A stretch of DNA of 64,000 bases from assembly GCA_963765785.1 (NCBI GenBank), contig CAVXXW010000010.1, forward strand, positions 6,024 through 70,023, read 5' to 3'. Source of the DNA: an uncultured Actinomycetes bacterium. GTDB taxonomy: Bacteria; Actinomycetota; Thermoleophilia; Gaiellales; Gaiellaceae. Under the pieces are notes generated by a model. That model ran no database searches. It worked only from the letters and a program-made list of their open reading frames with translations, and was not told the DNA's origin. The translations under genes and the position numbers were made by a program. Of the stretch, positions 1 to 64,000 are shown piece after piece (position 1 is the stretch's first letter; every line of letters begins with the position of its first letter).

Positions 1-1
1 A

Positions 2-1258
2 CTAGCGCCCGCGCGCCGAGTAGGCGCGAGCCATCGCGATCCGCTGGACGACGGTCGGGTGGGTGTCGATCCAGATGTACGACCACAGCGGCGGGCTCGG
101 CTGGACGAGGTCGTAGCGCGTGAACTTGCGGAAGACGCTCTCCGCGGCGACGGGGTCGCGCGTGGCCCGGAGCGCCGACCAGTCGGCCTCGGCCTCGTAG
201 CGGCGCGAGACGGCGTTCCCGAACGGCGTGACGACCAGGCCGACGAGCGCTAGCACCAGGAGCGCGTACGGCACGACCTCCGGGCGCTCCAGGCCGCCGC
301 GGCGGCGCGTCGCCCACTCGAGCACGAAGAAGCCGGGCACGGTCAGGAGCAGCGACCACGCCAGGCCTTTCCAAATGTGCCGGTGCGCGACGTGACCGAA
401 CTCGTGCGCGACGACGACTTCGATCTCCCGGGTCGAGTAGCGGCCGTCGAGGAACGTGTCCCACAGGAAGACACGCGCCGATGGGCCGATCCCGGTCGCC
501 ATCGCGTTCGCCGCGGAGGTCTGGTCGCTGACCGTCTCGATTCGCACCGGCGTGCCGCCGACGCCCTCAGCTCGCGCGAGCTGGCGGATCCGAGCGGCCG
601 CCGGCGTGTCGTGCGGCGACCGGGTCCCGAGCGTCTCTAGGTACGGCAGCACGAGCAGGAAGACGCCACCCATCACGACGAAAAAGGGCGCCGCCACGAG
701 CCACCAGCGCCGGCCGAAGCGGCCCGCGAGGAGGAGCAGGATCGTCAGCGCGATCGTCAGGCCGACCACCTGCCCGAGCAGCCCGGGCCACTGGTCGAGC
801 GCCCACGAGAGGTAGCCCTGCTTCTCCTGGCCGTAGCGGCGGCCCCACCAGAGCGCGATCGCGCCGAACGGCAAGCCGGCCGCCCACGTGCCGAGCGTCG
901 TGACGGCGCCGACCATCACGCCCTTCCCGACGCGACCGAGCTCCCATGCGCGTGCGAGCCGGGGCCCGAGCGCCGCGAAAACGGCTAACGCCCCGAGCGT
1001 CGCCAGCGTCCCCGCCACCCACAGCCAGCGGAGCAGCCCGTCGTAGCGCGCCGAGCGGTGCAGCACGTCCGGTGGGAAGGCGCGTGCGGCGTCCACGTGC
1101 GGCAGGTGCAGGGTTCCCGGGACCGTCGTCCACGTCAGCAGCCACGCAGCCGCGAGCCAGGCCGCGACGAGCCCGACTAAGGTTGCGCCCTTGGCGACGC
1201 GGGTCGCGGTCATCTCCGACGTCCACGCTAACTGGCACGCCCTCGAGGCCGTGCTCAC
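2..1258 (-). CDS. M48-family zinc metallopeptidase (HtpX/Ste24-like), polytopic membrane protein
   Basis: ORF 2..1258; HEFGH zinc motif (VVAHEFGHVAHRH) follows several hydrophobic segments; TAG stop at 2-4; alternative ATG at 1213. Confidence 0.8.
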   Translation of the reverse strand: MSTASRACQLAWTSEMTATRVAKGATLVGLVAAWLAAAWLLTWTTVPGTLHLPHVDAARAFPPDVLHRSARYDGLLRWLWVAGTLATLGALAVFAALGPRLARAWELGRVGKGVMVGAVTTLGTWAAGLPFGAIALWWGRRYGQEKQGYLSWALDQWPGLLGQVVGLTIALTILLLLAGRFGRRWWLVAAPFFVVMGGVFLLVLPYLETLGTRSPHDTPAAARIRQLARAEGVGGTPVRIETVSDQTSAANAMATGIGPSARVFLWDTFLDGRYSTREIEVVVAHEFGHVAHRHIWKGLAWSLLLTVPGFFVLEWATRRRGGLERPEVVPYALLVLALVGLVVTPFGNAVSRRYEAEADWSALRATRDPVAAESVFRKFTRYDLVQPSPPLWSYIWIDTHPTVVQRIAMARAYSARGR

Positions 1259-1925
1259 GGAGGTCGAGCGGGAGGAGCCTGATGAGCTCTGGTGCCTTGG
1301 CGACCTCGTCGGCTACGGGCCGCGGCCGAATCCGTGCTGTGCCGCGGTCGAGCGGCGTGCAGCGATCTGCCTCGCTGGAAACCACGATCTCGGCGTGCTC
1401 GGCACGATCGACCTAGCGGAGTTCACCGGCGATGCGGTCGAGGCCGCGCGGTGGACCCGCGGCGTGCTCGCCGAGGGCTCACGCGGGTTCCTGGAGTCGC
1501 TCCGGTCCCAGGCCCGGTGCGACGGCGTCGAGCTCTTCCACGCGAGCCCGCGCGACCCGGTCTGGGAGTACGTGCTGTCGGCTGAGGCCGCCGCGGCGGC
1601 GTTCGAGCTGACCGAGTCGCCCGCCGTCCTCGTCGGACACAGCCACGTGCCGCTCGCGATCTCGCTGGCCGGCCAGGTGCTCGACGGCGGCCTTGCGCCC
1701 GGAGGGACCGGGACCGCGCTCGGCTCGGAGCGCTGGCTGCTCAACCCAGGCTCGGTCGGCCAGCCGCGAGACGGCGACCCGCGCGCCGCGTGGCTGCTGC
1801 TCGACCTCGGCGCCGGCCTGGCGGAGCACCGCCGCGTCGAGTACGACGTCGCGCGCACGCAGGACGAGATCCGCGAGAGGGGGTTGCCCGATGCGCTGGC
1901 GCAACGTCTTGCTCACGGGGTCTAG
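1191..1925 (+). CDS. calcineurin-like metallophosphoesterase
   Basis: VAVISDVHAN ... GDLVGYGP ... GNHD ... GHSH motifs typical of the family; TTG start. Confidence 0.8.
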   Translation: MATRVAVISDVHANWHALEAVLTEVEREEPDELWCLGDLVGYGPRPNPCCAAVERRAAICLAGNHDLGVLGTIDLAEFTGDAVEAARWTRGVLAEGSRGFLESLRSQARCDGVELFHASPRDPVWEYVLSAEAAAAAFELTESPAVLVGHSHVPLAISLAGQVLDGGLAPGGTGTALGSERWLLNPGSVGQPRDGDPRAAWLLLDLGAGLAEHRRVEYDVARTQDEIRERGLPDALAQRLAHGV

Positions 1926-2262
1926 CGCCGCGCTGCTCGCCGGCTGCGGTGGCGGCGGGCACGAGAACCCACCGCCTCCCAAGCCGCCGCGGATTCCGGC
2001 AGGCGTGGCGGCCCGGCTCTCCGCCGAAGCCGACCGCGTGGCCGCGCTGGCGCCCGGAACCTGTGCGGCCCGCGACGCGGCCAACCGCTTCCGCAGCGAC
2101 GTGATCGCCTCGGTCGGCCGGCTGCCGGCCCGCTACCAGGAGCCGCTCACCTCGGCCGCCAACGACCTCGCGGCGCGGCTGGCCGTGTGCACAGAGCCTC
2201 AGCCGCCGGAGCACCGCGGGCACGGACACGGGCACGGGAAGAAGAAGGACGAGGGCGACTAG
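1891..2262 (+). CDS. small lipoprotein, function unknown
   Basis: Internal ATG at 1891 gives MRWRNVLLTGSSAALLAGCGGGG (lipobox LAGC); His/Gly-rich C-terminus; overlaps the end of the preceding gene. Confidence 0.55.
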   Translation: MRWRNVLLTGSSAALLAGCGGGGHENPPPPKPPRIPAGVAARLSAEADRVAALAPGTCAARDAANRFRSDVIASVGRLPARYQEPLTSAANDLAARLAVCTEPQPPEHRGHGHGHGKKKDEGD

Positions 2263-3479
2263 CCGTCGGTGCCGGAGCCGCCGGAACCCGTGCCGCCGTC
2301 GTGGCCCGACTCTCCGGTAGCGCCCCTGTCACCGGAACCGCCCGAGCCCGAAGCGCCCGAGCCGGAGTCCCCGCCGCCGTCGTGCGAGGTGCCGGCGGAC
2401 TCGGTCGTCGAGCCGCCACCGTCGCTCTTGCCGTCATTGCTGCTCGTAGGGGTCGTCGTCGTCGGTGCCGAGCGGTGCTCCTGTTCGACCTCGCCTCCGC
2501 CGCCGGAGGAGCCGGGGCGGCCCTGGTGGCCGCTCTCGCGTTCCATCGTTGTCGGCGAAGGCGCGGGCGGCCGGGCGCGCGTGGTTCTGAGCGCAACGGG
2601 CTGCGCCGCGGGTGGCCGGACCGCGGCGGGCCCGCGCGTCCGCGTCGCGACGGCGACGTGCTTGACGCGTGCGTGGGCCGGCGCCGAGCGGTGGACCCGG
2701 GCGTGCTTCGATTGCTCCACACCCGCAACCGTGCCGACGGTGCCGATCGCGAGCGTCGCTGCAGCCAGCTTGGCCGCCAGCGGCGCCGAGGCCAGCTTTG
2801 CCAGGACCGCGCCTCCGGCCCCCGTCGAGGCGGCGCCCGCGCCGAAGCCGGGCAGCGCCTGCGCGAGTGCGTCGCGCAACGTCACCGGAAGCGCGAGCAC
2901 GCCGAGCGCCGAGCGCACCGGCCGCAGCTGCTCCTGCAGGCGCTTCCGCCCGCGGAAGAGCAGCGACTCGACAGCGGCCCCGCTCAGCCCGAGCGCGGCG
3001 GCGACCTCTGCATACGAGAGCCCGTAGAACTCGCGCAGAACGACCGCGTCGCGCTGCTGCGGGGGCAGCTCGGTCAGCGCGGCGCAGAGCGCCTGGATCT
3101 CCTCGCGCCGGCCGACGTCGCGCTGCAGCACGTCGCCCGCCGGCTCCTGTGCGAGCGCCAGCGGCTCGGTCTGCCGGGCGCGTAGTCGCGAGCGACACTC
3201 GTTGCGCGCGATCGTGCCGAGCCACGCCGACGGGTCGCGCGGCTCCTGGCCCGCGAGCAGCGAGCGGTAGGCGGAGAGGAACGTCTGCTGGGCCGCGTCC
3301 TCGGCCTCGACCGGGTCGCGCAGCAGCAGGCGGCTGATGCCGTAGACCATCCGGCCGTGCTCCTCGAAGAGCGCGGCGATGCGCTCCCCGGCCGCGCGCT
3401 GGCGGCGGCGGCCGGGGAGCGAAAGCCCACGGGAGACGCGGGCGGCGCTAGTGGTCGCCGCCTCCATCACCTCCGTCAT
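2259..3479 (-). CDS. ECF sigma factor with long C-terminal extension (hydrophobic segment plus Gly/Ser/Asp-rich tail)
   Basis: Region 2 (DAAQQTFLSAYR) and region 4 (QRDAVVLREFYGLSYAEVAAALGLSGAAVESLLFRGRKRL), followed by ~200 extra residues. Confidence 0.8.
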   Translation of the reverse strand: MTEVMEAATTSAARVSRGLSLPGRRRQRAAGERIAALFEEHGRMVYGISRLLLRDPVEAEDAAQQTFLSAYRSLLAGQEPRDPSAWLGTIARNECRSRLRARQTEPLALAQEPAGDVLQRDVGRREEIQALCAALTELPPQQRDAVVLREFYGLSYAEVAAALGLSGAAVESLLFRGRKRLQEQLRPVRSALGVLALPVTLRDALAQALPGFGAGAASTGAGGAVLAKLASAPLAAKLAAATLAIGTVGTVAGVEQSKHARVHRSAPAHARVKHVAVATRTRGPAAVRPPAAQPVALRTTRARPPAPSPTTMERESGHQGRPGSSGGGGEVEQEHRSAPTTTTPTSSNDGKSDGGGSTTESAGTSHDGGGDSGSGASGSGGSGDRGATGESGHDGGTGSGGSGTDG

Positions 3480-4404
3480 CGTCCCTGTCGTCGTCCTTCT
3501 TGAGCCGGACGAGCGTGAGCGTGCCGTTGACGTTGGCGCACTTCATCTCGACGCGGTCGTTCATCTGGAAGCCGGAGAGGTCGACGCCGTTCGGCACCGT
3601 GCACTGGACGGGCGAGCCGCCGTGCGGCTGGACGGTGATCATGCCGCCGCCGATCTGGGTGATGGCGCCGTGTACCTCGATTCGGCCGTTGTCCTCACCG
3701 GTGCCCTGGTGGTCGTCGTCGTTCTCGTCGTCCGAGTTGACGCTCACGAGCGTGAAAGCGCCGGTGGCATCCACGTTCACGATCAACTCGATCTCGTCGC
3801 CGGGCTTCAACTGCGGCAGCTGGAACCCTGCCGGGATCGTGACGAAGACCTCGCCGCGGTGCTCGACCGCCAGCCGGAGCTGGTCGCCGCTCACCGAGAG
3901 GAAGATGCCTTCCAGCTCGAGCGTCGAGGCCTGGCCGAGGGTAGTGATCGACGTGGCCCCGAGGCCGCCGCTCGTGATGCGCACTCGCACCTCGACCTTC
4001 TCGCCGGGCCGATGGTCGCGGTGCGACATGAAGCCGCGAGCCGGAGCCCGAACGGAGAAGACCGAGCCGCCGGCGGTGAGCAGCAGGCGGTGCAGCTTCA
4101 CCTGGTTGCGGACGACCACGGCGCGGAGCACGGCACGGCTCACCCGCCCGGACGCGTGCAGCGTCCCGGCCCGGAAGGTGCCGTCGGTGAGGCGGCGGGC
4201 GGTGTAGGACACGCGGCTGCCGAGGCGGACCGCGGCCAGGTGACCGGGCGCGCGGACGGTCCGCACCACGCCGCCCCGTGAAGCGACGACGACGGTGTGC
4301 CGTGCGGAGTTCTTGGCGACGGCGACGCCGCTGAAGGCCGAGGCGGTCGCCGGAAGCGCCAGCACGGCGGCGAGCGCCAGTGCCGGCAGGAGGATTCGCT
4401 TCAT
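3448..4404 (-). CDS. secreted repeat protein (DUF5666-like beta-domain repeats), acidic C-terminal tail
   Basis: ATG at 4404 gives signal peptide MKRILLPALALAAVLALPATASA; internal repeats of the GD..E....V type; its 3' end overlaps the sigma start by 32 nt. Confidence 0.6.
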   Translation of the reverse strand: MKRILLPALALAAVLALPATASAFSGVAVAKNSARHTVVVASRGGVVRTVRAPGHLAAVRLGSRVSYTARRLTDGTFRAGTLHASGRVSRAVLRAVVVRNQVKLHRLLLTAGGSVFSVRAPARGFMSHRDHRPGEKVEVRVRITSGGLGATSITTLGQASTLELEGIFLSVSGDQLRLAVEHRGEVFVTIPAGFQLPQLKPGDEIELIVNVDATGAFTLVSVNSDDENDDDHQGTGEDNGRIEVHGAITQIGGGMITVQPHGGSPVQCTVPNGVDLSGFQMNDRVEMKCANVNGTLTLVRLKKDDDRDDDGGDGGGDH

Positions 4405-4498
4405 CAGGAGGTCCTTTCGGAGCTGGGGAGAGGGCGGATTGCACCTCGCAGGACTCAGGCGCGGCCGAAAACTTGCACCCGCCGGTAGAAATCCCCGC

Positions 4499-5539
4499 AT
4501 GGGTGCCTCCAGCCTCGGCGGCGGCCGTTACCGGCTCGAGCGCTCGCTCGGGCACGGCGGCATGGCGACCGTCTTCCTCGCCCGCGACGAGGAGCTCGAC
4601 CGGCCGGTCGCGATCAAGCTGCTCGCCGAGCACCTCGCCGGCGACACGGCCTTCCGCGACCGCTTCCTGCGCGAGGCACGGCTAGCGGCCAGCCTCTCGC
4701 ACCCGAACGTCGTCAGCGTGTACGACGCGGGCGAGGCCGAGGACGGACGGCCGTTCATCGTGATGGAGTACGTGCCCGGGGTGACCCTCGCCGAGGTCGG
4801 GCGGCCCGCGCCGGGCGAGGCGGTCGGGCTCGTCGTCCAGGCGTGCCAGGGCCTCGCGCACGCACACGCGGCAGGGCTCGTGCACCGGGACGTCAAGCCG
4901 CAGAACCTGCTGCTGCGCGACGACGGCGTGCTCAAGGTCGCCGACTTCGGCATCGCCCGCGCCGCCGAGACGACCGCGCTGACGCAGGTCGGCACGGTGC
5001 TCGGCACGGCGGCGTACCTCTCGCCCGAGCAGGCGCTCGGCGAGCAGGTGACGCCCGCCGCCGACGTCTACGCGCTCGGCGCGGTGCTCTACGAGCTGCT
5101 CGCGGGCCGGACGCCGTACGAGTTCGACTCACTCGCCGACCTCGCCGCCAAGCAGCGCGAGGAGTCGATCGCGCCGGTCGGCGAGCTGGCGACCGGAGTC
5201 TCGCCGCAGGTCGAGGACGCGGTCATGCGCGCGCTGGCGCGAAACCCCGCGTACCGGCCGCAGACGGCGGCGGCGTTCTTGCAGGAGCTCACCGCGACCT
5301 TACCGCTCGAGGCGGTTCCGCAACCCAACGACCACCACCGGGTCTGGTGGGCGGCCGCAGCGGTCGTCACGGCGGCGGCGATCGCGTCCGGCATCGTCGT
5401 CGCGGCGACCGGCGGGAGCTCGAAGCCGCCGACGCCGCCGCGTCCAGCCGCGGTGCGTCCGATCCCGCGCGGTGCCGACGCCCAGGAGCAGGCGCGGAAC
5501 ATCGCGGCGTGGTTGAGAGCTAGATCCGCTCGGCCGTAG
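4499..5539 (+). CDS. Ser/Thr protein kinase (Hanks type) with C-terminal TM segment and Pro-rich tail
   Basis: GHGGMATVF, AIK, HRDVKPQNLL, DFGIA and SPEQ motifs; ATG at 4499. Confidence 0.9.
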   Translation: MGASSLGGGRYRLERSLGHGGMATVFLARDEELDRPVAIKLLAEHLAGDTAFRDRFLREARLAASLSHPNVVSVYDAGEAEDGRPFIVMEYVPGVTLAEVGRPAPGEAVGLVVQACQGLAHAHAAGLVHRDVKPQNLLLRDDGVLKVADFGIARAAETTALTQVGTVLGTAAYLSPEQALGEQVTPAADVYALGAVLYELLAGRTPYEFDSLADLAAKQREESIAPVGELATGVSPQVEDAVMRALARNPAYRPQTAAAFLQELTATLPLEAVPQPNDHHRVWWAAAAVVTAAAIASGIVVAATGGSSKPPTPPRPAAVRPIPRGADAQEQARNIAAWLRARSARP

Positions 5540-6107
5540 CGGTCCGCTGCGTGGCGAAGGAGACGCCCTCGCGCTCGAGCGCGATTTGGACTTCCTCCCG
5601 CGCCTTGTAGATCCGCCACTTGACGGTCGCGAGGGTGACCTCGAGCGAGTCGGCGATCTCGGTGTACGAGAGGCCGACCACGTCGCGGAGCAGCAGCGCC
5701 ATCTTCAGGTCGGTGCTGAGGTCCTCGACCGCGCGCCAGAGCGCATCGATCTCCTCGAGCCGCTCGATCGGTGCGTCGAGCACCTCGAGGGGGGCGATGT
5801 CGTCGATCGCGACGAGAGCCCGCGGCCGCCGCTCGACCGCCCGCAGCTCGTCGAGCACGCGGTTCTTCGTCACCTGGAAGAGCCAGGTCGTGAACTTCGA
5901 GCGGAGCGAGAACTTCGGCAGGCCCTGGAAGACCCGCAGGAACACCTCCTGCGTCAGATCCTCGGCGAGCGCCCGGTCTCCGCCGACGAGGCGGAGCACG
6001 TAATTGAACACGGGCGTCTCGTAGGCGCGAAGGATGAGCGAGAACGCTCGCTCGTCACCCCGCTGCGCCTTCCGCAGAACGCCAAGATCGGGCTGGGCCA
6101 GTGACAA
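5520..6107 (-). CDS. ECF-type RNA polymerase sigma factor
   Basis: Region 2 (AEDLTQEVFLRVFQGL) and region 4 (LLLRDVVGLSYTEIADSLEVTLATVKWRIYKAREE). Confidence 0.85.
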   Translation of the reverse strand: MSLAQPDLGVLRKAQRGDERAFSLILRAYETPVFNYVLRLVGGDRALAEDLTQEVFLRVFQGLPKFSLRSKFTTWLFQVTKNRVLDELRAVERRPRALVAIDDIAPLEVLDAPIERLEEIDALWRAVEDLSTDLKMALLLRDVVGLSYTEIADSLEVTLATVKWRIYKAREEVQIALEREGVSFATQRTATAERI

Positions 6108-6159
6108 GGCCTGCGGAGTATAGACGGCGAAGTGGTCGTGCGCGACACCTCAAAATGGG

Positions 6160-7602
6160 CTAATTGCAGAGGTTTCGGCCGGTCATCTGTAAAGGTTTCC
6201 TTAGGCCGAGGTAAGCAATCACGGTCGGCGCCAGATCGCCGAGCTCGCCGTCCTCGACGCTCGCGGCGGGGTCGGTGACGATCAGAGGTACGCGATTCGT
6301 GGTGTGGGCGGTGTGCGGGCTCGTTCCGTCCTCCTCCAGCATCTGCTCGGCGTTGCCGTGGTCGGCGGTGATCAGCGCCACGCCGCCGAGTCGTTCGACC
6401 GTCTCGACCACCCGGCCGAGGCAGGCGTCGGCCGTCTCCACCGCCTGGACGACCGCCGGGATCACGCCCGTGTGGCCGACCATGTCGGGGTTGGCGAAGT
6501 TGACGACCGCGAACGCGTAGTCGCCGACCGCGAGCTCGGTGCAGAAGCGCGCGGCGACCTCCTCGGCCGACATCACGGGCTTCTTGTCGTACGTGCCGAC
6601 CTCGCGCGGGCTCGGGACGAGCAGGCGCGTCTCCCCCGGCCACTCCGCCTCGCGGCCGCCGTTGAAGAAGTAGGTCACGTGCGCGTACTTCTCCGTCTCG
6701 GCGGCGTGCAGCTGGCGCAGGCCGTGCTCGGACAGGACCTCGGCCAGCGTCTGGTCGACGTCCTGCTCGGCGAAGGCGACCCGCGTGTCGAGCTCGTCGC
6801 TGTAGCGCGTCATCGTCGTGACGTCGTAGTCGTCGTCGAGCAGCAGCTTCGTCAACTGGCGGGCGCGGTCGGGGCGGAAGTTGAAGAAGATCGCCGCGTC
6901 GCCGGGCTCGAGCCTCGGTCGGCCTCGGAGAACGACCGGCTCGACGAACTCGTCGGTCACGCCGCGCTCGTAGCTCGCCCGCACCGCCTCGACGGGATCG
7001 TCGGCCCGCTCGCCCTCGCCGGCGGTGATCGCCTCGAACGCTCGCTCGGTGCGGTCCCAGCGCTGGTCGCGGTCCATCGCGTAGTAACGGCCCGCGACGG
7101 TCGCGACCCGGTCGGCCGGCAACTCGGCCAGGTCGCGCTCGGCCGCGTGCGGCGAAACGTCGCGGCCGTCGGTGAACGCGTGGATCCACGTCCGCTCGGG
7201 CGCGAACTGCAGCAACGCCTTCAGGTGGTCGATGTGCGAGTGGACGCCGCCGTGGGAGACGAGGCCGAGCAGGTGGACGTTGCCGCCCTTTGCGAAGGCC
7301 GCCTTCAGCGCAGGGTTCTCGAAGAACGAGCCGTCCTCGATCGCTCGGTTGATCCGCTGCAGATCCTGGTCGAGCACGCGACCGGAGCCGATCGTCAGGT
7401 GGCCGACCTCGGAGTTCCCCATCTGGCCTTCCGGCAGGCCGACCGCCTCGCCCGAGGCCTTCAGCGTCGCGTGCGGATACACGGCCCAGAGCCGGTCGAA
7501 CACGGGCGTCTCGGCCAGGTCGATGGCGTTCCCCGGCCCGGGCGGCGCGCAGCCCCAGCCGTCGAGGATGAGAAGAACTACCGGTTTCAGGCCGCTCGGC
7601 AA
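6160..7602 (-). CDS. gpmI: 2,3-bisphosphoglycerate-independent phosphoglycerate mutase
   Basis: LKPVVLLILDGWG, GNSEVGH and ADHGNAE motifs; likely TTG start at 7602, overlapping the tpiA stop by 16 nt; the N-terminal part of the longer track ORF has no homology. Confidence 0.9.
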   Translation of the reverse strand: MPSGLKPVVLLILDGWGCAPPGPGNAIDLAETPVFDRLWAVYPHATLKASGEAVGLPEGQMGNSEVGHLTIGSGRVLDQDLQRINRAIEDGSFFENPALKAAFAKGGNVHLLGLVSHGGVHSHIDHLKALLQFAPERTWIHAFTDGRDVSPHAAERDLAELPADRVATVAGRYYAMDRDQRWDRTERAFEAITAGEGERADDPVEAVRASYERGVTDEFVEPVVLRGRPRLEPGDAAIFFNFRPDRARQLTKLLLDDDYDVTTMTRYSDELDTRVAFAEQDVDQTLAEVLSEHGLRQLHAAETEKYAHVTYFFNGGREAEWPGETRLLVPSPREVGTYDKKPVMSAEEVAARFCTELAVGDYAFAVVNFANPDMVGHTGVIPAVVQAVETADACLGRVVETVERLGGVALITADHGNAEQMLEEDGTSPHTAHTTNRVPLIVTDPAASVEDGELGDLAPTVIAYLGLRKPLQMTGRNLCN

Positions 7603-8273
7603 ATCGCGGTGAACGATTCCACGTCCAGCGAGGCGCCGCCGACCAACGCGCCGTCCACCCCGTCTTCCGAGAGCAGTTCCTCGGCGTTCTCGGGCTTGAC
7701 CGAGCCGCCGTACAGCACCGGCACGTCGAGCAGGCTCTTGATGAACGCGTGCGCCTCGCGCGCCTGGTCGGGCGTCGCCGTCTGCCCCGTGCCGATCGCC
7801 CACACCGGCTCGTAGGCGATCACCAGCCGCTCGTCCTCGCCCGCCACCTCGCGGATCGCCTCAACCTGTAGGCGCAGCACCAGCTCCATCTGGCCCGACC
7901 GGCGCTCCTCGAGCGACTCGCCGACGCACGCGATCACGCGCAGCCCCGCCTCGAGCGCGGCGACCGTGCGGCGCGCGACGGTCTCGTTCGTGTCGCCGAA
8001 GAGCTCGCGGCGCTCGGAATGGCCGACGATCGCGCCCTGAACGCCCAGCTCGAGCAGCATCGGCGCAGAGACTTCGCCCGTGTACGGGCCGTCGGCCGCC
8101 CAGTGCACGTTCTGCGCGAACACGGTCTGGCCGCTGTCGACTGCCGTCTGCAGCGAGACGAACGGCGGGCAGAGCACCGCCTCGACGCCCTCAGGGGCCG
8201 AGAACGCCTCGCAGAACTCGCGCGTCTCGCGCGGGCCTTTGAACATCTTCCAGTTCGCGGCCAGAAGCGGCAC
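7587..8273 (-). CDS. tpiA: triosephosphate isomerase
   Basis: AANWKM, GHSERR, AYEPVWAIGTG and YGGSV motifs. Confidence 0.95.
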   Translation of the reverse strand: MPLLAANWKMFKGPRETREFCEAFSAPEGVEAVLCPPFVSLQTAVDSGQTVFAQNVHWAADGPYTGEVSAPMLLELGVQGAIVGHSERRELFGDTNETVARRTVAALEAGLRVIACVGESLEERRSGQMELVLRLQVEAIREVAGEDERLVIAYEPVWAIGTGQTATPDQAREAHAFIKSLLDVPVLYGGSVKPENAEELLSEDGVDGALVGGASLDVESFTAICRAA

Positions 8274-8354
8274 AGGCGCGCATGTTAGACCGCTCCCCGA
8301 CAGACGAAGGGAGCGGCGCGCGGCCGCTCCCTTCGGAGAAAGCCATGGCGGCTG

Positions 8355-10031
8355 CTAGCCGGACGGACAGCCGTTGGCCATGTCGCCACTGTTGAAGTTC
8401 TCGAAGCGGTTGATCGTCGTGAACCCTGCGGCCGGGAACACCGTCGACAGAAGCGGCCCGAACTGCAGCGAGCTCCCGCCGTAGTGGTTCACCGTCCCGG
8501 GGATGAAGTTCCCTCCCTCCTGCCAGGTGCAGCTCGCGCCGAGCGTGTTGGTGGAGAAGAAGGGATAGAAGTTCGCACCCGGAGGCGGGTTGACGCAGCC
8601 CACTCCGGTGGTTCGGTTGCACGAGCTCTCGATCGCCGGCAGGTCGGCTTCGAAGGCGATCGTCGAGAAGTTGTCCCCGTTCACGGTCGTCGGGCTCGTG
8701 AACATCACCGGCTCCGGGTTGATCTTCCCGTCCACCTTCGGGTCGGGGTTCGAGCCCGGCCAGTCGTTCTGGTACGAGGGCCCGTCGAAGTCGTCGTCTG
8801 ACTGGAAGCACCCGTTGACGTGGACCGTCCAGGCGTCCTTGCCGGGCACGCAGAACGTGTCGTCGTCGTCGAGGCCGCCCGGATCGGATGCTCCGGCCAC
8901 CGCGCAGTTGAAGTTCGCGTCCAGCTGCGGGCAGAGCTCGAAGTGCCCGATCTCGTCCGAGTAGGCGACGTTGTACGTGTGCGCCGACCACGTGTTGCCG
9001 CGCGGGTTCGCGGTGCTGTACTCCGGATGGAACGCGTACGGCGCCGACGTGCAGGTGCTCGCGCCCGGGGTGAACAGAATGTGCGCGAAGCCGTTCGCGA
9101 CCGACGCGGTCATCGAGCCGTTCTGGTTGGTCGTCAGGTCGCTCAGGTCGGCCCTGAACCCGGCGGGCGTGTCGTGCAGGTGGATCCTGATCAGGTCGCC
9201 CGGCTTCATCATCAGGTCCCGGTTGAAGTCGGGGTTCACCGCCGCGAAGTTCGGAGCGTCGAACGTCCCGGTGAAGAGCGGGTCGGCCGGAGCCTGCGAG
9301 ACCCCGCTCTTGGTGACATACGCCCAGTTGATCGGCTCCTGTCCGCCGAGGACGAAGTTGTTGCAGGCGGACGTGTTCAGCTGGCCGGTGTTCTGGTTGA
9401 GCGTCCGGCTGTCGATCGTCATCGCCGCGCAGTAGCGGTTCGCGGCGCAGCCGAAGCCCTCGAACTGCGGGACGTAGCCCGGCCCGTAGAACTGGAGCTC
9501 CATGAAGGCGTTCCCCGGGTGCTTGCCGATGTAGTCCGGCAGGGCGGGGTTCGTCCCTACGAGGTTGTTTGCGTCCGAGTCGGGCGTGCACGTCTTCGTG
9601 AACTCCGGTGCCGACTCGCTGTCGCAGAGCGTCAGCCCGAACCAGAAGGTCGGTCGGAGCTCGAAGTTCCAGGTCCCGCCCGAACCGTCCTGCTTGGGCT
9701 TAGTCGACGGGTCGTCGGGGAGCCGGACCGTGTAGGTCATGTCGTTGCCCGAGCCGGCCTCGCCGGACTTGAACAGCAGCGACGGCTCGTCGTGGCCGAC
9801 GTACTCGCCGTTGTGGTTGTCGTAGACGTCGGCGCAGAGCGACTTGACGCTCTGGCAGACCGGGTCGTCGATGCCTCCCAGGCTCGTGGTCGGGTTGAAC
9901 GAGACAGGGGTCGCCGGCTTCGCGGCCCCGGGGCTCAGGACGAGCGCCCCTCCCACAAGCGCGAGCAGGATGACCGGACGGAGAAACGAGCGCGGGATCC
10001 CGCTCCTTCCACCCAGGCGGGGGTTCCTCAT
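8355..10031 (-). CDS. Cys-rich secreted protein of unknown function
   Basis: ATG at 10031 preceded by GAGAGGAGG; signal-like N-terminus (VILLALVGGALVLSPGAA); many Cys; YVGHDEPSLLF motif; no family recognised. Confidence 0.7.
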   Translation of the reverse strand: MRNPRLGGRSGIPRSFLRPVILLALVGGALVLSPGAAKPATPVSFNPTTSLGGIDDPVCQSVKSLCADVYDNHNGEYVGHDEPSLLFKSGEAGSGNDMTYTVRLPDDPSTKPKQDGSGGTWNFELRPTFWFGLTLCDSESAPEFTKTCTPDSDANNLVGTNPALPDYIGKHPGNAFMELQFYGPGYVPQFEGFGCAANRYCAAMTIDSRTLNQNTGQLNTSACNNFVLGGQEPINWAYVTKSGVSQAPADPLFTGTFDAPNFAAVNPDFNRDLMMKPGDLIRIHLHDTPAGFRADLSDLTTNQNGSMTASVANGFAHILFTPGASTCTSAPYAFHPEYSTANPRGNTWSAHTYNVAYSDEIGHFELCPQLDANFNCAVAGASDPGGLDDDDTFCVPGKDAWTVHVNGCFQSDDDFDGPSYQNDWPGSNPDPKVDGKINPEPVMFTSPTTVNGDNFSTIAFEADLPAIESSCNRTTGVGCVNPPPGANFYPFFSTNTLGASCTWQEGGNFIPGTVNHYGGSSLQFGPLLSTVFPAAGFTTINRFENFNSGDMANGCPSG

Positions 10032-10227
10032 TGGGCCTCCTCTCGATTCGCGAGGGAGCGATGAGCGGCTGGACGTGACCACCCGCCTGCCGACGGGACG
10101 AGCCCGAAGCGTGACGCCTCACCGCGCCGCCGCTGGAGGCACCCTCGCCGGGACTCGGCCCCGGTGCCTCCTCCTCTTGGACCGGGGAGTCTTGTAGGAG
10201 GCAGACGCCCGTGTCAAACGGGAGCCG

Positions 10228-11271
10228 TCAGGCCTCAGGGATCACGGCGATGCCGGGCAATTCCTTCCCCTCGAGCAGCTCGAGCGCCGCGCCGCCGCCG
10301 GTGGACGCCCACGAGACGCGGTCGAGCAGGCCGAGCTCGTTCAGCGCCCGGATCGAGTCCGCGCCGCCGACGACCGAGAACGCGTCCGAGCCGGCGACCG
10401 CCAGCGCGACCGCCGTCGTGCCCTCGGCGAAGGGAGGCCACTCGAAGACGCCCATCGGGCCGTTCCAGAAAATCGTCTTCGCCTCGCCGACCGCCTCGGC
10501 GAAGCGCTCGCGCGTCTCGGGGCCGATGTCGAGGCCGAGCCAGCCTTGCGGCAGCTCGTCGTACGGCACGACCTCCCTCTCCGCGTCCGCCTCGAAGGCG
10601 CTCGCGGCGACGACGTCGGACGGCAGCTCGACCGGGAACGGCAGCGGCGAGGCCTCGCGCAGCTCCTCGGCCATCTTCCCGCCGACGAGCACGGTGTCGG
10701 CCTTGCCCCCGAGGTTCCGCAGCACGCCGAGCTTGTCCTCGACCTTCGCGCCGCCGGAGACGAGCACGAACGGGTGCTCGACCTCCCCGAGCAGCTTGCC
10801 CAGGTGCTCCAGCTCCTGCTCGAGCAGGAGGCCCGCGTAGGCGGGCAGCAGCTCCGCGACGCCGACCGTCGATGCGTGAGCGCGGTGCACCGAGCCAAAC
10901 GCGTCCTCCACGAAGAGCTCGTACTCGTCGGCCAGCCGGCCGGCGAACTCGGGGTCGTTCTTCGTCTCGCCGGGGTCGAAGCGCGTGTTCTCGAGCACGT
11001 CGATCCGCTCGTCGGGGAGTAGCTCACGCAGCCGCCTCGCGACGGGCGTCATCGAGAAGGCGTGGTCGGACCCCTTCGGCCGCCCGAGGTGCGAGCAAAC
11101 GGCGACCTCCTTCGCGTCGTGCTCGAGCAGGTACTTCAGCGTCGGGAGCGAGGCCCGGATGCGCGTGTCGTCGGCGACCCGGCCGTCGTCGAGCGGCACG
11201 TTCAGGTCAGCGCGCACCAGCACGCGCCTGCCGCCGACGTCGGCCTCCCGGACCGACCGGGGTCTACGCAC
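10228..11271 (-). CDS. pgk: phosphoglycerate kinase (compact, 347 aa)
   Basis: RADLNVPL, SHLGRPKG, DAFGSVHRAHAS, WNGPMGVFE and STGGGA motifs; about 45 aa shorter than typical Pgk, from an internal N-domain loop. Confidence 0.9.
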   Translation of the reverse strand: MRRPRSVREADVGGRRVLVRADLNVPLDDGRVADDTRIRASLPTLKYLLEHDAKEVAVCSHLGRPKGSDHAFSMTPVARRLRELLPDERIDVLENTRFDPGETKNDPEFAGRLADEYELFVEDAFGSVHRAHASTVGVAELLPAYAGLLLEQELEHLGKLLGEVEHPFVLVSGGAKVEDKLGVLRNLGGKADTVLVGGKMAEELREASPLPFPVELPSDVVAASAFEADAEREVVPYDELPQGWLGLDIGPETRERFAEAVGEAKTIFWNGPMGVFEWPPFAEGTTAVALAVAGSDAFSVVGGADSIRALNELGLLDRVSWASTGGGAALELLEGKELPGIAVIPEA

Positions 11272-12289
11272 TCACCACGGCCGGGAGCGTCGCGCCGACC
11301 TTCGCAACGAGGTCGACCAGCCGGCACGAGTAGCCCCACTCGTTGTCGTACCAGCCGAACACCTTGACGAGCGTCCCGCTCGCCATCGTCAGCTGGCTGT
11401 CGAAGATCGACGAGTAGGACGAGCGCTGGATGTCGGTCGAGACGAGCGGCTCGTCCGTGTAGCGGAGGATGCCCTCGAACGGGCCGGTGTCCGCCTTCGA
11501 GCGGAACAGCTCGTTCACCTCGTCCTTTCCCGTCTCGCGGCCGACGCGGACGACGAGGTCGACGATCGAGCCCGTCGGCACCGGCGCGCGCATCGACATG
11601 CCGTCGACCTTGCCCTGGAGGTCCGGCATGACGACCCCGATCGCCTTGGCCGCGCCCGTCGAGGTCGGGATCAGGTTGATCGCCGCGGCGCGAGCCCGGC
11701 GCAGGTCCTCGTGCGGGAGATCGAGCACGCGCTGGTCGTTCGTGTACGCGTGGATCGTGGTCATGTAGCCCTGCTCGATCGTCAGCTCGTCGTGGAGGAC
11801 CTTCGCGAGCGGCGCGACGCAGTTGGTGGTGCAGGAGGCGTTCGAGATCACGTCGTGCGACTCGGGGTCGTAGTCGTCGTCGTTGACGCCGAGCACGATC
11901 GTCACGTCCGGGCCCTTGGCGGGCGCCGAGATGATCACCTTCCGCGCGCCGCCGTCGAGGTGCTTCGCGGCGCCGTCGCGGTCGGTGAAGAAGCCGGTCG
12001 ACTCGATCACGACGTCGATGCCGAGGTCGCCCCAGGGGAGATCGGCCGGGTCGCGCTCGGAGAGGAGCTTCAGCTCCTGGGCGCCGACGCGGATCGCGCC
12101 GTCACCGGCGGAGACCTGCTCGTCGAGCGTGCCGAGGACGGAGTCGTGCTTGAGCAGGTAGGCCATCGTCTCGACGTCGCCCAAGTCGTTCGCCGCGACG
12201 ACCTCGAAGTCGCCCCCGCGCTGCAGGTGCGCCCGGAAGAAGTTGCGCCCGATGCGCCCGAACCCGTTGATCCCAACGCGAATAGCCAC
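11264..12289 (-). CDS. gap: glyceraldehyde-3-phosphate dehydrogenase
   Basis: GTG at 12289 after AAGGGAGG; INGFGRIGRN, SNASCTTN and WYDNEWGYS motifs; overlaps the pgk start by 8 nt. Confidence 0.95.
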   Translation of the reverse strand: MAIRVGINGFGRIGRNFFRAHLQRGGDFEVVAANDLGDVETMAYLLKHDSVLGTLDEQVSAGDGAIRVGAQELKLLSERDPADLPWGDLGIDVVIESTGFFTDRDGAAKHLDGGARKVIISAPAKGPDVTIVLGVNDDDYDPESHDVISNASCTTNCVAPLAKVLHDELTIEQGYMTTIHAYTNDQRVLDLPHEDLRRARAAAINLIPTSTGAAKAIGVVMPDLQGKVDGMSMRAPVPTGSIVDLVVRVGRETGKDEVNELFRSKADTGPFEGILRYTDEPLVSTDIQRSSYSSIFDSQLTMASGTLVKVFGWYDNEWGYSCRLVDLVAKVGATLPAVVSA

Positions 12290-12376
12290 GATCTCGCCTC
12301 CCTTTGGTTTCTCGCCGTCGAGTCTATCGAGGGGCAGCGAGCGCCTTCCTCGGGGTTTTCGCTGAGACTCTGGCTC

Positions 12377-12853
12377 ATGACCGTAGACGTGAGACCGCTC
12401 GGCGACGCCGAGCGGGAGTGGTCGAACGCCTTCCTGCTCGACAGCTGGGGCGGCGTCGTCGCTCGGCAATGCGAACTCGTCGACCCGAGCGAGCTGCCCG
12501 GCTTCGTCGCGCTCGCCGACGGTGACCGCGTCGGCCTGGCGACCTACGCCGTCCGCGGCGACGAGTGCGAGCTCGTGACCATCGACAGCCTGCGCGAGGG
12601 AATCGGCGTCGGCCGCGCGCTGCTCGACGCCGTCCGCGACGCAGCCGTCGAAGCCGGCTGCCGGCGCCTGTGGCTGGTGACGACGAACGACAACGTCCGC
12701 GCGCTCAAGGTCTACCAACGCTGGGGCATGGACCTCGTCGCCTTCCGCCGAGACGCAATCGCGGAAGCACGCAAGCTGAAGCCGTCGATCCCGGAACGAG
12801 GCGCGAACGGCATCCCGCTCGAGCACGAACTCGAGCTCGAGCTGATCCTCTGA
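12377..12853 (+). CDS. GNAT-family N-acetyltransferase
   Basis: ATG at 12377; REGIGVGRALLDAV ... LWLVTTNDNVRALKVYQRWGM acetyl-CoA binding core. Confidence 0.75.
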   Translation: MTVDVRPLGDAEREWSNAFLLDSWGGVVARQCELVDPSELPGFVALADGDRVGLATYAVRGDECELVTIDSLREGIGVGRALLDAVRDAAVEAGCRRLWLVTTNDNVRALKVYQRWGMDLVAFRRDAIAEARKLKPSIPERGANGIPLEHELELELIL

Positions 12854-12862
12854 AGGCGGCGC

Positions 12863-12886
12863 CTCGTCAGCGCGTTCGCTGACGAG
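12863..12886. terminator. perfect 10-bp stem / 4-nt loop hairpin after the GNAT stop
   Basis: CTCGTCAGCG-cgtt-CGCTGACGAG; no clear U-tract. Confidence 0.4.
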
Positions 12887-12933
12887 CTTAGAGCGCGTGC
12901 GGGCTTTCGCCCGTGCGCGCGTCTTATGCCCAA

Positions 12934-12967
12934 CCGGCCCGCCCTGGCCTCCGCCAGGGCGGGCCGG
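12934..12967. terminator. perfect 14-bp stem hairpin in the convergent GNAT/whiA intergenic region
   Basis: CCGGCCCGCCCTGG-cctccg-CCAGGGCGGGCCGG. Confidence 0.35.
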
Positions 12968-13137
12968 AGGGGAAGCTCCGAGGACGACCTCCCCCTCCGC
13001 ATTGTCGCGCTCCGGACCTTGGCGACGGACGGGGTCTGAATCCATCGCCGGACGAGCGCGAACCCGCCGCTGAAGAGTATTACTCAACGAACGACCCAAA
13101 GACCACGGCGTTTGCAAAGTAGAAGGTCGAGGTTCTT

Positions 13138-14052
13138 CTACCGTCGCGCAATGCGCACGAGTGTCTGCAACCGGCGGTGCGCGGCCGACTTGCTGGCCGG
13201 CGGTTTGCAGCGCGCGCCAAGGTCGCGGAGCGAGAGCGACGGGTGCTTCAGCCGGAGGAGCGCGACCTCCCGGAGCGGCGGCGAGAGCTGCTCGAGCCGG
13301 CCGTCTCGCTGCAACCGGCGCACGGCCTCGAGCTGGAGGTGAGCCGCGCGGCCGGTCCGGACGAGGTTCGCGTGGTCGGCGTTCGCGAGGCGGTTCGCGC
13401 GCGCGCGCGTGAACCCGACAACGGCACGCTCCTGCAGCGCGAGCGCCGCCTCGCTGGCGCCGGCTGCCGCGAGCACGCCCGCGATCCGGTCGATCCCCTT
13501 CGCGTACGCAACCGCGTGGTCAGCACGTTCGGTCACCTTCAGCTCGCCGCCCTCCGCCGCGGCGGCGGCCGCGACCGCCTCCGCCCCCTCCCGCGTCTCG
13601 CTGCGCACCTCGAGGTGCGGCGAGGGCGGAGCGCTCACCGACCCCGACGCCAGCAGCGCGCCCCGCACGTACGCCGCCCGGCAGCACGAGCGCGCGACCA
13701 CGCGCCGCGGCGGCCGGTCGCGCGGCCGGAAACGCGAGTCCACGACGCCGGCGCGCTCCAGTACCGGCCCGGCGGCGGACTCGACGTGGAGCTGGTAACG
13801 GGTCTTGCGCCCGAAGGCGTGCCGCTGGTACGTCCGAATCTCCGAGCGGACGCCGAAGTCGCGCAGCAGCGAGAATGCGCGCCGGGCCGCGGCCGGGCTC
13901 GAGAGATCCAGATGGAGGCTGACCTCGCCGCGGCCGAGCAGGTGCAGCCGCCCGGCGAAGTGGAACAGTGCCGAGAGCTCCGCGAGCCGGTCGCACTCGC
14001 GCGCCGGCGCGATCCCGGCGAGCTCGGCACGGACGTCCTCAGAGAACGACAC
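13138..14052 (-). CDS. whiA: DNA-binding cell-division/sporulation regulator WhiA
   Basis: GTG at 14052 gives VSFSEDVRAEL; LAGLIDADG-like middle domain; C-terminal HTH (LSLRDLGARCKPPASKSAAHRRL). Confidence 0.9.
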   Translation of the reverse strand: MSFSEDVRAELAGIAPARECDRLAELSALFHFAGRLHLLGRGEVSLHLDLSSPAAARRAFSLLRDFGVRSEIRTYQRHAFGRKTRYQLHVESAAGPVLERAGVVDSRFRPRDRPPRRVVARSCCRAAYVRGALLASGSVSAPPSPHLEVRSETREGAEAVAAAAAAEGGELKVTERADHAVAYAKGIDRIAGVLAAAGASEAALALQERAVVGFTRARANRLANADHANLVRTGRAAHLQLEAVRRLQRDGRLEQLSPPLREVALLRLKHPSLSLRDLGARCKPPASKSAAHRRLQTLVRIARR

Positions 14053-14494
14053 CCTCGAGCTCCAACAGCCGGCGCTTGTAGCCGAGGCCGAGCGACCCGT
14101 ACGAGCCGAGGCCGTCCGCGGCGACGACGCGGTGGCACGGCACGAAGAGCGCGAAGCGGTTCGCGGCGCACACGGAGCCGACCGCGCGCTGAGCGTTCGG
14201 GTGACCCGCCAGCGCCGCAACCTCGCCGTACGTGGCCGTCTCCCCGTATGGGATCGCACGCATCGCGCCGACCGCCGCACGCTGGAACGGCGTGCACCAC
14301 TCCAGGTCGAGCTCAACGTCCTCGAACGCGTCCCTCGAGCCGACGAAGTAGCCGCGGACGCGATCGGCGAGCGCGTGCGTCCGGCGAGGGCTGGTCGTCC
14401 TGGCCGGCAGCTCGTGCCACACCACGACGCCGTCGGCCAGCACCAGCTCCCCGACCCCCCAACCGCGAACCGCATAGGCGAACTGCTCGACCAT
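14039..14494 (-). CDS. ogt: methylated-DNA--protein-cysteine methyltransferase
   Basis: ATG at 14494; IPYGETATYGEVA and active-site PCHRVV; overlaps the whiA start by 14 nt. Confidence 0.85.
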   Translation of the reverse strand: MVEQFAYAVRGWGVGELVLADGVVVWHELPARTTSPRRTHALADRVRGYFVGSRDAFEDVELDLEWCTPFQRAAVGAMRAIPYGETATYGEVAALAGHPNAQRAVGSVCAANRFALFVPCHRVVAADGLGSYGSLGLGYKRRLLELEGVVL

Positions 14495-14518
14495 CGCCGG
14501 AATCGTAGAATCCCGGCG

Positions 14519-16185
<1,667 letters not shown>

Positions 16186-16189
<4 letters not shown>

Positions 16190-17601
16190 AGCGCGCCCTC
16201 TTCGTCAGCGTCACGGTCCTGCTCGTCGCTGCATCGGTGGCCACGGCGGCGCGGATCCGCGGGACGCGTGGACCGGACAAGCTCCAGGCGGTCAACGGCG
16301 TCCGCGACACGGTCACCTGCGGCGGCGGCTACGACGTGGCGACGGTGGACGCCTTCGACCACGTCGGGCCCGACTGCGAGGTGGTCACGCGGGAGACCTC
16401 GCGCGACCCGTACGCGAACACCGAGAGCGAGCACCAGACCGAGGTGGAGCCCGACTCGGCCGCCTTCGGCAAGAAGGTCGTCGCCGTCTTCCAGGTCGGC
16501 CGCGTCTTCGACGGCGGCGCGCGGAACATCGGCTTCGCGGTGTCACGCGACGCGGGCCGCACCTGGACACGAGGCTTCCTCAGCGGCCTGACCCCGCGCG
16601 TGAGCGACCCGTCCGTCGCCTACGACCGCCGGCACGCCACGTGGCTGGCCGCCTCGCTCGTCTTCTCGAAGACGAGCTCGTCGATCTCGGTCAACCGCTC
16701 GAGCGACGGCCGCCACTGGGGCGGGCCGATCAAGGCGGTCAGCACGAGCCCGGGGCTCGGGCAGGACAAGGAGTGGGTCGCCTGCGACAACTGGCCGCAG
16801 AGCCCGCACTACGGCACCTGCTACCTCAGCTACAGCGACGTGCTCACCGACCAGGTGGTCGCGCAGGTCTCGACCGACGGCGGGCGCACCTGGTCGACGG
16901 CGACGACCGCACCCGGCTTTCCGGGGCGCGCCGCGGTCGAAGGCGCCTTCGCTCCCGGTGTGCAGCCGCTCGTGCTGCCGAGCGGGCGGGCGCTGATCCC
17001 GTACTACGACGAGAACAAGCTCTCGACGCTGATCTCCGACGACGGCGGCGCGACCTGGACGGCGCAGGTCGCGATCGCGCCGTCGTCCTACCGCTCGCAC
17101 CGGGGCCTGCGCGCCGCGCCGCTGCCGACCTCGGCCGTGAGCTCGGACGGCCGCGCCTACGTGGCGTGGGCCGACTGCTCCTTCCGCAGCGGCTGCCCCG
17201 GTAACGACATCCTCTACACGTCGACGACCGACGGCGTCGCCTGGACGCCGGTCACGCGGATTCCGACCGGCACCGGCGACGCCGAGCTGCCCGGGCTCGA
17301 CGCCGACCCGACCCGCCCCGGACGGCTCGCGCTCACGTACTACGTCTTCCACGGCTCGTCGCTCGACGTCCGCTTCGTCTCGTCGTCCAACGCCGGCGCG
17401 AGCTGGACCAAGCCGCAGCTGCTCAACTCACGGCGCGTACCGATGAGCGGGATCGCGCGAACCTCGCTCGGCTCGATGGTCGGCGATTACATCTCGACGT
17501 CGTTTGCCGGCGGCCGGGCGGTGCCGGTGTTCGTGCTGGCGAGCGCGCCGACGGCGCAGTTGCACGAGGCCGCCTTCGCGACCTCGCTCCCAGTCCGCTA
17601 G
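16186..17601 (+). CDS. secreted BNR/Asp-box repeat protein (sialidase-like beta-propeller)
   Basis: Asp-box repeats SRDAGRTW, SSDGRHW, STDGGRTW, SDDGGATW, TTDGVAW and SSNAGASW; the signal peptide KRALFVSVTVLLVAASVATA has only CTG (16186) as a possible start. Confidence 0.75.
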
Positions 17602-18797
17602 GCCTCCGGCGGCAGCTCGACGAGCGCCGGGCCCCAGCCACGTGTCCGCGCCCGCAGCGAAATCCAGCCCGCGCAGGCCAGGGCAGGCAGCGCGAGGATC
17701 ACGCCTGCGTAGCGGACGCCGAAGGAGCTCGCGATCAGCCCGTCCAGCAGGCTGGCGAATGGCCGCAGCCCGAGGAAGGCGACGCTCCAGAGCGCCATGA
17801 TCCGGCCGCGCTGCCACGGCTCGACGCCGAGCTGGAGCCGCGACGTCGCGTGGGTGTTCGAGGCGAGGTAGCCGAAGCCGGCCACGAACAGCAGCGGCAG
17901 CGCCAGCCAGAGCCACGGTGAGAGCGAGAACGCGACGACGCCTCCGCCGAGCAGGAGCAGCGTCGTGACCATCCGCCGTCGGCTCCCGCCCACCCTGCCG
18001 GCGACCACGAACCCGGCGGTGACCGCGCCCGCGCCGAACGCACCGATGATGTAGCCGGCCACCGTGTCTTTGTGCCCGAACGCATGCGCCCAGGCCGGCG
18101 CCAGCGTGTTGACCGGGTCGGACGCGAAGCCGACCGCGGCGACGATCACCAGGTAGACGACGAGCTGCGGCCGCTGCTGCAGCAGCTCGACGCTCGCCCG
18201 GAGCTGGCTCTTCGGACGCTCGACGAACTGTTGCAACTGCGGCCCGATCACGACCAGGGCGGCGATGAAGACCAGGTACGAGACGGCGTTCAGCCCGAAG
18301 GCGGCCGGGATGCCCAGGTACTCGACCGCCAGCGCCGCGGTCGCAGGGCCGATCGCGCGCGCGAGGTTGAACGTCATCGAGTTCAGCGCGACGGCGGTCG
18401 GCACCTCCGGCTCCTCGACGAGCTGCGTGATCAAGGCCTGCTGGGCCGGAGCGGAGAACGCGCTGACCACGCCCAGCGCCAGCGCGTCGGCGATCACCAC
18501 GGGCGTAGGGGCGAGGCCAAGCGCGGCCAGCACGCCGAGCCCGCCGGAGAGCACGATCGCGCAGCTCTGCGTCACGAGCAGCAGGCTCCGGCGGTTCCAG
18601 CGGTCCGAGGCGCCGCCGGCCCACGGCGCGAGCACGAGGATCGGGATGAACTGGGCGAAGTTGAGGACGCCGAGCAGGAGCGCAGAGTGCGTCTGACGGA
18701 AGACGAGCAGCGACGCCGCGAGGTTCTGGAACCAGGTGCCGCTCGCGGAGAGCGCGTTGCCGGCGAAGTAGGGGCCGAACGTGCGCCGCCGCAGCAG
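17598..18797 (-). CDS. MFS transporter (EntS/MFS_3-like)
   Basis: Homology (RRRTFGPYFAGNALSASGTWFQNLAASLLVF...) extends upstream of the first canonical start (GTG 18635); only CTG (18797/18794) or GTA (18833) is available there. Confidence 0.7.
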   Translation of the reverse strand: MLRRRTFGPYFAGNALSASGTWFQNLAASLLVFRQTHSALLLGVLNFAQFIPILVLAPWAGGASDRWNRRSLLLVTQSCAIVLSGGLGVLAALGLAPTPVVIADALALGVVSAFSAPAQQALITQLVEEPEVPTAVALNSMTFNLARAIGPATAALAVEYLGIPAAFGLNAVSYLVFIAALVVIGPQLQQFVERPKSQLRASVELLQQRPQLVVYLVIVAAVGFASDPVNTLAPAWAHAFGHKDTVAGYIIGAFGAGAVTAGFVVAGRVGGSRRRMVTTLLLLGGGVVAFSLSPWLWLALPLLFVAGFGYLASNTHATSRLQLGVEPWQRGRIMALWSVAFLGLRPFASLLDGLIASSFGVRYAGVILALPALACAGWISLRARTRGWGPALVELPPEA

Positions 18798-18831
18798 CGC
18801 GAAGGCGGCGGCCGGCCCGACGCGAGCCGCT

Positions 18832-18856
18832 ACGCCCGGCCTGCCTTGTGCAGCTG
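18832..18856. repeat. 25-nt copy of the uvrC terminus (22/25 identical), inside the MFS 5' region
   Basis: ACGCCCGGCCTGCCTTGTGCAGCTG versus ACGCCCGACCCGCCTTGTGCAGCTG at 18939. Confidence 0.8.
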
Positions 18857-18936
18857 CGACGGCGTCGCTTGCGATGCCGCTAGAGGCCGTGGTGGCATTG
18901 CCGCCACGGCCGTCCTACGCACCGTGGCCTCACCGG

Positions 18937-20791
18937 TCACGCCCGACCCGCCTTGTGCAGCTGGGCGTAGATGGAGCGAGCGGTGCGTTCCGGGATGCCC
19001 GGCACGCCTTCGAGTTCCTCCTGGCTCGCGTCCAGAAACCGCTCCGCCGAGCCGAAGTGCCGCAGCAGCGCCCGCCGCCGGGCCGGGCCGACGCCCTGGA
19101 GCGTGTCGAAGATCGACTCCCGCGCCCTCGCGTCACGGCGCTGGCGGTGGAAGCCGAGCGCGAAGCGGTGCGCCTCGTCGCGGATCCGCTGGAGCAGGTG
19201 CAGGCCCGGTGAGTCGCGGTCGAGCCGGATCGGGTCGGGCTGGCCCGGCACGAACACCTCCTCCTCACGCTTGGCCAGCGCGATCACCGCCACACGCGGC
19301 AGGTCGTACGCCTGCATCGCCTGCAGCGCAGCCGCGAGCTGGCCCTTGCCGCCGTCGATCACGACGAGGTTCGGCGTCGCCGCGAACGACTCGTCGTAGT
19401 CCTCGGCCGCGGCGCCGGCCTGGAGCCTGTGCGAACCGCCGCGATACGACCTCCTCGAGCGCCGCGTAGTCGTCCTGCCCGTGGAGCGTCTTCACGCCGA
19501 ACTTGCGGTAGTGCGCCTTCTTCGCCAGCGCGTCCTGGAAGACGACCATCGAGCCGACGACGTCGGAGCCCTGGATGTTCGAGATGTCGTAGCACTCGAT
19601 GCGGAGCGGCAAGCTCTCGAGGTTCAGTGCCTCGCGCAGCTCCTCGAGCGCCTCGACCCGGCGCAGCCGCTTCCGTTCGGCCTGCACGGCCTCCGACTCG
19701 AGCGCCAGGCGAGCGTTCTCGGCCGCGAGCTCCTGCAGGCGTCGCTTCTCGCCGCGCCGCGGCGCGCGCACCTCGACGTGCGAGCCGCGCTGGTCGGAGA
19801 GGAACTGCTCCAGCGCGCTCGTGTCCCCGGCGTCGGCCGGCACGACGATCTGCGGCGGCACGCTCGGCGACGAGCCGTAGTACTCGATCGCGAACGCCTC
19901 CAGCAGCGTCGCGGTGTCCTGGCCGTCGACGTTCTCGAGATGGAAGCCGTAGCGGTCGATCAGCTTGCCGTCGCGGAGCGGGAAGATCTGCACGGCCGCC
20001 CGATCCCCGTCGACGGCAATGCCGATCACGTCGACCGAGCCGACCGAGCGCCGGTCGGCCGTCTGCCGCTCGACCAGGTGCCGCACCGCGAACAGCCGGT
20101 TGCGGTAGCGGGCCGCCTCCTCGAAGCGCTCGCCGTCTGCGGCCTCCTTCATCTTCCGCTCGAGCTCGCGCTGGATCGGCCGCGTCTCGCCGGAGAGGAA
20201 CTCGATCACGTTCTCGATGATCTGCCGGTAGTCGTCCTTCGAGACGTAGCCGACGCAGGGCGCCAGGCAACGCTCGATGTGGTAGTCGAGGCACGGGATC
20301 CCGCTGTGCCGACCGGGCTTCGGGCCCTCGCACGGCCGGTACGGGAAGACGCGGTTCAGCACGTCCAGCGTCTCGCGCACCTTCTTCGCGTTCGCGTACG
20401 GCCCGAAGTAGACGACACCGCGCCGGTGCCGCTCGCGCGTGAACATGACCCGCGGATAGTCGTCGTCGACCGTGACGGCGATGTACGGGAACGACTTGTC
20501 GTCGCGGAGGCGGACGTTGAACGGCGGGCGGTGCCGCTTGACGAGGTTCTGCTCGAGATGGAGCGCCTCGACCTCGGTGTTCGTGACGATCACCTCGACG
20601 TCGGCGACGCGGTCCGGGAGCCGCTGGATCGTCGAGCGTGAGTCCGGCGTCTTCTGGAAGTAGCTGCGCACGCGCGGCCGCAGCGACTTCGCCTTGCCGA
20701 TGTAGAGGACCTGGCCGCGCTCGTCGCGGAAGAGGTAGACGCCGGGCTTGGCCGGAAGCCGTTTCAGCTGCTCTTCCAGAGGTGTGGCCAT
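18937..20791 (-). pseudogene. uvrC: excinuclease ABC subunit C, reading frame broken by one extra nucleotide near 19400-19440
   Basis: GIY-YIG N-terminus (PGVYLFRDERGQVLYIGKAKSLRPRV) from ATG 20791 in one frame. The C-terminus (ATPNLVVIDGGKGQL ... RDEAHRFA ... HhH) lies in the +1 frame and ends at 18937. Total length is 1855 nt, 3n+1. Confidence 0.85.
18939..18963. repeat. partner of the 25-nt repeat (last codons plus stop of uvrC)
   Basis: See 18832..18856. Confidence 0.8.
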
Positions 20792-20818
20792 GGCCGGGCA
20801 AGGGTAGCCTCCGGCCCC

Positions 20819-22180
20819 GTGAGAAAAGCCGTGCTCGCAGGGGTGGTCGCGGCGGCCGCGATCGCCGGTGTCGTCGCAGCGATGGTGCTTTCCTCCAGGG
20901 GTGGAGGCGAGGGCCAGGCGTCGCCGACGACGGGTTCGACGGGTTCGACGGCGAGCCCGACGGCCACCACGCAGGTACCGACGAGCACCGGGACGAGCAC
21001 GAGCGTTTCCACCCCGCAGGGCACCACCACCGCCCCGCCGATTCCCACGCGGCCGGTGAAGCTCCCGCCGCCCCCGTCGCCGCGCTCCGCAAAGAGAGAG
21101 TCGTTCCTGGTCGGCACCGTCGACGACTCGCTCGCCCAGCAGAGCGCGCCGTATGCACAGGCGCAGGTCGACCTCTCCCGCGACGCCAGCTTCGACGCCG
21201 CGATCGTCTCCGCCACCTGGCAGCGCGGCCAGCGCAGCCCGCCGGCGCCGCTGCTGGCCGTCCTCCGCAACGTCGCCCGCGCGACGGCCCGCGACCACAT
21301 GCAACTGATGCTCGTCGTCTGGCATGGGCAATCCGGCGAGACGCCGCGGACCCCGTCCGAGCGCGCCGACTTCGCCGCCTTCGCGGCCGCACTCGTGAAG
21401 GCGCTGCCGCAAGTGAAGGCCGTCATCGTCGGAAACGAGCCGAACCTGAGCACGTTCTGGAGGCCGCAGTTCGGCGCCGGCGGCAGCGACGCCGCCGCAC
21501 ATGCGTACGAGGATCTGCTGGCGCGCAGCTACGACACGGTCAAGGCGGCGCGGCCCGACGTGCTCGTGCTCGGCGGAGCCCTGTCGCCGCGCGGAGCCGA
21601 CCGCCGGGGCGGGTCGCGCCCCACCCACTCCCCCACGCGCTTCCTCTACGACCTCGGCGTCGCCTACCGGACGAGCGGCCGCACGAGGCCGCTGATGGAC
21701 GCGTTCGCGATCCACCCGTACATGCAGGCCTCCCGCATCGCGCCCACGGCGCCGCACCCGGACAACACGTCGATCACGGTCGCCGACTACCCGAAGCTCG
21801 TCCGCCTGCTCGACGCCGCCTTCCGCGACACCGGCCAGGAGGCGGCCCACCTGCCGATCTACTACACCGAGTTCGGCGTCCAGACGCCGGTGCCCGGGTC
21901 GAAGCGGCGGTTCTACTCCGACCTCGGCTCGCCCACGCGCTCCGACTCCGTCTCCTTCGCCACGCAGGCCGCCTACTACCGACGCGCGCTCGAGCTGGCC
22001 TACTGCCAGCCGACCGTGCGCGGGCTGTTCGTCTTCCACACCTTCGACGAGGCGAGCCTCTACGGCTGGCAGTCGGGCCTCTACTTCGCGGACCGGACGC
22101 CGAAACCGAGCCTGCCGGCGTTCAAGCGCACCGTGAGCGACCTGCGCAACGGCCGCTTCCCGGCCTGCAGCGGCGGCTAG
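20819..22180 (+). CDS. membrane-anchored putative glycoside hydrolase (clan GH-A TIM barrel) with Ser/Thr/Pro linker
   Basis: N-terminal TM segment, TSTGTSTS linker, VGNEPN and YYTEFG candidate catalytic Glu motifs; GTG start. Confidence 0.65.
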   Translation: MRKAVLAGVVAAAAIAGVVAAMVLSSRGGGEGQASPTTGSTGSTASPTATTQVPTSTGTSTSVSTPQGTTTAPPIPTRPVKLPPPPSPRSAKRESFLVGTVDDSLAQQSAPYAQAQVDLSRDASFDAAIVSATWQRGQRSPPAPLLAVLRNVARATARDHMQLMLVVWHGQSGETPRTPSERADFAAFAAALVKALPQVKAVIVGNEPNLSTFWRPQFGAGGSDAAAHAYEDLLARSYDTVKAARPDVLVLGGALSPRGADRRGGSRPTHSPTRFLYDLGVAYRTSGRTRPLMDAFAIHPYMQASRIAPTAPHPDNTSITVADYPKLVRLLDAAFRDTGQEAAHLPIYYTEFGVQTPVPGSKRRFYSDLGSPTRSDSVSFATQAAYYRRALELAYCQPTVRGLFVFHTFDEASLYGWQSGLYFADRTPKPSLPAFKRTVSDLRNGRFPACSGG

Positions 22181-22189
22181 GGTTCAGGC

Positions 22190-22921
22190 GTGGCCGGCCA
22201 GTACGTCGCGTACACCTTCTTCAAGGTCGACCCCGGCTGGCGGCGGCTCCCGATCGAGGAGCGCGCAGCCGGGAAGGATGCCTTCGCGGAGACCGTCGAG
22301 GACTTCTCCGGCCGGATGTCCACGCTCCGCGCGTACTCGACCACGGGCGTGCGGCCGGAGACGGACTTCTTCCTCTGGAAGATCACCGAGCGCTACGACG
22401 ACCTGGGCGAGCTCGGCGCGGCGCTGAACGCGACGCCGCTCGCCGGCTGGCTGGCGACCCCGTACTCGTACCTCGCCACGACGAAGGCGTCCGAGTACAC
22501 GAACGCGCGCAAGCCGCGGCAGGTCGTGCCGAAGGGCTCGCCCTATCTCGTCGTCTACCCGTTCGTGAAGCTGCGTTCCTGGTACTCGCTGCCGAAGGAG
22601 GACCGGCAGCGCGCGATGGACGAGCACATGCGAGTCGGACACGAGTTCTCGACGATCCACAACCACACGACCTACTCGTTCGGGATCGACGACCAGGAGT
22701 TCATGACCGTCTTCGAGTGCGACGAGCCTGCCGACTTCATGCACCTGATGCAAACGCTGCGCGAGTCCGAGGCGAGCCGCTACACGGAGCGCGACACGCC
22801 GATATTTGTCGGAGCGCTCTGCTCGATTCGAGAAGCGTTGGACGCCCTAGACGGTGTGGGAGCCGGCCGTGCCAGCAAAGCCGGCACGGCCTCTTCGACG
22901 GCATCGCAAGCGACGCCTTAG
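22190..22921 (+). CDS. hemQ: coproheme decarboxylase / chlorite dismutase-family HemQ
   Basis: YPFVKLRSWYSLPKEDRQRAMDEHMRVG and C-terminal ...ASRYTERDTPIFVG, as in actinobacterial HemQ. Confidence 0.85.
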   Translation: MAGQYVAYTFFKVDPGWRRLPIEERAAGKDAFAETVEDFSGRMSTLRAYSTTGVRPETDFFLWKITERYDDLGELGAALNATPLAGWLATPYSYLATTKASEYTNARKPRQVVPKGSPYLVVYPFVKLRSWYSLPKEDRQRAMDEHMRVGHEFSTIHNHTTYSFGIDDQEFMTVFECDEPADFMHLMQTLRESEASRYTERDTPIFVGALCSIREALDALDGVGAGRASKAGTASSTASQATP

Positions 22922-22980
22922 CAGGCCATCGCGAGGTCCATCCGCGACGAGCTCGACGACGCCGCGGTCACGGCGCGCGC

Positions 22981-23361
22981 CTAGTAGCCGTACGAGTGCT
23001 CGTCGCGCCAGACGCGCCACATCGCGAAGCCCCCGAGCACGAAGACCGCGACGAAGACCAGCAGGTTGAGGCCGCTCCCAACCGACACGAACCACCGTGA
23101 CGCGACGTTGACGACGATCAGCACGGCCGCGCCGTAGAAGACCACGCGCGAGCGCGCCGACCACATCGAGATCTCCTCCCTGTGGTCGCGCCAGAGAAGG
23201 TAGACGAAGAACGCGATCGCGAGGAAGAAGGCGATCTGCGCGAGCAGGAAAAGCGCGGTGAGCGTCTTCTCGAGCTGGAGCACGACGATCACCACCGCGA
23301 TCAGCGCGATGATCAGGAACCCGCGGAGCGTCGGGTTCAGGTCGCGAAATGCGCGCCTCAT
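22981..23361 (-). CDS. small integral membrane protein (about 4 TM)
   Basis: ORF 126 aa, strongly hydrophobic with regular TM spacing. Confidence 0.6.
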   Translation of the reverse strand: MRRAFRDLNPTLRGFLIIALIAVVIVVLQLEKTLTALFLLAQIAFFLAIAFFVYLLWRDHREEISMWSARSRVVFYGAAVLIVVNVASRWFVSVGSGLNLLVFVAVFVLGGFAMWRVWRDEHSYGY

Positions 23362-23388
23362 GCGACCAGGGTAGCCCGCCGCGGAGCG

Positions 23389-23859
23389 TTACCAGCCGAC
23401 GTCGCGCGGCGCCGTGACCATGGTCGCCTCGTCCGGCTCCGACGCAGCGCGGACTCGCTGTGCTTCGCGGGCGGCTTCGCGCAGATTGCCGAGCACCTCT
23501 TTGAGATGCACCTCCATGGCGCGCCGTTCCCGCTCTGATTGCTCGACCTCGTGCCGGAGCACCTTCTTCGCCTGCTCGGCGTCGTCGAGCCGCGCCCTGA
23601 GCTCGCGCTCGTGCGCCTCCGCGTGGTGCGAAGTGGCCTGGACGCTCGCGCTCAGCTTCGCGAGCTCACGCTCGGCCGCCTTCGCCCGTCGCCGGGCCTG
23701 ATCGAGCTCCGCGCGCAGGTTGTGTGCCTCGGTCTCGGCCTTCGTGCGGCGCTTCGCCTCCCGGTCGCGCTCTGCCTGGGCGAGGACGCGTGCCTTCTCG
23801 AGCGAGTCCACCTCCGTCGCCAGCAGCGACAGCTCTCGTGCGAGGTTGCGTGCCTCCAT
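23389..23859 (-). CDS. coiled-coil protein, function unknown
   Basis: ATG at 23859; Ala/Glu/Arg-rich heptad-like sequence (RELSLLATEVDSLEKARVLAQAERDREAKRR...). Confidence 0.55.
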   Translation of the reverse strand: MEARNLARELSLLATEVDSLEKARVLAQAERDREAKRRTKAETEAHNLRAELDQARRRAKAAERELAKLSASVQATSHHAEAHERELRARLDDAEQAKKVLRHEVEQSERERRAMEVHLKEVLGNLREAAREAQRVRAASEPDEATMVTAPRDVGW

Positions 23860-23925
23860 GCGGGCGTCCTTCGACCCGCGCGCGGATCTCCCTCCCGTCC
23901 CGCTCACGGTAATCTGCGGCCCGAC

Positions 23926-24363
23926 GTGGTCGAGGAAGGCAAGCCGGCACCGAACTTCGAGCTCGAGAGCGACAGCGGCGAGACCGTCAAGCTCTCCGAC
24001 CTCCGCGGCAAGCCCGTCGTCCTCTACTTCTACCCCAAGGACGACACACCCGGCTGCACGCGGCAGGCTTGCGGGATCCGCGATACCTGGGGCGAGTTCC
24101 AGCGTGCCGGCGCGGAGGTGTTCGGCATCAGCGCCGACACCGTCGCGTCGCATGAGAAGTTCAAGGAGAAGTACTCGCTCCCGTTCCCGCTTCTCGCCGA
24201 TCCCGAGCACAAGCTCGGCGAGGCGTACGGCGTGGCGCGGGAGGGGAAGAACTCGTACGAGCGCTCGACGTTCGTGATCGACGCCGGCGGCAACGTCGCG
24301 AAGATCATGCGCCGCGTGAACCCCGACCAGCACGCCGACCAGGTGCTCGAGGCGCTCGCATGA
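23926..24363 (+). CDS. bcp: thiol peroxidase / peroxiredoxin Bcp
   Basis: GTG at 23926; GKPVVLYFYPKDDTPGCT active site. Confidence 0.85.
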   Translation: MVEEGKPAPNFELESDSGETVKLSDLRGKPVVLYFYPKDDTPGCTRQACGIRDTWGEFQRAGAEVFGISADTVASHEKFKEKYSLPFPLLADPEHKLGEAYGVAREGKNSYERSTFVIDAGGNVAKIMRRVNPDQHADQVLEALA

Positions 24364-24782
24364 TGTGGTCGCGACGCGATCCGGACCTGGTGCTCGTCGA
24401 GGCCATGCTCGCGCCACCGCCGCTCGACGACGCCCGCCGCTCGCTCGCGTACTGGCAGCAGCGGCGCAGGACGCTGCCGGTCTACCAACGCAGCGCGCGG
24501 CGGGAAGCCCGCGAGATGGAGGCGCGCTGGGAGGGCCGGGTCCGCGAGGCCGAGCTGGTGCGCTTCGAGTCGACCGTTCCCGGGAGGATCCTGAAGGCGG
24601 TCGGGCTCTCGGGCCTCTACGGCAGGATGCTGCCGCTGAACAAGGGGCGGCTCCTGTGGCTCGCCTGGGCGATCGCGCCGCGGCGGCTGAAGCTGGTCGC
24701 GGGCGGCCTGGTCGCGGCCTGGCTGCTCGTCTCGCTCGTCGCCGTGACGGCGCTCGCGGCCGTCGTCTTCCGGCTCGGCTAG
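24360..24782 (+). CDS. hypothetical membrane protein
   Basis: ATGA overlap with the bcp stop; C-terminal TM segment (LVAGGLVAAWLLVSLVAVTALAAVVF). Confidence 0.5.
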   Translation: MMWSRRDPDLVLVEAMLAPPPLDDARRSLAYWQQRRRTLPVYQRSARREAREMEARWEGRVREAELVRFESTVPGRILKAVGLSGLYGRMLPLNKGRLLWLAWAIAPRRLKLVAGGLVAAWLLVSLVAVTALAAVVFRLG

Positions 24783-24791
24783 CCCGTTCGG

Positions 24792-25010
24792 TTAGCTATC
24801 GCCCTGGCGTTCGCCGGAGAACGACTGCTCCCAACCGACGTTCACGAGCATCGCGCCCACCTCGCGGACTGCAAGGGCGATCTCGAGGCCGATCTCTCTG
24901 ATCGCCTCGGTCTCGCGGGCCGTCGACGCACTTGCGCGCAGCTGCTCGAGCAGCCCTTCGAGCCGCTCGATCTCCGCGTAGTTCTTTTGCTCAGGGTTGT
25001 TGACTGCCAT
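24792..25010 (-). CDS. hypothetical small protein (72 aa)
   Basis: ORF with coding-like composition; no recognisable family. Confidence 0.4.
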   Translation of the reverse strand: MAVNNPEQKNYAEIERLEGLLEQLRASASTARETEAIREIGLEIALAVREVGAMLVNVGWEQSFSGERQGDS

Positions 25011-25056
25011 TAGTGCTCGACCAACTCCGCGCCCTCTTCGACCTCTATGACGAAGC

Positions 25057-25096
25057 TATGCGGATGAGAGGACTTGAACCTCCACGGGGTTCTGAG
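25057..25096 (-). repeat. tRNA 3'-end-like 40-bp sequence (att-like), copy 1
   Basis: The reverse complement reads CTCAGAACCCCGT-GGAGG-TTCAAGT-CCTCT-CATCCGC-A (T arm plus acceptor 3' strand). No 5' half is present. Identical to 31651..31690. Confidence 0.75.
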
Positions 25097-25213
25097 TGTA
25101 ATGGCCTGCCGCGGCGAGTCGTGACAGGAAGCCGGTTTGCGCCGGCCGAGGTGCCTCGGATCTCCCCGGTCCGAGTCGGTGTACGGACTGAGCGCGGACT
25201 AGACTCGGCTCTC

Positions 25214-25309
25214 GTGCAGGCCGAGAACGTCGCGCTGATCCCGAAGTGCGCGGAATGCGAGGGCGCGTACTGCCCGAAGTGCGCGGAGCGGGAGGTCGGC
25301 AACGGCTGA
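25214..25309 (+). CDS. zinc-ribbon mini-ORF, copy 1 (31 aa, internally deleted form)
   Basis: GTG start; VQAENVALIPKCAECEGAYCPKCAEREVGNG keeps both CxxC pairs; paralogous to 32038, 33938, 35725 and 35986. Confidence 0.45.
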   Translation: MQAENVALIPKCAECEGAYCPKCAEREVGNG

Positions 25310-25319
25310 CTCGCCGGAC

Positions 25320-25757
25320 CTGTTTCGGAACATCCTGGTCGGCATCGACGACTCGCCGTCCTCGCGGCGGGCGCTCGAGTATGCGATCGGACTCGCCCGA
25401 GCGGGCAATGCCAAGCTGACGCTGATGACAGTTGCGCCGCCGCCCTCGACTTACGTCACCCTGGGCGGGTTGAGCCCCGAGACGATGGGCGCCCAGTTGG
25501 ACAAGTGGGCGAGGGAGGCGTTGGAGGACGCCGCCCAACTCGTCCCTGACGACGTCATCGCGCACAAAGTGCAGGGCAGCGGCCAGGCAGGCCCCGCGAT
25601 CCTGAAGGAGGTCAAGCGTGGACAGTACGACCTGATCGTGCTCGGCTCCCGCGGGCGGGGGCGCGCACAGGAAGGCCTTCTCGGAAGCGTCAACGGCTAC
25701 CTCCACTTCCGCGCGCAGGTCCCGCTACTCACCGTGCCCGAGGAGAGCAGTACCTAG
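25320..25757 (+). CDS. universal stress protein (UspA family)
   Basis: FRNILVGIDDSPSSRRALEYA ... LIVLGSRGRG ... GSV motifs. The family-typical N-terminus has only CTG (25320) as a start; the first ATG is at 25425. Confidence 0.75.
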   Translation: MFRNILVGIDDSPSSRRALEYAIGLARAGNAKLTLMTVAPPPSTYVTLGGLSPETMGAQLDKWAREALEDAAQLVPDDVIAHKVQGSGQAGPAILKEVKRGQYDLIVLGSRGRGRAQEGLLGSVNGYLHFRAQVPLLTVPEESST

Positions 25758-25947
25758 CGTCCGGCTACGCCCCGTTCCCGTCGCCGCCTAGTCGCTCTTT
25801 CGGACATGGCGCGCAGCGTCTGTACCGCCTCCCAGTGCCAGCGCAGCGCCTCGGCGCTGGCCGCCTGGTGAACCCAAAACGGAGAGCGGCCCGATGGACG
25901 GGCCGCTCGACCGAGCACGCGACGGAGGTGTCGTGTGCGCTGTGCGA

Positions 25948-26310
25948 TTACTTGATCGTCAGCTTCAGGTGGTTGTCGTCGGGTGCCTGCTTGACCATCG
26001 TGATCTTGTAGACCCCCGTCGCCTTGAGCGTCAACGACGCCCCGACCTTCGCGTGCTTCGTGCCACCCGGGCCCTTGATAATCAGGGCGGCCTCGTCGAG
26101 GTTGACGAGCTTGACCGGGCCGCTGCGCGTGACCGTCTTGGCGTATTTGCGGTGATTCGGGCCTCCTGCGACGTAGAACCAGTGGCAGCCGGGGTCGTGC
26201 ATCGCGACGATGAGCTTGGTCGGCGTCACTGCGGCATGGTTCACCTGCGCGGCCGCAACCGGCACCGCCAGCATCAGGCCGGCGATCACCGTAAGAGTGA
26301 GTTTGCGCAT
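25948..26310 (-). CDS. small secreted protein, function unknown
   Basis: ATG at 26310 after GGAGG; signal peptide MRKLTLTVIAGLMLAVPVAAA. Confidence 0.65.
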   Translation of the reverse strand: MRKLTLTVIAGLMLAVPVAAAQVNHAAVTPTKLIVAMHDPGCHWFYVAGGPNHRKYAKTVTRSGPVKLVNLDEAALIIKGPGGTKHAKVGASLTLKATGVYKITMVKQAPDDNHLKLTIK

Positions 26311-26466
26311 AACTGCTACCTCCATCGCGTGTCGTTTCGCGAATCAGACACGCCAAGGGGCCACGCTTCGTCCGCGAAGACGCCGATCTAGCCCCGGGAG
26401 AACTAGGGATTCGGGCGGGAGGTGCTCCTCGGTTGTGGAGCGCGCCGCAGCTTCCGCGGGGGTCGG

Positions 26467-26584
26467 CTAGGGCCTAGCCGAGCTGATGCTTGTAGACGAT
26501 CGCCTGAGCCTGCGCCTGCCGCAGCGAAGCGCGCCCACGGGTAGATCGGGCAGCGGCGAGCCCTGAAGCCCGCCGCTGTTCGAC
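26467..26584 (-). pseudogene. remnant of the C-terminus of an HNH-like protein (paralog of 35245..35703)
   Basis: ...GIES... then LRQAQAQAIVYKHQLG*, compared with NGIEASLHRKLCNGTLTLRQARAQEIAYKHRFG* in the intact copy; frames are mixed. Confidence 0.4.
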
Positions 26585-27668
26585 TCAATGCCTAATGCAC
26601 GAGCGGATGCGTGCCCCAGTCGGGCGAACCCGTCTGGCGACCGCGTCGGTTCGTTGCAACCCAGGGCGTTGGGATCGGCGTTCGCGCCCCCGCAGGCCGA
26701 TGTCGGCTGGACGTTGATCTCATGCAGGCCGGTGCCGTCGGTATGCACGACCCAGATCGAGCTGTGCACGTCCGGCGTCACGTGTTGCGAGAAGACCGAT
26801 CTCGTTTCCCTGCGGCGACCAGCTGCCGAAGGAACTGAAATCGAGACCTGCAGGCGTGATCTGCTTGAGCCCGGTTCCGTTGATGTTGACGACGAACAAG
26901 GCGTCGACCGTCGTCCGCAGGAAGACGATCCGCTTCCCGTTCGGCGACCAGTCCCCGGGGATTGTCGTCGCCGCCGGGACTCGAGGTGATCTGCGTGAGG
27001 CCACCGCCATCGGAGGTTCGGATCGTGTGGATGCCGTTCTGACTGCCGTCATCGCTGAACGTCTCGCAGAGGAACAGCCTTCCGTCAGGCGACGGGCTGC
27101 CGCATGGATTGAAGAGCCCCGGGTACCCCGCGTCGACGATGCGGAACGTTCCGTCGTCGGGGTTGATGATCGTTGCGCCGCCGCCGAGCGACGACCCGCA
27201 GGTCGCAATATGGGCGCCTCCGAGAACCACATCGGGCACTCGCCGGTTTCCGTCGGTGCCTGGATGAGCCGCTGGCCCGTGCCGTCCGGGTTGACCAGGT
27301 AGACCTGCGTATCGCCGAGGTCCGGGTTGAACCGGGCGAACGTGAAGCCTTCGGCCGGGCGATAGACCTCGGCCGGAGTCCCGCTCACCGGATCAACATC
27401 GGCCGGGTGACGTTTCTCGAAGTTCGGCCCTGCAAGCCCCACGGGTCGGGTCGACGCCCGCGAGCCAGACGAGACCCTCTTCGACTCCGATTGTGGCCAC
27501 GGCGTAGAGCGTGTACATCGCTGAACGGCGACGTGCCTCCTCATCAGCCCACGCGATGACCGCATGCACGTCCTCTGCCTCGAGAACGCAGTGCTCGGCC
27601 GCCGCCCACATGACCTGCTCCTGCCCTCCTGCAGGAAGGTCCGACTCCGGGAGACGAGGCTGCCGCAA
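26585..27668 (-). pseudogene. TolB/PD40-like beta-propeller protein, fragmented by at least four frameshifts
   Basis: Motifs spread over three frames: FNPDLGDTQVYLVNPDGTGQRLI / SPSPDGRLFLCETF..IHTIRTSDGGGLTQIT / GDWSPNGKRIVFLR..LFVVNINGTGLKQIT / WSPQGNEI / IWVVHTDGTGLHEI. Confidence 0.6.
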
Positions 27669-27861
27669 AAGACCACGTAGAAGTCATGGATCGGCCGCAA
27701 CCAGAAACCCGCATGGGCCCGGCGCGACTCAATCCTCGCCGTCGCATCGTCTGCCGAGCCTAGCTGGGCTCCGGCTCGGAAAAGCGTTAGGGTGCCGCGC
27801 TGGGCAGGGCGTCCGGTCTACGCGCGGGCGATCAAGAACCCAGACATGAGGAGGGAGTCCT

Positions 27862-29445
27862 ATGAGAGTTCGTCAGCGACGATTGCTGATGACGTTGGTC
27901 CTCGCCGGGACGGTGGGAGTCTCGGCAATAGCAGCGCCGAGCGCCTCGGCAACCCTTAAGAGCTTGCCGAACGGCCAGATTGTGTCCTATCTCCCGCTGC
28001 GCTCGGCTCCATCCGGGCCGACCCCGTTCGACCTCGCGTTCAACAACATGGACTACAACGGCGGTCCGGTGATGCCGTCGAATACCGACTACATGCTGAT
28101 GTGGAGCCCGCAGGGCCTAGGGGCCTATCCGGACGGGTTCGTGTCCGGCATTGCCCGCTACTTCAATGACCTCGCCCACGACAACGGAGGCAACCAGAAC
28201 GTCGACTCGGTCGGGCCGCAGTACAACGACCTGACCGGCGCGGTCGCGAACTACGACGTGAGGTTCGGCGGCGTGCTGGTCGACACGGACCCGTACCCAG
28301 CGAGCCAGTGTCCGGTGAATGCCCCGGTGATTAACTGCCTGACCGACGCTCAGATTCAGCAGGAGATCGAGAGCTTCGTCACCGCTCGCCACCTGCCGAC
28401 GGATTTGAGCCAGGAGTACTTCCTGCTGACGCCTCCGCACGTCGAGAGCTGCTTCACCAACGACCCGACCCAGAACTTCGGAGGGTGTTCGGCCGGCATC
28501 GTCCCGGTAAGCCAGTTTGGTGCGTACTGCGCGTATCACCAGAACACGGCCACGCCGACGATGATCTTCTACGCGAACATGCCGTTCGACGCCACGAGCC
28601 CCTTTTGCCAGGACGGCAACTATCCGAACGGGCTGATCTCGGACGGCGAGATCAACGGCGGCCTCAGCCACGAGCACATGGAGTCGGTTACCGACCCGAT
28701 TCCGAACGACGCGTGGACCATCGGCGCCGGGCCGTTTCATGGGTTCGAGGTCGGCGACGTGTGCGTCGCCGACGTGGGCACGCCGCTCGGCACCGCGCCG
28801 AACGGCTCACCGTTCAACCAGGTGATCAACGGGCACCCTTACTGGTACCAGACGGAGTGGAGCAACTTCACCCACAGCTGCGTGCAGCGTGTGACGCTCC
28901 CCAAGCAACTGCCGAAAGCGAAGGAGACGGTCACCGCGGGCAACGGGACCGACATCACGTTCGACTCCACCAAATCGACGGCGCCAGGCGGCGTGGCCCA
29001 GTTCAGCTGGCAGTTCAATGCCGTTCTCGATGCCGAGACCGTCGAGCAGACGACGCCAACGACCACGTACACGTTCCCGGCGCCCGGCGCGTACTCCACC
29101 GGCGTGGCCGTGTTCAACGGCGACGGGCTATCGGCCGGAACCGGTGGGATCGTGGTCACGGGCAAGAACGGGTTCCAGCCGGCGTTCACGGTCTCGCAGG
29201 GTGCAGGCACCACGGTGAACTTCAGCGCGATCACGACCGTGAGTGGCAAGCCCGTTATCAACTACCTCTGGGAGTTCGGGGACGGCACAAGCGGGTCGGG
29301 GCCGACCCCGACGCACACCTATCAGCGACCAGGCTCCTACACGGTGACCGCAGTGCTGTTCAGCGGCGTCGGATCCGCCTTCCCAGGAGACGGCGCTGGA
29401 CCGATCTACCAGCAGAAGATCGCGGTCGGTGCGGGTCCCCACTAA
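27862..29445 (+). CDS. secreted protein: Cys-rich N-terminal domain of unknown function plus two PKD-like domains
   Basis: Signal peptide MRVRQRRLLMTLVLAGTVGVSAIAAPSASA; YNGGPVM and SHEHMESVTDP motifs; C-terminal repeats ending FGDGTSGSGPTPTHTYQRPGSYTVT. Confidence 0.8.
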   Translation: MRVRQRRLLMTLVLAGTVGVSAIAAPSASATLKSLPNGQIVSYLPLRSAPSGPTPFDLAFNNMDYNGGPVMPSNTDYMLMWSPQGLGAYPDGFVSGIARYFNDLAHDNGGNQNVDSVGPQYNDLTGAVANYDVRFGGVLVDTDPYPASQCPVNAPVINCLTDAQIQQEIESFVTARHLPTDLSQEYFLLTPPHVESCFTNDPTQNFGGCSAGIVPVSQFGAYCAYHQNTATPTMIFYANMPFDATSPFCQDGNYPNGLISDGEINGGLSHEHMESVTDPIPNDAWTIGAGPFHGFEVGDVCVADVGTPLGTAPNGSPFNQVINGHPYWYQTEWSNFTHSCVQRVTLPKQLPKAKETVTAGNGTDITFDSTKSTAPGGVAQFSWQFNAVLDAETVEQTTPTTTYTFPAPGAYSTGVAVFNGDGLSAGTGGIVVTGKNGFQPAFTVSQGAGTTVNFSAITTVSGKPVINYLWEFGDGTSGSGPTPTHTYQRPGSYTVTAVLFSGVGSAFPGDGAGPIYQQKIAVGAGPH

Positions 29446-29671
29446 CTAGAGATAACTGACAACCGATGGCCGACACTCGGACTTTGGTGATTGAGGGGCA
29501 GGTACGCATCCTCACCGCCAAAGTCCGGTGCCAGCTTAAGGTGTAACTCTGTAACTGCTGAGTTGCGTCAAAGCCTGACTGCGCTCTGACGACGGTACGC
29601 TCGGCCAGGCGACGTTGCTCTGCTGCGGCTCGTCTCTCGCGTCCGAGGAGGACGACTTCCACGCGCTTTTC

Positions 29672-30202
29672 TTAGGCGCTCCTCTGCGGCGGGGGCCAGG
29701 CGGAAGCGCTGACGACGCCCGGTAGAGCCTTCTCGAAGAGTGCGGCGAGGCGGACGAGCTCGTGCTTGGTGAGTCGGCCGGTGTAGAGCTCGCGCACCGT
29801 AGCGTGGTGGACGACTTGCGCGAGCCGTAGCGCCTCGAGCCCGGACTGGGTCAACGCAGCGAAGGCGGCGCGTCCGTCCGCCGGGTCGGGTTCCCGGCTA
29901 ACGAGACCCTGTTCCTCGAGGCGGAGGACCACTCGGGTGATTCCGCTCGGCGTGAGCATCCGCTGCGCGCCGAGGTCGCTCATGCGCAATCTCAGTCCGG
30001 GGGCGGTGACAAGCGTGATCAGGACGCCGTAGTCGGCGAGCGAGATCAGACCGTCGTGACGGAGGCGGCGGTCGATCTCGCGCATCACGGTTTCTCGGAG
30101 ACGGATCAGCCCTCGCCACGCGTCGAACTCCCCCGGACTGAGGGCCTCCGGCTCCGGCAACTCCTCGAGCCAGTGCTCGGGTTCGGATCGATTACTTGAC
30201 AT
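29672..30202 (-). CDS. MarR-family transcriptional regulator
   Basis: Winged HTH (LRMSDLGAQRMLTPSGITRVVLRLEEQGLVSREPDPADGRA). Confidence 0.85.
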   Translation of the reverse strand: MSSNRSEPEHWLEELPEPEALSPGEFDAWRGLIRLRETVMREIDRRLRHDGLISLADYGVLITLVTAPGLRLRMSDLGAQRMLTPSGITRVVLRLEEQGLVSREPDPADGRAAFAALTQSGLEALRLAQVVHHATVRELYTGRLTKHELVRLAALFEKALPGVVSASAWPPPQRSA

Positions 30203-30215
30203 GTTGAAATAACAT
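30196..30215. promoter_or_regulatory. AT-rich divergent MarR/cupin control region with TTGACA and a short palindrome
   Basis: TTGACA at 30196, followed by ATGTT-GAAAT-AACAT (30201-30215); I could not place a -10 element. Confidence 0.3.
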
Positions 30216-30287
30216 TTGCGAGCATCTACTTGCGTGTGTGAAGTATATCGACCGGCCCGGCCGGTCCTCCAGAAAAAGGGGATAGAA

Positions 30288-30758
30288 ATGACATCTCTTC
30301 AGACCAAGGTTCTCGCCCCAGGCGAAGGACTGCGACTCCAGTCCGGTCCAGGACGCGACCTCGTCTTCAAGGTCACCGGCGAGGACACCGACGGAGCGTT
30401 CGACTACTTCACCGTCGAAGTCGCTCCAAAGGGCGGGCCGCCGCTCCACGTCCACCACCATCAAGAGGAGACGATTCACGTTCTGAAGGGCCAGTACAAG
30501 ATCCAGATCGGTGACGAGACGTTCCACTGCACGGAAGGCGGCTTCGCCTACATGCCGTCGGGCGTCCCCCACGCGTTCCTCAACCTGACGGACGACCCGG
30601 GCGAGATCGTCGTGGTCTACACCCCGGGTGGCGGCCACAAGTTCTACGAAGAGCTAGGCCCGCTGACGCGAAATGGGACGCCCGACCGTGCAGCCGTCGC
30701 CGCCGTCTTCGAGAAGTACGACATGACACTACTGGGGCCGCCGCTGACCGATGACTGA
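30288..30758 (+). CDS. cupin-domain protein
   Basis: ATG at 30288 after AAAAAGGGGA; GPPLHVHHHQEE ... VPHAF cupin motifs. Confidence 0.8.
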   Translation: MTSLQTKVLAPGEGLRLQSGPGRDLVFKVTGEDTDGAFDYFTVEVAPKGGPPLHVHHHQEETIHVLKGQYKIQIGDETFHCTEGGFAYMPSGVPHAFLNLTDDPGEIVVVYTPGGGHKFYEELGPLTRNGTPDRAAVAAVFEKYDMTLLGPPLTDD

Positions 30759-30794
30759 ACCTGAACACCTCTGAGGCGCAAATGCACTGCCGGC

Positions 30795-31448
30795 TCATGT
30801 GACATTCGCGGACGCTGGCGCAGTGGGCGTTCTTGTAACCCGGCAGTAGGTTGGGTCACCGTGGCAGCGGGTTCGGGCCGGTCGCGTCACGAGGCGCTGC
30901 GGGACCCAGTCGTCGACGTGGACGAAGCCATCGAACGTCGCGCCCCCAAGGACGCAGGAGTCGTAGAGCGAACGGCGGTAGAACTTCACGTGGGTGAAGT
31001 CCTCGAAGAGCACGTAGTACGGCTCGGTGTCGGCGTTCTGGAACTGTTGCCCGGTCAGGACCGCTCGATGCTTGCGGGAGAAGGCGTCGACGTCCTCACC
31101 GACGACGACGCCGAGGTGCTCGAGGCCCATCCGGTAGACGCGTTGGTGAACGGGCGGGATGAGCTCGATGAGCGAAACCGGAGTCCCGTCGAGGACATCG
31201 AGCGGCTCGGCGAGGACGATCTTGAAGATCGGCCGGCCGTTCCAGACGCTCTCGAAATTGGCGGTCGCGTGGCGTTCCAGCAGGGTCCGCTGATGGACGT
31301 ACAGGTCCCAGTCGGGCACGCGCACTGCGAGATGGCTGAGGGCGTACGGCGCGATGTCGATGCCCCGCGCGATGAGCCGGTCGCGCTGCGTCACCGCGAA
31401 GGCTCGATAGTCCCCGATGATCTCGGCGATCGGATCAGACGTCACCAC
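30795..31448 (-). CDS. VOC/YecM-like metal-binding protein
   Basis: ORF 217 aa; LSHLAVRV...W and LEHLGVVV motifs reminiscent of the YecM/VOC fold; weak call. Confidence 0.55.
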   Translation of the reverse strand: MVTSDPIAEIIGDYRAFAVTQRDRLIARGIDIAPYALSHLAVRVPDWDLYVHQRTLLERHATANFESVWNGRPIFKIVLAEPLDVLDGTPVSLIELIPPVHQRVYRMGLEHLGVVVGEDVDAFSRKHRAVLTGQQFQNADTEPYYVLFEDFTHVKFYRRSLYDSCVLGGATFDGFVHVDDWVPQRLVTRPARTRCHGDPTYCRVTRTPTAPASANVT

Positions 31449-31650
31449 GTGACATCCTCCTCCGCGATAGTACGAGATGCACGGCCGAACACACGGTCCC
31501 GGGTCGGTCTCACGTAGGTAGTCAGTTCCCCGGGCGCGACGCTCTCAGGAGGCACTCGACCTACCCTGCCATCTGCTGGCTCCCCCACGTTTACGGACTG
31601 AGCGCGGACGGACGGGCGGCTAACCGCACGGAACCCCTGCACGTCTCACG

Positions 31651-31690
31651 TATGCGGATGAGAGGACTTGAACCTCCACGGGGTTCTGAG
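31651..31690 (-). repeat. tRNA 3'-end-like 40-bp sequence (att-like), copy 2
   Basis: 40/40 identical to 25057..25096; no 5' tRNA half is adjacent. Confidence 0.75.
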
Positions 31691-32037
31691 GGCTGTGGCG
31701 GTATCTGGCGAACCGTGGCGGGAAGCGGGTTCGCGGCTCATCTCGCTGACGGCCTAGGCGCTGTTTCGGGCCGGGTTTGTGGACTGAGCGTGGACTAATT
31801 CGGCGGCATCCAGCACCGGCGGTGTACGGCCGCGTCCGTGAGGAACCGCGGACTGGCCAGTCAGCGGCACCTCGAACGCCAAGACGGGCGCGGCCTCCTA
31901 AGTCGACGCGCTCGCCGTCTGCTTCTTGCGCACTGGTGGGTCTGCTCGCCGTCGGGGCGGCCCCCCAGCCGCCACACGCTTCCGGCGCCCGTCCGGTGCC
32001 TAGTCCCGACCGGCGGGTTGCGTCGTACACTCGGCCG

Positions 32038-32227
32038 ATGCCTCTCGAGAACGTCGCGCTGGTCCCGCAGTGCACGGAGTGCAAGGCCGCATGGTTGCCG
32101 GCTGACGAAGAGCGCTGGGAAGCGCACCTCGGCGTGCGACGAGAATCTCGACGAGCCGGCCGAGGTCGTCTTCTACTGTCCGGAGTGCGCTGCGCGGGAG
32201 TTCGGGGGAGTAAAGAGTGGGGCCTAG
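32038..32227 (+). pseudogene. zinc-ribbon mini-ORF, copy 2, split by one extra nucleotide (about 32134)
   Basis: MPLENVALVPQCTECKAAWLPADEERWEAHLG in one frame and CDENLDEPAEVVFYCPECAAREFGGVKSGA* in the +1 frame; length 190 nt (3n+1). Confidence 0.55.
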
Positions 32228-32779
32228 CGCCGAGACCACAGTTGGCCAGAACTGAGGACCTATTGGCGCTCGACCCTAAGCGCGCCGCATCGGCCCCACT
32301 CGTCAAGATTCCCAGACTCGGCGGTCTCCTGTCCATGGGCCGTCTGACCCATCTTCCTACCCGTGGAGGCCTAGGAGCGCTCCGCTCCGCGCGCGAGACG
32401 AGACCCGCCGCCCTAGCCGCCAGCGCCCCTCTGCCTAGCTAAGAGACCAAGGCATCGGGGGCGAGTGCTGGCCCACCCGTCCCCGATGGCCGTGACACTA
32501 CGGCGCCGCGAACGCGCTTCCCTTTGGCCCGTTTGCGCTCACCTCGCTTGCCCAAGCCCGGACTGCGCGGCCTGCGATTTCGGCGGCGGCTGACCGCGTC
32601 AATGCCCGCTCGGCGTTTGCCGGCGGACTGGTCCGAAAAGGAAAGGGCGGCCCGTCGGCCGCCCCGTACTTTGCGCGTCCGTCCGTCTCTGCGGCCAAGG
32701 CGGCCGGTCTGCGCTGACCCATGGTGTGACGGCCCGGCGGCCCGTGCCTCCCCATGAAGGGGGATATCTCCAGGCAACG

Positions 32780-32810
32780 CGAAACGGGGCCGCCGCCTGG
32801 CCCCGTTTCG
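32780..32810. other. perfect 12-bp stem / 7-nt loop hairpin in an ORF-poor stretch
   Basis: CGAAACGGGGCC-gccgcct-GGCCCCGTTTCG. Confidence 0.5.
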
Positions 32811-33336
32811 AGTCTCCCGTGAGAGAGAGCCGCAGGTAAGTCGTCAGGCCCCGCCGCATTGAGGCCCTTCGTGTCTTCCGAGGTCGCCCCCGCCGCATCG
32901 GGGCGCGTCTCGGTTGCACGAGCAGTATCGGGTCGGGGGTGGCTGGTTGATCCATCACCCTTCTACGGTTGACTGCCTCACTTGACACGGAAGACCAGCG
33001 ATGGGACTCGTGGCGGTCGAAGATGAGCCACACGGCCGATGGTGCTCCGAATCGTTGCTCGTCATGCTCGTGCCGTGAGGTTCTGCGGCCGAAACTCCTC
33101 GCCAGCGTCTGCCTCGTCATCGCCGCGGCGGCGGCCGTGCTCGCGTTGAGGGCGGCACAGGCGACGGCGCAGGGCGTGAGGAAGCGCCCTGCACGTGGGG
33201 GGCGTCATCGGTCAGCGCCGAGGAAGTGGACGGGAAGGACGTCGTCTCGCCAGCAGCGACCTCCGGCTGCATTCCTAAGTAACGATCTGCGCCTGCAGAG
33301 CGCTCGACCTTCGACGGTCGCGGCCGGTTCCGTGAG

Positions 33337-33361
33337 GGGCCGGGCGGCGAGCCGAACGCCC
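33337..33361. repeat. 25-nt repeat GGGCCGGGCGGCGAGCCGAACGCCC, copy 1
   Basis: Identical to 39288..39312; contains the small hairpin CGGGCG-N10-CGCCC(G). Confidence 0.7.
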
Positions 33362-33722
33362 TCGCGCGTGTAGGTGCTTCCCCCGATGCGCATCACCGCA
33401 GCCCGGCGACATAGTCGGAGCGTGAGCCGGGGCCGCCAGAGGCCGCCGCGCACTTCCCCGTGGCCTGCCGAAGGGGTGGTCACCCGGGGGGCTGACGGAA
33501 GCCTCAGGCCCCGGGGCCGCCCTATCCCCCACCCCCGTGGTGAGGCCCGCCGAACTCTCCCGCGATCTCAGCAGAGAGGTCACCGGGCGTCCTGACGGTC
33601 AGCCTCTACCCCGGCTCGCGCTCTCCGGAACCTTGAAGGGCCCGCCTGAAGATCGCCCGCGGATGGCCCTGTGGATACGACGAGACAGGCTCGGCGATGA
33701 GCGAGGGGTGGATGCAGCTGGA

Positions 33723-33881
33723 CTAGCGGCCAAGCCTCGTTCTGCGGCGGATGCCGAGACGCCCCTGCATAGCCTTGTCTTCGGCTCCGTCTTTCCGGGC
33801 CGCCCAGACGAACACGGCTCCAATGATCGCCAGCGGCACGAGGACCGCGACGAGCGCGATGATTCCGGCAGCGCTGGTCAT
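33723..33881 (-). CDS. possible 52-aa single-TM peptide
   Basis: MTSAAGIIALVAVLVPLAIIGAVFVWAARKDG...; no clear RBS. Confidence 0.3.
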   Translation of the reverse strand: MTSAAGIIALVAVLVPLAIIGAVFVWAARKDGAEDKAMQGRLGIRRRTRLGR

Positions 33882-33937
33882 CCGCGAAAGTGTCGCACGG
33901 ATCTTCAAGCCGGCAGGGCCGGGCGCTTGCTGAAACA

Positions 33938-34063
33938 CGTTGCGGTGGCTCACGTGCCGGTATTCGCCCCCCGATCGCGGCGATGGCGCTCGCGGCGCGC
34001 GTGATGCTGCTGCCGCAGCCGCTCTGCCCGGACTGCGCTGCGCGCGAGTTTGGGCACTCATGA
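33938..34063 (+). pseudogene. zinc-ribbon mini-ORF, copy 3 (degenerate)
   Basis: Only the C-terminal ...LLPQPLCPDCAAREFGHS* is retained. The upstream VAVAHVP...RRW lies in another frame and the first CxxC is lost. Confidence 0.35.
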
Positions 34064-34258
34064 GAACGAGGAGGAGCGAGCGGCCAAGCGCAAGAAAGCG
34101 CGCGACTGCGGCGTCTGTTTAGACAAGCCGGGCGGCCGGCCATCCACCGGGGTTTTGGCGGCATTTCCCCGTTAGGGGGAGAACGGTCGCCCGGTTATTA
34201 CAGGGTCGCACTGTCCGAGGCCGCCCGGTAGCTGGCCGTCGGGGGAGTTCGCAGCTTC

Positions 34259-34498
34259 CTAGAACGACCCGACGAGCGCCCGCAGAACACGCACGGCCTC
34301 CCGTCGCGGCTCGTGCGGTAAAGCCGAGAGAGCCGACACCGCGAGCGCGACGTCGCTCAGCGTCGGCTCGCACTCCTGCAGGTAGCGCTCGAGCCAGCGG
34401 ACCGCGACCCTCGGTAGGCGCTTGGGCTCCTTCGCCGCGATCAGGATCGTCAGCTCGAGCGCTTCGACGAGGCTGATCCGGCCGAGCTCCCGCGCCAA
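34259..34498 (-). CDS. hypothetical helical protein (79 aa)
   Basis: TTG start. A coding-like frame continues upstream without a start codon. A diverged partial paralog lies at 39745-39900. Confidence 0.5.
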   Translation of the reverse strand: MARELGRISLVEALELTILIAAKEPKRLPRVAVRWLERYLQECEPTLSDVALAVSALSALPHEPRREAVRVLRALVGSF

Positions 34499-34714
34499 GC
34501 CTTCGGCGACGACAATGCCGTGCTGGAGTGCTCGAGCAAGACGGTCGTGGACGGCCCTGCGAGGTCGACGTGCTCCTCCCCGGGGCCGGACGGCGTGAGG
34601 AGCCTAAGAGCACTCTGTCGGTTGGCGAGATACTGCGCGGTAGAAACGGCGCTGGCATGAATCGGATCTGACTGGGCGCAGCGCGGAAGATCCAACGCGG
34701 GAGGAGTAAGACAC

Positions 34715-34906
34715 GTGGCTGAGCGCAGGTACGGCGGGATAACCCTTGGCGGGATCATCGTCATTCTCGGGATCATCCTGATCATTGTCTGGAGCTTCTG
34801 GATCGGGCTCATCGTCACGCTCATCGGGCTCATCGCCTTTGCGGGTTCGCGCGGGGCAAGTGGTACTGAGCCGGCTTTCGCAGGTTCGACTAGTACTCGG
34901 GCTTAG
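34715..34906 (+). CDS. small two-TM membrane protein (63 aa)
   Basis: GTG after GGGAGGAG; GGIIVILGIILIIVWSFWIGLIVTLIGLIAFAG. Confidence 0.55.
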   Translation: MAERRYGGITLGGIIVILGIILIIVWSFWIGLIVTLIGLIAFAGSRGASGTEPAFAGSTSTRA

Positions 34907-35174
34907 GTGAGATCGGCACGCGGGCAGCCTGGCGGAGGCTTCGCAGTCCTTCCGCCAGTTGGAGCTCGGTGTCGGCCACATCGAGGCAAAGCAGCAGCTC
35001 CTGCCGCATCTCCTCATCCGCGAGGACATCCGGCTGCCCCGAATCGGCCTGCAGCACTCGCGCTAGCTCAGACTGGAGTGCCAGCAGAGCCAGATTGCGT
35101 TCGATGAGCAGGTCGTGCAGCTCGTTTGCCTCAGCCCGCGTCAGCGGCAACTTTCGCGCGCCGAGAATCATCAC
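34890..35174 (-). CDS. hypothetical protein (94 aa)
   Basis: ORF only; helical, Leu/Glu-rich; no RBS seen. Confidence 0.35.
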   Translation of the reverse strand: MMILGARKLPLTRAEANELHDLLIERNLALLALQSELARVLQADSGQPDVLADEEMRQELLLCLDVADTELQLAEGLRSLRQAARVPISPKPEY

Positions 35175-35244
35175 TACGGACGGCCCTATGAGGTCGACGG
35201 TTCCCTCCTTCTTGGGGGCGAGACGGCGCGAGTGAGTCTACGGA

Positions 35245-35703
35245 CTAGCCGAAGCGATGCTTGTAGGCGATCTCCTGCGCCCGCGCCTGCCGCAGCGTCA
35301 GCGTTCCGTTGCAGAGCTTCCGGTGAAGGCTTGCCTCGATGCCGTTGTCATCGCGCCGAGCCTGCGTCCACGGCTGCGGCCAGAGGTTCCGCGTCGCGCG
35401 GGGAGCGCCGCCGAGCTCGAGGCTAACGAGGTGGTCCTCCTCGAAGTGGCTCGGGTTCAGGTCGGCGTACTGAAATAGAACGAGCTGCTTCTTCTTCAAC
35501 GCGTTCGTGTAGCTCGCCGGCGGTCGTATCGTCTTCGTCCAGCCGACGCGACAGACGGTCTTGAAGAGCGTCTTCTGCGTCACGGCCGAGTAGCGGACCC
35601 CCGGCGTGTGCGTCGGCAGGATCAGCGCAGCACTCGACGCGAGCGCGCCAGCCGCGACGACCGCCGCGGCGACGAGAGCGAGAAGTACGACGCGCCCACG
35701 CAT
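35245..35703 (-). CDS. secreted/anchored HNH-like nuclease-fold protein
   Basis: N-terminal hydrophobic segment; EEDHLVSLELGG ... NLWPQP motif, as in small actinobacterial HNH-like proteins. Confidence 0.65.
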   Translation of the reverse strand: MRGRVVLLALVAAAVVAAGALASSAALILPTHTPGVRYSAVTQKTLFKTVCRVGWTKTIRPPASYTNALKKKQLVLFQYADLNPSHFEEDHLVSLELGGAPRATRNLWPQPWTQARRDDNGIEASLHRKLCNGTLTLRQARAQEIAYKHRFG

Positions 35704-35724
35704 GTCGGGAACGGACGATAGCCC

Positions 35725-35922
35725 CTGTCGCCCGCTCTAGAGTCGCGTCATGGAGTCGTCGCGCTCGTCCCGAAGTGCGTGGAGTGCAAAGCCGTCTGGC
35801 TCCCTGCCGACTCAGAGCGTTGGCGCGCATACCTCGGCTGCAGCGAGGATCTCGATGGGCCGGCGGAGGTCTTCTTCTACTGCCCTGAGTGCGCGGAGCA
35901 CGCGTTCGGCAGCGACTCCTAG
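35725..35922 (+). CDS. zinc-ribbon mini-ORF, copy 4 (only apparently intact full-length copy)
   Basis: ...VALVPKCVECKAVWLPADSERWRAYLGCSEDLDGPAEVFFYCPECAEHAFGSDS*. The only in-frame start is CTG at 35725; the ATG at 35750 is out of frame. Confidence 0.5.
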   Translation: MSPALESRHGVVALVPKCVECKAVWLPADSERWRAYLGCSEDLDGPAEVFFYCPECAEHAFGSDS

Positions 35923-35985
35923 AAGGTCTTACACCCCTCACCTGGCCCAGATGGACGCTTACATGCGCCTGTCTGCCTTCGTAAA

Positions 35986-36166
35986 GTGGGCCAATGGTCT
36001 GCGCGGGTCGTTGCCTTCATCCCTAACTGCGTCGAGTGCGGCGAAAGCTGGTTGCCCGCGGAACACCGACCGGTGGCAGGCGTACTGGGTCGACGACGGG
36101 CCGGTGGACGTGTTGCTCTTCTACTGCGCGGCGTGCGCGAAGCGCGAGTTCGGCGAGAAGTCGTAG
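35986..36166 (+). pseudogene. zinc-ribbon mini-ORF, copy 5, split by one extra nucleotide (about 36067)
   Basis: VGQWSARVVAFIPNCVECGESWLPAEH in one frame and DRWQAYWVDDGPVDVLLFYCAACAKREFGEKS* in the +1 frame; length 181 nt (3n+1). Confidence 0.5.
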
Positions 36167-36237
36167 ACGCCGGTCCCCGGCGCGCTCTCGGCGAGCCGAG
36201 GACATGAGCAGCAGCTGAGCGCCTAAGACGACCCGGT

Positions 36238-36267
36238 GGAACTTGTGTGTGCCCCGCGGCCAAGGAC
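36238..36267 (+). promoter_or_regulatory. ECF-type promoter candidate, GGAACTT-N13-GGCCAAGGAC, copy 1
   Basis: Same bipartite motif and spacing as at 36643 and 37038; upstream of the small secreted ORF. Confidence 0.55.
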
Positions 36268-36313
36268 TTAGCGAGATCGCATGAAGCGATCGCGAGCCGC
36301 GAGAGGAGGCGAC

Positions 36314-36572
36314 ATGTACAAGCTCGCAATCATCGGAGCCCTGCGTTGCAGCGCTAGCAATTCCGGCCAGCGCTGCCGCTAAGGGGATTCGTCCGCCACG
36401 AATGCACGCGCAGGCTGCCTGCGCGCAGAGTGCGGTCATCCTGCCCGGACGGGACTACGGCACCTGCGGCGGTCAGCTGTGGTTTCGCTATGGCCAGAGT
36501 GGCGGGTTGGTGACGACAGGGCCGGCGTTCTGGAGACACGAGCGCATGGATCGGCCTGACGACCACCCGTGA
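36314..36572 (+). pseudogene. small secreted protein with its signal peptide split by one extra nucleotide (about 36344)
   Basis: GAGAGGAGG-N4-ATG gives MYKLAIIGAL, then the +1 frame gives VAALAIPASAAAKGIRPP...GQLWFRYGQSGG...*. The unshifted frame stops after 22 codons. Confidence 0.45.
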
Positions 36573-36642
36573 GGAGTTAGGCCGGGGAGGAGAGAGGCCG
36601 CGCGGCGGTTGATGCCTGGATCAGCCGCCCGCGCCACTCGAT

Positions 36643-36672
36643 GGAACTTCTCGACCTCTACTGGCCAAGGAC
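36643..36672 (+). promoter_or_regulatory. ECF-type promoter candidate, GGAACTT-N13-GGCCAAGGAC, copy 2
   Basis: See 36238; followed by AAGAGGAGG and the ATG at 36722. Confidence 0.55.
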
Positions 36673-36721
36673 TCGGTAAGCGAACGCGCAGAAGCTCGAA
36701 CGCAAGAGGAGGTGAGGTGCA

Positions 36722-37000
36722 ATGTTCATCTACGACACGAAGGCGCAGCGTCTGATGGTTCAAGAACACGTGGATCAGCTCGCGCAGGATCTGCGGCGTG
36801 TATCGGACCAACCGCGTCGGACGTCGAAGGGAGTCGACGGGCTCAGCGGATCACTCGGGTCGCGGATCTGCTCCAGCTGCGGACGCGGCGCTTGCATCGG
36901 GCGCGACTCCGTGCCCGTGCGTTCGACCTCTAGTCGAGCGGCCGTCCTCAGTACAGGGCGATCCGGCTCGAGGCACTCAGGGCAACGGCGCTTCGGTTGA
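36722..37000 (+). CDS. hypothetical protein (92 aa)
   Basis: Good RBS and a plausible N-terminus (MFIYDTKAQRLMVQEHVDQLAQDLRR), but the Ser/Arg-rich rest suggests a possible frame problem. Confidence 0.3.
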   Translation: MFIYDTKAQRLMVQEHVDQLAQDLRRVSDQPRRTSKGVDGLSGSLGSRICSSCGRGACIGRDSVPVRSTSSRAAVLSTGRSGSRHSGQRRFG

Positions 37001-37037
37001 CACCCCTCGGGCGCAGCGAGAGCATCGAAATGCCGAA

Positions 37038-37067
37038 GGAACTTTTTGGTTGCCATCGGCCAAGCAG
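37038..37067 (+). promoter_or_regulatory. ECF-type promoter candidate, GGAACTT-N13-GGCCAAGCAG, copy 3
   Basis: Ends 7 nt before the GTG of the ECF sigma gene, implying a leaderless or very short leader transcript. Confidence 0.55.
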
Positions 37068-37073
37068 GGAGTA

Positions 37074-37655
37074 GTGGATACGCAAGCACCTGCTGCTAGG
37101 CAAGACCCAAGCGACGCGAAAGCGATCGAGCAGTCGCTAGACGAGCCGTCGGCGTTCGCGACCGTCTTTGAGCGCCACTTCTCGCTAATCCATCGGTTCC
37201 TCTGCTTCCGTGCGGGAGTTCAGCCGGCAGGGGACTTGGCGTCCGAGACATTCGCGATCGCCTTCCGTCGCCGCGCCGACTACGACCTTCGACGTCCTGA
37301 CGCTCGGCCGTGGTTGATCGGTATCGCCGCCAACCTGGTTCGCGAGACCCGACGCAGCGAGCGCAGGTTGAATCGTGCTTTAGCCAAGCTCGCCGGCGAG
37401 CGCACGATCGATACCGAGGGGCCCGAGGCAGCCATCGGGCGCGATCCGCGAGTCGCGATGCTGAATGAGGTACTCGCAGGGCTCTCGCCGGATGATCGCG
37501 ACCTGCTCCTGCTGTTCGCCTGCATGGAATTCAGTTACGAGCAGATCGCGGAGACGATGTCGTTGCCGATCGGCACCGTCCGTTCCCGTGTCCACCGCCT
37601 GCGCGACAAGCTCCGCGGGCGTCTTTCCGAGGCCGCCAAGGGGGTTCAGGTCTGA
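37074..37655 (+). CDS. ECF sigma factor
   Basis: GTG at 37074; region 2 (FATVFERHFSLIHRFL...PWLIGIAANL) and region 4 (LLLLFACMEFSYEQIAETMSLPIGTVRSRVHRLRDKL). Confidence 0.8.
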   Translation: MDTQAPAARQDPSDAKAIEQSLDEPSAFATVFERHFSLIHRFLCFRAGVQPAGDLASETFAIAFRRRADYDLRRPDARPWLIGIAANLVRETRRSERRLNRALAKLAGERTIDTEGPEAAIGRDPRVAMLNEVLAGLSPDDRDLLLLFACMEFSYEQIAETMSLPIGTVRSRVHRLRDKLRGRLSEAAKGVQV

Positions 37656-38455
37656 TGCCGACCGAGTTCTACGAGCTGCGCGAGGCCTGGTTGGCGGTTC
37701 CGGCGCCGAGCGAGGAGGTGCGCGAAGACGCACGAGCTCGACTGTTTGAGGAGATCGCGCTCGAGCAGTCCGCGCAGCTTGGTCAGGCGAGCGAGCCGGA
37801 GCGTCGACACAGCGGGCTGAGGCCTCGCTCCCGGTTCGCGCTCGTTCTTGTGCTCGTGTTGTTGCTCCTGTTGACGTGGGCAACGCTGACGCTCGCCTTC
37901 GGCTGGCACGTCCCATTCGCCAGCGCGCCAAGGGCGCCGCACAGCTCGGAAGCGTTCAAGGAGTTCGACACCCTCGACCAGGGCGCCCCTCAGGGGATGG
38001 CAAGCGGCGTGATTCCTAACGAGACGCGGCTGGTTGCGACCTACGACGGCATTCCGCTTTGGGTGGCTCCGACGACAACAGGTGGCTATTGCTTCATGTT
38101 CGCCGGGTCCGGTGGCTGCGATCGAGACGGGACGGTTCCGCTCAACGTCGTTTACAAGACCTCCGGAGGGCCGGCCGCCGACAGCTCGCCGCAGACGGCC
38201 CTCGCTTACCTGCGCGAGTTACACGGCGCCGTGAACGCGCGCTGGTCCGACAGCGTCGAGGTCCGCTTCGAAGATGGGGCAGTCGTCCGCCCCGAGATCG
38301 TGTGGATCTCAGAACCGATCTCAGAAGGCTTCTTCTACGTCCCGATCGGAGACGACCATCGCCGTCCTGGCCATCAGCTACGGGAGGTCGTTGCGCTTGA
38401 TGCTGATGGACGCGTCGTCGCTACCGACGACTCCATGTCGCCAAGAAGCCCATAA
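37655..38455 (+). CDS. single-pass membrane protein, putative cognate anti-sigma factor
   Basis: TGATG overlap with the sigma stop; short cytoplasmic N-terminus, TM segment (FALVLVLVLLLLLTWATLTLAF), extracytoplasmic domain. Confidence 0.6.
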   Translation: MPTEFYELREAWLAVPAPSEEVREDARARLFEEIALEQSAQLGQASEPERRHSGLRPRSRFALVLVLVLLLLLTWATLTLAFGWHVPFASAPRAPHSSEAFKEFDTLDQGAPQGMASGVIPNETRLVATYDGIPLWVAPTTTGGYCFMFAGSGGCDRDGTVPLNVVYKTSGGPAADSSPQTALAYLRELHGAVNARWSDSVEVRFEDGAVVRPEIVWISEPISEGFFYVPIGDDHRRPGHQLREVVALDADGRVVATDDSMSPRSP

Positions 38456-38474
38456 CTGCAGTGGAGGTGGTCCG

Positions 38475-39053
38475 ATGAAACGAACGCTCCTTTTGGCTCT
38501 CGTGATCGCAGCAAATGCAGGAACGACAAGAGTTGCGGAGCCCGCGCAAGCGCGACAACTCCACCAATGTCCGCGGACATACCTTCACGACATCTATGGC
38601 GGGCGAGATCAGTGCCTCTCGGTTGCCAGGCGGAAGCACCTCTATTACGTGCTCGTCGGGTTAATGAACCGCGGTAACGAGCAGGCGTACTCCATCGTCT
38701 CGCGGCGCTTCCGCGTGTCGATACGGGCGCTGCGACGGATCAGGACCGAAGGAGAGCGGAAGCACTGGCCAATCCCGCCTCTCCCCGGCTTGGAGACGGT
38801 CTCACACGCAAACGCACGATCGACCGCATGCTTCCGCGCGCATGGCGCAAGGGTCGTCAAGGTCAAGAGCGACCCCTCGCTCTTGAAGAACAGTTGGCTC
38901 GCATGGTGGGGAGATTCCTGGCAGGAGGGCCAATACGTCAACTGGCGCTATGTCGCTACGGCCCAACGGCCGCCACGCACAAATAGCTTCCTGGCCATAA
39001 GGGGGCCGAACCTCACCAAAGACGAGACCCGGTATTTCTATCTATGCCTCTAG
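38475..39053 (+). CDS. secreted hypothetical protein with visibly lower GC codon usage
   Basis: GGAGGTGG-N5-ATG at 38475; signal-like MKRTLLLALVIAANAG. Confidence 0.6.
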   Translation: MKRTLLLALVIAANAGTTRVAEPAQARQLHQCPRTYLHDIYGGRDQCLSVARRKHLYYVLVGLMNRGNEQAYSIVSRRFRVSIRALRRIRTEGERKHWPIPPLPGLETVSHANARSTACFRAHGARVVKVKSDPSLLKNSWLAWWGDSWQEGQYVNWRYVATAQRPPRTNSFLAIRGPNLTKDETRYFYLCL

Positions 39054-39287
39054 TGACCTTCTGAGCGTCCGCGGAATCCCGTTGCAAAGCGAACCCCGCT
39101 AGCGCTGGCAACCTGCGCTCGCGGGCGGCTGAGATCCGCCATCTAGCACTCGCCGAGCGAGCGCAAAACTACCTCGCTCAAGGCAAGAAGGCGATGGCGC
39201 GCAAAGACCTCGAACGCATCCTCGCCGAGGACTCGAGCTACGAGGGTGTACGCGAGCAACTCGCCGCTCTGACTTAGAGAACGGGAA

Positions 39288-39312
39288 GGGCCGGGCGGCG
39301 AGCCGAACGCCC
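39288..39312. repeat. 25-nt repeat GGGCCGGGCGGCGAGCCGAACGCCC, copy 2
   Basis: Identical to 33337..33361; lies 12 nt after the stop of a start-less TPR-like C-terminal fragment (...AQNYLAQGKKAMARKDLERILAEDSSYEGVREQLAALT*). Confidence 0.7.
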
Positions 39313-39430
39313 GGGCGCTGCAACGCGACCCGACCCGAGCTCACGCTACGCCCCGCTCGCGCCGACTCCTAGTGGCCCTCTCGGGCATGCGCCGTAGCGT
39401 CTGCACCGCCTCCTGGTAGCCGGCGCACTC

Positions 39431-39646
39431 CTACGCGGCGGGCTCGTACAGAAGCCGCAGCGTGAGGTCGACCGAGAACCCGAACTCAAGAAAGCGGACG
39501 GCCTCCTCCTCGGGGACCTCCACCTGGGCCGCCAAGACGAGAGCCGCGCAGGGCGTCGCGCCCGCGTTCACAAAGAGGTTCAAGCGCCGGCGAAGTAGGC
39601 ACTCGACCTCAGCCGCAGTCAACCGCTCAAATTCTGCCGCAGTCAC
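39431..39646 (-). CDS. hypothetical small protein (71 aa)
   Basis: GTG-start ORF; no family recognised. Confidence 0.35.
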   Translation of the reverse strand: MTAAEFERLTAAEVECLLRRRLNLFVNAGATPCAALVLAAQVEVPEEEAVRFLEFGFSVDLTLRLLYEPAA

Positions 39647-39744
39647 ACCGGACTCCTTCCTTGCCGCATGAGCCGGTGAGACTCGTATCGGTTCGAAAGC
39701 GGGGCGGTTCTCTCCCCCTTTGAGCGGAGTTGGCAGGGACCAGA

Positions 39745-39900
39745 CGCAACGGCTTTAGAACGACCCGACAAGCGACCGCAGCACGGGCACAGCCTCGGCC
39801 CGATGCTCGCCGAGCACGGCGGAGACCGAGCGTGTCTGCCAGGGCACGCCTTCGGGGCGGGGATCCCCGACGAGGAAGGAGTCGCGCTTTTTCCGAGGGG
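39745..39900 (-). pseudogene. diverged or truncated paralog of the 79-aa protein at 34259
   Basis: ...SVSAVLGEHRAEAVPVLRSLVGSF* versus ...LPHEPRREAVRVLRALVGSF*; the last ~45 nt are nearly identical at DNA level. Confidence 0.3.
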
Positions 39901-40046
39901 GGCATCGCCCAGGGAAAGGGCTTCGCGCAGCCCGCTCCTGCCCGGCCGGCTTCGTTACGCCGCAGCAAAGATGCCGGGCCTGAGGCCATAACGACTCGCG
40001 GGCGACGTACTGCCCCTAATCTCTTCGACACGATGAGAACAGCCGC

Positions 40047-41743
40047 GTGAGCGTCCACGATCCGGCAACCGCCGAACGAAGCGATTTCATCCGTGAAGTC
40101 GTCGCCGCCGACATGCGCGAGGGCAGGGTGTCGGAGGTCGTGACCCGCTTCCCGCCCGAGCCGAACGGCTACCTCCACATCGGCCACCCGAAGGCGATCG
40201 CGCTCAACTTCGGGATCGCCGAGGAGTTCGGCGGCCACTGCCACCTGCGCTTCGACGACACCAACCCGATCAAGGAAGAGCAGGAGTACATCGACTCGAT
40301 CCAGGAGGACATCCGCTGGCTCGGCTTCGACTGGGGCGAGCATCTCTACTTCGCCTCCGACTACTTCCACCAGCTCTACGACTGGGCCGTCTACCTGATC
40401 GAGGCCGGCAAGGCGTACGTCGACGACCTCTCGGCCGACGAGATCCGGGAGCACCGCGGCACGCTGACCGAGCCGGGCAAGGACAGCCCCTGGCGCGACC
40501 GTTCGATCGAGGAGAACCTCGATCTGTTCGAGCGCATGCGCGCGGGCGAGTTCCCGGACGGCGCGAGAGTGCTCAGGGCGAAGATCGACATGGCCTCGCC
40601 GAACATCAACCTGCGCGACCCGGTGCTCTACCGGGTCCTGCACGCGACCCACCCGCGGACCGGCGACGAGTGGTGCATCTATCCGCTGTACGACTTCGCC
40701 CACGGCCAGTCGGACGCGATCGAGGGCATCACCCACTCGCTCTGCACGCTCGAGTTCGAGGATCACCGGCCGCTCTACGACTGGCTGATCGAGAACCTGC
40801 CGGTGCCTTCGCGCCCGCGCCAGTACGAGTTCTCCCGCCTCAATCTCACGTACACCGTGCTCTCGAAGCGCTTCTTGGGCCGGCTCGTGAGCGAGGGCTC
40901 CGTGCGCGGCTGGGACGATCCGCGCATGCCCACGGTCGTCGGCCCTGCGGCGGCGCGGCTTCCCGCCCGAGGGCCTGCGCAACTTCCTGGACGTGGTCGG
41001 GGTCGGCGGCAAGGGCCACAGCGCCGTCGAGATCGAGATGCTCGAGCACGAGGTCAGGGACGTGCTGAACCGGACCGCGCTGCGGCGCTTCGCGGTCCTG
41101 CGCCCGCTCAAGCTCGTGATCGAGAACTACCCCGAGGGGCAGGTCGAGGAGCTGGAGGCCGTCAATAACCCGGAGGATCCCTCGGCCGGGACTCGCGCGG
41201 TGGCCTTCACGCGCGAGCTCTGGATCGAGCGCGACGACTTCATGGAGGACCCGCCGAGCAAGTTCTTCCGCCTCGCCCCGGGCCGCGAGGTGCGCCTCCG
41301 CTACGCGTACTTCGTGACCTGCACCGACGTCGTCAAGGACGCAAGCGGCGAGATCGTCGAGCTCCGCTGCACCTACGATCCGCTCGACGCGCGGCGGCGA
41401 TGCCCCGGACGGGCGCCGGCCCAAGGGGACGCTGCACTGGCTCTCGTCCGAGCACGCGGTGCCCGCCGAGGTTCGTCTTTACGACCGCCTCTTCACCCGC
41501 CCCGATCCCGGCGCCGACGGCGACCCCTTCGCCGACCTCAACCCGAACTCAGAGACCGTGCTCGAGGAGTGCGTCGTCGAGCCGGCACTCGCCGAGCTGC
41601 CGGTCGGTGAGACTGTCCAGTTCGAACGCCTCGGCTACTTCTGCCCGGATCCCGACTCGACGCCCCAGCAGCTCGTCTTCAACCGCACGCTCGGACTCAG
41701 GGACAGCTGGGCCAAGCTGCAAGCGCAGGGCAACCGCCCGTAG
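40047..41743 (+). pseudogene. glnS: glutamine--tRNA ligase, split into three frames by two single-nucleotide insertions
   Basis: Piece A is [13 protein letters not shown] ... [11 protein letters not shown]. After an extra C (about 40944), piece B is [14 protein letters not shown] ... CTYDP. After an extra nucleotide (about 41383-41389), piece C is TRGGDAPDGRRPKGTLHW ... FERLGYFCPD ... *. Confidence 0.85.
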
Positions 41744-41940
41744 CGCCCACGGGCTCGAGCGCGAGGCCGAGTTCGCCCGTGCGGGCCGTCGTTAGGCACC
41801 GCGCCCAGTGGACTCGGCCCGCGCGTCGAGCCTAGTCGCGAGGACCGTCGGCTTCCACTCACTGGTCTGCTGCGTGGACGTCCCTAGGGCGCTGGCAACG
41901 TGAGTCGGAGCCCGTCGGCTTCGGCCGGTGCCTCGAGCAC

Positions 41941-42642
41941 GTGGCTGGACTTGCCGATAAGTCCAAGGTGGCCCGCCGAGGGATCATCGTTCTCACCGCG
42001 CTCGCAGGCATGGCGATCTCTGGCACTGCGGCTCTTGCCGCGGCGACGCCAGTGACGCCGGCACCCGGGGCGACCGTCACGAGCGCACACCCTCACTTCA
42101 CGTGGACGCTTCCGGCTGGTGAATGGTCGCAGGGGCTCTACATCGCGAGGAAGCCCGACGTCACACCGGAGGGACGGTTCTATGACCAGGCCATCGTCCA
42201 AGTTGGCGTCGTCGTTGCCGGCGATCGCGAGTGGACGCCCTCGGTTCCTCTCTACGCCGGGAGCTACTGGTGGAACGTGTGGTCGAGCGATCCGGTCTCC
42301 CAGGCAATTTTCAGCACCCCCGCCGCGTTCGCCATTCCTGTCTCGCTCACGCTCGTCGGCGTCACGTCGAAGCGGTACCTCGCCGTGCACGCGCTGGACT
42401 TCGAAGTTCACTGGACGGCGAACGTGACGCGGCCCCTCGTTCGCCTGCGGTTGCTGCGCGGGCGGAAGATCCTCTGGAAGGCGAGCAAGACGGCCTACAA
42501 CACGATCGGCGTCCCCGGCTCGACACGCTTCAGCTGGAAACGGCCGACAGGGCTGAAGCGCGGGACTCGGCTTCAGCTGTTCGCCTCGATCTCCTCAAGT
42601 CGCGTTAGGAGGTCCCGCGCGTTCGTCGTTCGCGCGCCGTAG
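41941..42642 (+). CDS. secreted hypothetical protein
   Basis: Signal-like GIIVLTALAGMAISGTAALAAA; no family recognised. Confidence 0.55.
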   Translation: MAGLADKSKVARRGIIVLTALAGMAISGTAALAAATPVTPAPGATVTSAHPHFTWTLPAGEWSQGLYIARKPDVTPEGRFYDQAIVQVGVVVAGDREWTPSVPLYAGSYWWNVWSSDPVSQAIFSTPAAFAIPVSLTLVGVTSKRYLAVHALDFEVHWTANVTRPLVRLRLLRGRKILWKASKTAYNTIGVPGSTRFSWKRPTGLKRGTRLQLFASISSSRVRRSRAFVVRAP

Positions 42643-43108
42643 GACCGCTACGCCCGCGAGGCCGCCGGGCGTGTGCTCTGAATGCCTGTGGGTGAACCCT
42701 GACCATGCATCGAGCAGGCAGGCGCAGGAGTACGCTCGCGCCTGCCGTCTGGAGTTCTCCCTCCCCAGACGTTGCGCGGGAAGGGCCGACAGGACCGCAG
42801 ACCTGAACCTCGCATCGACCCAGCGTAGGGCGGCCCTTCCTCGCACACTTAGGAAGCGGCACGCGCGCCAGCGAGACCCTTCCTAGTCCAGCGTCCTCGC
42901 CGCGTTCAGAGCTACTCCGGAGCTCTAAGGCAAACGGGACTCCTAGGAACCTCTGCGGGGTGGGCCGCGTGAGCCTGCTTGGCCGCCGGCGAGGCGGTGG
43001 AGCGCGTTCATCGATCCGGAGTCTGCGCGATCGAGCGAACCCCGATGCCGTGCCCACTACGCTTCGGCCCTTCAGGTTGGTTGGACCGAAGGAGAGGATC
43101 AGTCTTAG

Positions 43109-43537
43109 GTGGAGGACAATCGCCGCCGCTCGTTCGTCGGGAACGTCCGGTCTAGCGCGAAGGACCGGGGCTGGTTCTTCGGGCACTTCATGGACGAGCC
43201 GCTGCTCCGATCCGACCTGGTCGAGGTCACGTGGCAGAGCGTTCCGAACCAGACGCCGACGCCCACGCAGCGACACCTTCACCGGCAAAGCGTCGAGATC
43301 ACCATCGTCCTGAACGGCAGCGTGCGGCTCAGGATCAACGACGTGGAGCACGATCTCGGCCAGGGTGACTTCTTCGTCGTCTGGCCTGAGTCAGTCGTCA
43401 GCGATATGGCGACCGACGCCGACGCGGAGGTCCTCGTCGTTCGGCACCGAGCGTCGCGAACGACAAGTTTGCGCTCTAGGGGTCGGCTGGGTGGTCACGT
43501 CGCCCGTCGTGACGGTCGGGATCAGTGGAAACACTGA
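43109..43537 (+). CDS. cupin-like protein
   Basis: GWFFGHF ... VEVTW ... [17 protein letters not shown] ... GDFFVV pattern; C-terminus atypical. Confidence 0.5.
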
Positions 43538-43905
43538 CCGGGGACAGTTCTTCCACCGATGACGCGCGCGTCGCGAGCGTGCAGTTATGTACACAAGCCG
43601 TCGCGGGCGTCGCTCGAAGTGGTAGCCGTGGCGATTGCAAAGCATGCGCGTGATCGACCGCTCCGGCTAACCGGCTGACATCAAGACGCTGCTCGGGAAG
43701 CACCAGCGTCACCCCGGTGCCGGTGCGGCCGGCGCGGCCGGTTCTGCCGACGCGATGGACATAGTCGTCGGGCGTGCGGGGCGGATCGAAGTTGATCGCG
43801 TGCCGTGATGTCGTCGACGTCGAGGCCGCGCGCTGGGAGGTCGGTTGCGATCAGCGTGGACGAGTCCCGTCGCTCGCGTCTACTGAAATCCGTGAATTCG
43901 GAGAC
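43476..43905 (-). pseudogene. DEAD-box helicase remnant (C-terminal RecA domain only), frameshifted
   Basis: [17 protein letters not shown], then an extra nucleotide (about 43803), then [28 protein letters not shown] (motifs V and VI). Motifs I-III are absent. Confidence 0.6.
43554..43589. repeat. 36-bp direct repeat, copy 1 (33/36 identical to 44049..44084)
   Basis: CACCGATGACGCGCGCGTCGCGAGCGTGCAGTTATG. Confidence 0.8.
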
Positions 43906-44048
43906 TTCCTCGTCGGCTGTGGTCTTCGCTGGGCACCAAAGACGGCGTGAGGGAACGTCTTTGGAAAACGTTGGCTTCCGGAGGGTCGTCAGGCCTTGCC
44001 GCAGGCCCTCGTCCGACGTGCGTTGACGAAGGCCCAGATCCGTGAAAA

Positions 44049-44084
44049 CACCGATGACGCGCGCGTCGCGATCGTGCGGTCATG
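44049..44084. repeat. 36-bp direct repeat, copy 2
   Basis: CACCGATGACGCGCGCGTCGCGATCGTGCGGTCATG. Confidence 0.8.
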
Positions 44085-44139
44085 CCTCACCGGCCAAGGG
44101 AGGCTTGGTGACGCTCGGCGTGGCCGCAAAGGAGGAACC

Positions 44140-45216
44140 ATGAGTTCTGCAACGCAGGAACGAATGAAGCGTGTCGTCGTCGATCACTTCGGCGGGCCCG
44201 AGGTCCTGAGCGTGGTGGAGGCCGACGTCCCCCAGCCGGGGCCGGGAGAGGTTCGCGTCAGGGTTCTGGCCGCGGGCGTGTCCTTCACCGATGCCCAGAT
44301 GCGCGCCGGCACGTACATCGCTGGCGCCCCGAAGCCACCGTTCACGCCCGGCTACGAGCTCGTCGGCGTCGTCGAAGAACTCGGACCGGACTGCACGAGG
44401 CTGCGGGTGGCCGACCGCATTGGGGCGCTGACGGTGTGGGGGGCCGACGCGGAACGCGTCTGCGTGCCGGAGGCGGGCGCGGTCGAGGTCCCCGACGACC
44501 TCGATCCGGGGGAGGTCCTGAGCCTCCTGTTCCCGTACATGACGTCCTACCAGGTGCTCCACCGGACGGCGGAGGTCAAGCGCGGGGAGACGGTGCTCGT
44601 GCACGGCGCGGCCGGCAGGGTCGGCGTCGCGGCGCTCGAGCTCGCGGCGGTGGCCGGACTTCGCGTCTTCGGGACCGCCTCGGCTCGCGATCGCGGAAAG
44701 GTCGAGGCCCTTGGCGCGGTAGCGATCGACTACCGCAACGAGGACTTCCTGGCGCGGGTGCGCGAGGAAGCCGGCGGTGTGGACGTCGTGGTCGACAGCC
44801 TCGGTGGCCCGATCTCGCTGCGCTCGTTCCGCGCGCTACGGGCCGGCGGAAGGCTCGTCGTGTTCGGCCGCTACGACACCCTCAAGAATGGGCACAAGGA
44901 CTGGCCGGCGGTGATCAAGTGGTGGGCAGCGATCGTGGCCGTCTGGACCTGGGACAAGCTGTCTCCCCACCGGAGGGTGTTCGCCTACCACGTCCAGAAA
45001 TACCGCGACAAGGCTACGAGGCGAGCCGGAGCAGTGGGCGGAGAGCCCATGGACCCGGACTGGTTCCGCGAGGACTTCGGCGTGCTGATCGAGCTGCTCC
45101 GTGAGGGCAAGATCCATCCCACCGTCGCCGAGCGCCTGCCGCTCTCCGAGGCGCGCCACGCCCATGAGCTGCTGGAGAGCTCGGCGTCGAAGGGCAAGCT
45201 CGTGCTTGTGCCATAG
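44140..45216 (+). CDS. medium-chain dehydrogenase/reductase (quinone oxidoreductase-like)
   Basis: AAAGGAGG-N5-ATG at 44140; GYELVG ... [14 protein letters not shown] Rossmann motif. Confidence 0.85.
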
Positions 45217-45236
45217 GCCAATTAGGAGGCTCGCCG

Positions 45237-47102
45237 ATGGCGCTCGCCGTTCGTGCTGATCGAGGAGGGCAAGTCGTGTCCGCAACAGCTGCACCGCGGG
45301 CGCGCTACCTGCCGATCGCCGAGCACGGCCTGATCGGCGACCTGCACACGGTCGCGCTCGTCGGTACCGACGGGACGATCGACTGGTACTGCTGCCCGCG
45401 CTTCGACTCGCCGAGCGTCTTCGCAGCGATCCTCGACGCCGATCGTGGCGGGCTGTTCCGCATCTCGCCCGACTGTGACGGCTGGAGTTCCAAACAGCTC
45501 TACCTCCCCGACACCAACGTCCTGATCACGCGCTTCCTGATGCCCGACGGAGTCGGAGAGGTACAGGACTTCATGCCGCCGCCGCGCAGCGGCGAGGCAG
45601 CCCATCGCCACCGCATGATCCGGCGGGTCCTCGCCGTGCGCGGGCAGATGCGCTTCGTCGTCGAGGTCGCCCCGCGCTTCGACTACGCGCGCGCCCGCCA
45701 CGAGGTCGCCCTCACCCCGCACGGTGCGCTCTTCCACTCTTCCGAACTGACACTCGGCCTCTCGACGCGTTGCCCACTCGAGATCGCCGACGACCGCGAC
45801 GTCCGCGCACGCATCGAGCTCCGGGCCGGGGAGACGGCCACCTTCGTGCTCGAGCGCGTCGAGCCGGAGGGAACGCCGGTGCCCTACTCCGATGCCGAGA
45901 TCGCCGCCGAGTTCGACGCCACCGTCGAGTTCTGGCGGCGTTGGCTCAGCCGCTCGCACTACGGCGGACGGTGGCGCGAGACAGTGCATCGCTCGGCGCT
46001 CACACTCAAGCTGCTCACCTACGCGCCCACCGGCGCGATCGTGGCCGCCCCCACCACCAGCCTGCCGGAGCAGCTCGGCGGCGCACGCAACTGGGACTAC
46101 CGCTACACGTGGATGCGCGACTCCGCCTTCACGGTCTACGGACTGCTGAGGCTCGGGTTCACGGAAGAGGCGGGCGCGTTCATGGGCTGGCTGGAGGGGC
46201 GCGTCAGCCACGCGGGCAAGAGCGAGTCGGGCCCGCTGCAGGTCATGTACGGCATCGACGGACGGGATGACCTGCCCGAGGAGGAGCTCTCGCACCTGGA
46301 GGGGTACATGGGCTCGGCGCCGGTGCGGATCGGCAACCGGGCAGCGACCCAGCTGCAGCTCGACATCTACGGCGAGCTGATGGATTCCGTCTACCTCTGC
46401 AACAAGTACGGGCTGCCGATCTACCACGACGGCTGGATCGAGCTCACACGCAACCTCGAATGGCTGATCGACCACTGGGACCAGCCCGACGAGGGGATCT
46501 GGGAGACGCGCGGCGGCCGCCGCGACTACACCCACTCGCGGCTCATGAGCTGGGTCGCCGTAGAGCGCGCGATCCGCGTCGCCCACCAGCGCGGCCTACC
46601 CGCCGACATTCCCCGCTGGAGCGCGGTCCGCGACCGCATCTACAACCAGATCATGGAACGCGGCTGGCATCCCGCCCGCCAAGCGTTCGTGCAGCACTAC
46701 GACAGCGACGTACTCGACGCCTCCCTGCTGCTCATGCCCCTCTGCAAGTTCATCGCGCCCACCGACCCACGCTGGACCTCCACGCTCGACGCCATCAGCG
46801 CGGAACTGGTCTCCGACAGCCTCGTCTACCGCTACCACGTCGACGCGGCGCCGGACGGGCTCGCCGGCGAGGAAGCGACCTTCTCGCTCTGCTCCTTCTG
46901 GTGGGTCGAGGCGCTGACCCGGTCCGGGCGACTCGACGAGGCACGACTGGCCTTCGAAAAGATGCTCACCTACGCCAACCACCTCGGGCTCTATGCAGAG
47001 GAGATCGGGCCAACCGGCGAGCAGCTCGGCAACTTCCCCCAGGCCTTCACGCACCTGGCACTGATCAGCGCCGCCTTCAACCTGGACCGCCAGCTCGGAT
47101 GA
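45237..47102 (+). CDS. glycoside hydrolase family 15 (glucoamylase/trehalase-like)
   Basis: [54 protein letters not shown] and LGLYAEE motifs. Confidence 0.9.
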
Positions 47103-47229
47103 TCATCGGGGAGCTCGTGCTCCTGCGGCGCGGCCTTGGAAGTGATCGAAACGACCGGGGACGCATATCGGTCCTCGATGACCGCCAGCTACGACCCCGG
47201 GCGGTTGGGCGCGTATCGGCTGCGGCCCC

Positions 47230-47691
47230 TTAGCTCGACGATGCTTTGCTCCCCCAGTAGCGGTTGAGAGCACCCTGGGTCTTGATCGTCCAGACGAACC
47301 AGCCCACGAGCGGCAAGAGGATCCACAGCCCTGTCCAGCCGGTCATGGGCGCCTCTCGCCCGTCGTCGCGATACATGTTCCCGATCTCCGACGGCATGAC
47401 GAACCAGTTGATCGGGTTGAAGATGATCGCGATGAGAAGGCCGAGGATGCCGCCGATGCCGTTGCCGGTGTGGCCCTTCATCTCCTCGAAGTTCTTGTAA
47501 TACCAGTACAGGTGGTAGATGCCGAACGTCACGATCGAGAGAACGATCACGAAGAGAATGCCGCGCGGCCTCCCGATGGGGCCCTGCGCACGCATCGGGG
47601 GGACCGGCAGAGGCGGTTGGACGACCGCGTCCGACGGCGGAGTGGGCTCTGCCAAACCTGAGGTGGTGGGCTCTTCGGGGGTCTCGCTCAC
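47230..47691 (-). CDS. DUF4234-like membrane protein with Pro-rich N-terminus
   Basis: FGIYHLYWYYKNFEEM hallmark and TM segments. Confidence 0.75.
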   Translation of the reverse strand: MSETPEEPTTSGLAEPTPPSDAVVQPPLPVPPMRAQGPIGRPRGILFVIVLSIVTFGIYHLYWYYKNFEEMKGHTGNGIGGILGLLIAIIFNPINWFVMPSEIGNMYRDDGREAPMTGWTGLWILLPLVGWFVWTIKTQGALNRYWGSKASSS

Positions 47692-48010
47692 AACAGACCA
47701 CCTCCGCCGTAGGCACGACGCGGGTCAGGAAGTCCCTCTCTCCCGGGCCGCGATGGACTAGACCTCAGATCCTAACGGGCGGACGCCGTGGCGGCTGACC
47801 TGACCCCAGCTACGACGGTTGGTGACAGCTCCTAGCAAGCGGGTGCGCCCTTCGAACACGGACGTTGTGATCCCGAGGATGGAGTTCTCATCGTTCGGAT
47901 CGCGCGGGTTCAGCGGGTGGTTCGCGACCGGGTCGGTCCGAGCATCCCCGGGTACATGACGACGGCGTCCGCGCCGACCGCCGTCGAACATGGCGACCAA
48001 GGACAAGGGG

Positions 48011-48547
48011 TCAGCCCAGTTGCTTGCAGGCCCTCTCGCTCTTGAATGCAGACGCGAGGGAGCCGCCGGCGCTCTGAATCGCTTTGACCGTCGACTGCGC
48101 GGTGCTCTGGAGCGTCTGGAACTGCGGCACTACGGTCGACAGCGCCGACACCATCTGCGCAACAGTCGCGTTTGCGGGAAGCTTCGAAGTAGCCGATTTC
48201 ACGGCCGCACTCGTTGTCTGGACCTGCGAGGCCAGCTGGTCAATCTGCTTCTTCGCCGTCTGGCCCTCGGAGGTGTCCGGTGGCGGCACCGCCTTGATCT
48301 GCAAGGTCAGCTTCTTGGTAGCGCTCGCGAATTGGCTCAGCTTTGCGTCGAGCGACGCCTTCGTGATCCCCCCGGTGGGTACGGTCGCGAGGCTCTTGAC
48401 CTCCGTTGCCCAGGTGCCAATCGCCGTGCAGACACCGTTCGCGTATGCCTCGTTCGCCTTCTTGTCGGAGTTGCCGCCGCCGCCGCAACCCGCAGCGGCG
48501 AGGGCCAGAACCGACAGAAGCACCGCGACCGTAACCGCGCGTCTCAC
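48011..48547 (-). CDS. lipoprotein, function unknown
   Basis: MRRAVTVAVLLSVLALAAAGCGGGG lipobox; Ala/Thr/Gln-rich helical body. Confidence 0.75.
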   Translation of the reverse strand: MRRAVTVAVLLSVLALAAAGCGGGGNSDKKANEAYANGVCTAIGTWATEVKSLATVPTGGITKASLDAKLSQFASATKKLTLQIKAVPPPDTSEGQTAKKQIDQLASQVQTTSAAVKSATSKLPANATVAQMVSALSTVVPQFQTLQSTAQSTVKAIQSAGGSLASAFKSERACKQLG

Positions 48548-48888
48548 GGCCAGAGTCTAGCTCGGGGCGCAACCAGATCCAGATGACCTGTGAAGCCGCC
48601 CGGCACGACCGGCGGCGACTTCCCCTACGGGCTGTACGCCTGGACGGAGGATGGCGACCGGGTCTACGGGATCATGCACGGCGATGACTGCTTCGCCGTC
48701 CCACACGACGATGCGCCGCGGAGTTCCAGAGTGAGCCGTTTCCGGTGCCGGACGGCGCGCCGAGCCTACTAGGGCCAGCGCGACCAGTCCTTGACCTTGT
48801 CGGTGTGAGGTGGGACGCTGCTTCGCGGACGCGGGTGGCGGAGGCTGCAGGAAACGGCAGGAGACGGCACGCTTCCGATTGAGCGACG

Positions 48889-49185
48889 ATGGAAGCCCAC
48901 TACACCCACACCACCTGGCACGTGAGAGAGGGGAACGAGGAGGAGTTCGTTCGCCGCTGGGGAGAATGGGCCGAGTGGAGCCGCCGCCAGGGACTCGTCG
49001 AGGACGCGCTCCTGCTGCGCGACGCCGAGGATCCGCAGAGGTTCGTCAGCTTCGGGCCGTGGGAAAGCGTGGGCGCGATCGCCGGTTGGCGCGCGCTCCC
49101 GGGCTACCAGGAGCGGGTCGACCGCCTGCGCCGCGTCGTCGACGGCTTCGAGCCGCGCACACTCGAAGTTGTGGCGCGACGCTGA
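48889..49185 (+). CDS. ABM-like (dimeric alpha/beta barrel) protein
   Basis: 98 aa; ...FVSFGPWES... pattern. Confidence 0.6.
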   Translation: MEAHYTHTTWHVREGNEEEFVRRWGEWAEWSRRQGLVEDALLLRDAEDPQRFVSFGPWESVGAIAGWRALPGYQERVDRLRRVVDGFEPRTLEVVARR

Positions 49186-49420
49186 GACGATAGGCGCCCG
49201 AGCGAACCGCCCAAGTGACGGAGTGACGCAGAGTGAACGTCACCCCAAACTGCCGTACAGGGCAGGGCCGGAGCGGTGAGCCACCGGACCGGATCGTCGA
49301 GCTCTAACTGATAGCCGCCCCCGACAAGGTCAGCGCGCTGACGAACCCGTAAACGTCCTTCGTGAGTCGAACACGCTTACGACGCGGGGGTCAGCGAGCT
49401 TAGGGCGAAGGACGCTCGCG

Positions 49421-49450
49421 TGGGCCAGTGTTCGGGAATGCCCTCTGAGG
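49421..49450 (+). repeat. intergenic motif TGGGCCAGTGTTCSGGAATGMCCYCTGAG, copy 1
   Basis: Three same-orientation copies at 49421, 50280 and 51083. Confidence 0.75.
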
Positions 49451-49568
49451 ACGTGAGGCTCGTTGTCGCCGGAGCAGATGAGTCTTCGGTGGCCTGTCAG
49501 TCTCTATCTCGTCCGGATCCGTAAGCGGCTAGAAGGTCCACGTCCGCAGTAACGACCCCAGGAGGCAC

Positions 49569-50252
49569 ATGAAGCTTCTTCTCACTTCCGCTGGCATAAA
49601 GAACGCGAGCATCCAGGACGCGCTGGTCGAGCTGCTGAACAAGCCGATCGCCGAATCCGATGCCCTCTGCATTCCGACGGCGTTGTACGGGCATCCCATG
49701 GCCGGTCCTCGCCAGGCGTGGCGGTGCATCAGCGGGCAGGAGCCTGGCACTCCCACGGTTGGGCTGGGCTGGAAGTCCGTGGGCGTGCTGGAGCTCACCG
49801 CACTGCCGAGCCTCGACGCGGAGCGCTGGGTCCCGCTCGTTCGAGAGACGGACGTCCTGCTCGTCGAGGGGGGCGACGCCGCGTACCTGTGCCACTGGCT
49901 GCGGGCGTCCGGCCTGGCAGACCTCCTGCCGTCGCTGGACGAGACGGTCTGGGTCGGCGTGAGCGCCGGGAGCATGGTGATGACCCCTCGAGTCGGAGAG
50001 GACTTCGTCACATGGCATTCACCGGGCGGCGACAGAACGCTGGGCATGGTCGATTTCTCGATCTTCCCCCACCTCGAAAATCCGGACCTGCCGACAAACA
50101 CCATGGCCGCTGCCGAACGGTGGGCCGCCGGAATGTCGGGGCCTGCGTATGCGATCGACGATGAGACCGCCATCAAAGTCGTCGACGGCACGGTCGAGGT
50201 CATCTCCGAGGGGAACTGGCAGCTATTCACCCCCAGCCTGGTAGCAAGCTAA
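49569..50252 (+). CDS. peptidase S51 / type 1 glutamine amidotransferase-like protein
   Basis: MKLLLTSAG ... LLVEGGDAAYL ... GVSAGSMV motifs. Confidence 0.8.
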   Translation: MKLLLTSAGIKNASIQDALVELLNKPIAESDALCIPTALYGHPMAGPRQAWRCISGQEPGTPTVGLGWKSVGVLELTALPSLDAERWVPLVRETDVLLVEGGDAAYLCHWLRASGLADLLPSLDETVWVGVSAGSMVMTPRVGEDFVTWHSPGGDRTLGMVDFSIFPHLENPDLPTNTMAAAERWAAGMSGPAYAIDDETAIKVVDGTVEVISEGNWQLFTPSLVAS

Positions 50253-50279
50253 TCGGGTCAAGGAGACATGCTCGCTCGC

Positions 50280-50308
50280 CTGGGCCAGTGTTCCGGAATG
50301 ACCCCTGA
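50280..50308 (+). repeat. intergenic motif, copy 2
   Basis: TGGGCCAGTGTTCCGGAATGACCCCTGAG; contains the 8-bp palindrome TTCCGGAA. Confidence 0.75.
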
Positions 50309-50363
50309 GCTTTGGCTGGGGCGGATGGTGCCGCACGCCCGTGTTGGCCGCGCTTCCGGATCT

Positions 50364-51026
50364 CTACGCAACCCGGACTACGAAGAACGCGACGGCCACG
50401 TATTGGCAGGCGAGCGCAACGATCGTGAGCGCGTGGAAAAGCTCGTGGTAACCGAAGACCCGCGGCAGTGGATCTGGTTTCTTCATCCCGTAGACAACAG
50501 CACCCGCGGTGTAGGCGAGGCCACCGGCGGCGAGGAGGATGACAGCGGCGATTCCTTCGCGGTGCACGAATTGCGGTAAGACGATGACGCCGACCCAACC
50601 GAGCACTAGGCCTAGTAGGGCCGACAACCATCTGGGAGCGGCAACCCAGCAGAACTTGGAGAGCGCCGCCGCGATTGCGCCTGACCAGACGACGGCCAGC
50701 ACAGTTGTCCTCCAGGCGCCGCTAAGGCTGATCAGCGCGACTGGCGTGTAAGTGCCCGCGATCAGCAGGAAGATCCCGGCGTGGTCGGCGCGTCGCATCC
50801 ACCGTCGCGCGCTGGGGCTCCAGGTGATGCGGTGGTAGAGAGTGCTCGTTCCGAGCATCAAGGCCGCCGAAGCTGCGAAGACGCTGGCGGGTAGAACACG
50901 TGATTCGCGCGAGAACGCGACCAGCAGGACGCCAACCACGAGGGAGGCAGCAAAGGCGACCCCGTGAAGTGCGCCGCGTAGCAGCGGACGCTCGATAGCG
51001 ACCGGTGGCTCGGGGGCGAGTTGCAT
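50364..51026 (-). CDS. hemolysin III / PAQR-family membrane protein
   Basis: 7-TM pattern with LYHR, RRADHAGIFLLIAGTYTP and ELFHAL motifs. Confidence 0.85.
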   Translation of the reverse strand: MQLAPEPPVAIERPLLRGALHGVAFAASLVVGVLLVAFSRESRVLPASVFAASAALMLGTSTLYHRITWSPSARRWMRRADHAGIFLLIAGTYTPVALISLSGAWRTTVLAVVWSGAIAAALSKFCWVAAPRWLSALLGLVLGWVGVIVLPQFVHREGIAAVILLAAGGLAYTAGAVVYGMKKPDPLPRVFGYHELFHALTIVALACQYVAVAFFVVRVA

Positions 51027-51082
51027 GTCTTAAGGCTAGTGAGGCACCGTGGTCGTCGCCACGAGGGTGAATAACCCTGGGC

Positions 51083-51113
51083 TGGGCCAGTGTTCGGGAA
51101 TGACCCCCTGAGG
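51083..51113 (+). repeat. intergenic motif, copy 3
   Basis: TGGGCCAGTGTTCGGGAATGACCCCCTGAGG. Confidence 0.75.
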
Positions 51114-51128
51114 CCGTTCTCGCCTCGC

Positions 51129-51541
51129 TCAGCGGCGGCCTGTCAGTCGCGCGTGCGGGTGTTGTGCGCGGATGTTGGTCAGCGCGAGGTTGGCGGCGGT
51201 TCGGGGTAGGAACTCGTACGTGGAGAAGCGGGTGATGTTGCCGTCGACCCGTATCTCGACCGGGTAGTAGGTCCTGGGATCGACATAGGCGTCGATCACG
51301 ACGACGTTCCCGCGCGGCTCCCCGATGGCGACTCGCGCTGTGCCCGTCGCGAGGAAGTTGCGACCGGCTCGACTCGAGCAGGGTGTGGTGACGATCATCA
51401 CCTCTCCCAGTAGAAGGACAGCGGGACGAGGTAGGGCCGTCCGGCACTGGTCGCGGTCGCGACCCAGGCGTCCACCTCGGTCCGCAACGCCTCCAGCGTG
51501 TCCTTGACCCGCTGGATGGCGGCGCTGGCGTGAGGTGTCAT
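51129..51541 (-). pseudogene. PPOX-class (pyridoxamine 5'-phosphate oxidase-like / F420-type) protein with a -1 frame break
   Basis: MTPHASAAIQRVKDTLEALRTEVDAWVATATSAGRPYLVPLSFYW, then a shift in a G-run (about 51406-51408), then GEVMIVTTPCSSRAGRNFLATGTARVAIGEPRGNVVVIDAY...; length 413 nt (3n+2). Confidence 0.6.
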
Positions 51542-52631
51542 GCTGCCGGTGGCTCCTCGAAGGCGGCGCATGAGGCAAACTCCAACGTTGGATCTCCAGC
51601 CGGAGCGGGATCCGCTGGCGACGATCGCCGTCTCGGCTGCACCGGTCGTGCTCGAGGGTCGCTATCGGCTGCTGATGCGAGCGCTCTGGCAGCTTCGACA
51701 CTCACGGAGGACGCGTTGGGGATTCGGCCTGGGGTCGGTTGCCGTCATGCTCGTGCTCGCGCTCTTGGCTGTCCGTCATTTTGCGACCACTTCCTGGCCG
51801 CTTTCGCACGGCCAGCCAGGCTCGCTCGTGGCAGCGGGGCTGCTGCTTCTTCTCGCCCAGGCGCTCAAGGCATTCGGGTGGGGACGGCTGTTTACGAGCC
51901 GTGAGCGGCCCTCTGCGTTCGCGCTTCTTGCTGGCAACGGCGGCGCGGCGCTGATCGGTGTCGTGCTTCCGGGCCGCTTTGACGATGCGATGAGGATCGC
52001 GGTGGTGCGCCGCTACCCAGGGTGCCCTGCCGGTCTGCGGGCAATCAGCCTCTCGCTGGTCATGCTCGGACTGATCGATAGCGCCGCGCTGGCGCCGCTC
52101 GCCGCCGTCGCCGTTGCCTTTCCATCAGCCGGGCTCGCTGCACGCGCCGCGCTCGCATTGGTAGCGGCCGCCGGGGTCGCTGCCGCCGCAGTGATCGTGG
52201 CCCTGCCACGACTCGCCGAGAGTAAGCGCGCCCTACGCTTCCGGCTCGGCCGCTGGTTGAGCCCGCGCACGACTTCGCTGTACCGCGCCATACAGGCGTG
52301 GGCGTTCGTCTTCGGCTGCTGGCTCCTCCGCGGAGTCGCGTTCTTCATCCTCCTCGGCACGCTCGGACTGGGTTACTCGCTCCCACTCGCGCTTCTCTTT
52401 CTCTGCGCCGGCGCAGCCGCGGCGGCGCTGCCGATCGGGCCAGCGGGCGCAGCCACCCAGGCCGGTGCGGGAACCGCCGCCCTGGCTGCCGCGGGCATCG
52501 GAGCGTCGCAGGCGCTTGCTGCGTCTGTCTCGGTCGGCGCGCTCGGAGTCTTCTCCGGAGCAGCCGTTCTGCTCTTCGCCTTTGCTTGGCGGACCGGTCA
52601 GACGCTGCTTTCTGCCCGGACCACAGCCTAG
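51540..52631 (+). CDS. polytopic membrane protein (UPF0104 / lysyl-PG synthase TM-region-like)
   Basis: Multiple TM segments, Ala/Leu/Gly-rich; start position uncertain. Confidence 0.6.
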   Translation: MLPVAPRRRRMRQTPTLDLQPERDPLATIAVSAAPVVLEGRYRLLMRALWQLRHSRRTRWGFGLGSVAVMLVLALLAVRHFATTSWPLSHGQPGSLVAAGLLLLLAQALKAFGWGRLFTSRERPSAFALLAGNGGAALIGVVLPGRFDDAMRIAVVRRYPGCPAGLRAISLSLVMLGLIDSAALAPLAAVAVAFPSAGLAARAALALVAAAGVAAAAVIVALPRLAESKRALRFRLGRWLSPRTTSLYRAIQAWAFVFGCWLLRGVAFFILLGTLGLGYSLPLALLFLCAGAAAAALPIGPAGAATQAGAGTAALAAAGIGASQALAASVSVGALGVFSGAAVLLFAFAWRTGQTLLSARTTA

Positions 52632-52821
52632 TCGCCCTCGCACCACGGATCTGCCGCCGGGCTCGACGGATCGGCGCTCGACCGACGTGGGCGGGAAAGA
52701 AGCCAGACCGGAAAAGCGGGAGGCGGCCGACCGGGCCGCCTCCCTTTGTGCTCGAGGCGCCGTGCAGTGGAAGAGCATCGGACTCGTTGCAGGCACACCG
52801 TGGCGCTGAGTTCCTGCGGCG

Positions 52822-53610
52822 CTAGATGGCGTGCAGTGCGGCGAGTCGTGCGAGGGTCGCGCGAGCCTCGTTCGGCGCACGCACTGCCGGCAGAGGTTGT
52901 TCCTCGAATGACATGTCCGGGCGGAACGCGTCCCGCCCGACGATCCGTCCGTCGTTCACCGCGAGCACGGATCCCTCACGCACCTCGCGCTTACGGAGCT
53001 TGACGGACGAATACTCCTCGACCAAGTCCAGCGCGGCGCGCGTCGACGCGAAGAAGAGCTCCTGCGTCGAGGTGCCGATCCACAGCGGCCGGCCCATCCC
53101 ACGGGCAAGCAGCAGCTCCTCCCGGCCTTCGTCCAGCCAGGCCGTCGCCATCGAGCCGACCAGCCGCTCGAGCGCGACGGCGGTGCGTCCCCGAAACTGC
53201 TCGGCGAGCGCGAAGATCAGCTCGGAGTCGACGGTCATGCTGGGCTCGGCACGCGTGATGCCGTGGGCTGCGAACAGCTCGTCGTCGTTGGCGATGGTGC
53301 CGTTGTGTATCCCGACGACCGCTCCGTGGCGGATCGGATGGTTGTTGGCCAGGACACGCGGATGACCCTTTGTGCAGTCCCGGACGTGCACGAGGAGCTG
53401 TGTAGCGGTTTGGGGCACCTCGATGCGGTCGAGGAACTCGCTTGCGCCCGTGCGCTGCTTGTGCACCGTGACCTTCGAGTCGTCACCGCGGTAGGCGAAG
53501 CCCACTGAGTCCGCCCCGCGCTCGGCGATGCCTGCGAGTAGTGCGCGGGTCGCCACCGTCCGATCGACGGTGCTCTCGAGAGAGAAGCTGTATCCGGCGA
53601 TCCCGCACAC
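52822..53610 (-). CDS. class II (Ntn) glutamine amidotransferase domain protein
   Basis: N-terminal MCGIAGY nucleophile Cys2; HNGTIAN motif. Confidence 0.8.
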   Translation of the reverse strand: MCGIAGYSFSLESTVDRTVATRALLAGIAERGADSVGFAYRGDDSKVTVHKQRTGASEFLDRIEVPQTATQLLVHVRDCTKGHPRVLANNHPIRHGAVVGIHNGTIANDDELFAAHGITRAEPSMTVDSELIFALAEQFRGRTAVALERLVGSMATAWLDEGREELLLARGMGRPLWIGTSTQELFFASTRAALDLVEEYSSVKLRKREVREGSVLAVNDGRIVGRDAFRPDMSFEEQPLPAVRAPNEARATLARLAALHAI

Positions 53611-53848
53611 GAGCCGACCTACCAGTTCTCTTCGGTCGGGCGGTGGAGCGTGCCCTGTCCCGGCCGCGGAAAGGAAACGGTCGAGGAGGCGATTTCGCCG
53701 GAGGGGAGTGACACTGGATTCAGTGTCGCGTCAAGGGAGGCGCCATTCTTGCGGAGGGACGCGGTCGTTGTGATCGCTCTCATCAGATCCCGCTCGCGCC
53801 GCAGAGGGCCCGCGGTTTGCGGACCCTCGCTGCGTCGAGCCGGTGGCT

Positions 53849-54160
53849 TTATGCCCGGACGAAACCGTTCTTGTGGACGATTACCTCTCCGTCCGTGATC
53901 TTCGGCGGATTCGGAAGTGCCGTCTCCAGCTTCTCCTCGCGCACCCAGTTGGATGCGACGCGGGTCGACTCGTCGGCCTGCGCCGAAGTGTCGAACAAGC
54001 CGATTGAGCTCATGACGCCGTTGCCGGCCTCGATGAGGTAGTAGCCCTCGAAGCCCGGCAGGTTGCTCAGGCGGGGGAGCAGGGTCTCGTCGACCTTCTT
54101 CGTCAGCTCATCGGTGCGACTCTGGTCGACACCCTCATAGCGTCTAACGGTGGCATGCAT
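53849..54160 (-). CDS. ABM-like / dimeric alpha-beta barrel protein
   Basis: MHATVRRYEGVD...LPGFEGYYLIE...; a truncated paralog lies at 55710. Confidence 0.55.
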   Translation of the reverse strand: MHATVRRYEGVDQSRTDELTKKVDETLLPRLSNLPGFEGYYLIEAGNGVMSSIGLFDTSAQADESTRVASNWVREEKLETALPNPPKITDGEVIVHKNGFVRA

Positions 54161-54313
54161 CTGATGCTCCTGACTGTCACGGTGCTGGATAGAGAACCGG
54201 CTCTTTAGCCCTCCCAGTGCACTCAGGCCCGAATGTGACAGTCGAAGAGGGAATCTCGGAGCCTCGACGGCTTCCGTGTGGGACCTCGCGCACCACTCAC
54301 TCTAGCAGATTTC

Positions 54314-54342
54314 TTGACAACGTAGAGATACAGCTCTACGTT
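54314..54342 (+). promoter_or_regulatory. sigma70-like promoter TTGACA-17-TACGTT overlapped by a perfect 9-bp inverted repeat
   Basis: TTGACA at 54314-54319; AACGTAGAG-atacag-CTCTACGTT at 54319-54342; TAGGAGG RBS before the ATG at 54373. Confidence 0.5.
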
Positions 54343-54372
54343 CTCTTACGTTATCCTTCTTAGGAGGCGGCG

Positions 54373-55023
54373 ATGTGCCCATTCTCGGTCACCCTGCAGA
54401 ACGTCCCGGATCCGGAGCTAGGCCCACTTCTGATTCGGCTCGCACAGGCAGGCTTCCACGACCCGATCATCAAGCCCGTCAGTGCCGATCGCACCTCTGA
54501 CAAGACTGCCGCTCCTGCTGGTAGGGGGACGTCCGATCTCCCAGAGGATTGGCGGCTCGTGCGGGAGCGGGAAGGGCAGTCGTATCGGTGGCCCGATCAG
54601 CGCGAGCACTACTCCCGCTACCGCGTCTTCCTCGGCTCGACGCGCGCCGAAGGCGCCGTTCACATCGGACTCGGCGAGACGATTCGCAAGAACAAGTGGG
54701 GACGCGACCGGAAGTACTTCGTCGCCTTCCTGAGCAGCGGATCCCCGCAGCAGCCGCTGGCCGAGTTCGTTGCAGCTGACGACTACGAGGAGACACGCGA
54801 GCTCGTCGCGGTCATTCGTGGAAGCGACGGGGGCCGGCGTATGTACGGCGCCGGCGACGCCCTTCCCGGCGTCTACCAGGAACGTTTCCGAACTCAGATG
54901 TACAGCGAACGGGTCGTCTTTCCGGGCGTCTGGAACAAGGCTGTCGTGGTCGCAGGCGAGGACGACGAGGCGACGATGCTCAACCACGCCCTGATCCAGG
55001 GCCGACGGCGCTACCGGAGGTAG
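54373..55023 (+). CDS. orphan hypothetical protein (216 aa)
   Basis: Good RBS and promoter; no family recognised. Confidence 0.55.
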   Translation: MCPFSVTLQNVPDPELGPLLIRLAQAGFHDPIIKPVSADRTSDKTAAPAGRGTSDLPEDWRLVREREGQSYRWPDQREHYSRYRVFLGSTRAEGAVHIGLGETIRKNKWGRDRKYFVAFLSSGSPQQPLAEFVAADDYEETRELVAVIRGSDGGRRMYGAGDALPGVYQERFRTQMYSERVVFPGVWNKAVVVAGEDDEATMLNHALIQGRRRYRR

Positions 55024-55065
55024 ACGCGGAGCCGGAAGGCGCTCGCCTGCCGGTGTGGTGTCGCA

Positions 55066-55556
55066 ATGACGCCTGAACTGGTGAGGCCTTCCATCTGGAT
55101 CTGAATGAGGCGGTTCATCTCGACCGCCTACTCGAGCCGGAGCTCCTTCACGATCGGCTCGACGAAGCCGGCGACGATCATCGCCGAGGCTTCGGGCTGG
55201 GACAATCCGCGCGACATGAGGTGGAAGAGCTGTTCGTCTCCGATCTTCGAGACGGTGGCCTCGTGGCCGATGTCCACCTCGTTCTCGTCGATCTCGATGT
55301 ACGGGTAGGTGTCGGAGCGCGAGTCTTCGTCGAGGATCAGCGCGTCGCAGACGACCTTAGACCTGGCGTTGCTGGCGCCCTTGGCTACCTGCAGCAGCCC
55401 TCGGTACCCGGCGCGGCCGCCGGCTTTGGAGATCGACTTCGAGGTAATGAGGGAGGTCGTGTCCGGCGCGACGTGGACGACTTTGCCGCCTGCGTCCTGG
55501 TGCTGGTTCTTCCCGGCGAAGGCGATCGAGAGCACGTCGCTTGTTTGTAACTCTCC
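55066..55556 (-). pseudogene. sufB: C-terminal fragment of Fe-S assembly protein SufB with an in-frame TAG
   Basis: SIAFAGKNQHQDAGGKVVHVAPDTTSLITSKSISKAGGRAGYRGL...HEATVSKIGDEQLFHLMSRGL...IVKELRLE*AVEMNRLIQIQMEG. The N-terminal two-thirds are missing. Confidence 0.75.
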
Positions 55557-55709
55557 GCACAAATATGCTACCCTGTACGAGCGCGTAGACCTAGCGCGGA
55601 AGCCGCCGAGGCTCCGAGACCTTCCTCCTCGACTTACACCCCGGGCCTGAGTGCATTCGGGCGGACGCCTTCCGGGTTCGCACCGCAAGTCAAGTGTGAG
55701 GAGCATCAC

Positions 55710-55888
55710 ATGGTTGCAACGGTCCGCCCCTACGAGGACATCCACAAGGTGCGCTCCGAGGTAGAAACGAGCACGGTGGGCACGCGCCCGCTGCCGGCGT
55801 TGCGCAAGCTGCCGGGATTCAGCGGCTGCTACGTGTTCGATGAAGAGCACGATCCGGAAAATGACGCGAACCGTTCAGGGAGGCTTTC

Positions 55889-55892
<4 letters not shown>
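55710..55892 (+). pseudogene. truncated ABM-like paralog immediately upstream of groES
   Basis: MVATVRPYEDI...LRKLPGFSGCYVFDE resembles 53849..54160 but is only 60 aa; its stop overlaps the groES start. Confidence 0.35.
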
Positions 55893-57885
<1,993 letters not shown>

Positions 57886-57919
57886 CGCGCCGGCCGAGAG
57901 GTTGCGAGAGGAGAAGCTC

Positions 57920-58504
57920 ATGGTCGAGTCGGCACGGAAACACGGCCCCTTCGACGACCGCTATCCCGTTCGGCACAAGCCCCCGGCACCGAGCTGGGAC
58001 CTCGGGCCCGATAGGGAAGGAGGGGAGAGGCTCGAGTGGTCTGCGTTCCTGGCGCGGTTCTTTCCGAACCGACGCCGGCACGACCTCGCGGCACTCGCGG
58101 CGTACGAGGCCTACAGAAACAAGCTCGAGCACGAAACCCCACAGCAGCGCCCGACGACGCGCCGCGCCCTTCCGGGTCGCGGCGATGGTGGATCCCGCAG
58201 TCGTCCGGCAGCCGTGGTGGCGAGCACGCGCGTGCCGGTCGCAGCCTCGTCAGCGGCCGTGCTGACCTGGGAATGGGAGGGTGGCGCTTCAGCAGCGCTC
58301 GCTCAGTCCCTTGCGAGTCTGAGCTTCCGCGAGCGACGCGTGCTCGAGCTCCGCTACGGACTCGACGGATAGGCGCCGGCAACCCTGGAGGACGTCGGCA
58401 AAGTCTTCGGCGTGACGCGGGAGCGCGTCCGGCAGATCGAGAAACACTCCTTGCGGAAGCTGAGCACACTCGCGGAGGTGAAAGACCTCCGCGAGGTCGC
58501 GTGA
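57920..58504 (+). pseudogene. chimeric ORF: unknown N-terminal domain fused to a sigma-70 region-4 HTH interrupted by an in-frame TAG
   Basis: SFRERRVLELRYGLDG-TAG(58370)[30 protein letters not shown]; no sigma regions 2 or 3. Confidence 0.5.
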
Positions 58505-58597
58505 TCGCCCCTGCCTCGAGGGCAGTGCGAAGGCGCAACCCCGCCGTCTCATGACAGCTTCCCGCGCCGGCGCGCGCACAGTTCCATCACCGGCCTA

Positions 58598-59824
58598 CTA
58601 GCGGTTTGCCCCCGAATCGGCGTCGCGGTCGCGCGGAACTCCTCCCTCCCAATCGAGACAGAGCGCAGTGGCGTCGTCGCGCAGCTGGCCACGGCTCGCG
58701 CCGAGAACCTCCTGGGTGAGGTGCTGCACCGCTTCGCGCGGGTGCATGCTCCTACTCGCGGTCAGGATGGCGGAGATATTCACGAGCTCGGCGTCGCGCT
58801 CCAGCATTCCGTCGGTGACGAACATCAGCCGGTCACCCACCTCCAGCGGCAGGGCCTGCACGCAATGGCCGCCCTGGCGCTTCATCCCGAACGGGTGGTC
58901 TACCTGCAACTGGATCTGTTCGACCTGCCCGCCCCGCACTCGGAACGGCGGCGGGTGACCGGCGTTGACTATTCCGGCGGTGGCTGCCGCCAGGTCGATC
59001 CGCACGACCAGGCCGGTGACGAATTGCTCGTCTCCGGCTTGGTCGGCCAGCGCATCGTTAGCGAGCCGCGCCTGCTCCGCGAGGTCGACCCCCCGCCGGC
59101 GCGCATTGCGCAGACCTCCGACCAGCACCGTCGCCAACAGAGCAGCATCCATCGTGTGGCCCATCGCGTCCGTCATCGACAGATGCAGGGTGTCTCGATC
59201 CAGGGAGAAGTCGAAGGTGTCGCCGCCGATCTCACCCGCGGGCTGCAGCCAGGCGGCGAGGGTGAACTGCCCGGCCTCGCACGTGAACGCACCCGGCAAC
59301 AGCCGATGCTGGATCTCGGCCGCGAGCGACAGCGGGACCGACCGCTGGCCCCATTCGAAGAGGTCGGTGTAGCGGCGGTTAGCGATAACCACGTACGCCA
59401 AGAAGTGTGCCGCCAGGGCGACGTCGGCCACCGTCTGCACAGTCGGCAGGTCCTCCAGCGCCAACTCCAGGACACCGACTGCTTCACCGCGGCTGGTGAC
59501 CGGCGCGAACAACCGGGAGCTCCCATCCTCGACCACCACCTCGACCGCCTGGGCGGCCAACGCCCGGCCGTGAGGCGTTCCAACGAGCGGCACCCGCTCC
59601 GCGGTCTCCTTCCCCTGCAAGCGCAGCGCCCCCACTCCCCCCGAGTGACCGAGTCGGATCAGCGACCTGCCGCTGAAATCGGCGATCAGGAAGCTGACCT
59701 CGCGGGCGCCGATCGCAGCCGCCAGCTCGGCGGCGAGCACGTCAACTGCCGCGACCGGCGGAGCCGCCTCGACCGCCGCCAACAGCGCGTTCAAGCTCAC
59801 CTGCGACCGCCGACCCTCATCCAT
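58598..59824 (-). CDS. GAF domain - PP2C (SpoIIE/RsbU-type) serine phosphatase
   Basis: IGGDTFDF, TDAMGH, NAGHPPP and VTDGMLE motifs; start taken at ATG 59824 (the track ORF extends to 60145). Confidence 0.8.
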   Translation of the reverse strand: MDEGRRSQVSLNALLAAVEAAPPVAAVDVLAAELAAAIGAREVSFLIADFSGRSLIRLGHSGGVGALRLQGKETAERVPLVGTPHGRALAAQAVEVVVEDGSSRLFAPVTSRGEAVGVLELALEDLPTVQTVADVALAAHFLAYVVIANRRYTDLFEWGQRSVPLSLAAEIQHRLLPGAFTCEAGQFTLAAWLQPAGEIGGDTFDFSLDRDTLHLSMTDAMGHTMDAALLATVLVGGLRNARRRGVDLAEQARLANDALADQAGDEQFVTGLVVRIDLAAATAGIVNAGHPPPFRVRGGQVEQIQLQVDHPFGMKRQGGHCVQALPLEVGDRLMFVTDGMLERDAELVNISAILTASRSMHPREAVQHLTQEVLGASRGQLRDDATALCLDWEGGVPRDRDADSGANR

Positions 59825-60133
59825 CGCGCCTAACCTAAACGCGCCGACTTGCCATTGCGGTTCTGTCGCCGCGCCAGTCGCAAGAAGCACAGCGTCAATC
59901 GCCTCCGGTGTCGGAGCGTCGAGAAGCCCTTGCTGCCACCATCTCGATCGGCGCTCCGTTGTCTTATCCGGCGCCGCAGTCGGCGGTGTGGCCCTCGCGT
60001 GGTCTACGCAGACCCGGCTGCCTTGGACAGGACTCGGCTGTCTGACACCACGTCTTTTTTCGGGTCTGACGCAACAGGCGGAGGTAAGCTCGCCGGCACC
60101 GAGACGGCAACGGCGCGACGAGGAGGCAAGACG

Positions 60134-60493
60134 ATGGCGTATCACCAGGACATCGGCGAGTGGCAGGGCAAGGACCTGGTCGACCGCGCCGGGGAAAAGA
60201 TCGGCAAGCTCGAGGACGTCTACGTGGACGTCGAGACGAACGAGCCGATGTTTGGCACTGTGAAGGAGGGCCTAATCGGCCGCCACTTGACCTTCGTACC
60301 CCTGGCTGGAATCACGATCGGCCCCGACAACCTGCAGGTGACCGTCGCCAGGGAGCAAGTCAAGACCGCGCCCAACATCGAGCTGCACGGCGACGAGCTC
60401 TCCCCAGAGGACGAGTCGACCCTCTACCACCACTACCAGCTCAACTACACCCCGCCCGACACAGAACGCGGTCGCCGGCTCGCCCGCCGCTGA
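60134..60493 (+). CDS. PRC-barrel domain protein
   Basis: GAGGAGG-N7-ATG at 60134; GKDLVDRAGEKIGKLEDVYVD...MFGTV pattern. Confidence 0.75.
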   Translation: MAYHQDIGEWQGKDLVDRAGEKIGKLEDVYVDVETNEPMFGTVKEGLIGRHLTFVPLAGITIGPDNLQVTVAREQVKTAPNIELHGDELSPEDESTLYHHYQLNYTPPDTERGRRLARR

Positions 60494-60856
60494 ATCACCA
60501 AGAGCGCCACGAGCACCGGACAAGGGCGCTCCGCACGCCAGCTTTGTAGATGCGCCCACCTAGGCGCCAAGGGAACCTGAAGGGAACGTACGTCCGACCC
60601 CGCGCCCAGGCGCGCTCACTCATCTCCGGCGGATCCGTCCGGTTTGCGGGTTCTGCGTCTCCGACGCGCAGGCTCCGGTCGCCTAAAGGTCGACCGCGGA
60701 CGAGTCGCGGTTCGTCAGGCTGCTGCAGGTCGAGGCAGCGTAGGCCAAAATCCGGGGCGCCCGCCTGGGCCAGCGTCCTCTCACCTGGCGGGAAGGCACC
60801 TGGGGTGTCCCGCCCGGCGGCGAGGAGCGGACGCTTGCGCGGATGCCTCCGGGGCA

Positions 60857-62248
60857 CTAGCTGGGGGGCGGCGCGCCGACGTCCGGTGAGCGCTGTGCGA
60901 GAACCGCCTGGCGGAGCGCCAGGAACTCTTGCTGGAAGTCCGTCACGCTCGCCTCCGCCTTCAGTGATGCTCGGCTGGGGATGGTTGCGTGTGCCGCGAG
61001 CTTGTCGCCCCAGCTCTGGGTCTGGGCGATCAGCTTCTGGTAGGACGAGCGCGGGATTGCAGGCCGCGCGCTCGGCTCGGTCAGCACGCCACCGAGGTGC
61101 TGCGCGGCCCGCACGCGCGCGCCCATGTCCGGCACCGTCCCGTTTGCCTTGCGACAGAAGCGAGCGAGGATCGTCTTGATGATCGACGTGTGGTCGTAGA
61201 TCGTCGAGGAGACCGAGCCTGCGCCTGCCCAGGGCGAGAGCACGAACGCAGGCACGCGCGGCCCGAGGGATCGGAGCTGCGGTGAGTCGTCTTCGCAGGC
61301 GGGGGGTGGCACGTGGTCGTAGAAGCCGCCGTGCTCGTCGTAGGTGACGATCACCATCGTCTTCTCCCACAAGGGCCCCTGCACCACAGCGTCGAACAGC
61401 TCGAGCGCGAGCTTCTGGCCCGCGTGCAGGTCGGACGGCGGGTGATCGTCGTTCGAGCCCGCCGGGCCAAAGGTGAGGTCGATGAAGTTGGGATCGATCC
61501 AAGAGACCGCCGGGAGCTCTCCCTTCGCCGCGCGCTCCACGAAGCTCGCATGGCCGAGCACGTCGCTCTTGTCGAAGTACCGCGGAATCGACCCGGCCGC
61601 ATACTTCGGGTCGATGATCCAGAGCATCGGCACGTAGTCGTGCGAGAACCACACCCACGGCACGGCCTTCGGCTTCACCGCGTCCAGCTGACGACAGAAC
61701 GACTTCAGGTTGTACGGCCGAGGCGGCTTCAGCGCCTCCAACAGGCCGCCGGAGGTGCCGGCCACTGCATAGCAGCGGTTCGGCATCGTCTCGCCCGGCA
61801 GCGAGCAGAACCAGTGGTCGCAGATGCAGAAGTTCGCCGCGAAGTAGTCGTAGACCGGAAGCTGCCTGGCCGTGTGGTAGGCCATCACGGTCCCGGGGTT
61901 GTCGCCCTGTAGCCGCGGCTGCGCGCGCGTCGACCAGTAATTCGCGGCGAAGCCGCTCATCGCGCCGTCGGCGATCTGCTTCTCGACGTCGATGTGCCCG
62001 TGCCGCGGATCCTGCGCCTTGACGAGCGTGGTGCTCTTCGCCTTGTGCACCGGCCAGTTCTTGCCGTTCGCCTTGTTGGACAGCCCCCTGCGTAGGCCCT
62101 CCAGGTCGGTGCGGCCCCCGTCGATCGTGAGGTGGCCGAGCATGTGGTCGAACGACCGGTTCTCCATCATCAGGACGACGATGTGGTCGACCTTCGAGAC
62201 GAGGTTGCGCAGCGCCGCATCGTCCGGGACGGTCGTCACTCCGGGCAC
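60857..62248 (-). CDS. phosphoesterase-family protein (phospholipase C / acid phosphatase type)
   Basis: IVVLMMENRSFDHMLG ... TYDEHGGFYDHVPPP motifs; GTG start. Confidence 0.85.
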   Translation of the reverse strand: MPGVTTVPDDAALRNLVSKVDHIVVLMMENRSFDHMLGHLTIDGGRTDLEGLRRGLSNKANGKNWPVHKAKSTTLVKAQDPRHGHIDVEKQIADGAMSGFAANYWSTRAQPRLQGDNPGTVMAYHTARQLPVYDYFAANFCICDHWFCSLPGETMPNRCYAVAGTSGGLLEALKPPRPYNLKSFCRQLDAVKPKAVPWVWFSHDYVPMLWIIDPKYAAGSIPRYFDKSDVLGHASFVERAAKGELPAVSWIDPNFIDLTFGPAGSNDDHPPSDLHAGQKLALELFDAVVQGPLWEKTMVIVTYDEHGGFYDHVPPPACEDDSPQLRSLGPRVPAFVLSPWAGAGSVSSTIYDHTSIIKTILARFCRKANGTVPDMGARVRAAQHLGGVLTEPSARPAIPRSSYQKLIAQTQSWGDKLAAHATIPSRASLKAEASVTDFQQEFLALRQAVLAQRSPDVGAPPPS

Positions 62249-62457
62249 AGAGCGACCCTACCCAAGACTGATCGCTGGCAACCACGGCCAGGCGCCAAGG
62301 CTGGCAGAAGGCCACTCGCCCGGGCCTTGGTGGTGCATCGCCGCCTCGCGCAAGGCGCATAGCCCGTCCGTCTGGGCCGACCTGAGGCGGCGGGAACCGA
62401 CCCGCGTCCACAGCGGCACCGGACGACATCCGCGGTCGGCCAGCTCTTCGCGAACGG

Positions 62458-63090
62458 CTACGGGCTCGCTCGGCTGAGTGCGAGGCGGGCGGCGATGGCC
62501 GTACGCGCCATCTGGATCGCCTCCGGGCTGTCGTACAGCAGGAAGGCGGTGTTCGCCATCAGCAGGTAGCCGTTGAGCTCAAACGCGAGCTGGTTGGGAT
62601 CCTCAACCCGGAGCTGGCCCGCGGCTTGGGCCTCCCGGACGAGCTGGGTGAGCTGGTCGGTCCAGTCGCGTTGGAACCCGGCAATGCGTTCCCTGACCGG
62701 TCCGGGGTGTGTGTCGAACTCGGCGGCGGCCGAGGCGAAGAAGCAGCCGCCGGGGAAGACGCGCCGCTCGAGGTGGGAGAGGAATTGTTCGCAGAGCACC
62801 TCGATCTTCGCGAGCGGCGTGGTCGCGTCTCTTGCCGGGGCGATCACCTCCGCCTCGAAGATCTCGCCAGCTGTCTCGATCGTCGCGAGCTGGAGCTCCT
62901 CCTTGGAACCGAAGTGGGCGTAGAGGCCGCTCTTGCTCATCCCGATGTGATCGGCAAGGCGCCCGATCGAGAGGCCTTCGAGCCCTTCGGTCGTTGCGAG
63001 CCTGGCAGCGGCGTCGAGGATCTTGTGCCGGCTGCGCTCGCCGTCTGCCCTGGCCTTCCGTGCCGCACGGTCAACGGATGTTTCGGTCAT
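62458..63090 (-). CDS. TetR-family transcriptional regulator
   Basis: N-terminal HTH (ILDAAARLATTEGLEGLSIGRLADHIGMSKSGLYAHFGSKEEL). Confidence 0.9.
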   Translation of the reverse strand: MTETSVDRAARKARADGERSRHKILDAAARLATTEGLEGLSIGRLADHIGMSKSGLYAHFGSKEELQLATIETAGEIFEAEVIAPARDATTPLAKIEVLCEQFLSHLERRVFPGGCFFASAAAEFDTHPGPVRERIAGFQRDWTDQLTQLVREAQAAGQLRVEDPNQLAFELNGYLLMANTAFLLYDSPEAIQMARTAIAARLALSRASP

Positions 63091-63094
63091 CGCC

Positions 63095-63151
63095 TTGACA
63101 AGATAGCACGATCGTTCGTATAGTCAGCCAACAAGACGACCGATCGTGCTA
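63095..63151. promoter_or_regulatory. divergent TetR/MFS control region: TTGACA-18-TATAGT plus an 11-bp inverted repeat
   Basis: TTGACA at 63095; TATAGT at 63119; TAGCACGATCG (63104-63114) and CGATCGTGCTA (63141-63151). Confidence 0.5.
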
Positions 63152-63167
63152 ACTAAGGAGGACGAAG

Positions 63168-64000
63168 GTGACCACTACCGAGATGCGCGATGCGCAAGCC
63201 GTTCGGCTCAAGACGAGTCGCGGCGCGCTGACGCTGACGCTCTTGCTGCTCGTTCAGTTCCTGGACTTCCTCGACGTCTCGATCGTCAACGTCGCCCTGC
63301 CCTCGATCAAGCACGACCTGGGTTTCTCGGCCCAGAACCTGCAGTGGGTCGTCAGCGGCTATGTGCTCACCTACGGCGGCTTCCTGCTCCTCGGCGGCCG
63401 TGCCGCCGACCTGATCGGCCGCCGCCGTGTCCTCCTCGGCGGTCTCGGCCTGTTCGCGCTCGCCTCGCTCGCCGGAGGTTTCGCGCAAACCGAAGCAGGC
63501 CTGATCGCCGCCCGCCTCGCCCAGGGCGCCGGCGCGGCCCTGATGGCGCCGGCGGCCCTCTCGATCCTGACCACCACCTTCACCCGGCCGCGCGAGCGCA
63601 ACGCGGTGCTCGGGGCATGGGCGGCCGTCCCCGGCCTGGCCGGCGCCACCGGCGTCATGCTCAGCGGCGTCCTCACCCAGGGGCCGGGTTGGCGTTGGAT
63701 CTTCTATCTGAACGTCCCGGTAACGGTGCTCGCCGCTCTCGGTGCGCTCCTGCTGATCTCGGCCAAGACGGGCGGCCGGGCCGTCGGCGGCTTCGATCTC
63801 CGCGGGGCGGCGCTCGTGACGGGCGGGATGCTGCTGTTCATCTTCACGCTCGTCCGCGCGCCGGACGTCGGCTGGAGCAACACGAGGACCATCGCGGAAC
63901 TCGTGGCTGCGATCGTCCTCCTCGCCGCCTTCGTCAGGAACGAGCGCGGCGCCAGCAACCCGCTCGTGCCGTTGTCGATCTTCCGGATCAGGGGCCTCGC
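63168..64000 (+). CDS. MFS transporter, DHA2 (EmrB/QacA-like), 3' end outside the window
   Basis: GTG after AAGGAGG; LLVQFLDFLDVSIVNVALPSI, LTYGGFLLLGGRAADLIGRRR and GWRWIFYLNVP motifs. The frame is open to the window edge, so it is absent from the ORF track. Confidence 0.85.
   Translation, partial: MTTTEMRDAQAVRLKTSRGALTLTLLLLVQFLDFLDVSIVNVALPSIKHDLGFSAQNLQWVVSGYVLTYGGFLLLGGRAADLIGRRRVLLGGLGLFALASLAGGFAQTEAGLIAARLAQGAGAALMAPAALSILTTTFTRPRERNAVLGAWAAVPGLAGATGVMLSGVLTQGPGWRWIFYLNVPVTVLAALGALLLISAKTGGRAVGGFDLRGAALVTGGMLLFIFTLVRAPDVGWSNTRTIAELVAAIVLLAAFVRNERGASNPLVPLSIFRIRGL

Follow-up and report, generated by a model that had tools for sequence, protein, structure and literature searches.

The locus lies in a 64-kb stretch of DNA, analyzed here as a whole (the window), and its features are collected in Table 1. 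It is marked by a direct repeat of 40 nucleotides, the exactness of which had already been reported in a sequence-only reading of this DNA. The 40-mer occurs on the forward strand exactly twice in the window, with 0 mismatches; there is no further copy in the window with ≤3 mismatches, and no match in any of 100 shuffles of the sequence. Between the two copies is element A (25097–31650), of 6.55 kb, with cargo only and a GC content of 0.653 compared with 0.711 for the left flank. Conserved chromosomal genes lie to the left of copy 1, and to the right of copy 2 is the left-end arm of a second element, B.

Table 1. Features of the repeat-bounded locus, with positions in the window.
Feature	Positions	Strand	Basis
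bcp-type peroxiredoxin, conserved chromosomal left flank	23923–24363	+	70–87% nucleotide identity with the neighbor gene of tRNA-Leu(CAG) at dozens of loci in Gaiellales
140-aa ORF, final chromosomal gene in synteny ahead of the tRNA site	24360–24782	+	Synteny with L085
72-aa ORF, function unknown, separating conserved flank from copy 1	24792–25010	−	Good coding score
Repeat copy 1, tRNA-derived part 25059–25091; predicted attR-type boundary	25057–25096	−	Exact 40-mer; arm motif on right side only
Element A left-end arm: TTCTGAG, GGAAGCCGGTTTGCG box (25127–25141), CGGACT-N5-CGGACT (25182–25199)	25097–25213	+	Arm profile
Zinc-ribbon mini-ORF, internally deleted	25214–25309	+	Translation ENVALIPKCAECEGAYCPKCAEREVGNG-stop; paralogous to 32046–32090
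Universal stress protein (cargo)	25314–25757	+	Pfam Usp, E = 2e-27
125-aa protein, hydrophobic N-terminal stretch, probably secreted (cargo)	25948–26325	−	High coding score
Broken reading frames, possible decayed gene	26467–27700	−	Overlapping low-scoring ORFs only
527-aa protein, hydrophobic N-terminus, two PKD domains (cargo)	27862–29445	+	Pfam PKD_4, E = 2.2e-20; PKD, E = 3.7e-18
MarR-family regulator (cargo)	29672–30202	−	Pfam MarR_2, E = 3.6e-11
Cupin-domain protein, divergent from MarR gene (cargo)	30216–30758	+	Pfam Cupin_2, E = 6.3e-17
YecM-family protein (cargo)	30795–31448	−	Pfam YecM, E = 2.5e-14
Element A right-end arm: CGGACT-N5-CGGACT (31592–31609), CCCTGCACGTCTCA adjoining core	31565–31650	+	Arm profile
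Repeat copy 2, tRNA-derived part 31653–31685; predicted attP-like hybrid A/B junction	31651–31690	−	Exact 40-mer; motifs at −61 and +98
Element B left-end arm: GGAAGCGGGTTCGCG box (31721–31735), motif (31778–31795)	31691–31814	+	Arm profile
Accessory remainder right of copy 2	31815–40046		Mostly weakly coding small ORFs, low coding scores
Zinc-ribbon mini-ORF, frameshifted	32038–32227	+	N- and C-terminal halves in different frames

Cargo of element A and the region right of copy 2

The enclosed genes had been described as cargo, and this is what we find: a universal stress protein, a PKD-domain protein, a MarR regulator, a cupin and a YecM protein, without an integrase. The stress protein, MarR and cupin assignments are supported by Pfam. 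The gene formerly called VOC is Pfam YecM, a family that we take to belong to the VOC superfamily. The 125-aa protein has no match in Pfam or PHROGs; on reading of the sequence its N-terminus resembles a signal peptide, and it is probably secreted. The suggestion of a decayed beta-propeller was not confirmed, as the single indication is a PD40 repeat at E = 0.22. A zinc-ribbon mini-ORF had been noted after each repeat copy, and both can be recognized in damaged form. A homologue of the first follows the tRNA fragment in L002 and L012 (L numbers denote related loci), and the second has 78% nucleotide identity to an intact copy at 35757–35909.

The region 31815–40046 has a GC content of 0.66, compared with 0.71 in the left flank. 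It contains more copies of the zinc-ribbon ORF, including the intact one at 35749–35922, an ECF sigma factor (36798–37655) and short stretches with paralogy to element A. Sigma70_r2 and Sigma70_r4 are the only Pfam matches in the region. Profile and fuzzy searches gave no right-hand att site in this region, nor any third att core or further arm up to 64 kb, and the right end of element B therefore has no defined boundary. As had been claimed, no recombinase remains; there is no integrase remnant in the window at E < 0.1.

The tRNA-derived repeat and its chromosomal site

Of the 40 nucleotides, 33 (25059–25091 and 31653–31685, minus strand) are 100% identical to positions 52–84 of tRNA-Leu(CAG) from Gaiellales MAGs. 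They span the 3′ strand of the variable arm, the T arm, the 3′ strand of the acceptor and the discriminator A. The repeat had been likened to a tRNA 3′ end, and the tRNA can now be named. The same 31-mer is found in at least 120 genome loci, mostly within intact tRNA-Leu genes. Both copies in the window are fragments lacking a 5′ half, as previously proposed. ARAGORN returned 0 tRNAs for the window, Rfam gave no match even at E ≤ 5, blastn-short with the full tRNA as query found no additional tRNA parts, and a fuzzy search allowing ≤8 errors found no intact tRNA-Leu(CAG) up to 64 kb.

Most related genomes have an intact tRNA exactly at this site, after bcp and the conserved 140-aa ORF and before a gene for a subtilisin-like (S8) protease. 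In many Gaiellales loci uvrC, a hemQ-like gene, a membrane protein gene, bcp and the 140-aa ORF, which has no Pfam family, align with the left flank of the tRNA. The S8 protease gene is the immediate right-hand neighbor of the intact tRNA in 65 out of 67 loci that have it; this usual neighbor is absent from the window. Copy 1 is predicted to be the native tRNA-Leu(CAG) 3′ end after displacement, since the intact tRNA occupies exactly that position in most related genomes. The 72-aa ORF just before it has no match in Pfam or PHROGs, and its stretch matched none of the related loci in the BLAST comparison. In L085 positions 1927–2769 are 80.5% identical to 23925–24760 of the window, and the tRNA core begins ~60 nt past the 140-aa ORF. 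The conserved left flank thus leads straight into the tRNA there, so that 25.1–31.7 kb is absent from relatives of this kind, the outcome sought in a comparison that the sequence-only reading had proposed.

Seven loci have a fragment and an intact tRNA 1.1–5.3 kb apart, forming direct repeats of 32–36 nt. A single contig (L108 and L004) has the order bcp, fragment, 11.6-kb island, integrase remnant, intact tRNA and S8. An intact tRNA had been expected to the right on the minus strand. That geometry is found in relatives, including the L108/L004 contig, but there is no such tRNA within 32 kb to the right of copy 2.

Att arms and integrases of related loci

The right flanks of the two copies are ~60% identical over ~110 nt, compared with 40/40 in the repeat, in agreement with the diverged but alignable ~100 nt observed before. 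The left flanks are unrelated, with 17/60 identical. The sequence TACGGACTGAGCGCGGAC is exact at 25182–25199 and 31592–31609, and is present with 3 mismatches at 31778–31795; three matches are thus observed where 0.27 are expected. These are the motif placed earlier to the right of both copies and its third occurrence near 31595. A GGAAGCSGGTTYGCG box at 25127 and 31721 is short, and alone is not significant. The paired CGGACT repeats are putative arm-binding sites for an integrase or Xis.

Arm profiles were constructed from relatives. That of the fragment side matches 25058–25215 (E = 2.6e-31), that of the tRNA side matches 31565–31683 (E = 4.3e-27), and the arm of element B is matched at 31652–31801 (E = 9.5e-34). 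The left-arm motif of element A is at +96 from the core and that of element B at +98 from copy 2; in five fragments (L002, L006, L041, L056 and L108) it lies at +97 to +99. The right-arm motif of element A is at −61. Among the intact tRNA loci of relatives it is found in 16 of 73 at −52 to −65, 14 of the 16 being at −62 or −63. The right arm of element A also aligns at 80–85% with the stretch that follows intact tRNAs downstream in L002, L056, L078 and L085. The left-end arm of element B shares ~60% identity with that of element A. Copy 2 is predicted to be a hybrid junction between two stacked elements because the conserved arm motif GGACTGAGCGCGGAC is present on both its sides.

In relatives, the tRNA-side arm has a tyrosine integrase gene directly upstream of it, which is full length in L038 and in the IMG/VR contig L201. 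The latter is a viral contig encoding a 368-aa integrase, an HTH_17 excisionase, portal, TerL and DUF3631. The L038 integrase is a full-length homologue with 91% identity to that of L201.

Proposed origin of the array and comparison with known systems

We read the locus, from an uncultured actinobacterium of soil, as a tandem array of islands that has decayed. The 40-mers very probably (at around 0.84) are att cores left by integration of related tyrosine-integrase elements of the phage int-xis type into the 3′ end of tRNA-Leu(CAG). Serial integration of related elements had been suggested before; the suggestion is strengthened by the diverged homologous arms, by the same architecture in relatives and by the full-length tyrosine integrase in two of them. 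In this mechanism an attP in which the final 33 nt of the tRNA are duplicated would recombine with the tRNA gene. The copy carried by the element would complete the tRNA, and the original 3′ end would be pushed off to remain beside its old downstream flank as copy 1. A second, diverged element would then use the same site, creating copy 2 between the tRNA-side arm of element A (left) and the distal arm of element B (right); this order of events is the one that we infer. Later deletions would have removed int, xis and any structural genes, leaving element A as a non-autonomous, att-flanked island comparable to a cis-mobilizable element (CIME). With no integrase, intact tRNA, S8 gene or third att site in the window, the far end of the array with its regenerated tRNA has probably been lost or rearranged, or lies >32 kb away.

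Segmental duplication or gene conversion of a ~150-bp stretch containing a dead tRNA end, without site-specific recombination, would likewise generate two direct copies with alignable right flanks, in a window with no recombinase. Yet a duplication should decay evenly, whereas the identity is 100% exactly over the tRNA-derived core, ~60% to the right and random to the left. This is consistent with a core re-templated by the tRNA at each integration rather than simply duplicated. Moreover, the same core and arms with the same offsets are found beside an integrase in many genomes, and copy 1 is at the native tRNA position. We consider such a duplication very improbable. We give hardly any weight to a functional tRNA-like or regulatory RNA under selection, whereby the repeats would not be island boundaries. 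That all 40 nt are perfectly conserved while the flanks have diverged might suggest this, as might the T stem-loop that the minus strand can form, but neither an acceptor 5′ strand nor another tRNA part is nearby and no Rfam family matches. The conserved part is the tRNA-identical block, which an att core must retain to regenerate the tRNA.

The join at copy 2 could also arise in assembly. Soil runs X1–X3 contain 24.6–31.68 kb at 99–100% identity, matching the window through 31680, and have no match for 31696–31985. Public runs lend no support to the join from copy 2 into element B, which appears to be variable between strains, given that X1–X3 contain element A but not 31696–31985. If the contig were a chimera of two loci or strains joined inside the 34–40-nt repeat at copy 2, the att cores would still be real, element A would truly precede an intact tRNA and S8, and everything right of 31.69 kb would have its place elsewhere, behind a different fragment. 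Indeed, neither the intact tRNA nor the S8 gene that should follow the array is present, 31.9–40 kb is poorly represented in every indexed run (≤10% of sampled words), and contigs in X1–X3 continue past the core to the 5′ half of an intact tRNA, although their source could be any Gaiellales in the sample. However, two-armed tandem junctions like copy 2 recur in independent assemblies (L006 and L202, and partially in L020 and L022, where the left-arm motif is next to an element-type right flank), so this structure is biologically normal. The organism is present in X1–X3 at a low depth of 2–14x, at which contigs prove presence and not absence; parts of 33.4–35.1 kb are found there at 98–99% identity, and the indexed runs appear not to include the source sample of the window. 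A chimera is thus unlikely in our view. No excision joint skipping 25097–31690 was seen in these runs, which are short-read contigs broken at the repeat.

Stacked insertion at a tRNA gene is an ordinary and well-known route for gaining gene islands; what is unusual here is that neither the recombinase gene nor the intact tRNA is nearby. We found no description of tRNA-Leu(CAG) of uncultured Gaiellales as a target, or of the CGGACT arm motif. In the islands cataloged by Islander a tRNA gene is interrupted by a tyrosine-integrase element, which makes the gene whole again by supplying a copy of its own; the end of the island is marked by the 3′ tDNA fragment that was displaced, lying in direct orientation (PMC4383910). 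The fragments were mostly 3′ ones (3760 of 3919), and there were 125 cases of tandem arrays of at least two islands at one tDNA (PMC4383910). The array in the window shares the displaced 3′ fragments, their direct orientation and the tandem arrangement at one tDNA. For every island, Islander demands both an intact tDNA and an integrase gene, whereas the window has neither, and the array would therefore fail its filters. The prophage-type int-xis module of L201 and L038 shares the att core and arm motif of the window, the motif being there at −62/−63, with the integrase gene directly upstream and the tRNA adjoining. These relatives retain the integrase, and L201 also the excisionase and packaging genes, whereas the window retains the arms only.

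As outlined in PMC3146451, Dehalococcoides has horizontally acquired cargo islands inserted site-specifically at the tmRNA gene ssrA, with a common mobilization mechanism. In that outline they resemble the present case as site-specific cargo islands at a small-RNA gene, but differ in target gene, phylum and cargo. Tandem accretion involving CIMEs is outlined for elements related to ICESt1 and ICESt3 of Streptococcus thermophilus (Pavlovic 2004 and Bellanger 2011, cited in PMC5704250), a CIME being in tandem with another element integrated at the same site (PMC5704250). By that outline CIMEs are defined for decayed conjugative or mobilizable elements, whereas the sole autonomous relative seen here is prophage-like (portal, TerL, xis and int). 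Element A, with no resident integrase visible, has arms at its two att sites and carries nothing but cargo, and would be comparable to a CIME-like island, putatively mobilized by an incoming element.

Origin of the repeat and layout of the tRNA site

The 40-mer TATGCGGATGAGAGGACTTGAACCTCCACGGGGTTCTGAG occurs exactly twice in the whole window, both times on the + strand (copies 1 and 2 in the table), and is thus the perfect direct repeat that the sequence-only reading had described. At up to three mismatches the window has no third copy, and 100 shuffles produced no match. On sequence comparison 33 nt of each copy correspond to positions 52-84 of Gaiellales tRNA-Leu(CAG), spanning the 3' strand of the variable arm, the T arm, the 3' strand of the acceptor and the discriminator A. 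The 40-mer extends beyond this tRNA part by 2 nt downstream and, towards the element, by 5 nt (CTGAG). Both copies are therefore tRNA 3'-end fragments in direct orientation, as had been proposed.

The central 31-mer was scanned against one genome per species. It was found in at least 120 loci, most of them from soil MAGs of Gaiellales or 'uncultured Actinomycetes'; Bryobacteraceae, Neobacillus and Planctomycetota were also among the matches listed. Nearly all the loci that were checked carry it as the 3' end of a complete tRNA-Leu, and the anticodon is usually CAG. The other parts of the tRNA (acceptor 5' strand, D arm and anticodon arm) are absent throughout the window, so there is no complete cloverleaf. 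ARAGORN returned no tRNA in the whole 64-kb window, and Rfam gave no match at gathering thresholds, nor at E ≤ 5 within 24-44 kb. Apparent tRNA 5' halves at 25.82 and 32.73 kb in tblastx were found on direct comparison to be spurious high-GC matches.

The window DNA from uvrC to bcp and the conserved 140-aa ORF140 are 70-87% identical in nucleotide sequence to DNA beside tRNA-Leu(CAG) in dozens of Gaiellales loci. The tRNA starts ~60 nt past the ORF140 homologue in the related locus L085. Judged by sequence, copy 1 evidently occupies the native position of the tRNA, abutting the conserved downstream flank of the tRNA site. A gene for a subtilisin-like S8 protease lies directly after the intact tRNA in 65 of the 67 loci that carry it. 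Flank synteny and S8 position therefore give a reference layout of left flank, (optional fragment, island, integrase gene), tRNA-Leu(CAG) and S8, with the tRNA on the minus strand in the orientation of the window. One relative has bcp, a fragment (L108), an island of ~11.6 kb, an integrase remnant, the intact tRNA and S8 (L004) on a single contig. Fragment and intact tRNA are 1.1-5.3 kb apart in seven loci, with perfect direct repeats of 32-36 nt. Fragment-to-tRNA cassettes can be as small as 1.1 kb (L056, L078), and a 6.2-kb unit spanning L020 and L079 carries an HNH nuclease gene and no integrase.

Coordinates of the features discussed (positions in the window unless a related locus is named)
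Feature	Coordinates	Remarks
uvrC to bcp	23923-24363 (bcp)	
ORF140	24360-24782	
40-mer, copy 1	25057-25096	+ strand
tRNA-derived core, copy 1	25059-25091	
Element A	25097-31650	between the copies
40-mer, copy 2	31651-31690	+ strand
tRNA-derived core, copy 2	31653-31685	
Zinc-ribbon mini-ORF (CxxC...CxxC)	25214-25309	degraded; follows copy 1
Zinc-ribbon mini-ORF	32038-32227	degraded, frameshifted; follows copy 2
Zinc-ribbon mini-ORF	32556-32583	
Zinc-ribbon mini-ORF	34024-34054	
Zinc-ribbon mini-ORF	35749-35922	57 aa, intact
Zinc-ribbon mini-ORF	36001-36166	
Short conserved segments, first pair	33330-33367 and 39282-39337	
Short conserved segments, second pair	25764-25845 and 39345-39427	
Short conserved segment in L023	2710-2808	
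Short conserved segment in L002	~2891-2996	reverse strand
Core-less att junction in L023	2520-2700	
GlnRS gene	40047-41743	insertions near 40939 and 41379
Zinc-ADH and GH15 block	44161-47102	
SufB/SufD-like ORF	55128-55850	- strand, 240 aa
groES-groEL	55889-57885	
Segment with homologue in L203	63239-63994	inverted in L203

Recombination arms, junctions and integrase

The motif GGACTGAGCGCGGAC comprises two CGGACT hexamers 11 nt apart. It is present in 16 of 73 intact tRNA loci at -52 to -65 nt from the core (-62 or -63 in 14 of the 16), on the downstream side of the tRNA; five fragments have it at +97 to +99 nt, towards the element. In the window, copy 1 has it at +96 and copy 2 at both -61 and +98. 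Given their position, spacing and conservation, the CGGACT pairs are putative arm-binding sites. Copy 1 is bordered on the left by chromosomal DNA and on the right by an element arm. Copy 2 is flanked by arms on either side, as is to be expected of a junction between two tandem elements. Two-armed junctions are likewise found in L006 and in the metagenome contig L202, and in L020 and L022 the left-arm motif adjoins a right flank of element type.

We built nhmmer profiles from the arms of relatives and ran them on the window. They match at copies 1 and 2 only, with E values of 1e-27 to 1e-34. The left end of element A consists of core and distal arm (E = 2.6e-31), and its right end of tRNA-side arm and core (E = 4.3e-27). 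No third att site, even a degenerate one, was found in the window with both arm profiles or in a fuzzy search with the 33-mer at up to eight errors. The homologous arms at both copies and the arms on both sides of copy 2 fit the serial integration proposed from the sequence alone. Identity between the two copies is uneven: 40/40 in the core, ~60% in the right arms, and 17/60 on the left, which is random. This is expected if the core is re-templated from the tRNA at each integration, and unexpected from plain duplication.

Immediately upstream of the tRNA-side arm, the relatives have a tyrosine recombinase gene that stops 100-600 nt short of the tRNA. Integrase homologues are found a short way upstream of the tRNA in L038, L005, L027, L004, L011, L002 and L201. 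The gene is full length in L038, the only such case among the 16 arm-bearing tRNA-Leu(CAG) loci, and L002, L004 and L011 have remnants; no integrase match adjoins the other arm-bearing loci. The sole match among viral contigs, L201, carries portal, terminase large subunit, DUF3631, an HTH_17 excisionase-like gene and an integrase, followed by the arm motif and then an intact tRNA. Its integrase (368 aa, Phage_integrase family) is 91% identical to that of L038. The gene context in L201 and L038 therefore indicates that this att architecture belongs to a prophage-type int-xis module. Nine integrase homologues from the relatives gave no tblastn match in the window at E < 0.1, and Pfam found no recombinase, conjugation or phage structural gene in 36 window ORFs; the earlier statement that no recombinase remains is thus correct within the window. 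A free attP form was not found: the viral contigs yielded only the integrated prophage end L201. A gapped motif-plus-core pattern gave one short tandem junction in metagenome contigs (L202), and the right arm of element A had no match in the metagenome contigs searched.

Four soil metagenome runs from one study contain 24.6-31.68 kb at 99-100% identity. This comprises the left flank, copy 1, the whole of element A and its right arm, and element A is present almost letter for letter in the public soil runs X1-X4 and X21. The stretches 31696-31985 and 35.9-39.0 kb are absent from X1-X4 and X21, and the soil runs hold little of 32-40 kb, with pieces of 33.4-35.1 kb at 98-99% identity. The accessory region right of copy 2 is strongly strain-specific. 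No excision joint was seen in X1-X4 and X21, but the contigs of these runs are short and break at the repeat, so that neither linkage nor such a joint is readable. On one reading the join at copy 2 varies between strains, as fits an att junction. On the other the window contig would be chimeric at copy 2, which would account for soil runs that hold element A and nothing of 31696-31985. However, identical two-armed junctions are found in independent assemblies, and the source sample of the window seemingly lies outside the runs searched. For both reasons we consider a chimera very unlikely.

Another tandem att junction, in L023, has both arms; its ~28-nt tRNA-derived core is precisely missing between ...GGTGC and GTTCTGAGG..., so such junctions can evidently lose their core. 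Short conserved segments (GGGCCGGGCGGCGAGCCGAACGCCC... and ~80 nt after it) repeat inside the accessory region of the window and are also present in L002 and L023; in L023 the segment comes directly after the distal att arm. These segments may be left ends of further elements whose att sites have been lost.

Element contents and the right half of the window

Element A has a length of 6.55 kb and a GC content of 0.653, against 0.711 in the left flank. It contains a zinc-ribbon remnant, a USP, a small and probably secreted protein, a stretch of broken frame, a PKD-domain protein, a MarR-cupin pair and a YecM-family protein. These domains, with additional unknowns, agree with the cargo character that the sequence-only reading had assigned to it. 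The decayed beta-propeller of that reading is not supported, with PD40 at E = 0.22 only. To the right of copy 2 the second arm is followed by a zinc-ribbon ORF with a frameshift and by ~8 kb of small ORFs with a weak coding signal, a stretch that includes more zinc-ribbon copies and an ECF sigma factor. A zinc-ribbon mini-ORF does follow each copy, as noted from the sequence alone, and is degraded in both cases. Just one member of the family is intact (see table), the rest being internally deleted, frameshifted or C-terminal stubs; in L002 and L012, too, the tRNA fragment is followed by a homologue. Neither Pfam nor PHROGs assigned a family to the zinc-ribbon ORF or to the small ORFs, and neither gave phage structural, packaging or lysis families among the ORFs tested in 25-39.7 kb.

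Nowhere up to 64 kb is there a regenerated intact tRNA, an integrase or the S8 gene. From 25 kb onward the GC content of the window stays at 0.63-0.69, compared with 0.70-0.74 over most of its first 22 kb. For both the GlnRS gene and the ADH-GH15 block on the right, single Gaiellales MAGs give the best matches, and distant phyla come next. GlnRS and the GH15 glucoamylase are patchily distributed, and the nearest relatives share only the gene or the two-gene block, not the neighbourhood; neither gave a right chromosomal anchor. The window's right half is thus a patchwork of accessory DNA. The array or island either continues past the end of the window or has had its far end lost or rearranged.

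Some genes in this half have features of their own. The GlnRS gene has two single-base insertions relative to an intact 562-aa orthologue in L121 (91% nucleotide identity). The gene alone, not its flanks, is common to the window, L121 and L122, and its next-best homologues are from Chloroflexia, Acidobacteriota and Alphaproteobacteria. The gene has the look of a pseudogene gained by horizontal transfer, or else the insertions are assembly errors. The zinc-ADH and GH15 block is 80-90% identical in nucleotide sequence to L203, a Gaiellales MAG contig in which the block is followed by an inverted homologue of a segment near the end of the window. The GH15 protein is 84% identical to those of Kitasatospora/Streptomyces and ~70% to most of those in Gaiellaceae, which suggests gene transfer and local rearrangement. 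Directly upstream of groES-groEL, an odd neighbourhood, there is an ORF whose match to SufB/SufD is confined to the C-terminal core (profile positions 87-232); it may be a gene fragment.

Significance and comparison with known systems

These data document a hot spot of recurrent integration at tRNA-Leu(CAG) in the Gaiellales, an abundant but uncultured order of soil actinobacteria, which explains the presence of at least 15 kb of strain-specific accessory DNA beside bcp. They define an att core of 33 nt with a conserved arm motif for this integrase family, and link the site to a prophage-type int-xis module, giving a concrete pair of site and integrase. The mechanism is textbook, and the value is mainly in annotation and comparison. 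Taken as a whole the initial interpretation is supported. The window fits an already known island arrangement and is unusual only in lacking the tRNA and the S8 gene.

A more far-reaching reading is that tRNA-Leu(CAG) across Gaiellales is a landing platform for integrase-less cassettes of 1-7 kb moved in trans, the tRNA having been lost or relocated here. Such cassettes, somewhat like integron cassettes or CIMEs, would keep both arms (CGGACT pairs at ~+97 and -62) because they depend for entry and exit on a phage-type integrase acting in trans. There are hints in this direction in the scarcity of full-length integrase genes at the arm-bearing loci (L201 being a separate second case), in cassette contents that are wholly different between genomes while their arms still align, and in the strain differences at the copy 2 join in the soil runs. 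We regard this reading as unlikely, and keep to the known island arrangement.

Under the Islander principle an island is recognised by a displaced tDNA fragment together with a regenerated tDNA, and islands can stand in tandem arrays (PMC4383910). The window is similar in that two 33-nt tRNA-Leu(CAG) 3' fragments in direct orientation mark island ends, and integrase-bearing elements use the same tRNA site in related Gaiellales genomes. It differs in having neither a regenerated intact tRNA nor an integrase gene, and hence falls outside Islander's formal filters. The sole autonomous relative found is prophage-like (L201), and there are no conjugation genes in the window or the relatives inspected; unlike a prophage, the ORFs tested between the att sites include no structural, packaging or lysis genes. 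In tandem accretion a CIME is an element without its integration genes that has kept its att sites (PMC5704250). Element A lacks integration, transfer and packaging genes, its content being cargo domains and unknowns with no PHROGs match for the small ORFs tested, and it has att sites at both ends. On these features it matches what is called a CIME within a tandem accretion.

Follow-up and report, generated by a model that had tools for sequence, protein, structure and literature searches.

The 64-kb stretch of DNA analysed here (the window) carries five very short open reading frames of similar sequence, and the question is whether these are genes at all and, if so, what they encode and how they came to lie where they do. 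They belong to a family of zinc-ribbon proteins, very acidic and 55-60 residues long, that is unannotated and is called ZR in this report. Profile searches at the protein and at the DNA level recovered all five plus-strand sites of the original prediction, and exactly these five are present in the 64 kb, four of them strong and copy 3 partial, with significance limited to its last ~12 codons (Table 1). The protein HMM gave strong matches at 32038-32209 (two frames), 35749-35913 and 35995-36157 (two frames), a match of E=1e-3 at 25217-25261 and weak ones at 25268-25303 and 34025-34057. With nhmmer, E-values were 2.7e-37, 3.4e-32 and 2e-24 for copies 2, 4 and 5; copy 1 matched in two halves (1.2e-7 and 2.2e-5) and copy 3 only at 34024-34055 (5e-3). 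The rest of the window contained no further match better than E=0.7. The repeat families D1, D2 and D5 of the window agree with these sites.

Table 1. Positions of ZR copies, neighbouring genes and putative recombination sites in the window
Feature	Position	Strand	Remarks
Displaced tRNA-Leu(CAG) 3' fragment no. 1 (att core, island left edge)	25055..25091	-	
Motif M (ACGGACTGAGCGCGGAC)	25183..25199	+	94 nt inside core, directly upstream of copy 1 -10 box
ZR copy 1, pseudogene	25214..25309	+	HMM positions 2-16 at 25217-25261, 46-57 at 25268-25303
Motif M, second copy	31593..31609	+	exact; 42 nt before core no. 2; tRNA-proximal end of 6.6-kb unit
Displaced tRNA-Leu(CAG) 3' fragment no. 2 (att core between two island units)	31651..31685	-	repeat D19
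ZR copy 2, pseudogene	32038..32227	+	HMM 1-34 at 32038-32139, 32-57 at 32132-32209, different frames
ZR copy 3, degenerate stump	33938..34063	+	recognisable only at 34004-34063 (...LCPDCAAREFGHS*)
79-aa "C2" family gene	34259..34498	-	convergent with copy 3; no Pfam match
152-aa protein gene	35245..35703	-	divergent from copy 4; "HNH-like" in the original prediction
ZR copy 4	35750..35922	+	HMM 3-57 at E=1.4e-33; compared with L042/P0013 (MESVALVPKC...)
ZR copy 5, pseudogene	35995..36166	+	HMM 1-24 at 35995-36066, 21-57 at 36056-36157, different frames

Homologues beyond this locus, for which a search had been proposed together with the prediction, are abundant: 25 close proteins, at least 292 ZR-bearing metagenome stretches and 989 matching metagenome small-protein clusters (50% identity clusters, E<=1e-3), the best 150 of which are all <=169 aa. 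In addition, 30 ZR-bearing MAG loci, up to 4 per genome, are labelled as Gaiellaceae, Thermoleophilia, Actinomycetota or uncultured Actinomycetes. The median dN/dS (NG86) is 0.38 for 15 copies including those of the window and 0.28 across 38 intact copies, where 689 of 689 pairs lie below 1, and the mean pairwise difference at codon positions 1, 2 and 3 is 0.21, 0.20 and 0.40. Both the start and the stop codon are conserved, and Cys, Trp and Pro show no variation. ZR is a real protein-coding gene under purifying selection, with plentiful homologues and with synonymous changes clearly outnumbering non-synonymous ones. Pfam, NCBIfam, PHROG and PADLOC gave no accepted match, the second knuckle alone giving weak sub-threshold Pfam and NCBIfam matches far below the gathering scores. 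The view that this is a conserved protein-coding mini-gene found in no curated library is thus supported by the homologues, the dN/dS values and the lack of a library match.

All five copies in the window are inactivated. Copy 1 has a GTG start and a -10 box TAGACT at 25200-25205, and the in-frame deletion recognised earlier is confirmed: about 29 codons (87 nt), profile positions ~17-45, are absent and the two CxxC knuckles are fused. Its positional counterpart in L024, at 1282, likewise begins VQAENVAL. Copies 2 and 5 do each contain one surplus nucleotide at different positions, as had been claimed, at ~32134 and ~36066-36067, respectively; copy 2 begins with ATG behind a TACACT -10 box at -12 and its repaired translation found 25 homologues (E down to 6e-24), and copy 5 has a TAAAGT -10 box and TGG where the start codon is expected. 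Copy 3 is as degenerate as described, with 87% identity to copy 2 across 31 nt (D2), a protein HMM E-value of 0.064 and statistical support limited to the C-terminal ~12 codons. Copy 4, on the other hand, had been regarded as intact only from a CTG start, which did not hold: an ATG at 35750 stands behind a normal -10 box (TAGAGT, 35738-35743) and is put out of frame by a 1-nt deletion in codon 3 (ATG GAG TC-GTC versus ATG GAG TCC GTC in the near-identical intact homologue of L042), the remaining frame 35749-35919 being intact. Copy 4 is therefore either frameshifted or its missing C is a sequencing error. The dS values among copies 2, 4 and 5 (0.75-0.94) point to paralogues that are old and were acquired separately rather than by local duplication. 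Decay of ZR is general and not confined to the window: of the 142 copies, 85 have their full length in a single frame, 10 are spread over more than one frame and 47 lack part of the gene, and just 38 of 55 distinct full-length sequences retain a start codon together with the four Cys.

Two other readings concern the nature of these relics. It could be supposed that some lesions are single-base sequencing errors and that at least one window copy, above all copy 4, is intact, because copies 2, 4 and 5 are each one base from an open frame and the lesion of copy 4 is a C lost from a CC pair. However, the three adjacent core genes are uninterrupted and run colinear with their orthologues in L008, long unbroken ORFs of up to 924 aa fill the first 24 kb, independent assemblies show similar decay, and base-call errors cannot yield the 87-nt deletion of copy 1, the stump of copy 3 or the lost start of copy 5, so such an artefact is unlikely. 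It could also be supposed that the conserved stretch is a DNA or RNA element in which the ORF is incidental, and motif M and the hairpin GGCGGCGAGCCGAACGCCC do show that short non-coding repeats accompany these islands. This has next to no probability and is already refuted by the substitution pattern, that is, dN/dS of 0.28-0.38 and third codon positions twice as variable, besides the conserved codons and residues mentioned above and the lack of an Rfam match.

ZR proteins are 53-62 aa long with a motif of their own, WLPAD(E/D)xRWxAYL...DEPxExxFYCPxCAEREF, a CxxC...CPxC spacing of 27-31 residues, a median pI of 4.15 and a net charge of about -9.5 on ~57 residues. The AF2 model (pLDDT 80), a generic zinc ribbon, combines two knuckles with a beta-hairpin and a C-terminal helix; fold searches against PDB and BFVD gave nothing below E=1e-3. 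In the model ZR would resemble generic zinc-ribbon proteins (Zn_ribbon_TFIIS and the HVO_2753/HVO_0758 mu-proteins) in its two CxxC knuckles, 50-60 aa and beta-hairpin fold, but it differs from them in its own motif, its strongly negative charge and its sub-gathering matches only. Of 61 distinct copies, 29 have a TANNNT box that begins at -12/-13 (background 0.36 per position); TAGACT was counted 19 times. Because the box stands at this distance from the start codon, ZR is probably transcribed as a leaderless mRNA.

The "tRNA-like repeats" noticed before copies 1 and 2 are real, and they are displaced 3' ends of tRNA-Leu(CAG). Both cores match the last 35-37 nt of the tRNA-Leu(CAG) of syntenic MAG loci at 100% identity; core no. 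1 is identical at 37/37 positions to L029 7445-7481 and at 34/34 to L008 8067-8100, at both of which ARAGORN places the 3' end of a tRNA-Leu(cag). Two exact copies were observed in the window versus 0.02 expected, and they bound an integrase-less 6.6-kb unit (25090-31650). The core-to-M spacing of 94-95 nt is found also in L024 and L029, and the order M, 42 nt, core is repeated beside an intact tRNA-Leu in L029 (7389-7405 / 7447). Motif M, present to either side of the core, is a candidate integrase arm-type site. L008 and L029 share synteny with the window (bcp side), the att cores being identical and the core/M spacings conserved; L029 has a 1.6-kb mini-island in the order core, M, ZR, intact tRNA-Leu, and an intact tRNA-Leu stands at the opposite end in L008, L024 and L029. 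The island has a G + C content of 0.65-0.69 versus 0.70-0.74 in the upstream core. Searches at 24-64 kb revealed neither an integrase nor any other gene for mobility, and the window has no intact tRNA-Leu, which places the far end of the array out of view; no att fragment adjoins copies 3-5. CIMEs are integrase-less cis-mobilisable remnants. Tandem arrays of tRNA/tmRNA-integrated genomic islands have been defined for the Islander database (PMC4383910). The window resembles both in its displaced 3' tRNA fragments as direct repeats, its 6.6-kb unit between identical cores and its lower GC, as do the related loci in their integrases and the syntenic ones in an intact tRNA-Leu at the other end; the window differs in having neither integrase nor intact tRNA and in that its array is old and heavily decayed.

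The same setting is seen in related loci, and ZR occupies islands at the 3' ends of tRNA genes. Of 30 MAG loci, 19 have a tRNA or tmRNA no more than 6 kb from ZR, and the 3' end of the nearest tRNA faces ZR in 27 of 27 tRNA-bearing loci. Integrase homologues occur in L001, L041, L054, L057, L021, L121 and L017, a serine recombinase and a prohead-protease remnant in L123, Prim-Pol or AAA_25 genes together with HTH_17 in L001 and L041, and a faint AAA_25 match in L042. The position 3' of tRNA/tmRNA beside displaced tRNA fragments and these tyrosine integrase, serine recombinase and Prim-Pol/AAA_25 replication genes support the earlier idea of mobile-element cargo. Sequenced phages, plasmids and IMG/VR contigs gave no ZR match, and no autonomous ZR-carrying element was seen in free form. 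Since the orientation and distance of ZR relative to the tRNA differ among loci, it is not a fixed att-site component.

Among the neighbours, the C2 family is present in 14 loci as a recurrent but not obligatory downstream gene, on the strand opposite ZR and 3-6 nt from the ZR match in L054, L058 and L101. The 152-aa protein had no Pfam match at E<=10, which leaves the label "HNH-like" unconfirmed; its N-terminus is hydrophobic and signal-peptide-like (by eye only), and homologues are near ZR in L001, L008, L014 and L042, the one in L008 overlapping the ZR start by ATGA. The protein with this overlap in L008 is 117 aa long and its N-terminus, too, is signal-peptide-like. Among 102 dereplicated ZR copies, no neighbouring gene family recurs within 1.5 kb in more than ~12%, and ZR has no obligate partner gene.

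What ZR does can be considered against three other roles. If it were half of a two-gene, element-stabilising addiction or toxin-antitoxin module, the ATGA overlap in L008 and the second small ORF family A63 (63 aa), which stops 11 nt short of the ZR start in L006, L023 and L041, would fit, and like such loci ZR and A63 each occur in several copies and are frequently broken. However, A63 is upstream on the same strand in only 6 of 64 dereplicated copies with >=1.5 kb of upstream flank and is absent from the window, both families are acidic, ZR copies often have their own -10 box, and PADLOC, Pfam and NCBIfam gave no toxin or antitoxin match. ZR thus resembles type II systems in being small, multi-copy, island-borne, often degraded and occasionally tightly preceded by A63, but differs in lacking a conserved partner or a toxin/antitoxin domain and in its predicted leaderless promoter; with its extreme acidity at ~57 aa and all window copies dead, the addiction-type reading first proposed is not supported and is very improbable. 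As a recombination directionality factor (RDF) or integration/excision regulator encoded beside attP, ZR would suitably be the first gene inside the displaced core in tRNA-Leu islands, with motif M abutting its -10 box (window copy 1, L024 and L029) and an integrase 0.4-1 kb away in L041 and L054. The RDFs known for tyrosine integrases are basic and bend DNA, whereas ZR has the acidic pI given above and no HTH_17 or Xis match; moreover, HTH_17 genes already exist in the L001 and L041 elements, ZR is mid-island and 7 kb from the integrase in L001, and its variable placement also speaks against this role, which we consider unlikely. Finally, rubredoxin resembles ZR in size, acidity and CxxC...CPxC spacing, and a rubredoxin-like or redox-switch metalloprotein with four Cys might serve host stress physiology and not element biology. 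Stress-type genes (Usp, ECF sigma factor, DUF1232) are nearby and a precedent exists in Ruc, a zinc-ribbon redox chaperone of M. tuberculosis (PMC7448276). However, Rubredoxin is absent from the Pfam matches at E<=10 and from the Foldseek PDB matches, ZR has no conserved Gly after each knuckle, a recurrent redox partner gene was not found, and the tRNA-flanking island location and high pseudogene rate oppose a housekeeping role, making this quite unlikely.

YacG (a gyrase inhibitor) and TraR/DksA-type zinc-finger proteins are ~55-75 aa, acidic and four-Cys proteins that bind protein rather than DNA, and the TraR type is encoded by mobile elements (conjugative elements, phages). ZR may be analogous in size, Cys number and acidity, which is a lead only; its Cys spacing differs, it has no coiled coil, and it did not match Pfam YacG or zf-dskA_traR at E<=10. 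Given its net charge, ZR would not bind nucleic acid, and it might, as a tentative and rather doubtful suggestion, be a small element-encoded protein that docks onto another protein and so inhibits or modulates an enzyme of the host or of a rival element. If useful to the element at entry and dispensable to the host, the decay of chromosomal copies would be explained. This molecular role, suggested by charge, size and context, is proposed with low confidence.

The five mini-ORFs are probably relics of ZR as cargo of tRNA/tmRNA-inserting elements, left by layered old insertions at tRNA-Leu(CAG). ZR, which would bind metal via CxxC...CPxC in a zinc-ribbon fold, would be carried by integrative elements that enter tRNA/tmRNA 3' ends in soil Gaiellales/Thermoleophilia (Actinomycetota). 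Related elements would have piled up successively at tRNA-Leu(CAG) in the window, each insertion leaving behind a displaced tRNA end of 35-37 nt and, in two cases, a ZR gene with its own promoter ~125-350 nt inside it. Later the integrases would have been lost and the island decayed, with a different lesion in every ZR copy. As a separate observation on these islands, the hairpin named above is another short non-coding repeat that travels with them, as motif M does.

With good confidence, the five short ORFs can be regarded as pseudogene relics of an unannotated, island-borne small-protein family, here called ZR, deposited by serial integration at tRNA-Leu(CAG). All five plus-strand stretches appear in the ORF listing and on direct reading, and ungapped repeat finding groups them (D1, D2, D5). 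A protein HMM made from the repaired window copies and metagenome homologues, searched against all six frames of the window, matches these five sites and nowhere else. With a DNA profile derived from 38 intact homologues, the E-values are 2.7e-37 for copy 2, 3.4e-32 for copy 4, 2e-24 for copy 5 and 1.2e-7 and 2.2e-5 for the two halves of copy 1; the next-best match across the 64 kb has E=0.7. The five CxxC mini-ORFs of the original prediction therefore exist, both profiles finding these sites and no others, and the third of them is detected only as a C-terminal stump (last ~32 nt, E=5e-3).

The family extends far beyond the locus on which that prediction was based. Repaired copy 2 retrieves 25 small proteins (44-76 aa, 61-83% identity), all of metagenomic or MAG origin, and 989 clusters at E<=1e-3 (226 at E<=1e-10) matched when the profile was searched against 1.84 billion representatives, the longest among the best 150 of the 989 being at most 169 aa. 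In addition, a metagenome scan gave at least 292 confirmed ZR stretches. Apparent domain fusions among the longer matches are really ORFs extended upstream or single ORFs that span two ZR copies. The source records of the homologues are all named "hypothetical protein", and a literature search gave nothing on the family, whose consensus is xxxxxVALxPxCxECxAxWLPADxxRWxAxxxxDEPxExxFYCPxCAEREF. The Nei-Gojobori dN/dS has a median of 0.38 in 15 copies, those of the window included, and of 0.28 in the 38 intact copies, in which all 689 pairs lie below 1 and third codon positions show twice as many differences as either of the other two. Synonymous and non-synonymous changes are thus not equally frequent, and these values together with the third-position excess refute the alternative of a non-coding repeat. 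A large and wholly unannotated small-protein family of about a thousand 50%-identity clusters, without a Pfam, NCBIfam or PHROG model, is defined; what is new is the protein family, itself of a familiar kind.

The lesions of the individual copies (see the table) mean that all five are defective. The original prediction held copy 4 to be intact only if it started at CTG, but such a start is not needed: its upstream region and opening codons match almost base for base those of an intact homologue in the related locus L042 (P0013, MESVALVPKC...), which reads ...TAGAGTcgcgtcATG GAG TCC GTC GCG where copy 4 reads ATG GAG TC-GTC GCG, and the loss of one base puts the ATG out of frame. Single-base lesions, that of copy 4 above all, may be base-call errors. 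We do not think, however, that general assembly error is the source of the lesions, since the neighbouring core genes have open frames and are colinear with their orthologues, the first 24 kb of the window is covered by long ORFs, and the 87-nt deletion, the stump and the lost start codon are not explicable as base-call errors. The 142 ZR copies comprise 85 that run full length in a single frame, 10 broken between frames and 47 partial ones, and the start codon and all four Cys are both kept in 38 of the 55 distinct full-length sequences. Several frame breaks lie around profile positions 32-37, an acidic loop of variable length between subfamilies. The breaks occur at no fixed site, which makes programmed frameshifting unlikely; it was rejected because the shift sites differ among copies and several fall in this indel-variable loop. 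The ZR copy of the related locus L024, the first gene inside the displaced core, has the same initial residues (VQAENVAL) as window copy 1 and is split differently, from which we infer a shared insertion followed by independent decay. Furthermore, dS among copies 2, 4 and 5 is 0.75-0.94, so these are old paralogues brought in separately and not local duplicates. In this window the ZR copies are dead and without functional consequence.

Positions of ZR copies, tRNA-derived sequences, neighbouring small ORFs and repeats
Feature	Position	Strand	Description
ZR copy 1	25214-25309	+	GTG start, TAGACT box; profile positions ~17-45 missing
ZR copy 2	32038-32227	+	one surplus base at ~32134
ZR copy 4	ATG at 35750	+	one base missing in codon 3, ATG out of frame
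ZR copy 5	35995-36166	+	surplus base at ~36066-36067; TGG at start-codon position
138-aa ORF	35750-36166	+	chance chimera: copy 4 out-of-frame ATG, spacer, then copy 5 C-terminal half in frame
Displaced tRNA-Leu(CAG) 3' ends	25055-25091; 31651-31685		
Core-to-core unit	25090-31650		without integrase
Second unit	begins 31686		begins with copy 2
Overlapping ORFs	26400-27860		several frames, no clean gene; inside the 6.6-kb unit; looks like a decayed pseudogene
Motif M, ACGGACTGAGCGCGGAC	25183-25199; 31593-31609; 31779-31795; L024 1251; L029 5971, 7389		17 nt; candidate arm-type site
A63	L006 5340-5531; L041 1716-1907; L023 3722-3913		63 aa; ends 11 nt upstream of ZR start
C2	34259-34498	-	79-96 aa; convergent with ZR
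C2/C4 families	34259-34498; 39431-39646	-	small helical ORFs; remnants at 25764-25832, 39345-39413, 39756-39809
Signal-peptide-like N-terminus protein	35245-35703		152 aa; divergent from ZR in the window
Hairpin repeat, GGCGGCGAGCCGAACGCCC	33343-33361; 39294-39312		stem CCGGGCG/CGCCCGG, 10-nt loop
Repeat core, CTGGGCCAGTGTTCGGGAATGACCCCTGAG	49402-49443; 50262-50303; 51064-51105		~30 nt; copies ~800-860 nt apart

Islander defines a tRNA-integrated island by a displaced 3' tRNA fragment, an intact tRNA at the other end and an integrase inside (PMC4383910). The GC content of the window is 0.70-0.74 up to ~22 kb and 0.63-0.69 beyond ~24 kb, and the bcp-side flank (20.3-24.4 kb) is syntenic with the related loci L008 and L029, where a short island is followed by an intact tRNA-Leu(CAG). 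The repeats formerly described as tRNA-like are present, and they can now be named: both are identical to the last 35-37 nt of tRNA-Leu(CAG), that is, displaced fragments. Rfam and ARAGORN found nothing in the 64-kb window, which thus shows no tRNA, and an intact tRNA gene is present in the syntenic loci L008, L024, L029 and L036. A scan of 40 window ORFs from 24 to 64 kb brought up no integrase; integrases occur in the related loci L001, L041 and L054, and the window thus contains integrase-less remnants. The complete core-to-core unit contains copy 1, a Usp fragment, a PKD-domain protein, a YecM-like gene, a further ORF and an ORF read as MarR-like, and copies 3-5, which have no att fragments beside them, are spread over a gene-poor region (31.4-37.6 kb). 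The array runs on past the window, where an intact minus-strand tRNA-Leu(CAG) is predicted and, after it, the S8-peptidase-like gene of L008 and L029. In the window, L024 and L029, motif M is set 94-95 nt inward of the displaced core, and on the tRNA-proximal side it stands 42 nt ahead of the core (window 31593, L029 7389). It is a candidate integrase arm-type site, because direct repeats on both arms of the reconstructed attP resemble such sites, and its position overlaps that of the ZR promoter. With its displaced att cores, candidate arm sites and integrase-less unit, the window shows tandem accretion and decay at tRNA-Leu, an array that is ordinary, though well preserved.

The genome matches of ZR are all MAGs (30 of 30), titled Gaiellaceae, Thermoleophilia, Actinomycetota or uncultured Actinomycetes, with up to four ZR loci in one genome. 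A tRNA or tmRNA lies within 6 kb of ZR in 19 of 30 loci, against a rough expectation of ~15-20% per 12-kb window, and in all 27 loci having a tRNA it is the 3' end of the nearest one that faces ZR, the arrangement that insertion at tRNA 3' ends would produce. In L001, ZR lies inside a 16-kb island bounded by tRNA-Pro and its 43-nt displaced fragment and carrying an integrase, HTH_17 genes and a Prim-Pol/AAA_25 replication gene. In L041 and L054 an integrase homologue lies at a distance of 0.4-1 kb from ZR, and others are close by in L057, L021, L121 and L017; a serine recombinase and the remnant of a prohead protease occur in L123. The facing tRNA ends and the neighbouring integrases bear out the earlier proposal of a mobile-element accessory gene. 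ZR was not found by tblastn against GenBank phages and PLSDB plasmids or in a scan of IMG/VR, so it is not a known phage or plasmid gene. ZR is specific to soil Actinomycetota of an abundant but nearly uncultured group and is a clean sequence marker for their integrative islands.

Alignment A1 shows no variation at C12, C15, C47 or C50 and alignment A2 hardly any, and all four Cys are kept in 44 of the 55 distinct full-length copies. The AlphaFold2 model from a 20-sequence alignment (pLDDT 80.2, pTM 0.62) is a two-knuckle ribbon with strands 29-32 and 44-47 and a C-terminal helix 49-56; two conserved CxxC/CPxC knuckles and beta-hairpins gathering the four Cys are the features of a zinc ribbon, and the metal of the predicted ribbon may be Zn(II) or alternatively Fe. 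Scans of Pfam, NCBIfam, PHROGs and PADLOC gave nothing above threshold, the DksA/TraR and YacG profiles of Pfam or NCBIfam did not match at E<=10, Foldseek against PDB and BFVD gave none below E=1e-3 (generic small ribbon proteins at E>0.01), and a PDB sequence-profile search gave only chance-level matches (2nb9, E=0.04; AcrIC4, E=0.2). The median pI of intact members is 4.15 and their net charge about -9.5, which argues against nucleic-acid binding.

When 81 distinct ZR 5' ends were aligned on the profile, 61 had ATG, GTG or TTG at position 1, and in 29 of these 61 a TANNNT hexamer starts at -12 or -13, ending 6-7 nt ahead of the start codon (elsewhere 0.36 occurrences per position); TAGACT occurs 19 times and TACACT 6 times, and the -10 box is kept at window copies 1, 2, 4 and 5. 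In Actinobacteria, TANNNT at such spacing is the signature of leaderless mRNAs. By this geometry ZR fits a leaderless actinobacterial gene, with the start of the transcript predicted at the start codon.

All plausible ORFs were clustered in 117 loci, and neighbour frequencies were counted within 1.5 kb over 102 dereplicated copies. The recurrent small neighbours are A63, C2, C3, C4 and a protein with a signal-peptide-like N-terminus, none of which matches Pfam; none is an obligate partner, every family staying at or below ~12% of the 102 copies, so ZR is a solo gene. The best partner candidate, acidic A63 (MAGFLFRLETxDGxPAxPxTLxAAVPNWxxGDxIxLGxRTLRVVxxRDDDADQPPVLIVEE), is near 6 of 64 copies; it is multi-copy and often frameshifted in ZR-bearing islands and absent from the window. 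C2 and C4 (71-79 aa) recur beside ZR in metagenome loci; C3 (~108 aa, FLCECxxxxC), which comes as tandem pairs, is restricted to related loci. In L008 the homologue of the 152-aa window protein (5651-6004) overlaps the start codon of ZR (6001-6168) by ATGA, which suggests translational coupling of the two in that locus alone.

The addiction-type reading of the original prediction is disfavoured: type II toxin-antitoxin systems are conserved two-gene operons with recognisable domains, but A63 adjoins ZR too rarely to be a cognate partner, and no toxin or antitoxin domain is found in ZR (Pfam, NCBIfam, PADLOC) or A63 (Pfam). Carriage beside integrases might point to a regulator of the att site or of integration, but the excisionases (RDFs) of tyrosine integrases are small, basic, DNA-binding proteins of HTH_17 or Xis-like type, unlike the strongly acidic ZR, which has no HTH_17 match, and this reading is likewise disfavoured. 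The paired knuckles recall rubredoxin (CxxCG...CPxCG), but ZR has no Gly after either knuckle, no Pfam match to it at E<=10 and no rubredoxin among its PDB fold matches, so a rubredoxin-like redox role is also not favoured.

What fits best with the size, the four Cys, the extreme acidity, the solo leaderless promoter, the carriage by elements and the rapid chromosomal decay is a small protein-binding modulator or inhibitor serving its element, a tentative assignment that is possible rather than likely. It is improbable, though conceivable, that ZR is more specifically a new family of element-encoded, strongly acidic zinc-ribbon inhibitors that might, for example, mimic DNA, counter host defence or block a host enzyme, and that would be made at once on entry from the leaderless promoter; in tRNA-Leu elements the overlap of motif M with the ZR promoter would then let integrase occupancy of attP gate expression. 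If ZR did inhibit a host or defence enzyme, it would, as a conjecture, represent a new fold class among element-encoded counter-measures.

Two other repeats were observed. The hairpin repeat also occurs in L001, L008, L024, L040, L042, L083 and L105, travelling with ZR islands, and abuts the ZR -10 box in L014 and L017; it might act as a terminator or recombination site or be a REP-like element. The three copies of the other repeat core flank Peptidase_S51 and HlyIII genes, and this core may be an operator or another intergenic repeat.
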